A stretch of 49,048 nt of DNA, taken from positions 1 to 49,048 of the forward strand of contig JAITNK010000098.1 of assembly GCA_031290515.1 (NCBI GenBank), read 5' to 3'. The position numbers were made by a program, and so were the translations under genes. The notes beneath the pieces were generated by a model, which saw only the letters and a list, made by a program, of their open reading frames with translations, did no database searches and was not told the origin of the DNA. The stretch is from Oscillospiraceae bacterium. GTDB lineage: Bacteria; Bacillota; Clostridia; Oscillospirales; Oscillospiraceae. This document shows positions 1-49,048 of the stretch, piece after piece (within the stretch, counting starts at the first letter, position 1; the number at the start of each line of letters is the position of its first letter).

Positions 1-97
1 ACACGGCTTGCGGCGTTACGGACAGAAGCTCCGCAAGGTCGTCTTGCGTGATGTCGCGCGCCCGTCGCAGACGTTTGATGTTTTCGGCTATGTGCAT
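1..97 (-). CDS. XRE-family helix-turn-helix regulator, N-terminal 32 codons only (gene runs off the left edge)
   Basis: Minus-strand ATG at 97-95. Hand translation MHIAENIKRLRRARDITQDDLAELLSVTPQAV is a typical HTH_3 N-terminus. Not in the ORF track because it is truncated by the window edge. Confidence 0.55.
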   Translation of the reverse strand, partial: MHIAENIKRLRRARDITQDDLAELLSVTPQAV

Positions 98-369
98 TGT
101 TTGTCACTCACTTTCGTAATTACAGTTTGTTTGCGGCTTTAGCTCGCGAGGCAAAACCGCGTTTCGCCGTCGGTACCGTAGTGAATTGTAACACCTGGCT
201 GCGGAAAAGTAAATACTACGCGCGGTTGTATTGGATTCAACCGGATTTCCGCTCCGCCGCAAACTTTACACACATTTTACATTCCTCACATCTGTTCTTT
301 ACCGTTGCGGTTTATGATGAATCCGCAATCAAAAACAAGTCGGCACAACACACATTAAGGGAGGACGTT

Positions 370-486
370 ATGAAGAAAATCACGGCAATCACTCTCGCGG
401 AGTATCACGGCGGCAGCGTCCGGATCTCGAGCGTCGAAAACGAGGGTACGACAGTCGTCTGCCTGCTGGAAAACGGCGCGGAATAG
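370..486 (+). pseudogene. 38-codon ORF resembling the extreme C-terminal tail of a histidine-kinase ATPase domain (relic or micro-ORF)
   Basis: AAGGGAGG lies 5 nt before ATG 370. MKKITAITLAEYHGGSVRISSVENEGTTVVCLLENGAE resembles the HGG-x-I-x-V-x-S-x-x-G-x-GT-x-F tail of HATPase_c. The upstream part of track ORF 97-486 has no coding character. Confidence 0.3.
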
Positions 487-503
487 CCGCGCGAAACTTC
501 CGG

Positions 504-532
504 TTTACAAATTCGTCGGTTTGTAGTACAAT
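504..532 (+). promoter_or_regulatory. sigma-A-type promoter TTTACA-17-TACAAT for the lipoprotein-metK unit
   Basis: TTTACA 504-509, 17-nt spacer, TACAAT 527-532, about 30 nt upstream of the ATG at 563. Confidence 0.5.
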
Positions 533-562
533 GTAGGAAATACATTATTTTGAGGAGAATCT

Positions 563-1135
563 ATGAAAACAACCAAACGCACACTCGCGCTGATCCTCTC
601 GCTGACGCTCGCCTTCGCGCTGTTCGCTTGCGGCAAGACGGAAACCGAGGTTTCGCCCTCGCCGGACGCTTCGCCGTCGCCGACAGCGGAATCCTCGCCG
701 GAGGTTTCGCCGTCCCCGACAGCAGAATTGACAGCGGAACCGTCCGCACCGTCCTCCGAGGGCTACGTTGAACGGTATACAAGCGATTTGCTCGGCATAA
801 CGCTCGTATATCCCGCCGAGTGGAGCGGGATTATCAGTTTTGAGGAAAAGGAAGACGGTGTTTTCGTCTACTCGATTCCGCGCCCTGAGTATACGGGGAT
901 TCACGGGTACATCGGAGTAATAAACGCGACCGGAACCTCGGAAAAAGAAGCGGTAATGAACGGCGCCGCGTGGCAAAACACGCCGCACCAAATTCTGCAC
1001 GACGCTGACGGTGTTTTCGTCTATATCGGCTACGCTTCGGACGTGCAGTACGACGACGCGACACGCGACAATTACAAGACGGTCAACGACGGGATAAGCG
1101 CGGGCGCGCTGACGATTGTTGTGCCGCAAAGTTAA
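563..1135 (+). CDS. Secreted lipoprotein, function unknown
   Basis: GAGGAG RBS. Signal peptide with lipobox ([25 protein letters not shown]), then an SP-rich linker ([25 protein letters not shown]). Confidence 0.75.
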
Positions 1136-1166
1136 ATTAAGCAAAACATTACATAAGGAGAACACA

Positions 1167-2351
<1,185 letters not shown>

Positions 2352-2390
2352 ATATTCTCAAATTATTTCAAAATAACCGAAACTATTTCG

Positions 2391-2429
2391 CGGCTTCTGA
2401 CGAATATACCGTCAGAAGCCGATTTTTTG
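2391..2429 (+). terminator. Rho-independent terminator after metK
   Basis: Perfect 12-bp stem CGGCTTCTGACG / CGTCAGAAGCCG (2391-2402 / 2410-2421), 7-nt loop, then ATTTTTTG. Confidence 0.75.
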
Positions 2430-2443
2430 CGGGAGGATACGCG

Positions 2444-2998
2444 TTGAACGACAGCGAAGAAAAACGCCTGGTCCGCAGAGTGCAGCGGCTCGGAGACCGC
2501 GGCGCGGCGGACGCTCTCGTGCGGGGCAGGTACGATGAGATTTTCCGCTTCGTCCGGCGGCAGTCGCCCGACGGGGACTCCGCGCTCGATATTACGCAGG
2601 AGGTGTTCATCGGCTTTCTGCGTACAATCCGGCACTACGACCCGCGCAAAGCCGGACTCAGGACGTGGCTGTACCGGATTGCGGCGAACAAGCTCACCGA
2701 CTTCTACCGCTCCCGCGGGAGAACGCTCGCGGCGGAACCGCTCGAGCTTGCGGACACCGAGCCGGTTGACGGGCGCGACTTCACGGAGCGCGTCGCGGAA
2801 GGCGAGCTTGCGGCGCGCGTCAGCGACTACGTCGGGAACGAGCCGCCGGACACGCAGAGGATTTTCCGGCTGCACGTCTGGGGCGAACGGACGTTCGCCG
2901 AAATCGCGGAAATACTCCGTCTGCCGGAGAGCGGCGTTAAAACGAAGTATTACCGCCTGATTGCGAGACTCAGAAAGGAGTTTTCGGACTATGAATGA
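2444..2998 (+). CDS. ECF-type sigma-70 family RNA polymerase sigma factor
   Basis: TTG start 7 nt after GGGAGG. Region 2 (DITQEVFIGF, WLYRIAANKLTDFYR) and region 4 HTH (TFAEIAEILRLPESGVKTKYYRLIARLR). Confidence 0.85.
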   Translation: MNDSEEKRLVRRVQRLGDRGAADALVRGRYDEIFRFVRRQSPDGDSALDITQEVFIGFLRTIRHYDPRKAGLRTWLYRIAANKLTDFYRSRGRTLAAEPLELADTEPVDGRDFTERVAEGELAARVSDYVGNEPPDTQRIFRLHVWGERTFAEIAEILRLPESGVKTKYYRLIARLRKEFSDYE

Positions 2999-3698
2999 CA
3001 GGGAACGCGACGCGAGCATCGACCTTATCCTCTCGCGCGGACTCGTAAAACCGAAGAGCGCGGCTGCCGTCACGCGCGAAATGCTGCGCGGACTCGGTCT
3101 GCGCTTCATCTTCTGGGACACGGCGTACTCGATAATCTTCGCTGTACTGACGCTCGCGCCGATTGCCGCGGTACTGCTGATTACTCCGACGGAGCGGCAC
3201 TTCACCGTCGCGTTCGCGCTCTCCCCCGCGCTGTTCCTGCTGATTACCGCGTTCGCGGAGACGGCGGAGCGCGCCGGCGCGCTCTACGAACTGAAGCGCA
3301 CCTGCCGCTACACGGTGCGGCAAATCACCGCGCTGCGCATCGCTTGCTACTCGCTCGCGGGAGTCGTCTACTGCGCCGCCGTCACCGCGGTGAGCGCAAA
3401 CTCCGGCGCGGAGCTTGTCCGTCTGCTGACGCTGTGCCTCGGCTCGCTGTTCGTGTGCGCCGCCGCAAGCCTCGCGGTAATGCGGAACCTGCGCCGGCGA
3501 TGGGTGAACGCCGTATTCGCAGCCGCGTGGCTTTTCGCGAATACCGCGCTGCCCGCGCGGTACGGCGCGGAGTGGGAAACCCTGCTCTCGGGCGTACCGT
3601 ACGCCGTGTCCGCAGCCGCCGCCGCGGCGGGAATCGCCGCGCTCATACTTCAACTAAAATCTATGCTTACGGAGGCTTTACCCTATGCTGACGCTTAA
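2991..3698 (+). CDS. Polytopic membrane protein coupled to the sigma factor (candidate anti-sigma, no recognisable anti-sigma domain)
   Basis: The ATGAATGA overlap with the sigma stop codon places the start at ATG 2991. Short cytoplasmic N-terminus followed by about 6 hydrophobic helices. Confidence 0.6.
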   Translation: MNDRERDASIDLILSRGLVKPKSAAAVTREMLRGLGLRFIFWDTAYSIIFAVLTLAPIAAVLLITPTERHFTVAFALSPALFLLITAFAETAERAGALYELKRTCRYTVRQITALRIACYSLAGVVYCAAVTAVSANSGAELVRLLTLCLGSLFVCAAASLAVMRNLRRRWVNAVFAAAWLFANTALPARYGAEWETLLSGVPYAVSAAAAAAGIAALILQLKSMLTEALPYADA

Positions 3699-4536
3699 CA
3701 ATGTTACGAAAAACTACGGCAAATTCACCGCGCTCGACGGAATCAGTCTCGAGTTCACCGGCGGGGTTTACGCGCTGCTCTCGCCGAACGGCGCGGGCAA
3801 GACGACGCTCATCAAAATGCTGACGACGCTCATCTTCCCGACCTCGGGCGAAATACTCTGGAACGGCGACGAAATCGTGAAGCTCGACGCGCGGTACCGC
3901 GGCGTTATCGGCTATCTGCCGCAGGATTTCGGCTACTACCGCAGTCATTCCCCGCGCGAGTTTCTGCGCTATATCGCGGCGGTCAAGTGCGTCCCGCGCG
4001 ACGCCGCGCGACGCAAAATCGACGAGCTTATCGAAGTCGTGGGCTTGTCCGATGTGCGCGACAAGAAGATGCGCAAATTCTCCGGCGGTATGATACAGCG
4101 CGTCGGAATCGCGCAGGCGATGCTTAACGACCCGCAGATTCTCATACTCGACGAGCCGACCGCCGGACTCGACCCGAAGGAGCGCGTGCGTTTCCGCAAC
4201 CTGATTTCGTCGCTGTCGAAGGACCGTATCGTCATACTCTCGACGCACATCGTGTCCGACATCGAGACAATCGCGAGCCGCGTCATTATGTTCCGCGACC
4301 ACAAACTTATGACGAACGACACGCCCGCCGCGATATGCGACTCGCTCGCCGGGAAAGTGTACGAGACGGACAACCTCGCGGCGATTACCGCGCCGTATCT
4401 CGCGCTTACGGAGCGGCAGGACGGCGGGCGCACAATCACCCGGTTCGCCTGCGAGTCGGACTGTTCCGCGGTCGCAGCCGCCGCCGCGCCGAACCTCGAA
4501 GACGTGTTCCTGTACGTCTACCGCGACGCGGTGTAA
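3685..4536 (+). CDS. ABC transporter ATP-binding protein
   Basis: Walker A SPNGAGKTT, signature FSGGMIQR, Walker B ILILDEPTAGLD. GGAGG RBS. Overlaps the upstream gene by 14 nt. Confidence 0.92.
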   Translation: MLTLNNVTKNYGKFTALDGISLEFTGGVYALLSPNGAGKTTLIKMLTTLIFPTSGEILWNGDEIVKLDARYRGVIGYLPQDFGYYRSHSPREFLRYIAAVKCVPRDAARRKIDELIEVVGLSDVRDKKMRKFSGGMIQRVGIAQAMLNDPQILILDEPTAGLDPKERVRFRNLISSLSKDRIVILSTHIVSDIETIASRVIMFRDHKLMTNDTPAAICDSLAGKVYETDNLAAITAPYLALTERQDGGRTITRFACESDCSAVAAAAAPNLEDVFLYVYRDAV

Positions 4537-4539
4537 GCT

Positions 4540-5805
4540 ATGCTGCTGTTTTGGTACGAGCTTAAAAAGCTCTGGAATCTCAAGGTTCTGCTGTTAATCG
4601 GCGCGCTCGCCGCACTCGCGTACTTCGCGATTCTCCGGTTCGAGATAAACCAGTACAACTCCGAACATTCGTACGGTATGTTCGGCGAATATCAGTACGA
4701 AATGTACACGCGGTACGGCGATTCGCTCTCCCCCGCCGAGTACGAGGACTTCGACGTACCCGGCAAAATCGCGGAGCAAATCGCCGTGCTTGACGGAATC
4801 ATCGCGTCGGAGCCGACGTTCGCGAAGTACGGCATTACCTGCTACGAGGATTACGACCGGGTCATAGGCGAACTGACCAACAGCTATATGACCGATACAG
4901 GCAGAGGATTTCAAACCGTGTTTCCGCCCGAAGTTGACTACGATTTAGGCGTAATAGCAGTTGCAATTTCATACACTCCGCCCGGCGCGGAGGACGAAAA
5001 TCAACATCATATCAACGTGCCCACAATTATGCTGCTGCAACAGCTGCATACGGTCGAGTACTACTACGGCACCGACGGTGTTGCGTTAACGTACACATAC
5101 GACGAACGCCCGGTCGTGGCGCGGCGGGCGCAAAAGCTGCTCGCGCAGCCGGAAAAATCTCTGCTGGACTACCATTTTTCGAGCGAATTCTCAACCTACG
5201 CCGCATATACCGCGGTTTTCGCGGCGGTCGTCTCGCTGCTTCCGGTCGCGCTGTTTATCACGACGGACAGGGCGCGGCGGGTACGCGCGCTGCAATACCC
5301 GTCAAAAACCGGACGGCGCGTCTTCCGGACGCAGTTTTTCGCCTGCGCCGTAAGCTCTCTCGCAATCGCCGCCGCGACAATCTGCGCGAGCTACGCGCTG
5401 TTTTTCGCGCAAAGCGGCGCGGCGAAATTACTCGGCTTCGATATGATGCTCTGCGGCGGGACGTTTTTCCTGTACAATATTACGGTCGGCGAATACGTCG
5501 CGGTTCTCGCGGGAATGACCGCCGCGCTGTGCGTCGGGTCGGCTTGCTTCGCGTTCGTGCTCGGCAGATTTTCGTCCGATATTGTAAGTCTGCTGCTGAA
5601 AGCCGTGCCGGTCGGAGCCGCGGCGGGCTTCATCGCTATGTACGCGGTTATGCACGCTCTGTCGGAGCGCAACTGGATATTTTCGTACCCCTTTAACGGA
5701 CGAATCGACGCTGCGGAGGTTCTGACCGCCGCCGCGTTTATGCTGCTCGGACTCGCGGCGGCAGGGCTTGTTATACGGCGAGAACAGCGCGCGGAGGAAA
5801 TATAA
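4540..5805 (+). CDS. ABC-2-type permease-like membrane protein (paralog 1)
   Basis: N-terminal MLLFWYELKKLWNLK motif and TM helix, an extracytoplasmic domain of about 200 aa, then about 5 C-terminal TM helices. Clear paralog of 6839-8083. Confidence 0.7.
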   Translation: MLLFWYELKKLWNLKVLLLIGALAALAYFAILRFEINQYNSEHSYGMFGEYQYEMYTRYGDSLSPAEYEDFDVPGKIAEQIAVLDGIIASEPTFAKYGITCYEDYDRVIGELTNSYMTDTGRGFQTVFPPEVDYDLGVIAVAISYTPPGAEDENQHHINVPTIMLLQQLHTVEYYYGTDGVALTYTYDERPVVARRAQKLLAQPEKSLLDYHFSSEFSTYAAYTAVFAAVVSLLPVALFITTDRARRVRALQYPSKTGRRVFRTQFFACAVSSLAIAAATICASYALFFAQSGAAKLLGFDMMLCGGTFFLYNITVGEYVAVLAGMTAALCVGSACFAFVLGRFSSDIVSLLLKAVPVGAAAGFIAMYAVMHALSERNWIFSYPFNGRIDAAEVLTAAAFMLLGLAAAGLVIRREQRAEEI

Positions 5806-6842
5806 TGCTGTTCCTGTATGAACTCAAAAAGCTGCTCTTAACGCCCGCGATTGCGGCGTTTCTCATAATATGCGCCGTCGTAAACACGTTTATCGTGGTT
5901 TCGTCATACGTCTGGCAGTACGAGCCGGCGAACCTCGCGGAGCAAGCCGACGTTTTCGACGGCTTCGACGCGCGGGAAATCGCCGAGCGGTACATCGGGG
6001 AGTACTCGCTTTCAGGCGGAAGCGAGGCGAATATCCGCGAAAAGTACGCGAAGCTGCAACCGGTAATCGACGCAAAAGCCGCGCGGGACGACAGTATGTC
6101 CGAATACTTCGGCGTCAACACGCGCACGCTCCACACGCTGCTGTTTAAGCAGCTGTTCGGCGCAATCGCGGCGGAGTCGTGCGTCGCCGCGCTGTTCTTC
6201 GCGCTGCTCGGAACCGGCTACGAACAGACGCGCAACACCGAGAGCATCGTCTGCGCGTCGCGAACCGGACGGCGGATTCTGCTGCCGAAGCTGCTCGCCG
6301 CGCTTATCGCGTCGGCTGTGTTTCTCGCCGCGCTTACCGCAGTTACGCTCGCGGTCGCGTTCGCCAAATTCGGCTACGCGTCGGTACTCGGCGACAACGT
6401 GTCGAGCTTGTACAACACCGCGGTGCAGGGCAATACCAACAACGGCATTAAGCCGCTGATTACGCTCCGGAGCTTCACCGTCGGCGGGCTTATCGCGGCG
6501 AGTCTCGGGCTGACGCTCGCGCTCGCCTGGTGCTTCGCGCTGTTCGGCTTCGCGGTCGGCGCGGCGATTCGCGGAGGATACGGCGCGACGCTCGCGTCGA
6601 TTGCCGTACTCGCGGCGAGCGTCGTCGCCGCGCCGCTGTTCGCCGTCGGAAGCGAAGCGCGGTACGCGTTCGCGTCGATTCCGCCGGGGCTGATTCTCGG
6701 CGCGGGAACCTGGTTCACGGACGGCGGCGCGATGATAACCCATCTGCGTTTTGAGACGACCGGGACGGCTCTGTCGCTCGCGGTACTCGCCGCGCTGTCG
6801 CTCGCCGCCGCGGCATATTACAAAAGGAGAGACCTGAAATGA
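5805..6842 (+). CDS. ABC-2-type permease-like membrane protein (paralog 2, shorter)
   Basis: TAATG stop/start overlap. Same N-terminal motif (MLFLYELKKLLL). One TM helix, a loop of about 100 aa, then a multi-TM C-terminus. Confidence 0.65.
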   Translation: MLFLYELKKLLLTPAIAAFLIICAVVNTFIVVSSYVWQYEPANLAEQADVFDGFDAREIAERYIGEYSLSGGSEANIREKYAKLQPVIDAKAARDDSMSEYFGVNTRTLHTLLFKQLFGAIAAESCVAALFFALLGTGYEQTRNTESIVCASRTGRRILLPKLLAALIASAVFLAALTAVTLAVAFAKFGYASVLGDNVSSLYNTAVQGNTNNGIKPLITLRSFTVGGLIAASLGLTLALAWCFALFGFAVGAAIRGGYGATLASIAVLAASVVAAPLFAVGSEARYAFASIPPGLILGAGTWFTDGGAMITHLRFETTGTALSLAVLAALSLAAAAYYKRRDLK

Positions 6843-8083
6843 GAGTATTTCTTTACGAACTCCGCAAAATCTGGAACCTGAAAGCGGTACTTATAATCTC
6901 CGCGCTCGGCGCGCTCGCGTATTTCGCGCTGAGCTACGGTCTGATTGCGAGCTACAACGAAGGACACTACTCTACCGGCTACTACGTCAGCGAGATGTTC
7001 CGCCGTTACGGCGCGACGCTCGACGCGGAGGAATACGCCGACTTCGACTTTGCCGGGCGCAAAGCCGAACTTGAGCGCGAAATTACCGAACTGATCGCCG
7101 AATATCCGGTTTTCGCGGAGTACGGCGTCGAAACGCTTGAAGACTATGAGCGCGTCAGCGGTGAAATCTGGGAAGAGCACACGGTCCGGAACCCGGACGG
7201 CTCCGGCTATCTGCCCGACCCGTGGATTTCTGAGTTGCAGGAGATGAGTTTCCTGATTAACGACCTCAACGGCCCGTACTTTAAGCTTATGAACCTGACC
7301 ACAGTAGAGGAATACTACAACCCGCTTGACAAAGAATACGCCGTGTCGTGGTACGTCTCCCCGGAATCCGAAAACGGCAACAGCTATCGCCCGGCGCAGC
7401 TCCGCCGCGCCGAGGCGTTCGCCGCAAGACCGGAGGTGGATCTGATTCCGTACAATCTGACTACGACGTTCTCCGCGTTTGCGATGGTTGTCCTGATATT
7501 CTCGGTCGGCGCGTCGGTCATACTCGCCGCGCCCGCCGTAGTCACCGACCGCCAGCGGAAAGTGTTCGCCCTGCAATACTCGTCGCAAAAGGGGCGGCGC
7601 GTGTTCACCGCGCAGACCGCAGCCGCGCTTTTCTCCGCGTTCGCGCTGACGCTCGCGCTCGTCGCGGCGAGCTACGCGGCGTTTCTGACGCAAACCGACG
7701 CTTCGGACTATCTCGGAGTCCGCATTACGAGTACGCTTATGTCGTTTTATATGTGGGATTTCACGCTTTTGCAGTATTTTCTCCTGCTCGCGGGAATGAC
7801 CGTATCCGTCGCCGCCGGCGCGGCGGGACTCGCGTTTGTGCTCGCGCGGCACTCGAACAGCGTCGTGACGCTGATGCTCAAGGCCGCGCCCGCCGCCGCC
7901 GGCTGCGCCGCGCTCGGCGCGCTCGCGGTGAACTACGCAACCTCAAACTGGAACTATGTGTTCGGTGAAATTTTCAACGGCAAGCGCGACCTGCCGGAGG
8001 TGTGGGTCTGCGCCGCGCTCGCGGTCGCCGGACTGATTCCGGCGGTCGTCACCGCGGTGCGCGAGCGGCGGCTGGACGTGTAG
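6839..8083 (+). CDS. ABC-2-type permease-like membrane protein (paralog 3)
   Basis: ATGA overlap. MRVFLYELRKIWNLKAVL... The shared internal block TDRQRKVFALQYSSQKGRRVF matches TDRARRVRALQYPSKTGRRVF in paralog 1. Confidence 0.7.
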   Translation: MRVFLYELRKIWNLKAVLIISALGALAYFALSYGLIASYNEGHYSTGYYVSEMFRRYGATLDAEEYADFDFAGRKAELEREITELIAEYPVFAEYGVETLEDYERVSGEIWEEHTVRNPDGSGYLPDPWISELQEMSFLINDLNGPYFKLMNLTTVEEYYNPLDKEYAVSWYVSPESENGNSYRPAQLRRAEAFAARPEVDLIPYNLTTTFSAFAMVVLIFSVGASVILAAPAVVTDRQRKVFALQYSSQKGRRVFTAQTAAALFSAFALTLALVAASYAAFLTQTDASDYLGVRITSTLMSFYMWDFTLLQYFLLLAGMTVSVAAGAAGLAFVLARHSNSVVTLMLKAAPAAAGCAALGALAVNYATSNWNYVFGEIFNGKRDLPEVWVCAALAVAGLIPAVVTAVRERRLDV

Positions 8084-8108
8084 AGTAACAGCATAATAAT
8101 ACATCGGC

Positions 8109-8140
8109 GGCGTTACGGTACTTATCCGTAACGCCGTTTG
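8109..8140. terminator. Bidirectional terminator hairpin between convergent genes
   Basis: 10-bp stem GGCGTTACGG / CCGTAACGCC with a 7-nt loop, followed by GTTTG. Lies between the stops at 8083 (+) and 8144 (-). Confidence 0.6.
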
Positions 8141-8143
8141 CGG

Positions 8144-8695
8144 TTACTCTCCCCCGTTCAGCCACACGGCGAGACTGCGCACTCCCTCAAGCGCGGTCTC
8201 GTCCTCCGCCGCCGGAACCGTGTCGGTGTTCATCGACAGCACGGTGTGCGCGCCGAACCCGGAGGCGTTCATCATTCGGAACAGCACCGCGGACATACGC
8301 ACCGCGCCGTTTTCGTTGCCCTTGCCGCCGCCTACGAGAATCAGCCCCGCGCGTTTCGGGCGCAGTACAAACGGGTCGTTCAGCTCGTACTTCGCGTTGC
8401 GCTGCACCTGAAACCGGCTCGCGATGTTCATCATTTGCCCGGGCAGCGTCGAATAGTACACCGGCGAGGCGATAACGGCATTGTCGAAATCGTCGCCGTA
8501 GATTGCGCGCATATCGTCGTCGATAGCGCAGCCTTTGACCCGCGCGCAGGCGCGGCAGTCCACGCACGGCGACAGCTTCGCGCGGTACGCCGACAGCTCC
8601 GCGACCTCGCCGGAAAGGTGCGCGCGCAGCTCCCGGACGAGCGCGGCGGTGTCGCCGTTCACGCGCGGCGAGCCGTTGATGATGAGCGTTTTCAA
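8144..8695 (-). CDS. Flavodoxin-like fold NAD(P)H-dependent FMN reductase / iron-sulfur flavoprotein family
   Basis: MKTLIINGSPRVNGDT... and a CVDCRAC cysteine cluster. TTG start 8 nt after GGAGG. Confidence 0.8.
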   Translation of the reverse strand: MKTLIINGSPRVNGDTAALVRELRAHLSGEVAELSAYRAKLSPCVDCRACARVKGCAIDDDMRAIYGDDFDNAVIASPVYYSTLPGQMMNIASRFQVQRNAKYELNDPFVLRPKRAGLILVGGGKGNENGAVRMSAVLFRMMNASGFGAHTVLSMNTDTVPAAEDETALEGVRSLAVWLNGGE

Positions 8696-8753
8696 GGGCG
8701 GTACCTCCGTATTGTGGTTTGTGTGCTGTGATTATACCCGGTTTTTGAAATTA

Positions 8754-8809
8754 TTTCAACATATTTCGCAAAACCCCTTGACACGCCCCCCCCCGTCATA
8801 TGTTATTAT
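8754..8809 (+). promoter_or_regulatory. Promoter module A: conserved upstream block, TTGACA, C9 tract, TGtTATTAT (20-nt spacer)
   Basis: TTGACA 8778-8783, CG + C9 (8786-8794) + GTCATATGT, extended -10 TGT-TATTAT 8801-8809. The 24 nt upstream of -35 match the second copy at 26229-26252 (minus) at 20 of 24 positions. Confidence 0.5.
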
Positions 8810-8838
8810 GATATATCAAATATTTGGAGGAATCAGCA

Positions 8839-8925
8839 ATGAAAAAAGCAATCTCTAAGACAGTCTCCCTGCTCCTGGCACTTTTCGCCGCAAACTTGAT
8901 TATTGCGGTTCTTGCCGCCGTGTGA
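8839..8925 (+). CDS. Unannotated 28-aa single-pass membrane peptide (micro-ORF)
   Basis: GGAGG 8826-8830 lies 8 nt before ATG 8839. Product MKKAISKTVSLLLALFAANLIIAVLAAV, stop TGA 8923-8925. Too short for the ORF track. Confidence 0.4.
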   Translation: MKKAISKTVSLLLALFAANLIIAVLAAV

Positions 8926-8955
8926 TACAATAGACGCAAAAAAGGCGGTACTGTT

Positions 8956-11058
8956 ATGACTAACGTAGAACTGCTCACCTCGCGGTTCGCCGCGCTCCCG
9001 CGCATCGGGGAAACGGGACCGCAGTCCGGCTTCAACGGAAAGCGTATGACCGCGCTCGGGCGGCGTACGCGCCTGATTCACGCCGCGCTGTGCGTAATCG
9101 GGCTTGCGCCGTTTGCGCTGTGGCTGCTGTACCTGCTGAAGCTCGTCAGCTTTAAGGTGCCGCCGCAGCTCGTCGCGGTCGGCTTCGGGCTTGTCGTGCC
9201 GGGCGGCGGCTTCATTGCCTGCGGCGAGCCGGTGACGGTCGCAATCGGACTGTTTATCTGCTTCTGGCTCTGGAAAAAGCGCGGAATGATGATTCAGGAC
9301 TTCCTCGGCAGCTTTATGGGAATCGTCGGGTTCTGGGCGCTCGGCGCAGCCGGCGGACTGCTCGCGTTCGGGTGGTACTCGTGGGACTACGCCGCGTTCG
9401 GTCTCGCGCCTTTCGGCTACGCGCCGTGGGGGTACGCCGCCGCGGTCGGAACCGCGTTCGCGCTGTTCGTGCCGTACGAGCTTCAGGTGCGCCGTATGTA
9501 TAAGCAGATGTCGGCGGCGCGCGACGAGCGTCTGCCGCTGTTCGACGACGCGGTTGCGGAGCTTGACGCGGCGACCGGCGACCGCAGCATTGTCGGAGAA
9601 AAGGAATTCCGGCAAAACGGCGGCGGCGTCCGGAGCGGTGATACGGCGAAAGAACCCGGCGCGGACGAACTCGACGACGAGCAGCTGCTCGCCGCGCGGT
9701 ATCTGCTCGAGGCGACCGTGCGCGAGAAGGGCGACTTCGACGGCTTCGAGCATTTGTTCGGACTCGCCGACTACCGCTATCAGCTCTCGGTGTACGGTTA
9801 CGGGCTTATGCTGCTTCACGCGAAGTATCTGCCGAACTTCGAGGGGTACCTCAAAAAAGCGCACAGATTCCTTATCGAGTCGTACTCCGACCCGCGCACC
9901 TGCGGCTACTGGGCGAAGCAGGCGAAAGTCGGATACCTGTCGAACAACCCCGACCCGATTGTCAAAGCAAACGTAATGCTCTCCGGCTGGATGATGCCGG
10001 TCGTCGCCGGATACCGCGACCAGTACGGCGACGACGAGTACGAGAAAGAGGCTTCGATTCGCTTTCAGCCGTTCGCCGACAAACCGGAAGAGACGTACGA
10101 CTACAACTCCGCGGGCGTGTTCGGCGTACTGTACCGGCAGTATAAGAATCACGAATACCCGTATATGCTCATTCCGTGCGAACCGCACGTCGCGTTTCCC
10201 GCCTGCAACTCCGTCGCGCTGCTCGGTATGCTCGTCTACGACCGCGACCACGGCACGGACTACTGCGCCGGCTTCTGGGACGAACTGTACGACAACCTGC
10301 AGTCCGACTTCATCGAAATCGACGGTACTATGGCTCTGCGCCGGCAGTATCAGTACGGACTGCGGCACCTGCCCTCGTCGCAAATCGGCTATATGCCGCT
10401 CGCGGACGTTCAGAACTATATGCACTTTTCCGCGATATTCCCCGGTCTCGCGAGACGGTGCTACGCGCTCGTGCGGAAGACTCTGCTGTCAATCGACGCA
10501 GACGGCGCGGCGCAGGTGAACGGTCAGCCGTGGGATATGATGTTCAATATGTTCACGATGAAACCCGACCCCTCGACGCAGATCGCGATGCTCGAGCTTA
10601 CCGCCGCGGAGTACGGCGACCTTCCGGTGTACGACGCGCTGCGCGTCGCCGAGTCGCGGTTCCTCGCGAAGAGCAAAGACCCGACCTCGTTCAAGTTTAA
10701 GGACGTAAACTCGCTGACAGTCGCCTATATCGCGCTCGCGCGGCTGATTAAAAAAGGCTACTGGTCGGACGTTATTCTGCGCGGTATGCCGGAGACTTCC
10801 AAAACGGGTCCCGTGCTGACCGACTGTCCGTTCCCGGACGTTATTCCTGCGAAAGCGTCGAGTTCCGGAGACGACCTCGACCTCGTGCTCACGACCTCCG
10901 GCGAGCCGGTCGCCGCCGGAATCAGAATCGAACGCCTAAAGCCGGGCGCGCGGTACGCGTACGGCGCGGGCGCGTTCACTGCGGACGCGGACGGGGCGGC
11001 GACGCTTACCGTCGAAGTCGGACGGCGCACCGCGATACATATCGTTCCGGAGGCGTAA
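8956..11058 (+). CDS. 700-aa membrane protein: about 6 N-terminal TM helices plus a soluble domain of about 500 aa of unassigned family
   Basis: Long ORF with ordinary amino-acid composition, unlike the Arg-rich antisense ORF 8833-10425. Hydrophobic N-terminal 190 aa. I have only a weak unverified impression of an alpha/alpha-toroid-type domain. Confidence 0.75.
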   Translation: MTNVELLTSRFAALPRIGETGPQSGFNGKRMTALGRRTRLIHAALCVIGLAPFALWLLYLLKLVSFKVPPQLVAVGFGLVVPGGGFIACGEPVTVAIGLFICFWLWKKRGMMIQDFLGSFMGIVGFWALGAAGGLLAFGWYSWDYAAFGLAPFGYAPWGYAAAVGTAFALFVPYELQVRRMYKQMSAARDERLPLFDDAVAELDAATGDRSIVGEKEFRQNGGGVRSGDTAKEPGADELDDEQLLAARYLLEATVREKGDFDGFEHLFGLADYRYQLSVYGYGLMLLHAKYLPNFEGYLKKAHRFLIESYSDPRTCGYWAKQAKVGYLSNNPDPIVKANVMLSGWMMPVVAGYRDQYGDDEYEKEASIRFQPFADKPEETYDYNSAGVFGVLYRQYKNHEYPYMLIPCEPHVAFPACNSVALLGMLVYDRDHGTDYCAGFWDELYDNLQSDFIEIDGTMALRRQYQYGLRHLPSSQIGYMPLADVQNYMHFSAIFPGLARRCYALVRKTLLSIDADGAAQVNGQPWDMMFNMFTMKPDPSTQIAMLELTAAEYGDLPVYDALRVAESRFLAKSKDPTSFKFKDVNSLTVAYIALARLIKKGYWSDVILRGMPETSKTGPVLTDCPFPDVIPAKASSSGDDLDLVLTTSGEPVAAGIRIERLKPGARYAYGAGAFTADADGAATLTVEVGRRTAIHIVPEA

Positions 11059-11059
11059 G

Positions 11060-11209
11060 ATGCTGTGCTGTATAATCGCGGCGGCGTTTATCGTGCGCTA
11101 CGTCGCGCGGGCGGGTACGCTCAAACGCTATCTCGGCTTCGGAAGCGACCCGGAGCCGGAGCCGTTCGGCTGGGACGAATACTGCGAGCTTGACGAGTTC
11201 GACAGCTGA
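11060..11209 (+). CDS. Unannotated 49-aa peptide: one TM helix plus an acidic tail
   Basis: GGAGG 11049-11053 lies 6 nt before ATG 11060, one nt after the upstream TAA. Product MLCCIIAAAFIVRYVARAGTLKRYLGFGSDPEPEPFGWDEYCELDEFDS. Its TGA overlaps the next ATG (TGATG). Confidence 0.5.
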   Translation: MLCCIIAAAFIVRYVARAGTLKRYLGFGSDPEPEPFGWDEYCELDEFDS

Positions 11210-12192
11210 TGAAACCTCTCCGAATCGCGGTGGTCGCGGCGTTCTTCGCGTCCGTCGCCGTGACCGCGCTGACGTACGTTTTCCGCCAGGTTCACGCGCT
11301 GCACCCCGCGCACATTGCGCTCACGAACGCGACGTTTTTGCTGATTGCCGCGTATCTCGCAAAGAGCGCGAAGCTTGCGTCGCTCGCGGGACTGCGCGAG
11401 CTTCGCGCGAACTTCCCGCCGTATGACGGGACTGCGTACGGGCGCGAGACCGAGCTTCGCCCGAACAGCGTCGCGCAAACCGACTGTGAAATCACGCGCG
11501 GCGAGGTCGTCTCCGACGAGTCACCGCTTTCCGGACGGCGCGCGCGCGTTACAAAAACCGCCGGCGACAGGCTGTACCGCGGCAGTATAATCGTTTCCGG
11601 CGCGGCGGCGGCGCGCGGAACCCGGCAGCGGCGGTACGTCGCGGACGTTATGCCGGAGGGCGGCGCGGTTTTCAACGTCTGCGCAGCGTTTCTGGCGCGC
11701 AGCGGAATTTATGTGCGCGGCGAATACGTTCTGCGAAACATCGCGCCGTCGCGCAAGCTTACGGTGCGGTGCGCCGGCGCGAACCGCGCCGGACTTGCGA
11801 AAACGCGCGAAACGCTTGAGCGTATGGGCGTTACGCTCGCGCTCGAAGAAACCGGTCCGGAGTCCGAAATCGCGACCGGACGGCAGTACCGGCTCTGCGG
11901 ATTCGCGGAGTTTGATTCGTATCACGACGCCGTAATCACGCACGACAAGATTACGCATCTGCTCAAACTCGTCTACGCCGCAAGGGTTTACCGGCGCGCG
12001 CGTGCACCCGTACGGTTCATAACCGTCGCCGCTGCCGGCTTCGCGTTCGGCGCGCTGTGCGGATTTAAGCTGTTCGCGCTCGCCGCGCTGCCGTTCGCGG
12101 TCGCGGGAGCCGTGCAGCTCGCATTGCTGCGCCGGCTTGAAAAGAACCTCGCGCGGCGCGTCACTTTTGAGCTTGTCGCAAACACAAAGTGA
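11209..12192 (+). CDS. Miniaturised P1B-type-ATPase-derived membrane protein lacking all catalytic motifs
   Basis: DESPLSGRRARVTKTAGDRLYRGSIIVSG resembles DES-LTGES-PV-K-GD-V-G of the A-domain. ARSGIYVRGEYVLRNIAPSRKLTVRCAGA resembles GILIKG...V-FDKTGT. LERMGVTLALEETGPESEIA resembles L...GI..VMLTGDN..TA. DAVITHDKITHLLKLVYAARVYRR resembles DIVL..D.L..I..AI.LSR.T. Flanking TM helices are present. Confidence 0.6.
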   Translation: MKPLRIAVVAAFFASVAVTALTYVFRQVHALHPAHIALTNATFLLIAAYLAKSAKLASLAGLRELRANFPPYDGTAYGRETELRPNSVAQTDCEITRGEVVSDESPLSGRRARVTKTAGDRLYRGSIIVSGAAAARGTRQRRYVADVMPEGGAVFNVCAAFLARSGIYVRGEYVLRNIAPSRKLTVRCAGANRAGLAKTRETLERMGVTLALEETGPESEIATGRQYRLCGFAEFDSYHDAVITHDKITHLLKLVYAARVYRRARAPVRFITVAAAGFAFGALCGFKLFALAALPFAVAGAVQLALLRRLEKNLARRVTFELVANTK

Positions 12193-12239
12193 GCGCAACC
12201 GGACTCCCCGCAAAATCGCCGCCCGGCGGCGCAAATACG

Positions 12240-12268
12240 TTGACAAACCTCCGCTAAAGTGGTACAAT
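12240..12268 (+). promoter_or_regulatory. sigma-A-type promoter TTGACA-17-TGgTACAAT (distal)
   Basis: TTGACA 12240-12245 and TACAAT 12263-12268 with a TG at -15/-14. Confidence 0.45.
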
Positions 12269-12410
12269 ATACAAAATTTAGCAAGCGGCAGGCGAAATAA
12301 TGAACTTCCGGCAGTCCCGCATCCCGCGCAGGCGGCGTTCCGCCGCAGCCCGGACGCAGTACGGATTCATCCGTCCGGGCGGCGTCTATTCAAATTATTA
12401 TATAAAACGC

Positions 12411-12439
12411 TTGAAAACCGGAGATGTTTGCGCTATAAT
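12411..12439 (+). promoter_or_regulatory. sigma-A-type promoter TTGAAA-17-TATAAT (proximal) for the hybrid kinase gene
   Basis: TTGAAA 12411-12416 and TATAAT 12434-12439, 56 nt upstream of ATG 12496. Confidence 0.5.
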
Positions 12440-12495
12440 GTTCAAGCAGGCAACGCTTCTTCCGGTCGGATAATTAAGCGGGAGGTTACACGCGA

Positions 12496-15411
12496 ATGTT
12501 CAAAAAATGGAATCTGAAAGCTAAGATATTCGTTTTTGTCACGGTCGTCGTCGTCGTGTCGCAAATCGCCATTACGTCGATGGTCGCCGCGCAGACGGTC
12601 TCGCTCACGAAGCGAGACGCATACGATCTTGCCGAGGTCACAGCCGAAAAATTTAAGAACGAAATCAAGTCGGAGATACAGGGCGCGCGGATTACAGCCG
12701 AGACTCTCTCGACCGTGATGGAGACGCTCAAGGCGAACGGCGTTAACGACCGCGAGCTGATGAACGAGGTTCTCAAAAACGCGCTCGCGTTCAAGGAGTA
12801 CATTACCGCGTTCTGCGTCGCCTACACCGTGGACGGACTCGACGGTATGGACTCGTTTTACGCCGGAGAGCCGGGTTCCATCTACAGTACAGACGGGCGT
12901 TACGCGCCCTACTGGAACAAGTTCGGCGACAGCATTGACGTGGAACCGCTTCAGGAAGCCTATCTCGACGAAGGCGTCACGCTCGACCAAGTTCCCGCGC
13001 TTCAGGAAGCCGGTCTCCCCTACGGTCAGACGCTTGACGAGCAGGACTGGTGGTACGTCCCCGAAGCAAACTGGGAAAACGGCGTCGTCGAATACATTAC
13101 GGAGCCTTACGCGTTTATGCTTCAGGGACAGAACGTCATTCTCGAAAGTCTGATTTTCTCTTTCGGCGACGCGGACGGCAATTTCCTCGGTCTCGTCTCG
13201 TCCGACATTGTGCTTGAGAACTTCCAGGCTATGGTAGAGCGCGTTAACCCGCAGAGTCAGGGCGGCTTTACCGAGATTTTCTCCAACGCCGGTTTCGTAA
13301 TCGCGCACCCGGACAGAGAGTACCTCGGTACGGACATCGAGGACGTGCTGAACGGCAGCGGCGACGCGTCCGCCGCCGCGAGCCTCGGCGACGTGAGAGC
13401 CGCGATTGCCGCCGGCGAATCCTATATTCACAGCGGAACCGACTATTACACCGTCTATATGCCGATCAGCTTCAGCGATGTCACCACGCCGTGGTCTGTC
13501 GCCGTGAGTATTCCTATGTCGGAAGTGCTCGGCAAAGCCGCGTCTATCAGAAACTACATTCTGACGATTTCGGCGATTGCCGCCGTCATAGTGATTGCGG
13601 TGCTGTACTTCATCTCGAGGAATATCACAGCCCCGATACTCGCGCTCGCGGACGCCGCGAAAGTCCTCGGCGACGGCAACTTCGAGGCGGAGATTCCGAG
13701 TACGGACGCGGGCGGCGAAATCGGCGTGCTTGCCCGCGCGGCAAAGTCTATGGCGGAGAAAATCAGCGACCTCGTCACAAAACTGCGTCACAACGCAGAA
13801 GAGCTTGAGGACAAGAACCGCAGTCTCGTCGCGCTCAACCTCGAGCTTGTAGAGGCTAAAGACCGCGCCGAAAGCTCAAACCGCGCAAAGAGCGACTTCC
13901 TGTCTAATATGTCGCACGAAATGCGCACGCCGCTCAACGCAATCATCGGTATGACCGCAATCGGCAAGCGCGCTCCGGATACCGAGAAGAAAGACTATTC
14001 GTTCGGCAAAATCGAGAACGCGTCCGCGCACCTGCTCGGCGTTATCAGCGATATTCTCGATATGTCCAAAATCTAGGCGAACAAGCTCGAACTCTCGCCG
14101 CTTGATTTCAGTCTCGACAAGGTCATTCAAAAGGTCTCCAACGTCATCGGATTCCGGGTCGAGGAGAAGAACGTCGCGTTCCGCGTCTCGGTCGATAAGG
14201 CTATCCCGCAGCGAATCGTCGGGGACGACCAGCGGCTCGCGCAGGTGCTTACGAATCTGCTGTCAAACGCCGTGAAATTCACTCCGGAGGACGGCGAGGT
14301 GTCGCTCGGCGTTACGCTGCTCGCGGAAAACGATTCGCTGTGCCGGCTGCAATTCTCCGTTACCGACAACGGTATCGGAATCAGCGCGGAACAGCAGACG
14401 CGTCTGTTCACGTCGTTCCAGCAGGCGGACAATTCCACCTCGCGGCGGTTCGGCGGCACCGGACTCGGTCTGTCAATCTCCAAGCGCATCGTCGAGCTTA
14501 TGGGCGGCGACATTCGCGTCGAGTCGGAACTCGGACACGGTTCCGTGTTCACCTTTACGATTAACGCGGAGCGCGGCAAAGCCGACCACCCGAGTCTGCT
14601 GAACCCCGGCGTGAACTGGAAAAACGTAAGCATACTCGCGGTGGACGACGACCCGGAGACGCTTGCGTACTTCCGCGAACTTGCGCTGACGCTCGGAATA
14701 AAGCTCGACGCGGCTTCCGATGCGGAAGAGGCGCGCGCGATACTCGACCGCGGCGTTCTGCACGACATTTATTTCCTCGACTATAAAATGCCGGGTATGA
14801 GCGGTCTCGAACTTTGCCGGACGATTAAGGACTCGCGCGCCGACAAAACCGCGGTCGCGATTATCTCCGCCGCCGACTGGAGCTCAATCTCGGAACACGC
14901 GAAAACCGCCGGCGTCGATCGCTTTGTCTCAAAACCGCTGCACTCGTCCGACATTGAGGACTGCATAAACGAATTCCTCGGCAACACCGCTCCGGCGGAG
15001 GAAACCGCTTCGGACGACGAGCCGGACAACTTCAAAGGACACACGATTCTGCTCGCGGAGGACGTTGAGATTAACCGCGAAATCGTCGTCGCGCTGCTTG
15101 AGCCGACGGAGGTTACTGTGGACTGCGCCGAAAACGGCGCGGAAGCCGTCCGCCTGTTTACGGAGAACCCGGAACGCTACGACCTGATTCTTATGGACGT
15201 GCAAATGCCGCAGATGGACGGACTTGAGGCGACGCGCGTCATACGCGCGCTTGACGTTCCGGAGGCGAAAACCGTCCCGATAGTCGCGCTTACGGCGAAC
15301 GTATTCCGCGACGATGTTGAAAAGTGCCGCGAAGCCGGTATGAACAGTCATCTCGGCAAGCCGCTGATTCTCGACGCGCTGCTCGCGGAGCTTCGCAAGT
15401 ACTGCGTGTAG
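12496..15411 (+). pseudogene. Hybrid sensor histidine kinase (TM, dCache, HAMP, HisKA, HATPase_c, 2 x REC) interrupted by one in-frame TAG at 14074-14076
   Basis: Track ORFs 12496-14076 and 14245-15411 are in the same frame. Reading through gives [19 protein letters not shown], where kinases have SKIEAGKLEL. H-box [14 protein letters not shown]-box LLSNAVKFT, G-boxes, and two receiver domains (ILAVDDD..., ILLAEDVEINREI...DLILMDVQMPQMDG). Confidence 0.75.
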
Positions 15412-15422
15412 GGTTGAATTGC

Positions 15423-15466
15423 AAAAAAATACGCGGAGAGCTATGCTCCCCGCGTATTTCGTTTTT
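15423..15466. terminator. Bidirectional terminator
   Basis: A7 run, then a 14-bp stem AATACGCGGAGAGC / GCTCCCCGCGTATT (1 mismatch), then TCGTTTTT. Lies between the convergent stops at 15411 and 15471. Confidence 0.65.
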
Positions 15467-15470
15467 CCGC

Positions 15471-16370
15471 TTACTCCCCAAATACCGGGTAACGCGGCAC
15501 ATCCGCAATCACGGAGAATATGCCGTCTTTGTGCATTTTCTTCCGGTCTTCCACAGACAGCCACTTTCCGGCGTGACGCGTGAAGCAGTAACATTCGAGC
15601 CGGTCGTCTTCTGAAATGCCGTAGAACATACCGACGGACTGCATTTTTGACGTATCCATAACGTCCATTCCCATAAGCCCGGGACCCGCCATTTCGCGCC
15701 AGGTGAAAACGTAAATGTTCTCCGCGACTTTGACGTAGCGCGCCGGTTCCGCGATTGTGAGGAACAGGCTGTCCGCGCCGCCGCCGATTTCGTTCAGGAA
15801 AAACTGCGGGTTGATGTAATGGTGCGTGAGCCACATTCCGCCGACGTCCCACGCGGCGACCTTGCCGACGAAATCGTCGGTAAAACTGTGCCGCTCCGCC
15901 GGCAGCTTGCCGTTCACCTCGAACGCGGCGAACGAGATACTGCCCGAAACGTCGCGCGGCGTGTAGTCGTAGTGACCGATTTGCGCGTCGTTTATCGTCA
16001 CGAGACCGGTGTTGAAGTCCACGCAGTACGCGGACATTTTCGGCGGCGGAGTTGATTTTCCTTTGCCGTTCGTGTGCAGGTGAAAGAAAAACACGATTCC
16101 GGGAGCCGCGTCATACGACTCGTAGTATTCCTCAATCCACACTCCGCGCTGGCTGCGGCGCAGATGATTCTCGTCGATAAACTCGTACTCGACGCCGGAA
16201 TTCCCGAACGTCGTGAATTTGAGCTTTTTCGCGTCGCGGAGCTTCGTCGAAAATTTGCGCGGGAAGTGCAATCCCCCGTCGTAGGGGTTGTTCGCCGGGT
16301 CGTTCACAATGTCGTAAATCTCGCGTCGTGTGAACTGGGTTGCGGGGAGTCGTCTTTCGTGCGGCGGCAT
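15471..16370 (-). CDS. Cytoplasmic protein of uncertain family (possibly MoaF/calycin-like two-domain protein)
   Basis: AAAGGAGGA lies 7 nt before ATG 16370 (MPPHERRL...); the start was trimmed from track start 16445. The family guess is weak. Confidence 0.6.
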   Translation of the reverse strand: MPPHERRLPATQFTRREIYDIVNDPANNPYDGGLHFPRKFSTKLRDAKKLKFTTFGNSGVEYEFIDENHLRRSQRGVWIEEYYESYDAAPGIVFFFHLHTNGKGKSTPPPKMSAYCVDFNTGLVTINDAQIGHYDYTPRDVSGSISFAAFEVNGKLPAERHSFTDDFVGKVAAWDVGGMWLTHHYINPQFFLNEIGGGADSLFLTIAEPARYVKVAENIYVFTWREMAGPGLMGMDVMDTSKMQSVGMFYGISEDDRLECYCFTRHAGKWLSVEDRKKMHKDGIFSVIADVPRYPVFGE

Positions 16371-16391
16371 ATATATTCCTCCTTTTATTTT

Positions 16392-16457
16392 CCGGGCGGC
16401 GAAGCCTCCGTCTCCCGGGTTCCGGCACAACGCCGGGCGTGACACGGCTTTGCCGGA
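16392..16457 (-). repeat. Copy 1 of the conserved GC-rich leader element (sense with the downstream gene)
   Basis: Sense strand reads CCGGCAAAGCCGTGTCACGCCCGGCGTTGTGCCGGAACCCGGGAGACGGAGGCTTCGCCGCCCGG and ends 7 nt before the RBS. Aligns with the copies at 34989-35064 and 41795-41864. Confidence 0.45.
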
Positions 16458-16502
16458 ATGCTTTTCCCTATACCGCGCCGGTAAACAGGTAACGCTCCGC
16501 GG

Positions 16503-17543
16503 TTAACTGTCGCAGTATCCGCAGGCTCCGTCGTCGCCGAACAGCGGCGGGAGATACGGCTCGCGCCGCGTGACGCAGTTCCGGTTATCGCATACCGCCC
16601 CGCCGACCGGCTGCGGCTCCGGCTTCTCTCTCGGCATATGCGACGTCTGCGTGAGCAGAGCCATTCGTATGTACATACCGTACCGCGCCTGGTCGAAGTA
16701 CCGCGCGCGCGGGTCCGCGTCCACCTCCGGCGCGATTTCGTTGACCCGCGGCAGGGGGTGCAGTATAATCAGTTCGCGCTTCGCGGCGGCGAGCCTGTCC
16801 TTTGTGAGAATCAGCTCTTCCGGATACTCGCCGAGTCCGCCCATACGCTCCCTCTGAATCCGCGTCATATAAAGCGTGTCAAGCTCCGGAAGCGTCTCCT
16901 CGAGCGACAGGCATTCGTAAAACGGCGCGCCCTGCGACTTCAGACGGCGCGTGATATACTCCGGCATCGAAAGCTCCGGCGGGGAGATAAACACGAACCG
17001 CACGCCGCCGAATTTCGCGAGCGCGGCGACGAGCGAATGAACTGTGCGTCCGTTTTTCAGGTCGCCGCACAGCCCGATTGTGAAATCGCCGATTTTCCCG
17101 CGTATCTCCGCTATCGTCGTAAGGTCGGTAAGCGTCTGCGTCGGGTGCATATGCCCGCCGTCACCGGCGTTTATGACCGGCACGTCGGAATACAGCGACG
17201 CGGCTTTCGCCGCCCCCTCGACCGGATTGCGTATGACGATAACGTCGGAATACGTCGCCGCCATACGAACCGTGTCCGCGAGCGACTCGCCTTTTGATGC
17301 CGAGGTCGCGTCCGCGTTTTCAAAGCCGAATACTTTGCCGCCGAGTCTTTGCATCGCGGCTTGGAACGAGAATTTGGTCCTCGTGCTCGGCTCAAAGAAA
17401 AGCGACGCCATAAGCCGGTCGCGGCAAGCGTCGCTGTAGTAGTGCGGGTGCGCGATAATCTCGCGGCACAGCGAGTACAAAGAGTCCCACCGCGCCGTGT
17501 CTATGTCGGCAATGCCGATAAGGTGCCTGCCCTCCGGCTTCAT
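16503..17543 (-). CDS. pyrB: Aspartate carbamoyltransferase catalytic chain with a C-terminal PyrI-type zinc-domain extension
   Basis: STRTKFSF, HPTQ and HPLPR motifs. The extra 45 aa end in CDNRNCVTRREPYLPPLF...CGYCDS (C-x4-C ... C-x2-C). Confidence 0.93.
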   Translation of the reverse strand: MKPEGRHLIGIADIDTARWDSLYSLCREIIAHPHYYSDACRDRLMASLFFEPSTRTKFSFQAAMQRLGGKVFGFENADATSASKGESLADTVRMAATYSDVIVIRNPVEGAAKAASLYSDVPVINAGDGGHMHPTQTLTDLTTIAEIRGKIGDFTIGLCGDLKNGRTVHSLVAALAKFGGVRFVFISPPELSMPEYITRRLKSQGAPFYECLSLEETLPELDTLYMTRIQRERMGGLGEYPEELILTKDRLAAAKRELIILHPLPRVNEIAPEVDADPRARYFDQARYGMYIRMALLTQTSHMPREKPEPQPVGGAVCDNRNCVTRREPYLPPLFGDDGACGYCDS

Positions 17544-17803
17544 TCCGCGAAGTCGGAGGAGATGATTTTGTGCAGCGCGTCTACGGCCTCTTTTTCGTCC
17601 GCGCCGTCGCCGATGATTTTAATCTCTTCCCCTGTCCCCACGCCGAGCGACAGAACGCCGAGAAGGCTCTTCGCGTTAATGCGGCGTTCTTCCTTCTCAA
17701 GCCAGATACTGCTGTCGAATTCATTGGCTTTTTGAATCAGGAATATGGCGGGACGGGCGTGAAGTCCGATAGGGTTGGAAATTACCGCGGTTTGAATGTA
17801 CAT
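17540..17803 (-). CDS. ptsH: Phosphocarrier protein HPr
   Basis: MYIQTAVISNPIGLHARPA (His15) and NAKSLLGVLSLG (Ser46). GGGAG RBS. ATGA overlap with the pyrB start. Trimmed from track start 17851. Confidence 0.85.
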   Translation of the reverse strand: MYIQTAVISNPIGLHARPAIFLIQKANEFDSSIWLEKEERRINAKSLLGVLSLGVGTGEEIKIIGDGADEKEAVDALHKIISSDFAE

Positions 17804-17865
17804 AAAGCCGCTCCCTTCGTCGCTTGACCGGCAAGGCTTTCTATGCCCCAATATCAGTCGTGTCT

Positions 17866-17894
17866 ATTTTACAACGAACCGCGCGCTTTGTCAA
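17866..17894 (-). promoter_or_regulatory. sigma-A-type promoter TTGACA-17-TAAAAT for ptsH-pyrB
   Basis: Minus strand: TTGACA (17894-17889), 17-nt spacer, TAAAAT (17871-17866). Confidence 0.55.
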
Positions 17895-17988
17895 TGAGTA
17901 AATTTGAGAATATTAGCCGCCCGGTCTTCGGAGTCCGCCGCGCTCAGTATTTTTGCCGCCCGCGGACGGCGAAACTTTCTCCCCGCCG

Positions 17989-19422
17989 TCAAACTTTAAG
18001 CTCCGGCGCAGCAGCGTCCGTCACGCCGTACCGCTCGAGCAGCGGGTACACGGAGCCGCGCAGAAACTCCGTAACCTGCTCCGCGCTGCGTCCGGTGTAG
18101 AGCGACGCGTCGGACAACTCCGCAAGCTCGTCAAGCGCAAGATGAAAATCCGGGTCGTTTGTTATGGCGGCGAGCAGGTCGTTGTCTTCGCCGAACTCTT
18201 TGACTCCCCTGCCGGCTTCAACCGAGTATATACGAATCTTCTCGTGCAATTCCTGCCTGTCTCCGCCGTTTTTAACTGCGCGCATCAGGATATTTTCCGT
18301 CATCATAAACGGCAGTTCGGCGTCGATATGCTTTGCTATAACCGCCGGGTACACCCTGATTCCGGAAGCGACATTCAGCCAGATGTTCAGAATCGCGTCA
18401 ACCGCGAGAAACGCCTCGGGTACGGAAATCCGCTTGTTCGCGGAGTCGTCGAGCGTGCGCTCGAACCACTGACCGGACGCCGTAAACGCGGCGTTCTGCG
18501 CGTCGTTTATGACGTACCGCGCGAGCGAACAGATACGCTCGCACCGCATCGGGTTCCGCTTGTACGGCATTGCCGACGAACCGATTTGCTTGTCTTCAAA
18601 CGGCTCCTCGCACTCTTTGAGGTGTGACAGCAGCCGCATATCCGTCGCGAACTTCGCCGCGGACTGCGCCGCGCCGGACAGCGCGGACAGGACAAAGTAG
18701 TCCGTCTTGCGCGAATATGTCTGTCCCGAGACGGGTACGGTTTCCGCAAAGCCCGTCTGCTCCGCAATCAGCGTGTCGAGCTTTTTGCATTTTTCGCTGT
18801 CGCCGTCAAACAGTTCGAGGAAGCTCGCCTGCGTACCCGTAGTACCCTTGCAGCCGAGCAGCTTCAGGCGTTCAAGCTCAAACGTAAGCGTCTCAACGTC
18901 GAGCAGCAGTTCGTTAATCCACAGCGTCGCCCGCTTGCCGACGGTGGTGAGCTGTGCCGGCTGAAAATGCGTAAACCCGAGCGTCGGCAGACTCTTGTGT
19001 TCGTCCGCGAACTTCGCGAGCGCGGCGGCGACGCGCAGAGCTTTCGCGCGCACAAGCGTCAGGGCTTCGCGCATTATGATAATGTCGGTGTTGTCCCCGA
19101 CGTAGCAGCTCGTCGCGCCGAGGTGGATTATCGGCATAGCGGACGGCGCGGCGGCTCCGAACGTGTGGACGTGCGCCATAACGTCGTGCCGCAGTTCGCG
19201 TTCGAGCTTTGCGGCGAGAGCGTAATCTATATCGTAAATATGCGCTTCCATTTCGGCGATTTGCGCGTCCGTGATGTTCAGCCCGAGCGTTTTTTCGGCG
19301 CGGGCGAGCGCGACCCAGAGCTTGCGCCAGGTCGAAAACTTCTTGTCCGCCGAGAACAGAAACTGCATTTCGTCGGACGCGTACCGCGTACTGAGCGGCG
19401 AGACATAGCGGTCGTCAGGCAT
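17989..19422 (-). CDS. purB: Adenylosuccinate lyase
   Basis: MPDDRYVSPLSTRYAS..., GSSAMPYKRNP signature. GGAGGG lies 4 nt before ATG 19422. Confidence 0.95.
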   Translation of the reverse strand: MPDDRYVSPLSTRYASDEMQFLFSADKKFSTWRKLWVALARAEKTLGLNITDAQIAEMEAHIYDIDYALAAKLERELRHDVMAHVHTFGAAAPSAMPIIHLGATSCYVGDNTDIIIMREALTLVRAKALRVAAALAKFADEHKSLPTLGFTHFQPAQLTTVGKRATLWINELLLDVETLTFELERLKLLGCKGTTGTQASFLELFDGDSEKCKKLDTLIAEQTGFAETVPVSGQTYSRKTDYFVLSALSGAAQSAAKFATDMRLLSHLKECEEPFEDKQIGSSAMPYKRNPMRCERICSLARYVINDAQNAAFTASGQWFERTLDDSANKRISVPEAFLAVDAILNIWLNVASGIRVYPAVIAKHIDAELPFMMTENILMRAVKNGGDRQELHEKIRIYSVEAGRGVKEFGEDNDLLAAITNDPDFHLALDELAELSDASLYTGRSAEQVTEFLRGSVYPLLERYGVTDAAAPELKV

Positions 19423-19513
19423 ATTACCCTCCAAAGCGGCGCGCTGCCGCTGTTTACTAAGTTAGGTAACGAGGAACGCGCTTTCCCCGCGAAAAAGCCG
19501 CGCCCCGGCGTAC

Positions 19514-20713
19514 CTACCCCTGCGCGTCCCCCGCAACGAACTCCGCTATGCGGTCGAGTCCCTCGGCGATGTCGTCCATACCCGCGGCGTACGTCATACG
19601 CACGAATCCCGGCGCGCCGAACGACTCGCAGGACACGAGCGCGACGAGCTTCCGCTCAAGCAGCGCGAGCGCGAAATCGTCCGCGTTCGCTATCGCCGCG
19701 CCGCCGGTCGTCCTCCCGAACAGCCGCGAGACGTTTATCATAACGTAAAACGCGCCGTCCGGCGTAATGCACGACAGGTCCGGGATTTCGTTGACGCGCC
19801 GCACGATGTACTCGCGCCGCCGCACGAACTCCAGCCGCATTGCTTCGACTGACGTCTGGTCTCCGGCGAGAGCTTCGACCGCCGCCCACTGCGACACGGT
19901 ACTCGGAGCGGAAGTCGAGTGCGACAGGTAGTTCTCCATAACCCGCGCGAGACTTGCGGACGACGCGCTGTAGCCGATGCGCCATCCGGTCATCGCGTAG
20001 GACTTCGACACGCCGTTTATTAAAACAGTACGCTCTTTTATGTCGGCTCCGAGCGACGCGATTGAAGTGAATTTCCCGCTGTAGACGAGCTTGTAATAAA
20101 TCTCGTCGGCGACGATATACAGGTCGTGCCGGACGCAAACGTCCGCGAGCGCGCGAAGCTCCGCTTCGGAATACAGCATTCCGGTCGGGTTCGACGGATT
20201 GTTGATAATAAACAGCTTCGTTTTCGGCGTGACCGCGGCTTCGAGCTGCGCCGCCGTAATCTTGAATCCCGCGCTCTCGTCCGCCGCGACAATCACCGGG
20301 ACCGCGCCGCACATTTTGACGGCTTCCGGGTACGTCACCCAGTACGGAGCGGGAATCACCGCCTCGTCGCCCGGGTTCAGCAGGGCGCGGAGCGCGGCGT
20401 AAAACGAGTGCTTCGCGCCGGACGCTATGACGATTTCCGCGGGCGCGTAACCGGGTCCGCAGTCCTCACGGAGCCTTGCGCACACCGCTTTCTTAAGCTC
20501 CGCGATACCCGACGCGGCGGTGTACTTCGTCTTCCCCGCGGCAATCGCGGCGACCGCCGCGTCCTTGATGTTCTGCGGCGTGTCGAAGTCCGGCTCGCCG
20601 GTGCCGAAGCCGATAACCGGCTTGCCGTCGGCTTTCATCTGCTTCGCGAGCGAGTCCACGGCAAGCGTCGCGCTCGGCGCGACGCCCTCCGCGAGGGTTG
20701 ATATAGGTTTCAT
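19514..20713 (-). CDS. Pyridoxal-phosphate-dependent aspartate aminotransferase (class I)
   Basis: GEPDFDTP, NPSNPTG, and SKSYAMTGWRIGY (PLP lysine). Confidence 0.9.
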   Translation of the reverse strand: MKPISTLAEGVAPSATLAVDSLAKQMKADGKPVIGFGTGEPDFDTPQNIKDAAVAAIAAGKTKYTAASGIAELKKAVCARLREDCGPGYAPAEIVIASGAKHSFYAALRALLNPGDEAVIPAPYWVTYPEAVKMCGAVPVIVAADESAGFKITAAQLEAAVTPKTKLFIINNPSNPTGMLYSEAELRALADVCVRHDLYIVADEIYYKLVYSGKFTSIASLGADIKERTVLINGVSKSYAMTGWRIGYSASSASLARVMENYLSHSTSAPSTVSQWAAVEALAGDQTSVEAMRLEFVRRREYIVRRVNEIPDLSCITPDGAFYVMINVSRLFGRTTGGAAIANADDFALALLERKLVALVSCESFGAPGFVRMTYAAGMDDIAEGLDRIAEFVAGDAQG

Positions 20714-20915
20714 ACGTTTCGTCCAATCACTTCAGCGTTTATGGTTCGCTGTTTCTTCGCTTTGGGAGCGTCGCAAACGATTGCGCTAACGGCTTCCGGC
20801 GGAACCCCCGGCTTAGAATATGTGTACAGCGGCATTTCATCCGAATCCGCCGTACTCTCCGACGCCGCGCAGTCGTTGTTTGCGGCTCCCGGTACGCAGC
20901 GTCAGCCGCCCGCGA

Positions 20916-20944
20916 ATTATAGCACATACGCGGCAAAACCGCAA
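20916..20944 (-). promoter_or_regulatory. sigma-A-type promoter TTGCGG-17-TGcTATAAT about 200 nt upstream of the aminotransferase
   Basis: Minus strand: TTGCGG (20944-20939), 17-nt spacer, TGC-TATAAT (20924-20916). Confidence 0.45.
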
Positions 20945-20974
20945 CATATTTCGCGCGCGTCAACGCCCGCGGTA

Positions 20975-21169
20975 TTACTTCCGCGGCGTAACGTCCGGAA
21001 GCGCGATAACGAGCAGCCGGACTGGCAGTCCGATGAAAAACGCCGCAATCGTCCAGTTCCGCTTGTTGTATCCTTTTCTTTCGGCAATTTCGCCCCACAG
21101 CGTCGCGATACGAATCAGAACTCCTGCCGCGACTATGGCGGCGACGCTTACGGCTGCCCAGAACCACAT
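20975..21169 (-). CDS. 64-aa two-TM membrane protein, unknown function
   Basis: GGAGAG RBS. MWFWAAVSVAAIVAAGVLIRIATLW...WTIAAFFIGLPVRLLVIAL. Confidence 0.5.
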   Translation of the reverse strand: MWFWAAVSVAAIVAAGVLIRIATLWGEIAERKGYNKRNWTIAAFFIGLPVRLLVIALPDVTPRK

Positions 21170-21305
21170 AAAATCTCTCCTGTTTATCGTATATTTGTTT
21201 CAAAAGCACGCTCTTTCCACCACATTATACTCCCGCGTTTTCCCGCGTGTCAATCCCCGACCGGTAAAGCGCGCTCGTTTTTACACAATTTCTGACTATC
21301 GGTAC

Positions 21306-21334
21306 TTGAAAAGCTCCGCGAGGCGTTGTATAAT
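21306..21334 (+). promoter_or_regulatory. sigma-A-type promoter TTGAAA-17-TATAAT for the ABC exporter pair
   Basis: TTGAAA 21306-21311 and TATAAT 21329-21334. Confidence 0.55.
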
Positions 21335-21365
21335 AGCTTAAATAAAAGTTATGGGTGAATGAGAA

Positions 21366-23147
21366 TTGAATGTTAAAATCCTGCTGCTTGGCTACTTCCG
21401 CCGCAAATGGCCGCGTTACGCCGCCGGACTCGCGCTTGTCTTTATCTCGACGTATTTCAACACGCTGATTCCGAGCTACCTCGGGCGCGCCGTTGACCAG
21501 CTCCGCGCCGGCGACCCGCTGTCCGACGTGCGCCGCACCGCGCTTCTGCTTGCCGCGGCGGGCTTCGGCGCGTTTTTGCTGTACTTTATCTGGCGGTATA
21601 TGGTGCTCGGGTTTATGCGCGGCGCGGAAATCCACCTGCGGCGCGGCGTTTTCGCGCACCTCGAGTCGCTTACGAGCGACTTTTACGTCAGATACAACAC
21701 CGGCGACATTATCACGCGGAGCATTTCCGACGTGCAGGCGATACGCAAAATGTTCGGCGGCTCGCTCGTCTGGATTGCGAACTCCGCGGTGACATTCGCG
21801 CTCGCGGCGATGCATATGGTTCGCACGTCGGGCGCGCTTATGTCGTTTATCGCGCTCGCGCCGATTCCGGCGCTGCTGTACTTTATAATGAAAATCCGCA
21901 AGGTTCTGCGCGGGCGTCAGCGCGACATCCGCGCCGCGACGAGCGATATGGCGGCGAAAGCGCAGGAAAATCTCACGGGTATCCGAATCATCAAAGCGTT
22001 CGCGCGCGAAAATTCGGAGCGTGACGCGTTCGCCGCGTTCTCCGACCGCAAGCGCGCGGCGGAGGTTCGCAAGGCGAAGCTCTCCGCGATTGTCGGACCT
22101 CTGATTATGCTCGTGTACGCCGGCGTGTTCACCGTTTATATCCTCGTCGGAAGCCGTATGCTCAGCGCGGGAGACATCACAATCGGCGATTTCACCGCGT
22201 TCAACGGCTACATACTGCTTATGGTCGGACCCATCGCGCTTCTCGGGCAGGCGATAGAGGACTGGCAGAGCGGTATGGCGTCTATCGGGCGGCTCGACGA
22301 AATGCTGAACTGCGAGCCGGAGTCGCGCGACCGCGACGGACTCGCGGAGGAGTGGCTTTCTCACGAAAACCCGTTTGAGCAGGCGCAGACCGCGGCGGAC
22401 GGCGACTGGATTTCGGTGCGCAACCTTACGTTCCGCTATCCCGGCACGGACGTTAACGTACTGAAAAACGTCGGTTTCTCGGTGCGGCGCAATGAGATTG
22501 TCGCGATAACGGGCCCGGTCGGCTGCGGCAAAACGACGCTTTTGAGTCTGTTTGAGAGGCTGTGGTCAGCCCCGCGCGGTATGATAAGTTTCGCGGGGTA
22601 CGACGTGAACGACATTCCGATTGAAGTGCTGCGCTCGGAAATCGGTTTCGTCCCGCAGGACAGCTTCCTGTTTTCGGACTCGATTTCCGAGAATATCCGC
22701 TTCTTCGCCGAACACCGCGGCGACGAGGACGTACTCGAAGCCGCGCGCGCCGTCGCGGTGCACGGCAACGTAATCGAGTTCGCGGACGGCTACAGTACGA
22801 TTGTCGGCGAGCGCGGAGTCACGCTGTCCGGCGGTCAGATGCAGCGCGTTTCTATCGCGCGCGCGCTCGTGCTGCACCCGAAGATACTGCTGCTTGACGA
22901 CTGTCTCTCCGCGGTGGACGCGGAGACGGAGCGCGAAATACTCTCCGGTCTGCGAGCGTATCTTGACGGCTGCACGGCGGTTATCGTCACGCACCGCGTC
23001 GCCGCGGCGTCTCTCGCCGACAGAATCGTCGTACTCGGGCAAGGCGGAACGGTTGACGAAACCGGCACGTTTGACGAACTGCTCGCGAAGGACGGCGCGT
23101 TCGCCGCACTCGTCCGGCTCCAGAACGGAAAGGAGGCGGCGGAGTGA
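21366..23147 (+). CDS. ABC exporter half-transporter (TMD-NBD), degenerate-site partner
   Basis: Six-TM N-terminus. Walker A GPVGCGKTT, LSGGQMQR, and Walker B ILLLDD (catalytic Glu replaced by Asp). TTG start; the RBS is weak. Confidence 0.88.
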   Translation: MNVKILLLGYFRRKWPRYAAGLALVFISTYFNTLIPSYLGRAVDQLRAGDPLSDVRRTALLLAAAGFGAFLLYFIWRYMVLGFMRGAEIHLRRGVFAHLESLTSDFYVRYNTGDIITRSISDVQAIRKMFGGSLVWIANSAVTFALAAMHMVRTSGALMSFIALAPIPALLYFIMKIRKVLRGRQRDIRAATSDMAAKAQENLTGIRIIKAFARENSERDAFAAFSDRKRAAEVRKAKLSAIVGPLIMLVYAGVFTVYILVGSRMLSAGDITIGDFTAFNGYILLMVGPIALLGQAIEDWQSGMASIGRLDEMLNCEPESRDRDGLAEEWLSHENPFEQAQTAADGDWISVRNLTFRYPGTDVNVLKNVGFSVRRNEIVAITGPVGCGKTTLLSLFERLWSAPRGMISFAGYDVNDIPIEVLRSEIGFVPQDSFLFSDSISENIRFFAEHRGDEDVLEAARAVAVHGNVIEFADGYSTIVGERGVTLSGGQMQRVSIARALVLHPKILLLDDCLSAVDAETEREILSGLRAYLDGCTAVIVTHRVAAASLADRIVVLGQGGTVDETGTFDELLAKDGAFAALVRLQNGKEAAE

Positions 23148-24949
23148 ATAAGCGCAAAAAACTCGCGGCGGACGTAGAAGTTCGCGGGCGTATGAGCGAA
23201 TATGAGGAGAAGTCCAAACGGCGGACGCTGTTTCGGCTGCTCAAATATTTCAAAGCCGCGCCGGGACTGCTCGCGTTCGCGCTGGCGTCCTCCGTACTCG
23301 TAAACGCGGCGCAGCTCGCCGCGCCTCTGATAGTCCAGACGCTGATTGACGACCATTTTTCAATCCCCGGCTTTGACGTTTCGGCTGTGGCATACCTCGC
23401 GGTGCTGTACATCGCGGTCTGCGTAGTGCAGCACGTTTTTTCGTACGCGCAGCGCGTTACGCTTACGAGTCTCGGGCAGTCGATTCTGCACAAAATCAGG
23501 ACGGAGCTTTTCGCGCATATCCAGTCGCTCAGTATGCGCTTCTTCGACAAGAACGCGTCCGGACGCATTCTTACCCGCGTCACGGGCGACGTTGACGAGC
23601 TTCAGGAGCTGTACGCGAACATATTCATTATGGCAATCCGCGAGGGTATGCTCATTATCGCGATGCTCGCGACTATGTTCGCGCTCGACTTCCGGCTCGC
23701 GCTGTGGTGTCTGCTCGCGGTGCCGGTAATCGCGGGTCTGACCGTCGCTTACCGCTTCATCGCGCGCAAGACGTTTATCAAGGTCAAGTCGCTCAACTCG
23801 CGCATTAACGGCTATCTCGCGGAACACGTCACCGGTATGCGAATCGTGCAGATTTTCAACCGCGAAAAGCGCAAGTACGACGACTTTTCCGCGATGAACG
23901 ACGAGCATTACCGTCTCGGGCTGATTCAGGTTATCCTGAACAGCCTGTCGAACCCGCTGATTACGATGATTGCGAACATTATGATCGCGCTGATTATCGC
24001 TTACTTCGGCTCGCGCGTCGGACTGCACTTACTCGACATCGGCGTGCTGTACACGTTCACGACGTATATCCGTCAGCTGTTTCAGCCGATAGCTCAGCTC
24101 GCGGAGCAGCTTACGGCGGCGCAGTCCGCGCTCATATCCGCGGACAGAATCTTCGACATTATGGACAACACCGTGGACTTTGAGGATCTCGACGCTCCCG
24201 GGCGTTCCGCGGAAAACCTCACCGGCAAAATCGAGTTCCGCGACGTATGGTTCGCGTACAACGACGAGGACTGGGTGCTGCGCGGCGTGAGCTTCACGAT
24301 TGAACCCGGTCAGCGGTGCGCTTTCGTCGGCTCTACCGGCTCCGGAAAGACGACGGTTATAAGCCTGATTTCGCGCTATTATATCCCGCAGAAAGGGCGG
24401 ATTCTCATCGACGGCGTTGACATTGCGGAGTACAATCTGCGCAGTCTGCGCCGCGCCGTCGGAATCGTTATGCAGAGCGTGTTCCTGTTCTCCGGCAACA
24501 TTCGCCACAACATCAGCCTCGGCGACCCGGACGTAGACGACGGCGCGGTGCGCGAGGCGGCGGTCGCCGCGCGGTGCGACGGATTTATCTCGGAGCTTGA
24601 CGGCGGCTACTCGCACTCGGTCGCGGAGCGCGGCTCCGACTTCTCGCTCGGTCAGCGTCAGCTCATCTCGTTTGCGCGCGCGCTTGCGGTGAAACCGCGT
24701 ATGCTGATACTCGACGAAGCGACCGCGTCGATTGACACCGAGACCGAAAAGACGCTGCAAGACAGACTGTATGAGTACTCCGAGGGCAAGACGCTGATAA
24801 TGATTGCGCACCGTCTGTCCACCGTCGTCGGCTGCGACCTGATTTTCGTCCTCGACCACGGTGAAATCACCGAGCGCGGCTCCCACGCGGAGCTTATGGC
24901 GCGCGAAAACGGCGCGTACCGCAAGCTGTACGAGCTGTCGGTGCGGTAA
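23144..24949 (+). CDS. ABC exporter half-transporter (TMD-NBD), consensus-site partner
   Basis: GTGA overlap and AAAGGAGG RBS. Walker A GSTGSGKTT, degenerate signature FSLGQRQ, Walker B LILDEATASID. Confidence 0.9.
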   Translation: MNKRKKLAADVEVRGRMSEYEEKSKRRTLFRLLKYFKAAPGLLAFALASSVLVNAAQLAAPLIVQTLIDDHFSIPGFDVSAVAYLAVLYIAVCVVQHVFSYAQRVTLTSLGQSILHKIRTELFAHIQSLSMRFFDKNASGRILTRVTGDVDELQELYANIFIMAIREGMLIIAMLATMFALDFRLALWCLLAVPVIAGLTVAYRFIARKTFIKVKSLNSRINGYLAEHVTGMRIVQIFNREKRKYDDFSAMNDEHYRLGLIQVILNSLSNPLITMIANIMIALIIAYFGSRVGLHLLDIGVLYTFTTYIRQLFQPIAQLAEQLTAAQSALISADRIFDIMDNTVDFEDLDAPGRSAENLTGKIEFRDVWFAYNDEDWVLRGVSFTIEPGQRCAFVGSTGSGKTTVISLISRYYIPQKGRILIDGVDIAEYNLRSLRRAVGIVMQSVFLFSGNIRHNISLGDPDVDDGAVREAAVAARCDGFISELDGGYSHSVAERGSDFSLGQRQLISFARALAVKPRMLILDEATASIDTETEKTLQDRLYEYSEGKTLIMIAHRLSTVVGCDLIFVLDHGEITERGSHAELMARENGAYRKLYELSVR

Positions 24950-24955
24950 AAACGG

Positions 24956-24989
24956 CATTCCCCCGCGGACTTCGGTCCGCGGGGGAATG
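24956..24989. terminator. Bidirectional terminator (perfect 15-bp stem)
   Basis: CATTCCCCCGCGGAC-TTCG-GTCCGCGGGGGAATG, flanked by A5 upstream and TTT downstream. Lies between the convergent stops at 24949 and 25006. Confidence 0.8.
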
Positions 24990-25005
24990 TTTGGTCGTAC
25001 GACTG

Positions 25006-25695
25006 TTATTGACTGTATCCGCTTTTGAATCTATCAAGCATTGCCTTGGCAAGAGTACTGTCTGCGGTGTTGGTTTTGACATTAACAGCATTTTCCAAAA
25101 TCTGAAGCGACTGTTGATTTGTCAGGTAACGGAACAAACCCGACCTCCAACTATCTGCGGTACTGTTTGAGGTTTGATAGAAGTCCCAATAATTGAAATT
25201 CTGCTTTTCATCGATACTGAACTTGAGTCTGTTTTCAGAACTGCTTGCGACGTATCCCTCGCTATTTCTGTCACCAACAGAACAGTCGTCGATAAGAAAA
25301 AGCGCAAAAACTTTACGGTCTTTCTCGGCTGCATACCGCTCGAGAGTCGTCAGAACGCATAAGCCGCCGACCTTTGCACCTTTGATTCTGCGCTTACTAT
25401 CGTTCTCAATATCTATCCCCGCGCGCATTCTCCAGTCAACGAGCAATGTGCTTTCGTAACACAAAAATTTTTCTTGTGAAAGTTGTTCATATTCGATTTC
25501 ACGTTTGATATAACGAGAGCAGGCACTTTCCGAACACCACCGGCGTTTGGCTGTATAAATATTGTAATGGATGTTATCATTTGAGCAGACGCCGTTGAAT
25601 CCGAATTCACCGTTCCCGCGTCCGCCGTCGCAAAAGTTGCACTTGAATGCAATGCCGCCGCGGCTGCGGTTTGCATTATTGTTTGAAATTACCAT
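25006..25695 (-). CDS. 229-aa cytoplasmic Cys-rich orphan protein (no family recognised)
   Basis: AAGGAGG lies 7 nt before ATG 25695. N-terminal cysteines form C-x2-C ... C ... C-x4-C (FKCNFCDGG...VCSND...WCSESAC). Sits in low-G+C DNA. Confidence 0.7.
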   Translation of the reverse strand: MVISNNNANRSRGGIAFKCNFCDGGRGNGEFGFNGVCSNDNIHYNIYTAKRRWCSESACSRYIKREIEYEQLSQEKFLCYESTLLVDWRMRAGIDIENDSKRRIKGAKVGGLCVLTTLERYAAEKDRKVFALFLIDDCSVGDRNSEGYVASSSENRLKFSIDEKQNFNYWDFYQTSNSTADSWRSGLFRYLTNQQSLQILENAVNVKTNTADSTLAKAMLDRFKSGYSQ

Positions 25696-25726
25696 TGTTG
25701 TTCCTCCTTATATATTTGCCGCGCGG

Positions 25727-26143
25727 TTAGAAAAACTCGACCGAACCTGTATAAGTAAATGTATCGCCCTTATAACCGGTGACTTGTATCGCCACTCCGA
25801 AATACTGTCTTACCGTTGCGCCAAAGCTGTTTTGAGAATCGACATATCCGAGGACAAGCCATTCGTCTGTTGTGATTTCAGTAACTTCCCATCCGCCGAA
25901 TTTGGCTGTAGAAGGACTCGTCAATCGTTTCTCTATCTCAGATTTCGCTGTGCCTACCGCGGTGTATTTATCGAACTTTTGACTGCTCGGGCTGCTCGGG
26001 CTGCTCGGGCTGCTCGAACTGCTTTGGTTATTCACCTCAGCAACATACCACACCATAGTCACAACAAAAAGGACAAAAAGGACAATTATAAGGCTGACAC
26101 AGCAACCGTAGAGTCCGCTTTTTTTTGGCGTGTTTTCGTTCAC
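25727..26143 (-). CDS. 138-aa N-terminally anchored membrane protein with a Ser/Pro linker and a small extracytoplasmic domain
   Basis: GTG start 7 nt after AAGGGGG. TM helix LYGCCVSLIIVLFVLFVVTMVWYV, an SSSSSPSSPSSPSS linker, and a C-terminal domain of about 80 aa. Confidence 0.7.
   Translation of the reverse strand: MNENTPKKSGLYGCCVSLIIVLFVLFVVTMVWYVAEVNNQSSSSSPSSPSSPSSQKFDKYTAVGTAKSEIEKRLTSPSTAKFGGWEVTEITTDEWLVLGYVDSQNSFGATVRQYFGVAIQVTGYKGDTFTYTGSVEFF
25983..26021. repeat. 9-bp tandem repeat (CTGCTCGGG x3, plus a degenerate fourth unit) encoding the (SSP)n linker
   Basis: Direct reading: CTGCTCGGG CTGCTCGGG CTGCTCGGG CTGCTCGAA CTGC. Confidence 0.85.
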
Positions 26144-26196
26144 TGCATTTCCCCCTTGATTTTGTACGTAACTGCGCCGCCGCTGTACGCGAAGCT

Positions 26197-26252
26197 ATTA
26201 TACCACAAATAGGGGGGGGGGCTGTCAAGCGGTTCTGTGAAATTTGTTGAAA
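26197..26252 (-). promoter_or_regulatory. Promoter module B: conserved upstream block, TTGACA, C10 tract, TGgTATAAT (20-nt spacer)
   Basis: Minus strand reads TTTCAACAAATTTCACAGAACCGC-TTGACA-G-C10-TATTTGTGG-TATAAT. The G10 run on the plus strand is at 26212-26221. Confidence 0.5.
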
Positions 26253-26263
26253 ATATCTGTATA

Positions 26264-26320
26264 ACAAAAGCCGCGCCTTTCGGCGCGGCTGATAAACAAA
26301 CGCAGACCCTCGCGGTCTGC
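26264..26320 (-). terminator. Tandem terminator hairpins after the PNPOx-family gene
   Basis: Minus strand: GCAGACC-GCGAG-GGTCTGC followed by GTTTGTTT, then AGCCGCGCC-GAAA-GGCGCGGCT followed by TTTTGTT. Confidence 0.65.
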
Positions 26321-26339
26321 GCCTGCGGTTTCGCAATCT

Positions 26340-26816
26340 CTATTTCATAAGCCGCTTGCCGGTGAACTCCGATGCGGTCAGCCGCAGCACCGCCGTGAGC
26401 GCAAGCGATTTCTCGTTGTAGGCGTAATCTTCGCCGACCGCGCCGTAGTGCCGCATAATGCAGTCGAGTCCGAGCCGCCGCTCCTCCGGGTCGTCAATCG
26501 GCTCGATGAAGCCGGAGCCGACTATGCTCTCGTAATTCATCGAGTATTTGCAAGGCTCGTCGCGCCGAATCAGTTCAACCGAGCAGTCCGCCTCGAAACC
26601 GGCGGCGCAGCCCGGACCGATCAGCGCGATTTTGCGCCCTTCGCGCGCGCCGTGGAAGTACAGCGTCAGCGCGCCGTTTTCGTACGAGTGTCCGAAACTC
26701 ATCGGCACGATGTACGGCGCGCCGCCGGTGCCGAGCGCGACGCGGCACACTTCGCACCGCGCGAGAACGCCGAGTATGTCTTGAATTTGCGTGATTTCCC
26801 GGTTCGCCTGCCGCAT
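26340..26816 (-). CDS. Pyridoxamine 5'-phosphate oxidase-like FMN-binding split-barrel protein (NimA-like family)
   Basis: AAAGGAG RBS before ATG 26816. MRQANREITQIQDILGVLARCEVCRVALGTGGAPYIVPMSF...LYFHGAREGRK. The rest of track ORF 26340-27815 is antisense overlap with guaA. Confidence 0.8.
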   Translation of the reverse strand: MRQANREITQIQDILGVLARCEVCRVALGTGGAPYIVPMSFGHSYENGALTLYFHGAREGRKIALIGPGCAAGFEADCSVELIRRDEPCKYSMNYESIVGSGFIEPIDDPEERRLGLDCIMRHYGAVGEDYAYNEKSLALTAVLRLTASEFTGKRLMK

Positions 26817-26842
26817 ATGCACACTCCTTTGAGGCGGAATTT

Positions 26843-28378
26843 CTACTCCCACTCGATTGTCGCGGGGGGCTTCCCCGTGACGTCGTACACGACGCGGCTC
26901 ACTCCGCGCACCTCGCCGCATATGCGCGACGCGGTTCTGCCGAGCAGACTGTGCGGCAGCGGGACGTACTCGCAGGTCATAAAGTCCGTCGTTTTGACGG
27001 CGCGGAGCGCGACCGTCAGCCCGTGAGTGCGGAAGTCGCCGACCACGCCGACGCTGCGCGTGTCGGTCAGCACCGCGAAGTACTGATCCGCTTTCGCCCT
27101 CGAGCGGCGCATTTCCTCGCGGAAAATCGCGTCCGCGGCGCGCAGCATACCGAGCTTCTCCCGCGTGACCGCGCCGATTACGCGCACCGCGAGACCCGGT
27201 CCCGGGAACGGCTGCCGCCCGACGAGTGCGCGCGGCAGTCCGAGTTCGCGCCCGAGCGCGCGCACCTCGTCCTTGAAAAGCCCGCGCAGCGGCTCGACTA
27301 CGCCCTCGAACTTCATATCTTCCGGCAGTCCGCCGACGTTGTGGTGGCTCTTTATCGTCGCGGAAGCGTTCGCGCCGGACTCGACTACGTCCGGATAAAT
27401 CGTGCCCTGCGCGAGAAACGAAATCTCGCCGTACCCGCGGCGAAGCCGCTCCGCCTCGTCCTCGAATACGCGCACAAATTCCTCGCCGATGATTTTGCGC
27501 TTCTTTTCCGGTTCCGAAACTCCGCGCAGCTTCGCAAGGAACCGCTTTTCGGCGTTCACGCGTATGAAGTGCAGACTGCGCTTTGAAAACGCCGCCTCCA
27601 CTTCGTCGCCCTCGTCCCGCCGCATAAGCCCGTGGTCTACGAATACGCAGTGCAGCCTGCCGGGTACCGCCTCCGCGAGCAGCGCGGCGCACACCGACGA
27701 GTCCACGCCGCCGGACAGCCCGAGCAGCACCCGCTTGTCCCCGACCCGCTCGCGCACCTCGCGCACCATACGCGCGTGATAGTCCGTGATGTTGTAGTCG
27801 CCCGCCGCGCCGCATACGCCGTACAGAAAATTACGCAGCATCAGCGAGCCGTTCGGCGTGTTCTCCACCTCCGGGTGAAACTGCGTCGCATAGAGCTTCC
27901 GTTCCGCGTTTTCCATCGCGGCGACCGGGCAGTCGGCGGTGCTCGCGGTAATCGCGAAGCCGTCCGGCAAAACCTCGACCTGATCCGTGTGGCTCATAAG
28001 TCCGGTTTGCTTCGCCGCGAGTCCCGAAAACAGCGCGGACGACGCGTCGCACTCCACCGCGACGCGCCCGTACTCGCTTTTTCCGCACGGTTTCACCGAG
28101 CCGCCGAGCGTGTACGCCGTAAGCTGCATTCCGTAGCAGATTCCGAGTACCGGAACGCCGAGTTCAAACAGCCGCTTATCTGTCCGCGGCGCGCCGTCGC
28201 GGTACACGCTGTCCGGTCCCCCGGTGAGGATTATGCCTATCGGGTTTCGCTTGGCAATCTCGCCGACCGGAGTGCGCCCGGGGATTATCTCCGCAAGGAC
28301 ATTGTTCTCGCGGACGCGCCGCGCTATCAGTTCTTTATACTGCCCTCCGAAATCGAGGACGAGAACGAGCTGATTCAT
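26843..28378 (-). CDS. guaA: GMP synthase (glutamine-hydrolysing)
   Basis: GATase domain (GICYGMQL), ATP-PPase P-loop SGGVDSSV, and C-terminal ...GKPPATIEWE. Confidence 0.97.
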   Translation of the reverse strand: MNQLVLVLDFGGQYKELIARRVRENNVLAEIIPGRTPVGEIAKRNPIGIILTGGPDSVYRDGAPRTDKRLFELGVPVLGICYGMQLTAYTLGGSVKPCGKSEYGRVAVECDASSALFSGLAAKQTGLMSHTDQVEVLPDGFAITASTADCPVAAMENAERKLYATQFHPEVENTPNGSLMLRNFLYGVCGAAGDYNITDYHARMVREVRERVGDKRVLLGLSGGVDSSVCAALLAEAVPGRLHCVFVDHGLMRRDEGDEVEAAFSKRSLHFIRVNAEKRFLAKLRGVSEPEKKRKIIGEEFVRVFEDEAERLRRGYGEISFLAQGTIYPDVVESGANASATIKSHHNVGGLPEDMKFEGVVEPLRGLFKDEVRALGRELGLPRALVGRQPFPGPGLAVRVIGAVTREKLGMLRAADAIFREEMRRSRAKADQYFAVLTDTRSVGVVGDFRTHGLTVALRAVKTTDFMTCEYVPLPHSLLGRTASRICGEVRGVSRVVYDVTGKPPATIEWE

Positions 28379-28391
28379 ACCGTCTCCTTGT

Positions 28392-28424
28392 CAAAACCAA
28401 CAAAGGGCGATTTCCCGCCCTTTG
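28392..28424 (-). terminator. Terminator-like hairpin between the zinc-ribbon gene and guaA
   Basis: Minus strand: CAAAGGGCG-GGAAAT-CGCCCTTTG followed by TTGGTTTTG. The guaA RBS follows immediately. Confidence 0.5.
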
Positions 28425-28441
28425 CCGTTATTCGTTTTTCG

Positions 28442-29113
28442 TCATTTACCGCAGCGGATTATTACTTTTTGCGTCTTTCCGCCGCAGGTAACTGTGAGCG
28501 TCGCGTTGCCGTTCTTAATCCAGGTGACGGTCACGCTTCTGCCCGTCGTATCCGTCGCCACTACATCGAAAACCGCGGTGTTGCTGCTCGTCCAGACCGG
28601 AACGTCCTCGATTCCGGACGGCGTAATCTTCAGCGTCAGCTTAATCGACGTACTCTTCGGGAGCGTCAGCTCCTTGTTGCCGGTCGGTTTTTTCTGAGCG
28701 TCTAACTCGTCGTATCGCAGCGGCGCGTTGTTGTACTGCACCTCAATCGCCGTAGCTCCCGCGACCGGAGGCGGCTCCGACGGGAGCGGCGTGTCCGACG
28801 GCTCCGGCGGCATACTCGTATTCGGCGGCTCCGACACGACCGAGACAACGCCGTCTCCCGCGTTGAGCGGACCGGACGGCGACGGTGTCGGGGTTGGCTC
28901 CGCGTTGCCGTTCACGGCGAGTCCAATGCCCACGCCGACGACGAGCAGCGCAAACACTACGATTCCGATTATCATCTTTGCCTTGAGATTGTCAATATCG
29001 CGCGCGTGCTTCCCCTGCGTGCCGCGCCGCGCGCCGCAAAACGGGCAGTGCGCCCTGACCGCGGAATAATATCTGTCGCATTTTCCGCATTTCACTTCGG
29101 AAACTTTTGCCAT
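28442..29113 (-). CDS. Zinc-ribbon / single-TM / Pro-rich linker / Ig-like (Big_2-type) domain protein
   Basis: N-terminal CGKCDRYY...CPFCG, TM helix MIIGIVVFALLVVGVGIGLAV, and a C-terminal segment WTSSNTAVFDVVATDTTGRSVTVTWIKNGNATLTVT. Confidence 0.7.
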   Translation of the reverse strand: MAKVSEVKCGKCDRYYSAVRAHCPFCGARRGTQGKHARDIDNLKAKMIIGIVVFALLVVGVGIGLAVNGNAEPTPTPSPSGPLNAGDGVVSVVSEPPNTSMPPEPSDTPLPSEPPPVAGATAIEVQYNNAPLRYDELDAQKKPTGNKELTLPKSTSIKLTLKITPSGIEDVPVWTSSNTAVFDVVATDTTGRSVTVTWIKNGNATLTVTCGGKTQKVIIRCGK

Positions 29114-29152
29114 ACTTTTTTACTCCTTCCGTATCCGGTTTGCCGAACCCGT

Positions 29153-30367
29153 TTATCTTTCAACTATCGCCTTCGTATCCCGCGCAATCATAAGCTCCTC
29201 GTTCGTCGGAATCGTAAATATTCTGACTTTGGAGCCGTTTCCGGTAATATCCACCGTGCCGCGCACTTTGTTTTTCTCCGGGTCGAGCGAGATTCCGAGT
29301 CCGGCGAGGGGCTTTGTAATCTCCGCCCGCGCTTCCGCCGAGTTCTCGCCGAGTCCCGCCGTGAACACAATTGCGTCGGCTCCGCCGAGCGCGCCGTAAT
29401 ACGACGCGAGGTACTTCATCACATTGTAGTAAAAAACCTTGAGCGCGAGATTCGCCCGCGCGTACAGCGGCTCTCCGCCGTTCTCCGCGACAGCCTCGAT
29501 TTCTCGGAAGTCCGACGACACGCCGGAAATCCCGAGTACTCCGGACTCGTGGTTCAGCAGGTGCAGCGTCTCCGCCACGGTCAGCTTCTCGCTGTCCGCA
29601 ATGTACTCGACGATTGCGGGGTCGATACTGCCCGAGCGCGTCCCCATCGGCACACCCTCAAGCGGCGTAAGTCCCATCGACGTGTCGATACACTTCCCGC
29701 CCCGAATCGCGGCGAGCGAGGAACCGTTTCCGAGGTGACAGGTGATAATCCGCGTGTTCTCCGCCTTTGCGCCGAGCAGTTTAACCGCCTCCTGCGAGAC
29801 GTATTTGTGGCTCGTGCCGTGGAAGCCGTACCTGCGGATATGATACTTCTCCTGATACTTGTACGGAATCGCGTATGTATAGGCGTAGTCCGGCATCGTC
29901 TGGTGGAACGACGTGTCAAACGTCGCGACCTGCGGCACGCCGGGCATCGCCCCGATACACGCGCGGATTCCGGACAGATTGTGCGGGTTGTGCAGCGGTC
30001 CGAGCGGAATAAAGTACTCTATATCCTTAATGACCGAAGCGTCCACAAGCGCGCTTTCCGCGTACTTCGGTCCTCCGTTCAGCACCCGGTGTCCGACGGC
30101 TCCGATGTCCGACAGGCTCGAAACCACGCCGAATTCCGGGCTTACAAGCTTCTCAAGCACCGCCTTGATTGCGTCCGTATGCGTCGGGAGCGCGATTTCC
30201 ACTTCATACGCCGGTTTTCCGTTTTGCGGACTGTGCTTCATATGACCGGAGCCGGGGGCGATACCGATTTTTTCGCACAGACCTTTTGCGATCAGCGTCT
30301 CCGTCGTCATATCAATGAGCTGGTACTTGACGGACGAGGAGCCTGCGTTTATCACGAGAACTTTCAT
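29153..30367 (-). CDS. ackA: Acetate kinase
   Basis: MKVLVINAGSSSVKYQL..., RRYGFHGTSH, ITCHLGNGSS. Start trimmed from track 30463 to ATG 30367. Confidence 0.95.
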   Translation of the reverse strand: MKVLVINAGSSSVKYQLIDMTTETLIAKGLCEKIGIAPGSGHMKHSPQNGKPAYEVEIALPTHTDAIKAVLEKLVSPEFGVVSSLSDIGAVGHRVLNGGPKYAESALVDASVIKDIEYFIPLGPLHNPHNLSGIRACIGAMPGVPQVATFDTSFHQTMPDYAYTYAIPYKYQEKYHIRRYGFHGTSHKYVSQEAVKLLGAKAENTRIITCHLGNGSSLAAIRGGKCIDTSMGLTPLEGVPMGTRSGSIDPAIVEYIADSEKLTVAETLHLLNHESGVLGISGVSSDFREIEAVAENGGEPLYARANLALKVFYYNVMKYLASYYGALGGADAIVFTAGLGENSAEARAEITKPLAGLGISLDPEKNKVRGTVDITGNGSKVRIFTIPTNEELMIARDTKAIVER

Positions 30368-30382
30368 ATATAAAAACACCTC

Positions 30383-30411
30383 TTGAAAATAGTTGCAATC
30401 CGTAGTAATAT
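30383..30411 (+). promoter_or_regulatory. sigma-A-type promoter TTGAAA-17-TAATAT
   Basis: TTGAAA 30383-30388 and TAATAT 30406-30411, in the divergent ackA/tmcAL intergenic region. Confidence 0.45.
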
Positions 30412-30467
30412 AGTTGAGACAAATATAGTATACTATATACCTTTTTGCGGAGTAAATCAACAAAAAA

Positions 30468-31646
30468 ATGAAGATTTCCGAAAATACTTTAGAAAACCGC
30501 TCCGCCGCCGGCGTAATCTGCGAGCTTAACCCGCCTCACGCCGGACATTCCGCGCTGTTTCGCAGAATCAGAGCCGCGTCGGACGCGCCCGTGGTCTGCG
30601 TAATGAGCGGCAATTTCGTACAGCGCGGCGAGCCGGCGGTTTTCCCAAAACTTCCGCGCGCGGAATGCGCCGTACTGCTCGGAGCCGACCTCGTAATCGA
30701 ACTGCCGGTCTCGGCTTCGCTCTCTTCCGCGGAGGGGTTCGCGGAAGCGGGCGCGGCTCTTCTCGCGTCGCTCGGGGTTAACCGCATCGCTTTCGGCTGC
30801 GAATCCGGCGAACTCCCGCCGCTTACTCTCGCGGCGGAAGCATTGAACTCCGAAGCCGCGGAGACCGCGACGCGGCGCGCGCTCGCGTACGGCAAATCGT
30901 ACGCCGCGGCGCGCGGGTACGCTCTGCGCGAAGTCCTCGGCGGTGCGGCGGACGTACTGCGCGAGCCGAACAACACCCTCGCGGTCGAGTATATCCGCGC
31001 GGTCGGACGGCTCGGCGCGGACATTGCGCCGCTTGCATTCCCGCGCGAACCTGGGTACTCGTCGGAGCGCGTGCGAAGTTTGCTGCTCGCCGGAGACCGC
31101 GGCGCGTGGGACGTCGTTCCGCCGGACTGCGCGGAGCTTTTGCGTCCCGTGCCGCCCGTGTTCCCCGGCGACCTTGAAACCGCGCTGCTGTCGCGGCTCC
31201 GCGCGCTCTCCCCCGACGGTTTTTCGGAAATATCCGGCGGCTCCGACGGTCTCGCGGAGCGCGCCGCGAAAGCCGTAAGCTCCGCCGCGACGCTCGGCGA
31301 ACTGCTTGCGCTGACCAAAACGCGCCGTCACGCGATGAGCCGCGTCAAACGGTATATGCTTGCCGCCGCACTCGGTCTGCGAGCGGAAACGCTTCCGCCG
31401 CAATATATTCGTCCGCTCGCGCTGTCGGAGCGCGGCGGCGCGTTGCTGAAGCGCGCGCGGCTTCCGGTAATCTCGCGCACGGCGGACGTCCGCAGTCTGC
31501 CGGAGGACGCGCGGCGCGCGTTCGCGCTCGAAGCCGCCGCGACCGACTTCTATACGCTCGGCTACGCCGCGCCGGAACTGCGCCGCGCCGGGAGCGAACT
31601 GCGTCTGTCGCCGAAGTTTATCGGAACCGCTACCGAATCGCGTTAA
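30468..31646 (+). CDS. tmcAL: Nucleotidyltransferase-family protein, probable tRNA(Met) cytidine acetate ligase (YlbM/TmcAL family)
   Basis: The N-terminal segment GVICELNPPHAGH matches the EYNPFHNGH motif of YlbM-type proteins. Length is about 390 aa. The RBS is poor, so the start is uncertain. Confidence 0.65.
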   Translation: MKISENTLENRSAAGVICELNPPHAGHSALFRRIRAASDAPVVCVMSGNFVQRGEPAVFPKLPRAECAVLLGADLVIELPVSASLSSAEGFAEAGAALLASLGVNRIAFGCESGELPPLTLAAEALNSEAAETATRRALAYGKSYAAARGYALREVLGGAADVLREPNNTLAVEYIRAVGRLGADIAPLAFPREPGYSSERVRSLLLAGDRGAWDVVPPDCAELLRPVPPVFPGDLETALLSRLRALSPDGFSEISGGSDGLAERAAKAVSSAATLGELLALTKTRRHAMSRVKRYMLAAALGLRAETLPPQYIRPLALSERGGALLKRARLPVISRTADVRSLPEDARRAFALEAAATDFYTLGYAAPELRRAGSELRLSPKFIGTATESR

Positions 31647-32901
31647 TCCAGCCGGTGATGCGCGGGATTTTCGCGCCGTCGGCGTCGGCGTAATCCGTGC
31701 CGTCGTTGAACTCGAAGTCGTTCAGCGCGGGAATCCAGACGAGGTGGTCTACCGGTGTGGGCGTAACGCCGTCGGGGAACAGATAGCCGTGCGCTAAAAC
31801 CGCGATACGGCTTTTTTCGTTTGCGCCGAGGTACGGCTTCATCTCGGTTCTCACGCCGTCCGTGTCAAAATCACCCTCGCCGTGTACGCAGAACACCGGA
31901 ACGGAAAGCGCGGCTTTGCGCTCGTCCTCACTCAAAACGTACATTCCGCAGCACGGAACCGCGCCTTTGACGCGTTCCGGGTGCGCGGCGAGACAGAGCC
32001 ACGTCATAAAGCCGCCCATCGAGAAGCCGCCTATAAACACGCGGTCGGCGTCCGCGTCCGGGTGCTGTTTGAGGAAGTCACGGAGCATAAGGAAAAACGG
32101 CTCGACCTGCGCTGAGTTCCACGACATACCGTGACCGTCGCGCAGGTCCTCGTTCGCCCTCGGCGCGATTATGTACGCTCCGCCCTCGGCAAAGCGCGAC
32201 TGCATTTCATCTTTTGCCCAGTTGGCAATCGGGTTGAACTCGAACAGACTCGTTTGCGTGTGCGTACCGCTGTGCAGTCCGTGGAACCACACGAATACCG
32301 GATATTTCACGCCGTCCGCAGCCCGCGGTCCGAAGTAGTTGTACTCGATTGCGAGTCCGTTTGCGGCTTTCGGTCCCCAGGCTGACCGGAACTTGCGGAT
32401 TTGCTCGAGTATCGCGCCGTCTCCGAACGCCGGTTGGTGACTTACCCACATTTCGGCGATTTCTCCCGCGGGATTCAGCCGGACGAACCAGTAGTCGTCC
32501 CAGCCGGCTTCCGCGTCCGCGACCTTTTTCGCGTAATCCTCCGGAATACCCGCCTTGCCGAACATCCACATCGGCGCGTCCGGCTCAAAGCGGTATTCGC
32601 GGTCGCCGAGACGTATCGCGCCGTCCCGCGGAGCCGCGACCGTGTACCCGGCAATCAGATTTTCGCTGAGCCGCGTTTTTGTGACGTAGCCGCCGCCGCC
32701 GAACGTACATTCATACACGCCGGGCCACATCGCGTAGCCGGGTTCCCCGCGCAGGTCAAACTCCGGAAGAATCCGCACGTCCGTAAGCGCGCCGTCAACA
32801 AGAGCTTTGTAAACGTTGTGGTCGGGCGCGCCCGGCTGCGAGCGCACCTCTGTAACGCCGCCGGGAGCCTCAATCCCCGTAAAGCAAACGATTTTTTCCA
32901 T
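31630..32901 (-). CDS. Alpha/beta-hydrolase (esterase) with an N-terminal domain of about 190 aa of unknown family
   Basis: Nucleophile elbow GGFSMGG and a downstream HGEGD. AGGAG RBS. The 3' end overlaps tmcAL convergently by 17 nt. Confidence 0.75.
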   Translation of the reverse strand: MEKIVCFTGIEAPGGVTEVRSQPGAPDHNVYKALVDGALTDVRILPEFDLRGEPGYAMWPGVYECTFGGGGYVTKTRLSENLIAGYTVAAPRDGAIRLGDREYRFEPDAPMWMFGKAGIPEDYAKKVADAEAGWDDYWFVRLNPAGEIAEMWVSHQPAFGDGAILEQIRKFRSAWGPKAANGLAIEYNYFGPRAADGVKYPVFVWFHGLHSGTHTQTSLFEFNPIANWAKDEMQSRFAEGGAYIIAPRANEDLRDGHGMSWNSAQVEPFFLMLRDFLKQHPDADADRVFIGGFSMGGFMTWLCLAAHPERVKGAVPCCGMYVLSEDERKAALSVPVFCVHGEGDFDTDGVRTEMKPYLGANEKSRIAVLAHGYLFPDGVTPTPVDHLVWIPALNDFEFNDGTDYADADGAKIPRITGWINAIR

Positions 32902-32959
32902 TATCGATAACTCCTATGCATTGTTTTTGCGAATGACGCGAGGGACGCGGAGAACGTAA

Positions 32960-32995
32960 GGTGACGCGCTTTTCCGGCTAAAAAAGCGCGTCACC
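32960..32995 (-). other. Perfect 14-bp hairpin between the ftsH terminator and the hydrolase gene
   Basis: GGTGACGCGCTTTT / AAAAGCGCGTCACC with an 8-nt loop and no clear U-tail. Confidence 0.4.
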
Positions 32996-33010
32996 CCCGG
33001 TTCCACTCGC

Positions 33011-33041
33011 GCAAAACAAGGCGCGGGTAAACGCGCCTTGT
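33011..33041 (-). terminator. Rho-independent terminator after ftsH
   Basis: Minus strand: CAAGGCGCG-TTTACC-CGCGCCTTG followed by TTTTGC. Confidence 0.65.
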
Positions 33042-33048
33042 GCCTGTT

Positions 33049-34968
33049 TTAGAATATGTCCGGCAGTGCTGCGTCCGCCGTCTGCTCGTCCGCGACCGTT
33101 TCTATAACGCCTCGTCCGCCTTCGCACAGCCGCCTGAACTCTTCGCCGCCCATCGTCTCGTACTTCAGCAGATGCTCCGCCGTCGCCGCGACGAGGTCTG
33201 CGCGCTCTTTCAGCAGCCGCGTACATTCCGCAATCGCGCGGTCGAATATCTCCTTGACCGCTCGGTCAATCGCGGCGGCGGTCTCCTCGCTGTAGCTTTT
33301 TGTCTGCTGGAAATCGCGCCCGATAAACACGCTGTGCGACGAATCGTCGAACGATATGGGACCGAGTTCGTCGCTCATACCGTACATAGTTACCATAGCC
33401 CGCGCGATTTGCGACGCCTGCTGTATATCGCTCGACGCGCCGGTCGAAATGTCGGCGAGGAACAGCTGTTCCGCAACGCGGCCGCCGAGCGCGGCGACAA
33501 TGCGTTCAAACATCTCGCTGCGCGACTGGGTGCCTTTGTCCTCCTCCGCGCGGTAAACCGTTACGCCGCCCGCCTGACCTCTCGGGATAATCGAGATGTG
33601 GTGAACCGGGTCTGTGTGTTCGAGAAAGAACGCGGCGACGGCGTGTCCCGCCTCGTGGTACGCGGTGAGCTTCTTTGCTTTCTCCGTGACGACGCGGCTC
33701 TTTTTCTCGGGTCCCACCATAACCTTGAGCATCGCGTCCTCAATGTCGGACATTTGCACGACCGGTCTGTCCGCGCGCGCGGCGAGCAGCGCGGATTCGT
33801 TGAGCAGATTTTCAAGGTCCGCGCCGGTAAACCCGACCGTCGTCTGCGCGATGTGCTTCAGCGACACGTTTTCGTCAAACCGCTTCCCGCGCGAGTGTAC
33901 CTTCAGAATTTCCTCGCGCCCCTTAACGTCCGGCAACCCGACGTACACGGTGCGGTCGAACCGCCCCGGACGCAGAAGCGCGCTGTCGAGAATGTCCGCG
34001 CGGTTCGTCGCCGCGATTATGATAACGCCCTCGTTCGTCGTGAATCCGTCCATCTCGACGAGCAGCTGGTTCAGCGTCTGCTCTCGCTCGTCGTGACCGC
34101 CGCCGAGACCGGCTCCGCGCTGCCGCCCCACCGCGTCGATTTCATCAATGAATATTATCGCGGGAGCGAGTTTTTTCGCCTGGTCGAACAAATCGCGCAC
34201 ACGGCTCGCGCCCACGCCGACGTACAGCTCGACGAAGTCGGAGCCGGAAATCGACAGAAACTGCACCCCCGCCTCTCCGGCGACGGCTTTTGCGATTAGC
34301 GTTTTGCCGGTGCCCGGAGGTCCCACGAGCAGCACGCCCTTCGGTATTCTCGCTCCGAGTTCCGTGTATTTTCCCGGCGCGCGCAGGAAATCCACGATTT
34401 CGGCAAGTTCCGCCTTTTCTTCGTCCGCGCCCGCAACGTCCGCGAACGTGACCTTCTTCTTGTCCTCGGAGGCGAGCCGCGTCCGCGCCTTACTGAAGCG
34501 CATCGCACCCCTGTCCCCGCCCGCGCCGCTGCGGTTCATCATCATATTGAATACAAATATAAACACGCCGATAACGATTACATACGGTATTATCGAGAAC
34601 CACCACGGCATCTGCGCGTTCGGTGTGAGCGTATATATAAAGCCGCCGGACGGATTCTCCATCGCCTCGTCGATATATCCTTTGTTGTCCTCGTAAAACG
34701 TGTAGAAGTCGTAGAGCGTGTGCGACACGGTCGTCGCCTGCTCGTGATTTTCGTCGGGGCGTATCAGGTCGATTGTGAGCGTACTGCCCTTAATCTCGAA
34801 GCTCTTGACGTTATGCTCGATAAAATAGCGGCGAACCTCGTAGTACTCGACCTTTATCGGCGTGCCCGGTCTGAAGAACCTCGCGACGACTATCGCGAGA
34901 ATAAGCGCAATCGCGACTAAAACCAGAAAGCCCTTGTCGCGCGGTTTTTTTTGGTTTTTTGGATTCAA
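33049..34968 (-). CDS. ftsH: ATP-dependent zinc metalloprotease FtsH
   Basis: Walker [12 protein letters not shown], and zinc motif HEAGHAV. Likely TTG start at 34968, 7 nt after AAGGAG; the frame stays open to 35052. Confidence 0.95.
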
Positions 34969-34988
34969 CTTTACTCTCCTTATTATTT

Positions 34989-35106
34989 GCTCGGTCGGGC
35001 AAAGCCCTCCGTTCGCTTCAGATTCCGGCAAAACGCCGCTTCCGTGAGACACGGCTTTGCCGCATTAACCGCTCAGTCGGGCAAAGCCCTCCGTTCGCTT
35101 CAGATT
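34989..35106 (-). repeat. hpt-ftsH intergenic: two 36-bp direct repeats (1 mismatch, 82-bp period) flanking copy 2 of the conserved leader element
   Basis: 34989-35024 and 35071-35106 are identical except G/A at 34993/35075. Both contain a GGGCAAAGCCC hairpin. The central GGCTTTGCC (35053-35061) is complementary to both. Confidence 0.6.
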
Positions 35107-35147
35107 TTAACCGCCCGGACGGCGGCGACGCCCGCAGCCCGCGGGAT

Positions 35148-35690
35148 TCAGCTGCCGTCCGGCAAATAAATCTCCGGCTTCAGCACGCCGATATACGGAA
35201 GATTGCGGTAACGCTCCGCGTAGTCGAGTCCGTAGCCGACGAAGAATTCGGACGGACACCCGAAACCGGTATAGTCCGCGGAAACGTCCGCTTCGCGCCG
35301 TTCGGTTTTATCGAGAAACGCGCATATTTTCACCGACGCGGGGTTCTGCGCGAGCAGCTTGTCGCGAAGTTTTTTAAGCGTACGCCCCGTGTCGAGAATG
35401 TCCTCGACTATCAGAATGTGCCTGTTTTCGGCGGCGACACTCATCGAGACCTCGACCGTGCCGGACGTGACCGCGGCGAAACCGTAGCTCGACGCTTTCA
35501 GAAACTGCACCTCGAGCGGGAATCCGCAGGCGCGCACAAGATCCGCCATAAAGACGAACGCGCCCTTTAGTATGCCGATAAACACCGGATTTTTATCCGC
35601 GTACTCACTTTGAAGCGCGGCGGCGAGTTCCCGCACCCTGCGCCGTATTTCGTCCTCGGAGTACGCGATATACAAAACGTCTTTATGCAA
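35148..35690 (-). CDS. hpt: Hypoxanthine phosphoribosyltransferase
   Basis: ILIVEDILDTGRTL PRPP-binding motif. TTG start 7 nt after GGGGGG. Confidence 0.93.
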   Translation of the reverse strand: MHKDVLYIAYSEDEIRRRVRELAAALQSEYADKNPVFIGILKGAFVFMADLVRACGFPLEVQFLKASSYGFAAVTSGTVEVSMSVAAENRHILIVEDILDTGRTLKKLRDKLLAQNPASVKICAFLDKTERREADVSADYTGFGCPSEFFVGYGLDYAERYRNLPYIGVLKPEIYLPDGS

Positions 35691-35776
35691 GCGGCTGCCC
35701 CCCGGATATGAAGTATTCTAACACAAACGCGTCTGAAAATAAAGCTGTTAACGGAAATTTCTTAAAATAATAGTCT

Positions 35777-36784
35777 TTATGACCGTCTTTTCGGTCTCGG
35801 CGGCAGAAAAATCAGCATATCGCGCTCTCTGACGACGAGAGCTTCCGGTACGTCGAGGTACTTTGTGCCGTTTTTGGAAGCGCACAGCGCGGTTATGCCG
35901 TCAACCGCCCGCCGCGTCAGCCGGACGCCGGAAAGCTCGCGCAGAACCCGCGCGGCGAGCGCGCGCGGCATAGCGTACAGCGCGGACGCGGGAAACGCGG
36001 TTCCGCCGCCGGATTCGCCGGTTATCCCGAGTTTCGCAATTTCCACGCGCGCCGCGGACGCGATAAACTCTTCGTCCTCTCGCAGCGACTCGGAAAGCTC
36101 CGCCGTATGCTCCGAAACGCGCGGATTGACACCGCGCAGAACCGGCATTACCGAGTGCCTGATTTTGTTGCGCGCGTAAGACTCGTCGCCGTTCGACGAG
36201 TCTTCGGTGTGCGGCACGTTCTCCTCGCGGAGCAGCGTCTCGATTTCCGCGCGGGCGACGGTCAGCATCGGGCGGATAATGCCGCCGCGCACGGGCGGGA
36301 TTCCCGACAGTCCGCGCGCTCCGGCTCCCCGGGCGAGATTTAAGAGCACCGTCTCGGTATTGTCGTCGGCGTTGTGCGCCGTCGCGACGACGGAACCGCG
36401 CGTTTCCGCAACGGCTTCGAGGAATTCGTACCGCAGCCGGCGCGCCGCGTCCTCCGTGCCGAGCTTTTCGGAGAGCGCGAACGCGCGCGTGTCTCCGCTT
36501 CCGACGTCAAGCTGAATACCGTTCCCGCCGCACCAGCTTTCGACGAACTCGCGGTCGCGGTCGGACTCCGCGCCGCGAAGCCTGTGGTCAAAGTGCGCCG
36601 CAGTAACCCCGAAGCCGAGCGACGGCGCGATGCGCGTCAGCACCGTCAGCATTGCCATAGAGTCCGCGCCGCCGGAGACCGCCGCGGTCACGCGGGAAAC
36701 TCCCGCGAACATTTTGTGCCTGTCCGCGAACGCGGTTACGGTCTCCGAAACGCGCCGCAACGCGGACGCGCCGCGGTCATTCAT
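35777..36784 (-). CDS. tilS: tRNA(Ile)-lysidine synthase
   Basis: PP-loop SGGADSMAM. Start taken at the ATG in the ATGAATGA overlap with the dnaB stop; an upstream in-frame start at 36805 is also possible. Confidence 0.9.
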   Translation of the reverse strand: MNDRGASALRRVSETVTAFADRHKMFAGVSRVTAAVSGGADSMAMLTVLTRIAPSLGFGVTAAHFDHRLRGAESDRDREFVESWCGGNGIQLDVGSGDTRAFALSEKLGTEDAARRLRYEFLEAVAETRGSVVATAHNADDNTETVLLNLARGAGARGLSGIPPVRGGIIRPMLTVARAEIETLLREENVPHTEDSSNGDESYARNKIRHSVMPVLRGVNPRVSEHTAELSESLREDEEFIASAARVEIAKLGITGESGGGTAFPASALYAMPRALAARVLRELSGVRLTRRAVDGITALCASKNGTKYLDVPEALVVRERDMLIFLPPRPKRRS

Positions 36785-38129
36785 CGTCGTCGTGGTGCCG
36801 TTCAAGCGTGGAGTACAGCGTAAGCTCCGGCGACCAGTGCAGGAACACCTTTCCGGTTTCGCCGCGCCGGTTTTTCAGGATAATAAGCTCCGCCGTGTTC
36901 GGGTGTTCCGTCTCGGGGTTATAGTATCCCTCGCGGTAGAGTCCGAGCACAACGTCCGCGTCCTGCTCTATGGCTCCCGACTCGCGCATATCGGACAGCA
37001 CCGGACGCTTGTCCGCGCGCGCCTCGTTCGCGCGGGACAGCTGCGACAGGCAGATAACCGGGACGTTAAGCTCTTTTGCCATAATCTTAAGCATACGCGA
37101 GATGTCGGACACGACCTGCGTCCGGTTTTCGGACGCGTAACCCGACCTTCCGCCCGCGGACTGCATAAGCTGGAGGTAGTCTATGATGACGAGTCCGAGC
37201 TTCGGGACGCGGCGGCACTGCGCGTTCATATCCGCGACGGAGACGGACGGATTATCGTTGATTAAAAGTTCCGACTTGCTGATTCGCGCCGCCGCGTCGA
37301 GCAGCTTTGCCCAGTCTGCCTGCGAAAGTCTGCCCGTTTGCAGGCGTTTACCGTCAATGCAGCTCTCGGACGAGAGCAGCCGCAAAGCGAGCTGCTCCCT
37401 CGACATTTCGAGCGAGAAAATCGCGACCGACCGCTCCGTAACGCGCGACGCGTTCAGCGCGATGTTCAGCGCGATACTCGTTTTGCCCATACTCGGGCGC
37501 GACGCAATCAGAATGAGGTCCGCTTTGTTCAGTCCCATAATCGCGTTGTCGAGGTCGGCGAGCCCGGACGGGATTCCGGTGATTCCGCTTCCGAGCTTGC
37601 CCGCGTCCGTAATCTGCGCGAACACGCCGGTCAGTATCTTGCCGACCGGCTCGAGTCCGTCGGTAGACCGCCCCTGCCGCAGCGCGTATATTCTGCGCTC
37701 CGACGCGTCGAGAACGCTCTCCGCGCCGCCCTCGCCGCTTGACGCCATACCGGTAATGTCGGTTCCCGCATCCGCGATTTGGCGCAGAAGCGCGCTGTCC
37801 CGCACAATTTTCGCGTATTCGAGGACGTTCGCCGCCGTCGGAGTTATGTTCATCAGGTCGATGAGGTACTGCATCGCGTCGGCGTTCACGATTCCGCGCT
37901 CGCGCATATTCGCGTCCACCGTTACCGGGTCTATCGGCTTCCCGAAGTTGAACATCGAGATAATCGTCGCGTAAATCTCGCGGTGCGTCTCTGAATAGAA
38001 ATCGTCCGCTTTAAGGAGCGTTACGACTTTCGGAACGCAGCCGCCGTCGATTATCATTGCGCCGATAACGGACTGTTCCGCCTCGGGCGAGTGCGGCGTT
38101 TTATACTGCGCCGCGGAATACTCGGGCAA
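36777..38129 (-). CDS. dnaB: Replicative DNA helicase
   Basis: PHSPEAEQSVIGAMI..., Walker A SRPSMGKTS, IIDYLQLM, and ELNVPVICLSQLSR. Probable TTG start at 38129 after a GGGGGG RBS; the ORF is open to 38210. Confidence 0.93.
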   Translation of the reverse strand: MPEYSAAQYKTPHSPEAEQSVIGAMIIDGGCVPKVVTLLKADDFYSETHREIYATIISMFNFGKPIDPVTVDANMRERGIVNADAMQYLIDLMNITPTAANVLEYAKIVRDSALLRQIADAGTDITGMASSGEGGAESVLDASERRIYALRQGRSTDGLEPVGKILTGVFAQITDAGKLGSGITGIPSGLADLDNAIMGLNKADLILIASRPSMGKTSIALNIALNASRVTERSVAIFSLEMSREQLALRLLSSESCIDGKRLQTGRLSQADWAKLLDAAARISKSELLINDNPSVSVADMNAQCRRVPKLGLVIIDYLQLMQSAGGRSGYASENRTQVVSDISRMLKIMAKELNVPVICLSQLSRANEARADKRPVLSDMRESGAIEQDADVVLGLYREGYYNPETEHPNTAELIILKNRRGETGKVFLHWSPELTLYSTLERHHDDDE

Positions 38130-38284
38130 GGCTTCGCACCCCCCTTTACGCACACGCAAAGCGCGTGCGTGTAATATATAAGTGATAAGCGTCAAACCGG
38201 GAACTGACACGTTTTTTTTACTAAACTTTGCTTTTGCAGCTTTTTTCCCGGAAACGCGCGCGTCCCCGCGGCTTTCGCGCCCCG

Positions 38285-38728
38285 CTACTCCTCCGTGACG
38301 AGTACGCTGAGCGCGCCGGACACTTCGTAGCCGAGCTTGACCTTTATCTCGTATGTGCCGAACGCCTTGATATGTTCCGACACGAACTTGTTTTTCTCGA
38401 TTTTGACGCCGTGCTGCGCTTCGAGAGCCTCCGCGATTTCGGTGTTCGTAACCGAGCCGAAGAGCCGTCCCGCGCCGCCGGACTTCGCCGTGACGCGCAC
38501 CTGAATCTCCGACAGTTTTTGCGCGGTCGCCTGCGCCTCCGCTCTGTCAAGCTCGCCGCGTCGTTTCTTCGCCGCGTCCTGCTGCTTCATTTGGTTGACG
38601 GTTTCCGCGGTCGCCTCCACCGCGAGCTTGCGCGGCAGCAAAAAGTTTCTCGCGTAGCCGTCCGAAACCTCTACCATCTGCCCTTTTTTGCCCTGGTCGC
38701 GCACGTCCTGCCGCAGTATAACTTTCAT
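38285..38728 (-). CDS. rplI: 50S ribosomal protein L9
   Basis: [45 protein letters not shown]. Confidence 0.96.
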
Positions 38729-38810
38729 CTGTAATCTCCTCTTAATTTATCGCCCGGTCGGCGCAGCCTCCCGCCGCTTCGCGCCCGTAATCCCGCGCGC
38801 CGCAACGCTT

Positions 38811-40832
38811 TCATCTGTGAATCTCTTCCGCCTTAATGTCCGTTAAATGCTCGTCGATAGCGCGCAAAAGCTGTTGCGACGCGGTTTCTATGTCCGTACT
38901 CCTGACCGTCGCTCCGGCGATTGACTGGTTGCCGCCGCCGCCGAGCTTTTCGAGTACGAGCTGGACGTTTATCCGTCCTATGCTCCGCGCCGAAACGACC
39001 ACGTCTTCCCCGCTCGTCGAGATTACGAAAGAGCAGGTCACTCCCTCGATAGTCAGCAGTTCGTCCGCCGCCTGCGCGACGGAAACCCTCGATTCGTCCT
39101 TTTCCGAGACGGCGATTGCGACCCCGCCCTTGTACACTTTCGCGTTGCGGACTATCTCGAACCGCTGCATCGCGGTCTGATAGTCGGACTGCATAAGCGA
39201 CTTAACGTCCGTCGTCTCGGCTCCCGCGCGCCGCAGGAACGACGCCGCGTCGAACGTGCGCGAGCCGGTGTGAATCGAAAACGTCTTGGTGTCGAGTACG
39301 ATTCCGGCGAGCAGCGCGTCCGTCTCCGCTTTCCTGATTTCGCCGGTTTCGACGAGGTACTGGAGCATTTCCGTGACAAGCTCGCTCGCGGAGGACGCGT
39401 ACGGTTCGTTGTAGTTGAACACCGCGTTTTCTATAAACGTCGCGGCGCGCCGGTGGTGGTCGATAACCGCGACTCTGGCGCAGGCTTCGAGCAGCGGCAG
39501 AGACTCCACTTCCTCCGGGCGCGACGTGTCCACCACGACGAGCAGCGTCCGCGCGTCGGCTGTGATAAGCGCGTCCGTCGGCGTGAGGAACGCTCCGGCG
39601 AAGTCGGGCGACTCTCTGAGCGACGCGATGAGCTTCGCCGACATTGTGCGCGTCTCGTCGGCGACGATGAACGCCGGAATGCCGAGCGAAAACGCGATTC
39701 GGCAAATTCCCGCCGCCGCGCCGACGCAGTCGTAGTCGCCGTTTCTGTGCCCCATAACGTAAACGGACGACGCGTCCGCGATAAGCTGCCCGAGAGCGGT
39801 TGACATAACGCGCGAGCGGACTTTTGTGCGCTTCTCGTGTTCGGCGGAACTGCCGCCGAAAAACTCGAAATTGCGCTCGTCCTTGATTACCGCCTGGTCG
39901 CCGCCCCTCGCGAGAGCCATTTCGAGCGCGAGCTGCGCGAACCTGACGCACTCTCCGAGCGTTTCGGCTCCCCGCCCCGCGCCGATTGACAGAGACGCCC
40001 GCGTACCCCCCGCGCCCTCGATTTCGCGAACGGCTTCAAGCACGGAAAACTTGTCTTTCGGGAACTTCGCGGCGTTGCGCTCCTCACAGACGAACAGATA
40101 CCTGTCGCGGTCGTACTTGCGGAGGAAGCCGCCGATTTCGCCGGTCCAGGTCTGAAGCTTGCCGTCGATGTCGGAGAGCGCGGTGGATTTGTCCCGCTCG
40201 GACAGGTTTTTCAGGATTTCCTCATAGTTGTCAATCGCGATTATCGCCGCGACGAGCCGCGAGTCCGCGTATTTGGCGGCGATTTCCTCATAGCGGGACA
40301 CGTCCAGCCAGTAGGTCGTGCAGATATACGCCGCGCTGTCGCCGCGCGCCGGAGCGCGGAGCATAGTGCCGTACACGCGCATATGCCTGTCCCCGACGGC
40401 GACCGTCTCCGGCGACTCGATTTTGCCGTCGCGCAGCCACTGATACGAGAATCCGGGCACTAAGTCGCCGACTCCGATTTCAAAAAAGTGCTTGCGGGAA
40501 CCGGTTATCGTGTTGAATCCTTCGTTCGCCCAGATGATGTTTCCGGTGTCGGCATAAAACACCGCGACCGGCAACGGCGACCGCGCGAGCGAGTTTTCGG
40601 AAGCCGAGCCGATACTCTCCGAAACGGTCTCGATATACTTCGCTAACTTGTCGGTGCGGCGGCGGTTGTCCGCGAGCGTGTAAATCCCGAGCAGGATTAT
40701 CACGACGGTTTCCGCGACCGCGAGGTAATAGTTGTTTCCGGCGAAGAAGTATGTCAGCGCGGCGAATATGACGAGCAGGAAGAAGAACAGCCGCATACTC
40801 GGGCGCATAAATCTCGGTAAACCCGGTTTCAA
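38811..40832 (-). CDS. gdpP: GdpP-type cyclic-di-AMP phosphodiesterase (2 TM, PAS-like, degenerate GGDEF, DHH/DHHA1)
   Basis: Domain order and the conserved gdpP-rplI-dnaB synteny of Firmicutes. DHH motif region VIDHHRR and GGGNQSIAG. TTG start 8 nt after AAGGAGGG. Confidence 0.85.
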   Translation of the reverse strand: MKPGLPRFMRPSMRLFFFLLVIFAALTYFFAGNNYYLAVAETVVIILLGIYTLADNRRRTDKLAKYIETVSESIGSASENSLARSPLPVAVFYADTGNIIWANEGFNTITGSRKHFFEIGVGDLVPGFSYQWLRDGKIESPETVAVGDRHMRVYGTMLRAPARGDSAAYICTTYWLDVSRYEEIAAKYADSRLVAAIIAIDNYEEILKNLSERDKSTALSDIDGKLQTWTGEIGGFLRKYDRDRYLFVCEERNAAKFPKDKFSVLEAVREIEGAGGTRASLSIGAGRGAETLGECVRFAQLALEMALARGGDQAVIKDERNFEFFGGSSAEHEKRTKVRSRVMSTALGQLIADASSVYVMGHRNGDYDCVGAAAGICRIAFSLGIPAFIVADETRTMSAKLIASLRESPDFAGAFLTPTDALITADARTLLVVVDTSRPEEVESLPLLEACARVAVIDHHRRAATFIENAVFNYNEPYASSASELVTEMLQYLVETGEIRKAETDALLAGIVLDTKTFSIHTGSRTFDAASFLRRAGAETTDVKSLMQSDYQTAMQRFEIVRNAKVYKGGVAIAVSEKDESRVSVAQAADELLTIEGVTCSFVISTSGEDVVVSARSIGRINVQLVLEKLGGGGNQSIAGATVRSTDIETASQQLLRAIDEHLTDIKAEEIHR

Positions 40833-40907
40833 ATAACCTGCCCTCCTTTAGTCAGCCGCCCGCCGGAAATGAATCCCGGCTCCGCTCAATACTTGTACCT
40901 TTGTACC

Positions 40908-40936
40908 ATTATAATACAACCGTGCGCAAAACGCAA
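40908..40936 (-). promoter_or_regulatory. sigma-A-type promoter TTGCGT-17-TATAAT upstream of gdpP
   Basis: Minus strand: TTGCGT (40936-40931), 17-nt spacer, TATAAT (40913-40908). Confidence 0.5.
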
Positions 40937-40955
40937 TAACAAGTTGCGCGGCGCG

Positions 40956-41603
40956 CTAATCCTCTAACCGCACTCTCTTTTTCGCGCGCGCCGCCAGCAC
41001 AATCCGCACAAACCACAGCAGAATGAACAGCTGCGCGACTCCGCAGACGATGAACAGCAGCCACGCGTACCGAAGCTCGCTCAAAAACAGGTACACGCAG
41101 GCGGCGGAAGTCCAGGCGAGCGCGCTTACCGATATGAACAGCAGCTTCGGTCCCCACCACAGCGCGGAGGCGACGACAAACGCCGCGGCGGACGCCGGCA
41201 CCGCGACGACAAACGTAATCCACGCGTACGGAATCTCCGGAAATATCAGCTTCCAGAACGTAAACGCGAGCGTCGCGGCAAGCCAGACGCAGACGAGAAT
41301 CTGAAGAAATACGACTACCCTGCTGCGGTTTCCGGGTGCGACGGGCATACCCGCCGAGGCGGGCGTTTCTATCAGAAAGTCATTCACGGTAACGCCGTAA
41401 AGCTCCGCGAGCCTGCTGAGCAGGAACACGTCCGGCGTACCGCCCGCGCGCTCCCACTTGGAGACGGACTTATCCGAATAGTTAATAAGCGCGGCAAGCT
41501 CGCTCTGCGTCAGTCCGCGCTGTCTTCTGTAATACACGAGGTTTTTCGCTATCGTCGTCGAGAGTTTCCCGTTGCCGGATTGCTCTTCTGAAATGAAAAA
41601 CAC
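40956..41603 (-). CDS. XRE-family HTH regulator fused to a C-terminal membrane domain of about 4 TM helices
   Basis: HTH segment RQRGLTQSELAALINYSDKSVSKWERAGGTPD, then hydrophobic helices. The start is uncertain: GTG 41603 abuts the SD, and ATT 41594 has ideal spacing. The track start at 41669 lies inside the predicted promoter. Confidence 0.7.
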   Translation of the reverse strand: MFFISEEQSGNGKLSTTIAKNLVYYRRQRGLTQSELAALINYSDKSVSKWERAGGTPDVFLLSRLAELYGVTVNDFLIETPASAGMPVAPGNRSRVVVFLQILVCVWLAATLAFTFWKLIFPEIPYAWITFVVAVPASAAAFVVASALWWGPKLLFISVSALAWTSAACVYLFLSELRYAWLLFIVCGVAQLFILLWFVRIVLAARAKKRVRLED

Positions 41604-41640
41604 CTCTCTTTCAGTCACTCTACTGAGGATAGATACGTTT

Positions 41641-41669
41641 ATTATAACTCTACTTTCGCAAAAGCGCAA
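41641..41669 (-). promoter_or_regulatory. sigma-A-type promoter TTGCGC-17-TATAAT for the XRE-membrane gene
   Basis: Minus strand: TTGCGC (41669-41664), 17-nt spacer, TATAAT (41646-41641). Confidence 0.5.
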
Positions 41670-41697
41670 TAGTAGATTTTTGACGGCGAACGGTATA

Positions 41698-41726
41698 TTG
41701 CGTTTTTCAGGCAGCCAACATATAAT
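41698..41726 (+). promoter_or_regulatory. sigma-A-type promoter TTGCGT-17-TATAAT giving a leader of about 195 nt before degV
   Basis: TTGCGT 41698-41703 and TATAAT 41721-41726. Confidence 0.5.
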
Positions 41727-41794
41727 TATTTACGATGAACCGCGAACGCGCGCCGCGCCGTATGCGTGCGGCGGTGTGCGGTCAGGCGGACATA

Positions 41795-41864
41795 TCGGCG
41801 AAGCCGCGTCTTACGGAGCGGCGTTTTGCCGAAACTTGAGCGCGGGAGGGCTTTCTCGCCCCGC
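41795..41864 (+). repeat. Copy 3 of the conserved GC-rich leader element (sense with degV)
   Basis: TCGGCGAAGCCGCGTCTTACGGAGCGGCGTTTTGCCGAAACTTGAGCGCGGGAGGGCTTTCTCGCCCCGC aligns with the ftsH and 16392-16457 copies. Confidence 0.45.
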
Positions 41865-41928
41865 AAAGTCTGCGGACTTCGCGGGGACCCCGATTGCCTG
41901 ACCAAGCGGATAACGGGAGGTATTAAAT

Positions 41929-42816
41929 TTGGCTGGGTATCAGGTCACAGCGTCCTCGACGACGGATTTGCCCGCGGATTACTATGTGAAGCGGAGCGTT
42001 CCGATTGCGAACTACAGGTTTCATCTTGACGGAGAGGTTTATCTCGACGATTTCGGGAAGTCTCTGCCGCTCTCCGAGTTTTACAGGAGAATCGGCGAGG
42101 ACGGCGCGGAGCCTACGACTTCGCAGCTCAACCTGTCGGACTATATCAGTCTATTCGAGCCGATTCTGCACCGGGGCGAGGACGTTCTGCACCTTGAGAT
42201 GTCCTCGGCTATCACCGGTTCGATTCAGTCCGCGTACTTTGCGCGCGACCAGCTCTCCGCGCAGTACCCCGACCGCAGGATTTATCTTGTGGACACGCTC
42301 GCCGCGAGCGCGGGCTACGGGCTGCTGCTCGACAAAGTACTCGACTTCCGCGACGAAGGTATGCCCGCAGAAGAGCTTTACAACTGGACCGAGGCGCACA
42401 AGCTGAATATGCACCACTGGTTTTTTACGTCGGAGCTGAAACACCTGCGCCGCGGCGGGCGCGTCTCGGCTTCCGCCGCAATCGTCGGGACGTTTCTGAA
42501 CATCTGCCCGCTTATGAATATGTCGAATGAGGGCAAGCTGACCCCGAGGGCTAAAATCCGCGGCAAAAAGCACGTCGTCGCGGAGTGCGTCCGGCGAATG
42601 GCTGAGTTCGCGGACGGCGGAACGTCATACTCCGGCAAGGTCTTTTTGTCGCATTCCGCGAATATGACGGACGCGCAGTCCGTCGTGTCGCTGGTACTCG
42701 CGACGTTCCCGAACGTCAGGGAGGTTCAGGTTTCCGACGTCGGCACCGTCATCGGAAGTCACACCGGACCCGGTACTGTCGCGCTGTTCTTCTGGGGGCG
42801 GAAGCGCGTGGATTAG
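41929..42816 (+). CDS. DegV-family fatty-acid-binding protein
   Basis: TTG start 8 nt after GGGAGG. Typical DegV layout (SSTTDLP..., TSQLNLSDY, SSAITGSIQSA, GTVIGSHTGPG). Confidence 0.9.
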   Translation: MAGYQVTASSTTDLPADYYVKRSVPIANYRFHLDGEVYLDDFGKSLPLSEFYRRIGEDGAEPTTSQLNLSDYISLFEPILHRGEDVLHLEMSSAITGSIQSAYFARDQLSAQYPDRRIYLVDTLAASAGYGLLLDKVLDFRDEGMPAEELYNWTEAHKLNMHHWFFTSELKHLRRGGRVSASAAIVGTFLNICPLMNMSNEGKLTPRAKIRGKKHVVAECVRRMAEFADGGTSYSGKVFLSHSANMTDAQSVVSLVLATFPNVREVQVSDVGTVIGSHTGPGTVALFFWGRKRVD

Positions 42817-42828
42817 CGGAAATACCGC

Positions 42829-42870
42829 AAAAAGCAAAGGAGCGTACTTTCGTACGCTCCTTTGCTTTTT
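42829..42870. terminator. Strong bidirectional rho-independent terminator
   Basis: Perfect 18-19-bp stem AAAAGCAAAGGAGCGTAC-TTTC-GTACGCTCCTTTGCTTTT, flanked by A and T runs. Confidence 0.85.
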
Positions 42871-42938
42871 GCTTCGGCGGCAGCCGCGGACGGCGTAAGT
42901 CCGCCCGCCGCCTGCGTTCTGACCCGTCCGAGTGGCTA

Positions 42939-42985
42939 TTGACAATCCGCATATTTCGTAATATTATATAATTGTTTACAATTAT
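42939..42985 (+). promoter_or_regulatory. Promoter TTGACA-17-TATTAT with an 8+2+8 perfect palindrome (operator-like) at the transcription start
   Basis: TTGACA 42939-42944 and TATTAT 42962-42967. Palindrome ATAATTGT-TT-ACAATTAT at 42968-42985. Confidence 0.55.
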
Positions 42986-43020
42986 CCTCCGCTTTGCGTA
43001 AACGGTAAGGAGACGCGATT

Positions 43021-44610
43021 ATGTTTTACAGCATACTTTTTCCCTCTCCGGAACACATTGCTCTGACCGAGAGTCCGCCGCAGTATTTCGCCGATACTAA
43101 CCTCGACCAGCTCGTGTTTCACATTGCGACCGTAAAGAAGGCGCATAAGCTCGCGCCGCACTTCTGTACTCCGCTGTCCGACCTGCGGACAATCGAATAC
43201 CGGCAGCAAGTCCTGCGCGAGCTGGAGGACGGGAGTCTGCGCGAGCTTTACGGCGAGCTTTCGGACGCGGTCTGCGAAATCGAAGCCGCTATGGAAAAAG
43301 CGGGCGGCGACCTGACGTCTTTCGCGAACGCCAACCTCGACGGGTCGCCGCGCTATAAATATTTCGCGCTCGGACAGTTTCTGAACTGCGCGTCGAATTA
43401 CTGCGCCACTATCGAAAAGCTGACGGCTTCCGTCGCCGCCGCGGAGTTCAGGTCCGAAGGACTGCGCGCGTTCGCCGAATACCTCGCCGGGTACGCCGCG
43501 TCGGAGGAGTTTGCGAAACTGCGCTCTCAGGCGGCGGAACTTCGCGGCAAGCTCAAATCTGTGCGGTACAATATGCTGCTCGAAAACACGCAAAGCGGTA
43601 TGAAAGCGGCGTCTGCCCGCGTCCGGCGGTACGACGGCGAGGAATCGTATTCGGACAGTCTGCTCGCGCTGTTCCGAAAGTTCAGGCAGTCGGACGGCGA
43701 GCCGTACAAACGCGTCTTGCCGGAAACACCGGTGTCAGTGGCGAATGAACACGCGCTGCTCGGACTGGTCGCGAAAACGCACCCGGAAGTTTTCGTCAAG
43801 CTTCGGAGCTTTTGTATGGCTAACCTCAGTTACCTCGACGAAACTATCGGCAGATTCGCGCACGAGATTCAGTTTTACATAGGCTGGCACGAATACACCG
43901 CCGCGGTGCGCGCCGCGGGACTGCCGCTGTGCTATCCGACGCTGATAACCGGCGCGGGAGACGTGCGCTTGCGCGGTATGTTTGACGTTGTGCTCGCGGC
44001 AAAGCAGCGGGGAACCGGTATAATTCCGAACGACTTTGAACTCGTTGCGCCGGAGCGGATTGCGGTCATCACGGGACCGAACCAGGGCGGCAAGACGACT
44101 CTCTCCCGCGCTTTCGGACAGGCGCACTACTTAGCGTCGCTCGGTCTGTCCGTACCCGGTACCGAAGCGCGGCTGTTCCTGTGCGATAAAATACTGACTC
44201 ACTTCGGCAAGCAGGAGGACCTCGAAATGCTGTCCGGACAGTTGCAGGACGACTTAATCCGGCTCAAGTCGCTGTTCGACTCGGCGACGCCGCGCAGCAT
44301 CATTATCATCAACGAAATATTCGCGTCAACGACGCTGTTCGACGCGCTCGCAATCGGCAGGCTCGTAATGGATAAGCTCACGAAACTCGGCGCGCCCGCG
44401 CTGATGATTACGTTTCTCGACGAGCTTGCGGACTACGGCGAAAACACAATCAGCGTCGCGGGCGTCGTGGACGCGGAAAGTCCGGAACGCCGCACATACA
44501 GGTTCGAGCGCAAGCGGCCGGAGAGCCTCGCTTACGCCGGACACATTATGCGCAAGTACAACCTCACCCCCGAGCTTATGGACGGGAGACTGCAAAAATG
44601 CAAAAGCTGA
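43021..44610 (+). CDS. MutS-family core/ATPase-only protein (no mismatch-binding or Smr domain), paralog A
   Basis: AAGGAG RBS. Walker A GPNQGGKTT, Walker B IIIINE (D to N), and an N-terminal MutS-core-like helical region (IEYRQQVLRELED). Confidence 0.8.
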   Translation: MFYSILFPSPEHIALTESPPQYFADTNLDQLVFHIATVKKAHKLAPHFCTPLSDLRTIEYRQQVLRELEDGSLRELYGELSDAVCEIEAAMEKAGGDLTSFANANLDGSPRYKYFALGQFLNCASNYCATIEKLTASVAAAEFRSEGLRAFAEYLAGYAASEEFAKLRSQAAELRGKLKSVRYNMLLENTQSGMKAASARVRRYDGEESYSDSLLALFRKFRQSDGEPYKRVLPETPVSVANEHALLGLVAKTHPEVFVKLRSFCMANLSYLDETIGRFAHEIQFYIGWHEYTAAVRAAGLPLCYPTLITGAGDVRLRGMFDVVLAAKQRGTGIIPNDFELVAPERIAVITGPNQGGKTTLSRAFGQAHYLASLGLSVPGTEARLFLCDKILTHFGKQEDLEMLSGQLQDDLIRLKSLFDSATPRSIIIINEIFASTTLFDALAIGRLVMDKLTKLGAPALMITFLDELADYGENTISVAGVVDAESPERRTYRFERKRPESLAYAGHIMRKYNLTPELMDGRLQKCKS

Positions 44611-46085
44611 GCGCATATCTGATGCTCCGCGGCCGCGCGTTCGACGCGGACGCGCCGAAGTGCGCCGGACACCCGACACTTACCGCCGATTTGGAGCTTA
44701 CGCACATCATTAAAGCTATGGCGCGGGGCGACGGCGTTATCCGCGACGCGTGCGCCGCCGCGCTGCTTACGCCGCTTCAGACGCGTGAGGAGATAGAGTT
44801 CCGCCATACTGTACTCCGGGACGCGCAGGCAAATTCGGACGCGGTTCGCCGGCTTTACGAAATCATCGCGGACGCGGATAAAATCCGCGACGACGGATGG
44901 CGCGCATTTTCCGGCACGTCGGACGCAAAGATTTATCTGCACGCGCTCGACGTACTGGTTGCCTACCTTGATTCGCTTGCGAAGCTGCGCATTGCGGCGA
45001 ACGGAGACGCGGCGCGTTTCAAGTCGGACGGTATGAAAAACCTGTACGCTATGCTTTTAACAGAGCTGGACGACGAACTTTTCACCGAAGCGCGCCGCCG
45101 GATTAACGAAATGTCCGCGATTAACACGGTGCTGGTCAGCGCGGAACTTGACGACAATCTGTTTGGCGTTAACTACACCCTGCGCAAGAAAAAAAGCGGT
45201 ACGGCTTGGCTGCAATGGCGGCTTGCCCCGATTTACAGTTTTGACGAGGACACGAGCGGTATGACGTTCGGAAAAGACGACTGGGAATCCCGCCGCGACC
45301 GCGCGTTCAACGATTTGGCGTACGTTCTCGCGCAGGCGGCGCGGTACCTCGACACGTTTTTCGCAATGCTGCGCCGCGAGCTCGCGTTCTACATAGGCTG
45401 TCTGAATCTTGAGGACACGCTCCGAGCTATCGGCGCGCCGTACTGTCTGCCGGAGCTTCGGGACGCCGGACGCTTCGACCGCAGTTACCGAAATCTGTAC
45501 GATTTGAGTCTTACGCTCGTGACCGGCAAACCCGCCGTCGGCAACGAGCTTGACAGCGCGGACACGAAGCTCTACGTCGTCACCGGCGCGAATCAGGGCG
45601 GCAAGTCCACTTTTCTGCGAAGCGTCGGACAGGCGCAGCTTATGGCGCAGTGCGGTATGCCTGCGGCTGCGGACGGCGCGAGTTTTCCGCTGCGCGGCAA
45701 CGTGTTCACGCACTTCAAGCGCGAGGAGGACGCGGGTATGCGCTCCGGCAAGCTCGACGAGGAAATGCGCCGAATGGACGCAATCGTCGAAAATACCGCG
45801 CCGCACTCAATGGTGCTGCTGAACGAGTCGTTCGCGTCCACGAACGAGCGCGAGGGTTCGGAGATTTGCCGCCGGATTACGCGGGGCTTCACGCGCAACG
45901 GCGTCGAAGTGTTTTCCGTGTCGCACCTGTACGCGTACGCGTCGTCGTTTGCCGGGGAGGATAACACGCTTTTCTTACGCGCGCAGCGTCTCTCCGACGG
46001 CACGCGCACATTCAGGCTCGAGCGCGCGGAGCCTCTCGCGACCGCGTTCGGCGAGGAGCTGTACCACAGGATTTTCGGGGAGTGA
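44598..46085 (+). CDS. MutS-family core/ATPase-only protein, paralog B
   Basis: 13-nt overlap with paralog A. Walker A GANQGGKST, Walker B MVLLNE (D to N), and IEFRHTVLRDAQ. Confidence 0.8.
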   Translation: MQKLSAYLMLRGRAFDADAPKCAGHPTLTADLELTHIIKAMARGDGVIRDACAAALLTPLQTREEIEFRHTVLRDAQANSDAVRRLYEIIADADKIRDDGWRAFSGTSDAKIYLHALDVLVAYLDSLAKLRIAANGDAARFKSDGMKNLYAMLLTELDDELFTEARRRINEMSAINTVLVSAELDDNLFGVNYTLRKKKSGTAWLQWRLAPIYSFDEDTSGMTFGKDDWESRRDRAFNDLAYVLAQAARYLDTFFAMLRRELAFYIGCLNLEDTLRAIGAPYCLPELRDAGRFDRSYRNLYDLSLTLVTGKPAVGNELDSADTKLYVVTGANQGGKSTFLRSVGQAQLMAQCGMPAAADGASFPLRGNVFTHFKREEDAGMRSGKLDEEMRRMDAIVENTAPHSMVLLNESFASTNEREGSEICRRITRGFTRNGVEVFSVSHLYAYASSFAGEDNTLFLRAQRLSDGTRTFRLERAEPLATAFGEELYHRIFGE

Positions 46086-46194
46086 AAGGGCGCGGAGGGA
46101 ACGCTCAAAAATCGTCTGATTTACCGCAATTTCCGCGACGCCGATAATATTTCCTCCGTTTTCCGCCGCATAATACCGCTTGCGCGCTTGCCGT

Positions 46195-47736
46195 TCAGGG
46201 CAGCCACTCTCCGCCGACGTCGGCGCGCGTCAGGTGGTACTCAATGACGTCGAGGACGAACGGGACGTATTTTTCGCCGTGTTCGTCCATCAGCTCGTGG
46301 TATTCGCCGGAGTTTGTGGGTCGGAACGGCGCGGAGACGTTGTAATAGTCTCCGAAAGCCGCGCGCTCCGCGTCCGTCCACTTATAGACTTCCCCGACGC
46401 AGCCGAGGTTGCGGCGCAGCCGCTGTTCGACGAGCGCGTGCGCCGCCTTGAATCCGTCGAAGCCAAGCAGCGCGGACTTCGCGAAATCGTCGTCCTCCAG
46501 ATAATAATAGCACTCGCAGAACGCGTAGTTCAGTACGCAGTCCGTGCCGGAGATGTTAAAATCCATAAGTCCGGCGAGCTTACCGCCGTCAAAAAGCAGA
46601 TTCGAGTTGTTCAAATCCGCCTGAAAGACGGCTTTCGGCAGCGCGCGGTACGTCGGCTCGAACGCGGCGTAGCGTCTGCGAAACTCCCGTACGAGCGCGG
46701 CGATACGCTCCGCGTACTGCGGGTAGTCCGCGCTTATGCGCCGCTCGAGTCCGGCGGCGTTTGCGAGGATTTCGACGTCCTCGTCGTCCGGCGAAAACCT
46801 GTCGTATATGTCGTACGCGCTCACCCACGGGACGAGCGGCGCGGAGCTTGCCGCGACGAGTCCGAGTCCGCGGAACAGCTCCTCCGCGAAGTTCTCGCGC
46901 TTGCAGTTTTTGTCCTGCGCGAATTTTGAGAACTCCTCCGCCCAGACGACGTAACCGTTAAGTTCGGCGGTATAATCGCCGGCGGCGGTTCGCAGATAGC
47001 GCGGCGCGTAAATCCCGAGCGCGTTGTACCGCTCCGTGAGGTCTGCCCAGCCGTTCACGCGCTCGCGAGTCGAGAAGCCGCTTTTCGCGGCTTTTATCAC
47101 GCATTTGCCTCGCCCGTGGAACTCGGCGAAAAACGTGAGCCGCAAGTCGTTTTTGCGCTGCGAGCCGTCGTGAAACGCGATGCTCACCGACGGTTCCGCG
47201 GAAAACAGCGCGGCGAGAGCCGCCGTGTCGAATCCGTCCGCGAGCATACATTTCTTGAACATAAGCAGTTTCGCGCCGAAGCGTTCCTTGTCGCCGAACG
47301 GGTCGCGCGTGAATCCGCAACGCTCGAAAAACGCGATTGCGGGCGCGTCCGTCTCACCGGCGCGCAGGAAAATCTCGCCTATGCCGAGCGTTTTGAAATA
47401 CTCCGCCGCGTACTCCATAAGCCGCCGCCCGAACCCTTTGCCGCGATGCTCGGGAAGTATGTAAACCGTCTCGACGCAGCCTGTGTCCAGGTCGCCGTAA
47501 AGTTCGCGCTTTTCAAGGACAATCAGACCGACGGAAACGCCGCCGAGCGTCGCCGCGACGATTGAATCCGGCGCGCCGGCAAACTGCCGCCGCCTTGCGT
47601 CAAGCTCTTTTGCGTAGAATTCGTCGGAGACTTCAGCCCCGAGCGTCAGTTTATACGTCTCGCGGAACGCCGACGAGTACAAGTGCGGCTGCGCGTCAAC
47701 GTCGAGCGGTGCGAAATCCGGTTTATTTGTTTCCAC
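46195..47736 (-). CDS. Fusion of a GNAT acetyltransferase (N-terminal) and an aminoglycoside-phosphotransferase-like kinase (C-terminal)
   Basis: GNAT motif A HRGKGFGRRLMEYAAEY...FFERCGF. APH-like catalytic loop FQADLNNSNLLFD and GLMDFNISG. GTG start 8-9 nt after GGAGG. Confidence 0.75.
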   Translation of the reverse strand: METNKPDFAPLDVDAQPHLYSSAFRETYKLTLGAEVSDEFYAKELDARRRQFAGAPDSIVAATLGGVSVGLIVLEKRELYGDLDTGCVETVYILPEHRGKGFGRRLMEYAAEYFKTLGIGEIFLRAGETDAPAIAFFERCGFTRDPFGDKERFGAKLLMFKKCMLADGFDTAALAALFSAEPSVSIAFHDGSQRKNDLRLTFFAEFHGRGKCVIKAAKSGFSTRERVNGWADLTERYNALGIYAPRYLRTAAGDYTAELNGYVVWAEEFSKFAQDKNCKRENFAEELFRGLGLVAASSAPLVPWVSAYDIYDRFSPDDEDVEILANAAGLERRISADYPQYAERIAALVREFRRRYAAFEPTYRALPKAVFQADLNNSNLLFDGGKLAGLMDFNISGTDCVLNYAFCECYYYLEDDDFAKSALLGFDGFKAAHALVEQRLRRNLGCVGEVYKWTDAERAAFGDYYNVSAPFRPTNSGEYHELMDEHGEKYVPFVLDVIEYHLTRADVGGEWLP

Positions 47737-47762
47737 AGCGCGTACCTCCGAAAATTACATAA

Positions 47763-47805
47763 CGCATATTTTCATTATTATAGCGCATATTTTCGCGGGT
47801 TACAA
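47763..47805 (-). promoter_or_regulatory. Promoter TTGTAA-17-TATAAT bracketed by two GAAAATATGCG direct repeats (21-nt period)
   Basis: Minus strand: TTGTAA (47805-47800) and TATAAT (47782-47777). The repeats are at 47794-47784 (in the spacer) and 47773-47763 (just downstream of -10). Confidence 0.5.
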
Positions 47806-47833
47806 TGCGGAAGCCTTACGCCGTCAGCCGCGC

Positions 47834-49048
47834 TCACGCATAGAGCGCAAGCAGCACCGGTAAACCGCGCATAACGTATGTGTTTTCGCCTGTTTTCTGG
47901 ATTATCCAGTGCATAAACTCCGGACTGCCGTCGCGGGTTAAACCTCCGGGAAACGCCCCCGGGTCTGCGTACATTTTCCCGAATCCGGCAAGTTCCCCGT
48001 CCCACTCTATTCCGCAATCATAATCGGCAATCCACTGGTCTTGCGTCAGACTATACGCTTCGGTTGCCGTCAGGTTAAGCGATTTAAGCCACTCTTTTTC
48101 TTGCGTTTCGTCATATACCGTCACGGAATGCAGAATATAATCTGTAATAGTGAATGACTGTCCGGCGTGTGAAACGCTCAGATAATCAAGCATTATCCGC
48201 CCCAGTTCCGCCGCAATTGCATCGATACTCGTTTCTTTCGTTGTTAATTCAAAGATAACCGGACAGTCAACCGCGCTTCTGAACACAAGCCAGTCGTCGT
48301 CGTACTTCGCGTTATACAACACTATTGCCTCCTCCGTGGGTTCCGATGCCGCGTCGAACGTAATTTGATTAACCCCCGCACCAAGCAAAATGCTCTTTGC
48401 GATTGCGTCGATTTGTTCCGGCGTGAAGCTGCTTCGGTCAAGGTCAAACGCGACGTAAACCGGAAGCGTTTTGCTGTAAGAAACTATGCCGAAATTGTAG
48501 TCCGCTTCGCCGTAATTCCCCGAGGCGGAGCCGTTGCCGCTAAACGCAAGGTCATTGTAGACGTAGGTCGTCGCGGTCGCAAGCGCGCCGGTGTCGCTGA
48601 CAACGTCGTACTTTTCGTTAATCAGGAAGCTGTAATGCGCGCCCAAACCGATTTGATTGTAAACCATCATCGGCGAAAACTCCGCCGCCGGGACGCCGGC
48701 AAGCGCGTCGGGGTCGTAGATGTTGTAGCCGAGACTTCCGACCGCAATGCCGTTTGCGCCGAGCACCGGAATGTTGGAAAACGTGCCGGAAATGCCGTCG
48801 GGATACAGCGATTTGCCGCTGTCGATTGTCATTCCGTCCGGCAGAACTACCGCGAGCCTGAACGCAGCGTCAAAAACAGCCGCGCTGTATTCGGTTTTGC
48901 CGTCCTCGTTTGCGGGGAACGCGACTAAATATCCGTTGCCGTCAGGCGTTGTGATAACGGGCGCGGCGGGCGTAGGGCTTGTCGCGGCGGGCGTGGGCGT
49001 TGCGCTGACCGGCGCGTCCGGCGTGGGGCTGACCGGTGCGTCCGGCGT
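47834..49048 (-). CDS. Secreted or cell-surface protein with a Pro/Thr-rich repeat linker; 5' end outside the window
   Basis: I translated the frame upstream of the track start at 48832 by hand. It stays open to 49048 (...TPDAPVSPTPDAPVSATPTPAATSPTPAAPVITTPDGNGYLVAFPANEDGK...), so the gene is 5'-partial. Confidence 0.7.
   Translation of the reverse strand, partial: TPDAPVSPTPDAPVSATPTPAATSPTPAAPVITTPDGNGYLVAFPANEDGKTEYSAAVFDAAFRLAVVLPDGMTIDSGKSLYPDGISGTFSNIPVLGANGIAVGSLGYNIYDPDALAGVPAAEFSPMMVYNQIGLGAHYSFLINEKYDVVSDTGALATATTYVYNDLAFSGNGSASGNYGEADYNFGIVSYSKTLPVYVAFDLDRSSFTPEQIDAIAKSILLGAGVNQITFDAASEPTEEAIVLYNAKYDDDWLVFRSAVDCPVIFELTTKETSIDAIAAELGRIMLDYLSVSHAGQSFTITDYILHSVTVYDETQEKEWLKSLNLTATEAYSLTQDQWIADYDCGIEWDGELAGFGKMYADPGAFPGGLTRDGSPEFMHWIIQKTGENTYVMRGLPVLLALYA
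49004..49048. repeat. 24-bp tandem repeat encoding TPDAPVS(P/A), truncated by the window edge
   Basis: GCTGACCGGCGCGTCCGGCGTGGG is followed by GCTGACCGGTGCGTCCGGCGT. Confidence 0.7.

Follow-up and report, generated by a model that had tools for sequence, protein, structure and literature searches.

The window analysed here (the whole stretch of 49,048 nt) carries two overlapping genes, designated A1 and B1, between a DegV gene upstream and a convergent gene on the minus strand downstream (46195-47736). A preliminary description of this DNA had reported two ORFs sharing 13 nt, a strong terminator ahead of them and a convergent gene behind them; all three are borne out, the first by the ORF coordinates. 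Genes near the pair in the window encode DegV, an XRE-type membrane protein and a GNAT fusion. The features of the locus are as follows:

42827-42877, plus strand: intrinsic terminator of the upstream DegV gene (perfect 21-bp stem, 4-nt loop, U-run; A-run on the opposite side)
42939-42967, plus strand: predicted sigma-70-type promoter, TTGACA-17 nt-TATTAT, by consensus match only (11/12)
42968-42985, no strand assigned: candidate operator, read from sequence only, a perfect 8-2-8 palindrome ATAATTGTTTACAATTAT (ATAATTGT-TT-ACAATTAT) abutting the -10 hexamer
43007-43012, plus strand: Shine-Dalgarno sequence AAGGAG, 8 nt 5' of the gene A ATG
43021-44610, plus strand: A1, MutS4A-type gene of 529 aa (MutS core/lever, short clamp-like hairpin, ABC ATPase, C-terminal helix-turn-helix; A clade UFboot 99)
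43561-43737, plus strand: clamp-position insertion of A1, residues 181-239 (AlphaFold2 strands 183-188 and 198-203, helix 211-221; local pLDDT 54-86)
44074-44100, plus strand: A1 Walker A motif, GPNQGGKTT
44299-44334, plus strand: A1 Walker B motif, IIIINEIFASTT (N431-E432 invariant in 62 A-type sequences)
44404-44427, plus strand: A1 H-loop region, MITFLDEL (T464-F465 invariant; Phe in place of the MutS H-loop His)
44527-44580, plus strand: C-terminal helix-turn-helix of A1 (AlphaFold2 helices 502-512 and 517-528), counterpart of the dimer-embracing helix-turn-helix of MutS
44598-46085, plus strand: B1, MutS4B-type gene of 495 aa, starting 13 nt inside gene A (B clade UFboot 99)
45129-45263, plus strand: clamp-position insertion of B1, residues 178-222 (AlphaFold2 strands 178-184 and 190-197, helix 203-209; low pLDDT, 46-64)
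45585-45611, plus strand: B1 Walker A motif, GANQGGKST
45810-45845, plus strand: B1 Walker B motif, MVLLNESFASTN (N409 invariant and E410 nearly so in 61 B-type sequences)
45915-45938, plus strand: B1 H-loop, SVSHLYAY (His443 present in 90% or more of B family members)

The terminator hairpin itself (42827-42872) reaches -37.1 kcal/mol when folded as RNA (z = -10.6), a stability attained by none of 200 shuffled sequences. The promoter and operator-like palindrome that had been ascribed to the pair hold up as sequence matches, and both remain predictions, the 3.8-kb region containing three promoter-like sites against 0.9 +/- 0.9 in shuffled sequence. The palindrome occurs once in the 1.96-Mb genome, even with two mismatches tolerated, and was not found at the promoters of the genome's other two MutS4 pairs. 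The leader of gene A (~46 nt) has no structure above chance (z = 0.54) and no Rfam match. The position of the B1 start inside gene A implies translational coupling. Jointly with the whole of the explanation developed below, we lean towards reading the locus as an operon of two genes, complete in itself, that encodes a MutS4A/MutS4B pair.

Domain architecture and ATPase motifs

A1 and B1 are full-length paralogs (26% identity, E 3e-30) whose sole Pfam match is MutS_V (E 2e-17 in A1 and 1e-13 in B1). MutS_I, MutS_II, Smr, and KOW were not found in either protein by Pfam search, nor was any mismatch-binding, nuclease, or other effector domain by Pfam and Foldseek. For the AlphaFold2 models (pLDDT 88.9 for A1 and 84.5 for B1), Foldseek returns matches that cover almost all of each protein, namely MSH2, MutS, and the MutS2 core (E down to 1e-19 and 3e-17). 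T. thermophilus MutS2 (7VUF) is the top PDB sequence match for both, with a TM score of 0.60 for the fold when normalised to the target, and Foldseek also places the MutS2-disome structure of B. subtilis (7QV3) among its top matches. The composition first described, namely a MutS core with an ABC ATPase and neither a mismatch-binding nor an Smr or nuclease domain, is in agreement with these searches. The accompanying statement that no clamp-length insertion is present has to be withdrawn, given that in both AlphaFold2 models the long lever helices have a two-strand beta hairpin and a helix inserted between them. This insertion occupies the site of MutS domain IV (the clamp) and, in A1, comes to approximately the length of that domain. 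The C-terminal helix-turn-helix is present in A and absent from B.

The Asn of IIIINE (A1) and VLLNE (B1) aligns to the Walker B Asp of T. thermophilus MutS2, of Taq MutS, and of the MutS1 and MutS2 encoded in the same genome, as had been proposed. Asn-Glu is a hallmark of the MutS4 family, being found in 112 of 120 A homologs and 118 of 120 B homologs. A1 and B1 both retain the Walker A Lys, catalytic Glu, and signature Ser; departures from the ABC ATPase site consist of Asp to Asn in Walker B of both proteins and His to Phe in the H-loop of A only. Adjacent motifs of MutS4 also differ, with FA(S/A)T for GRGT and SG(Q/K)L for STF. In phylum-wide alignments all family-invariant residues are kept (36/36 in A1, 39/39 in B1), from which both proteins are likely still functional.

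The natural Walker B Asn of MutS4 corresponds to an engineered substitution in E. coli MutS, D693N (3K0S; Lebbink et al. 2010, PMC2857095), and 3K0S scores slightly above wild-type MutS against A1. [quoted passage not shown] By analogy, the natural Asn probably weakens metal coordination in MutS4, and ATPase activity of A1 and B1 is plausible given that D693N hydrolyses ATP at high Mg2+. D693N is a single change in a mismatch-repair protein, whereas the Asn of MutS4 is ancestral and accompanied by adjacent D-loop and signature changes; the analogy, drawn from a point mutant in E. coli, may fail where neighbouring residues (FAST vs GRGT; SG(Q/K)L vs STF) have co-evolved.

Family placement and genomic context

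In a maximum likelihood tree (IQ-TREE) of the ATPase domain, A-type and B-type sequences form sister clades of their own (UFboot 99 each, and 100 for A+B), separate from MutS1, MutS2, KamC, and a MutS3-like protein. The window pair is a divergent member of the MutS4A/MutS4B subfamily, already named and not a new type, the name being transferred through a Thermoanaerobacter genome as bridge rather than through the reference sequences of Lin et al. and Kim et al., which come from T. tengcongensis, Thermoplasma, and M. yongonense (OEM_51400/51410). MutS1, MutS2, and MutS4 have been reported in the genus Thermoanaerobacter (Lin et al., PMC2190696), and Thermoanaerobacter sp. A7A encodes MutS1, MutS2, one short broken MutS_V fragment, and an A/B pair, the only adjacent one. 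The view that pairs of this type are poorly characterised therefore does not stand insofar as it took them to be unrecognised: MutS4A and MutS4B were named in 2007 by Lin, Nei and Ma, with the stop/start overlap as their hallmark (PMC2190696), connected in 2010 with the crcB (fluoride) riboswitch (Weinberg et al., PMC2864571), and assayed for heterologous recombination in 2017 (Kim et al., PMC5742357), when M. smegmatis with the M. yongonense MutS4 operon gave modestly more recombinants with longer tracts. The last of these is the only functional study of MutS4, and mechanism was not its subject. The subfamily is named but not functionally characterised, and the domain searches revealed no mismatch-binding or nuclease domain that the preliminary description had missed.

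Three other identities were considered and rejected. MutS1 models of NCBIfam give 45-78 bits against cut-offs of 480-642, with MutS_I and MutS_II absent; the MutS2 model TIGR01069 gives 50-57 bits against a cut-off of 400, with Smr and KOW absent; and the KamC model NF052383 gives 48.9 and 57.5 bits against 300, true KamC reading LILIDELARGTN and branching with MutS2.

As in MutS4A/MutS4B as described (PMC2190696, PMC5742357), A1 and B1 are adjacent paralogs in the order A then B with overlapping start and stop, consist of the MutS ATPase domain and core alone (no mismatch-binding, connector, or Smr domain), and belong to a patchily distributed group prone to horizontal transfer. B directly follows A in all 83 related loci, and A-A and B-B distances over the loci are correlated (r = 0.90), as is expected regardless because linked genes share a history. 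The overlap is a 4-nt ATGA in 56 of 71 loci, unlike the 13 nt of the window, where B1 starts three codons 5' of the usual ATGA position. The window pair also departs from usual MutS4 in its divergence, the closest database sequences being 48% (A1) and 55-56% (B1) identical and both proteins lying on long branches, and in belonging to a genome with three such pairs. These are 42-47% identical to each other, and in the copy on contig 55 the A gene is interrupted by an in-frame TAG. The genome (assembly of 1.96 Mb in 164 contigs, 95.6% complete) has separate genes for MutS1, MutL, and a 792-aa MutS2.

MutS4 comprises ~790 clusters (50% identity) at E <= 1e-30 to A1, from many bacterial phyla, Actinomycetota loci included, and some archaea. 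The pair was found on 45 plasmids, including those of clinical Enterobacterales and one of Mycobacterium branderi, while phage-borne homologs are almost nonexistent. It is present in 7 of 11 genomes of the genus and 9 of 24 of the family.

The regulon of the fluoride riboswitch (crcB motif, RF01734) is associated with the work of Weinberg et al. (2010, PMC2864571) and, reportedly, of Baker et al. (2012, Science 335:233). Pairs related to A1/B1 count among the genes most regularly carried behind this switch. Of 80 such loci, 38 have a riboswitch of this type on the same strand as the pair and no more than 300 nt ahead of it (25 of 80 when E < 1e-3 is required), and the number rises to 51 of 80 when the distance is extended to 2.5 kb. 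An examination of gene neighbourhoods for recurrent partners yielded genes of the fluoride regulon, with enolase, Usp, CrcB, DUF190, Na+/H+ exchanger, and CoA-binding proteins recurring, but no client gene conserved adjacent to the pair. Among ~80 loci, 9 have enolase directly adjacent to the pair and 14 have a dynamin-like GTPase as a neighbour; on a Klebsiella plasmid the order is riboswitch-antiporter-Usp-A-B.

Unlike in these regulon members, the riboswitch is missing from the window copy, from both further copies in this genome, and from relatives of the same genus. RF01734 was not found in the window (gathering threshold), in 42700-43150 (E up to 10), or in the whole genome, and a purpose-built model (R1) gave no match at the window pair. 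No riboswitch was found 5' of the genome's three pairs or of the pairs in ten same-order relatives (nine of them of the same genus or family), and the count among same-genus genomes is 0 of 11. Neither CrcB nor CLC was detected in the 164 contigs of the organism's own genome, and no CrcB, CLC-F, enolase, PPase, or Usp gene lies beside the window pair.

Possible functions of the pair

On balance, we consider it probable that A1 and B1 form an asymmetric heterodimeric ATP switch or clamp belonging to a stress regulon, which in this organism is uncoupled from fluoride sensing. A heterodimer with a function apart from mismatch recognition had been suggested previously, and the suggestion is supported by the invariable pairing, the distance correlation, the A/B asymmetries, and the domains that are absent, from which we infer the heterodimer itself. 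The dimer would have two non-equivalent composite ATP sites: the A-based site, with Phe for the H-loop His, may be degenerate or regulatory, and the B-based site, where the His is kept, may be the main hydrolytic one. The single C-terminal helix-turn-helix of A would embrace B, and MutS4, given its natural Asn, is probably an ATP switch that coordinates metal weakly. Levers and hairpins would most likely close around nucleic acid (DNA first, RNA possibly) without reading mismatches. This choice of substrate is drawn from the MutS fold; the clamp-position hairpin is short, and its modelling confidence is low, above all in B. Across most lineages MutS4 is a core member of the fluoride-riboswitch stress regulon, while in this organism and its genus the riboswitch appears to be gone, the pair presumably being read from its own predicted sigma-70-type promoter. 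It has multiplied to three diverged copies where no fluoride sensor or exporter is recognisable, so that its task is probably one of general damage or stress, provoked by fluoride, and not fluoride handling as such.

A more specific proposal, which we regard as unlikely, is that Asn-Glu and the altered D-loop and signature are an adaptation in which weak Mg2+ coordination would resist trapping by Mg- or Al-fluoride transition-state analogues. The heterodimer would be a fluoride-proof MutS-type clamp acting on DNA or stalled nucleoprotein complexes when P-loop NTPases are poisoned, and exporter-less lineages with three constitutive copies would rely on tolerance.

Doubtful to a similar degree is a protein-directed remodelling ATPase of the fluoride response that would, for example, strip Mg-fluoride-phosphate or nucleotide-MgFx from inhibited enzymes, Asn-Glu averting its own trapping by metal fluorides. 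Strong membership in a regulon with fluoride-sensitive enzymes, including the loci where enolase adjoins, is consistent with this role, as is the family-wide alteration of the Mg2+-coordinating Walker B Asp, the metal site being empty in D693N (PMC2857095). There is also an annotated MutS-fold enzyme reactivase, KamC (NF052383, lysine 5,6-aminomutase reactivase ATPase, ~520 aa), which likewise has a MutS core and ATPase without mismatch or nuclease domains. However, KamC is a single gene with canonical DE, STF, and TH that groups with MutS2, so the analogy is distant, and its model gives the pair only 49-57 bits (cut-off 300); moreover, the genome keeps three pairs without any fluoride regulon, and the lack of a conserved adjacent client counts against this role. 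Quite improbable, in our estimate, is a MutS2-like RNA or ribosome factor, that is, a heterodimer that clamps and separates stalled or collided ribosomes or stress RNA-protein complexes. Here the leading matches to 7VUF and to the MutS2-disome, a size and architecture nearest the MutS2 core, and the dynamin-like GTPase neighbour have to be set against the absence of KOW and Smr from A1 and B1, a canonical MutS2 already encoded in the genome, the separation of the A+B clade from MutS2, and neighbours without any ribosome-related pattern.

Patchiness even within genus and family, several diverged copies per genome, and carriage on plasmids would suit a horizontally moving, fast-diverging two-gene ATPase system for anti-phage or anti-plasmid defence, which we nevertheless hold to be very unlikely: PADLOC matches are marginal and partial only (mad8, 18 bits; NsnB, 15 bits), nuclease or other effector domains are lacking, neighbours are housekeeping or fluoride-stress genes and not defence genes, phages carry almost no homologs, and fluoride-riboswitch control in half or more of the relatives favours an abiotic-stress role. 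Just as slight is the chance that the window pair is an inactive, redundant copy drifting to loss. The interrupted A gene on contig 55, the long branches, and the lack of a close database relative point in that direction, but both window ORFs are intact, retain every invariant residue, yield high-confidence AlphaFold2 folds, and are provided with a near-consensus promoter, a Shine-Dalgarno sequence, and a coupled start.

The heterodimeric switch or clamp preferred here has partial counterparts among known systems. The MutS2 core (7VUF; B. subtilis MutS2/RqcU, 7QV3) gives the pair its best matches in both sequence and fold, and the two have the order lever/core, small clamp, ATPase and a similar length ahead of Walker A in common. 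MutS2, however, forms homodimers, keeps canonical Asp-Glu, STF, and Thr-His, and carries KOW and Smr, whereas MutS4 is encoded by two paired genes, reads Asn-Glu, SG(Q/K)L, and FA(S/A)T, and lacks a C-terminal extension. In eukaryotes, two MutS paralogs lacking domain I, MSH4 and MSH5, form an obligate heterodimer that clamps recombination intermediates and does not bind mismatches. MSH4 and MSH5 belong to the MutS1/MSH lineage, with full-size domains II-IV, canonical Asp-Glu, and no tie to fluoride regulation. A recombination-related phenotype similarly has been reported for mycobacterial MutS4 (PMC5742357). KamC shows that the MutS fold can serve non-DNA tasks.

The locus leaves the classification unchanged, being a divergent member of a described family. 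MutS4 is nonetheless a large orphan branch of a textbook DNA-repair family, with fluoride as a known physiological trigger. The fixed, complementary A/B asymmetry (one probably degenerate ATP site, one putative dimerisation arm) allows precise mutants to be defined, and the match of the Walker B Asn to a studied E. coli mutant provides a concrete hypothesis of metal dependence. Given that the pair persists and multiplies here without a recognisable fluoride system, its task is probably broader than fluoride handling.

Organisation and family identity of the pair

The two overlapping reading frames of the preliminary description, here A1 and B1, share 13 nt and lie among the following features of the window:

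40956-41669, minus strand: XRE-type helix-turn-helix protein (HTH_3), two genes upstream of the pair
42968-42985: perfect 8-2-8 inverted repeat
43021-44610, plus strand: A1, ORF of 529 aa
44598-46085, plus strand: B1, ORF of 495 aa
46195-47736, minus strand: convergent gene of 513 aa with an N-terminal GNAT acetyltransferase domain (residues 38-145)
47834-49048, minus strand: ORF open at the window end, with a Pro/Thr/Ala-rich low-complexity stretch and then ~330 residues

The strong terminator described upstream of the pair is a perfect 21-bp hairpin followed by a U-run (-37.1 kcal/mol, z = -10.6), and a promoter-like site (TTGACA-17-TATTAT) upstream of A1 agrees with the claim that the pair has its own promoter. 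The palindrome lies directly after this predicted promoter, is by sequence a candidate operator, as had been suggested, and occurs as a single copy in the source genome (GCA_031290515.1). The convergent neighbour noted downstream is the GNAT-fusion gene, in which ~360 residues beyond the acetyltransferase domain have no Pfam match. The XRE-type protein may be a membrane-anchored regulator, given its hydrophobic C-terminal half.

Pfam identified MutS domain V alone in A1 and B1 (E 2e-17 and 1e-13); neither the mismatch-binding nor the Smr domain, both described as absent, was found in either protein, nor was a connector domain, and NCBIfam scores for MutS1, MutS2, and KamC stayed below threshold. 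A1 and B1 are paralogs, as proposed, with 26% identity along their whole length (E 3e-30). Homolog searches returned thousands of relatives of each; SEED-derived naming calls those of A 'MutS domain protein, family 5' and those of B 'family 4'. Among 1.84 billion representatives searched exhaustively, 788 clusters reached E <= 1e-30. The kind of pair found in the window is already known and named: it is MutS4A/MutS4B, described by Lin, Nei and Ma (2007; PMC2190696) as an adjacent gene pair encoding the ATPase domain only, with the core optional and the A stop overlapping the B start, and distributed patchily in bacteria and in Thermoplasmata; it also occurs in mycobacteria (Kim et al. 2017, PMC5742357). 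Among 83 loci (80 from named genomes and three fetched earlier), B lies directly 3' of A in every case, and the A/B overlap is ATGA in 56 of 71.

The phylogenetic placement proposed for the pair was carried out by maximum likelihood on the ATPase domain, and puts A1 in the A clade and B1 in the B clade (UFboot 99 each); the two clades are sisters (UFboot 100), apart from MutS1, MutS2, KamC, and a MutS3-like protein. The bridge to the published MutS4 is a Thermoanaerobacter genome containing MutS1, MutS2, an A-B pair, and a single short, broken fragment of MutS_V, from a genus in which MutS4 is present according to Lin et al. (PMC2190696). The window contributes a strongly diverged member of the family: its nearest database sequences share 48% (A) and 55-56% (B) identity.

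Several other interpretations were set aside. Membership of the KamC-type reactivases is ruled out by the sub-threshold scores, different motifs, and different clade, and KamC is retained only as a distant analogy. Two database proteins, P0274 (1026 aa) and P0344 (942 aa), each combine part of A with a full B and were considered as Rosetta-stone fusions; the C-terminal end of A is unaligned in both, and they are therefore probably frameshifted or misread gene calls, P0344 additionally lacking ~190 N-terminal residues of A. An internal TGA flagged in genes of relatives proved to be the terminal stop codon.

Motif changes, predicted fold, and subunit asymmetry

The Asn reported in place of the Walker B Asp (IIIINE in A1, VLLNE in B1) does align with the Asp of T. 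thermophilus MutS2 and Taq MutS, and again with that of MutS1 and MutS2 from the source genome. Walker B Asn-Glu is a family trait and not a peculiarity of the window, being found in 112/120 A homologs and 118/120 B homologs and invariant in many-phyla alignments of A and B, where it is accompanied by FA(S/A)T for GRGT and by SG(Q/K)L for the STF signature. The same substitution in E. coli MutS, D693N (PDB 3K0S), leaves the metal pocket empty, raises the ATP Kd from 0.034 to 0.5 uM, keeps basal ATPase normal at 10 mM Mg2+ and much higher with more Mg2+, abolishes mismatch stimulation, and impairs fast switching and in vivo repair (PMC2857095). By analogy, and given its retained catalytic Glu, MutS4 probably hydrolyses ATP, and its Mg2+ coordination would be weak and concentration-sensitive.

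AlphaFold2 models of A1 (pLDDT 88.9, pTM 0.86) and B1 (pLDDT 84.5, pTM 0.83), built from 61-62-sequence alignments, speak against the statement that the proteins have no clamp-length insertion. Both models place a two-strand beta hairpin and a helix between the long lever helices, at the position of the MutS clamp domain:

A1 residues 181-239: clamp-position hairpin plus helix
B1 residues 178-222: clamp-position hairpin plus helix

Since the hairpin occupies the clamp site and the models match MSH2, MutS, and the core of MutS2 at near full length (E 1e-19 and 3e-17), the predicted architecture is core, small clamp, and ATPase, and not core and ATPase alone.

The two subunits differ consistently across the family. 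In A, the Thr-His of the MutS H-loop is always Thr-Phe, and the C-terminal helix-turn-helix is present. In B, at least 90% of sequences retain the H-loop His, and the protein ends short of the helix-turn-helix. No description of this asymmetry was found in the literature searched on the MutS4 pair. In dimers of MutS and ABC ATPases, each ATP site takes Walker A, Walker B, and the H-loop from one subunit and the signature from the other. Given such composite sites, the A/B motif asymmetry predicts one degenerate and one competent ATP site and a single dimerisation arm, a pattern that would be expected of an obligate heterodimer. A-A and B-B distances correlate at r = 0.90 across 70 loci, which fits co-inheritance as a unit and is no proof of contact.

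Fluoride riboswitches in relatives and the riboswitch-less pairs

Rfam placed the fluoride riboswitch (RF01734, crcB motif) ahead of the pair, or of the operon containing it, at 8 of the first 11 loci, and at a Desulfosporosinus locus as well. With our own covariance model, built on 13 Rfam-confirmed copies, a riboswitch lies on the same strand within 300 nt upstream of A in 38/80 loci (25/80 at E < 1e-3), and within 2.5 kb in 51/80. The neighbourhood analysis suggested earlier revealed recurrent neighbours typical of a fluoride regulon, with enolase (9), CoA-binding proteins (4), Usp, Na+/H+ exchanger, CrcB, and DUF190 immediately adjacent. An association of the crcB motif with mutS was reportedly described by Baker et al. 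in 2012. Weinberg et al. (2010; PMC2864571) linked this motif to genes for 'DNA repair (mutS)', and our literature search found nothing further on a fluoride-MutS function.

The commonest neighbour family, ahead of enolase, is a dynamin-like GTPase (Dynamin_N), which is an immediate same-strand neighbour, up- or downstream, in 14 of ~80 loci. An A homolog also occurs on 45 plasmid records (18 from Klebsiella; also Enterobacter, Citrobacter, Rhodococcus, Burkholderia, and others), including an IncFII mobilizable plasmid of Klebsiella pneumoniae on which the operon adjoins IS26, a SulP transporter, and a P-type ATPase.

L015, 9050-10816: dynamin-like GTPase neighbour (example; 13 other loci)
NZ_CP147604.1 (L114), 4903-10050: operon of fluoride riboswitch, cation:proton antiporter, Usp, MutS4A, and MutS4B

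No fluoride riboswitch was found at the window copy with Rfam or our covariance model. The A1 leader is short and unstructured, and a search for a hidden riboswitch or leader (Rfam at E up to 10, 42700-43150) returned only chance hairpin matches to the terminator. Across the source assembly (1.96 Mb, 164 contigs, 95.6% complete) there was no match to RF01734, and neither CrcB/Fluc nor a CLC channel was detected; canonical MutS1, MutS2, and MutL are present. A MutS_V scan of this genome identified two A-B pairs besides that of the window:

L013 (contig 66), 8986-10545, minus strand: A2, 519 aa
L013 (contig 66), 7511-8989, minus strand: B2, 492 aa, 4-nt overlap with A2
L014 (contig 55), 5704-8763, plus strand: A3/B3 pair, with A3 from a TTG start at 5704 and B3 intact at 7285-8763
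L014, 6352-6354: single in-frame TAG in A3, at an Arg position of the homologs
L014, 10356-10560, plus strand: cobalamin riboswitch RF00174 (72.5 bits) fronting an operon, 1.6 kb downstream of A3/B3

The TAG in A3 could be a pseudogene mutation, a sequencing error, or a polymorphism. The three pairs share only 42-47% identity (A2/B2 44-47% with the window pair) and are set among unrelated housekeeping genes, with no conserved partner genes around them and no regulatory motif common to their upstream regions. A shared operator was rejected, the window palindrome being unique and having no motif in common with the sequences upstream of the other copies or of relatives. A2/B2 have a divergent MFS transporter gene on one side; downstream, on the strand of the pair, come an unassigned 157-aa ORF and then ylxM-ffh-rimM. 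A 61-64% identical ortholog of A2/B2 is present in one same-genus genome (L102). Upstream of A3/B3 are rnf genes and a fusion of aldo/keto reductase and ferredoxin.

In trees, the pairs of the source genome fall together with those of related Oscillospiraceae-type MAGs, which likewise lack the riboswitch, and the grouping of B1 with B3 (UFboot 80) and of A1 with A3 (UFboot 58) weakly suggests that A and B were duplicated together. Same-genus and related MAGs (L097, L098, L019/L101) have in common a direct repeat, CTTAATT-CTTT-CTTAATT, in front of the A gene of their riboswitch-less pair, ~60 nt before an extended -10 promoter (TGTATAAT or TGTACAAT). This repeat is unrelated to the window palindrome and could be the site of a regulator.

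In a set of 40 relatives, 7/11 same-genus, 9/24 same-family, and 1/16 other genomes contain the pair; these counts are descriptive and not statistics, as many genomes are incomplete and all are kin. The fluoride riboswitch was found in 0/11 same-genus genomes and a CrcB match in 2/11, one of them weak and below cut-off; both CrcB-matching genomes are < 80% complete and have no MutS4 match.

Proposed function and alternatives

The reading we lean towards, at somewhat better than even, is that MutS4A and MutS4B form an asymmetric heterodimer that would act on nucleic acid as an ATP-driven switch or clamp, leaving mismatches unread. In other lineages the pair is part of the fluoride-stress regulon, and in the source genome it would be uncoupled from fluoride sensing and transcribed from its own promoter. 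The sole experimental hint on MutS4 function, compatible with a DNA role, is that M. smegmatis carrying the M. yongonense operon yielded more numerous homeologous recombinants with longer tracts (PMC5742357).

That the pair remodels or 'reactivates' proteins in the fluoride response is an unlikely explanation; the regulon-like neighbourhoods of relatives speak for it, and three pairs in a source genome with no detected fluoride regulon speak against it. A MutS2-like RNA or ribosome factor appears slightly less likely still; the pair matches the MutS2 core in fold, but it branches apart from MutS2 in the tree, and the genome already has a canonical MutS2. We consider it very improbable that the pair is a defence module, and rejected a defence system as its PADLOC matches are marginal only and its neighbourhoods are not defence islands. 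That the window pair is a decaying copy is just as improbable; the interrupted A3 speaks for it, and the intact frames of A1 and B1 speak against it.

A further addition to the family is the source genome itself, with its three riboswitch-less MutS4 pairs. The pair is thus retained and multiplied where no other part of the fluoride system can be detected, which argues for a MutS4 task more general than fluoride handling.
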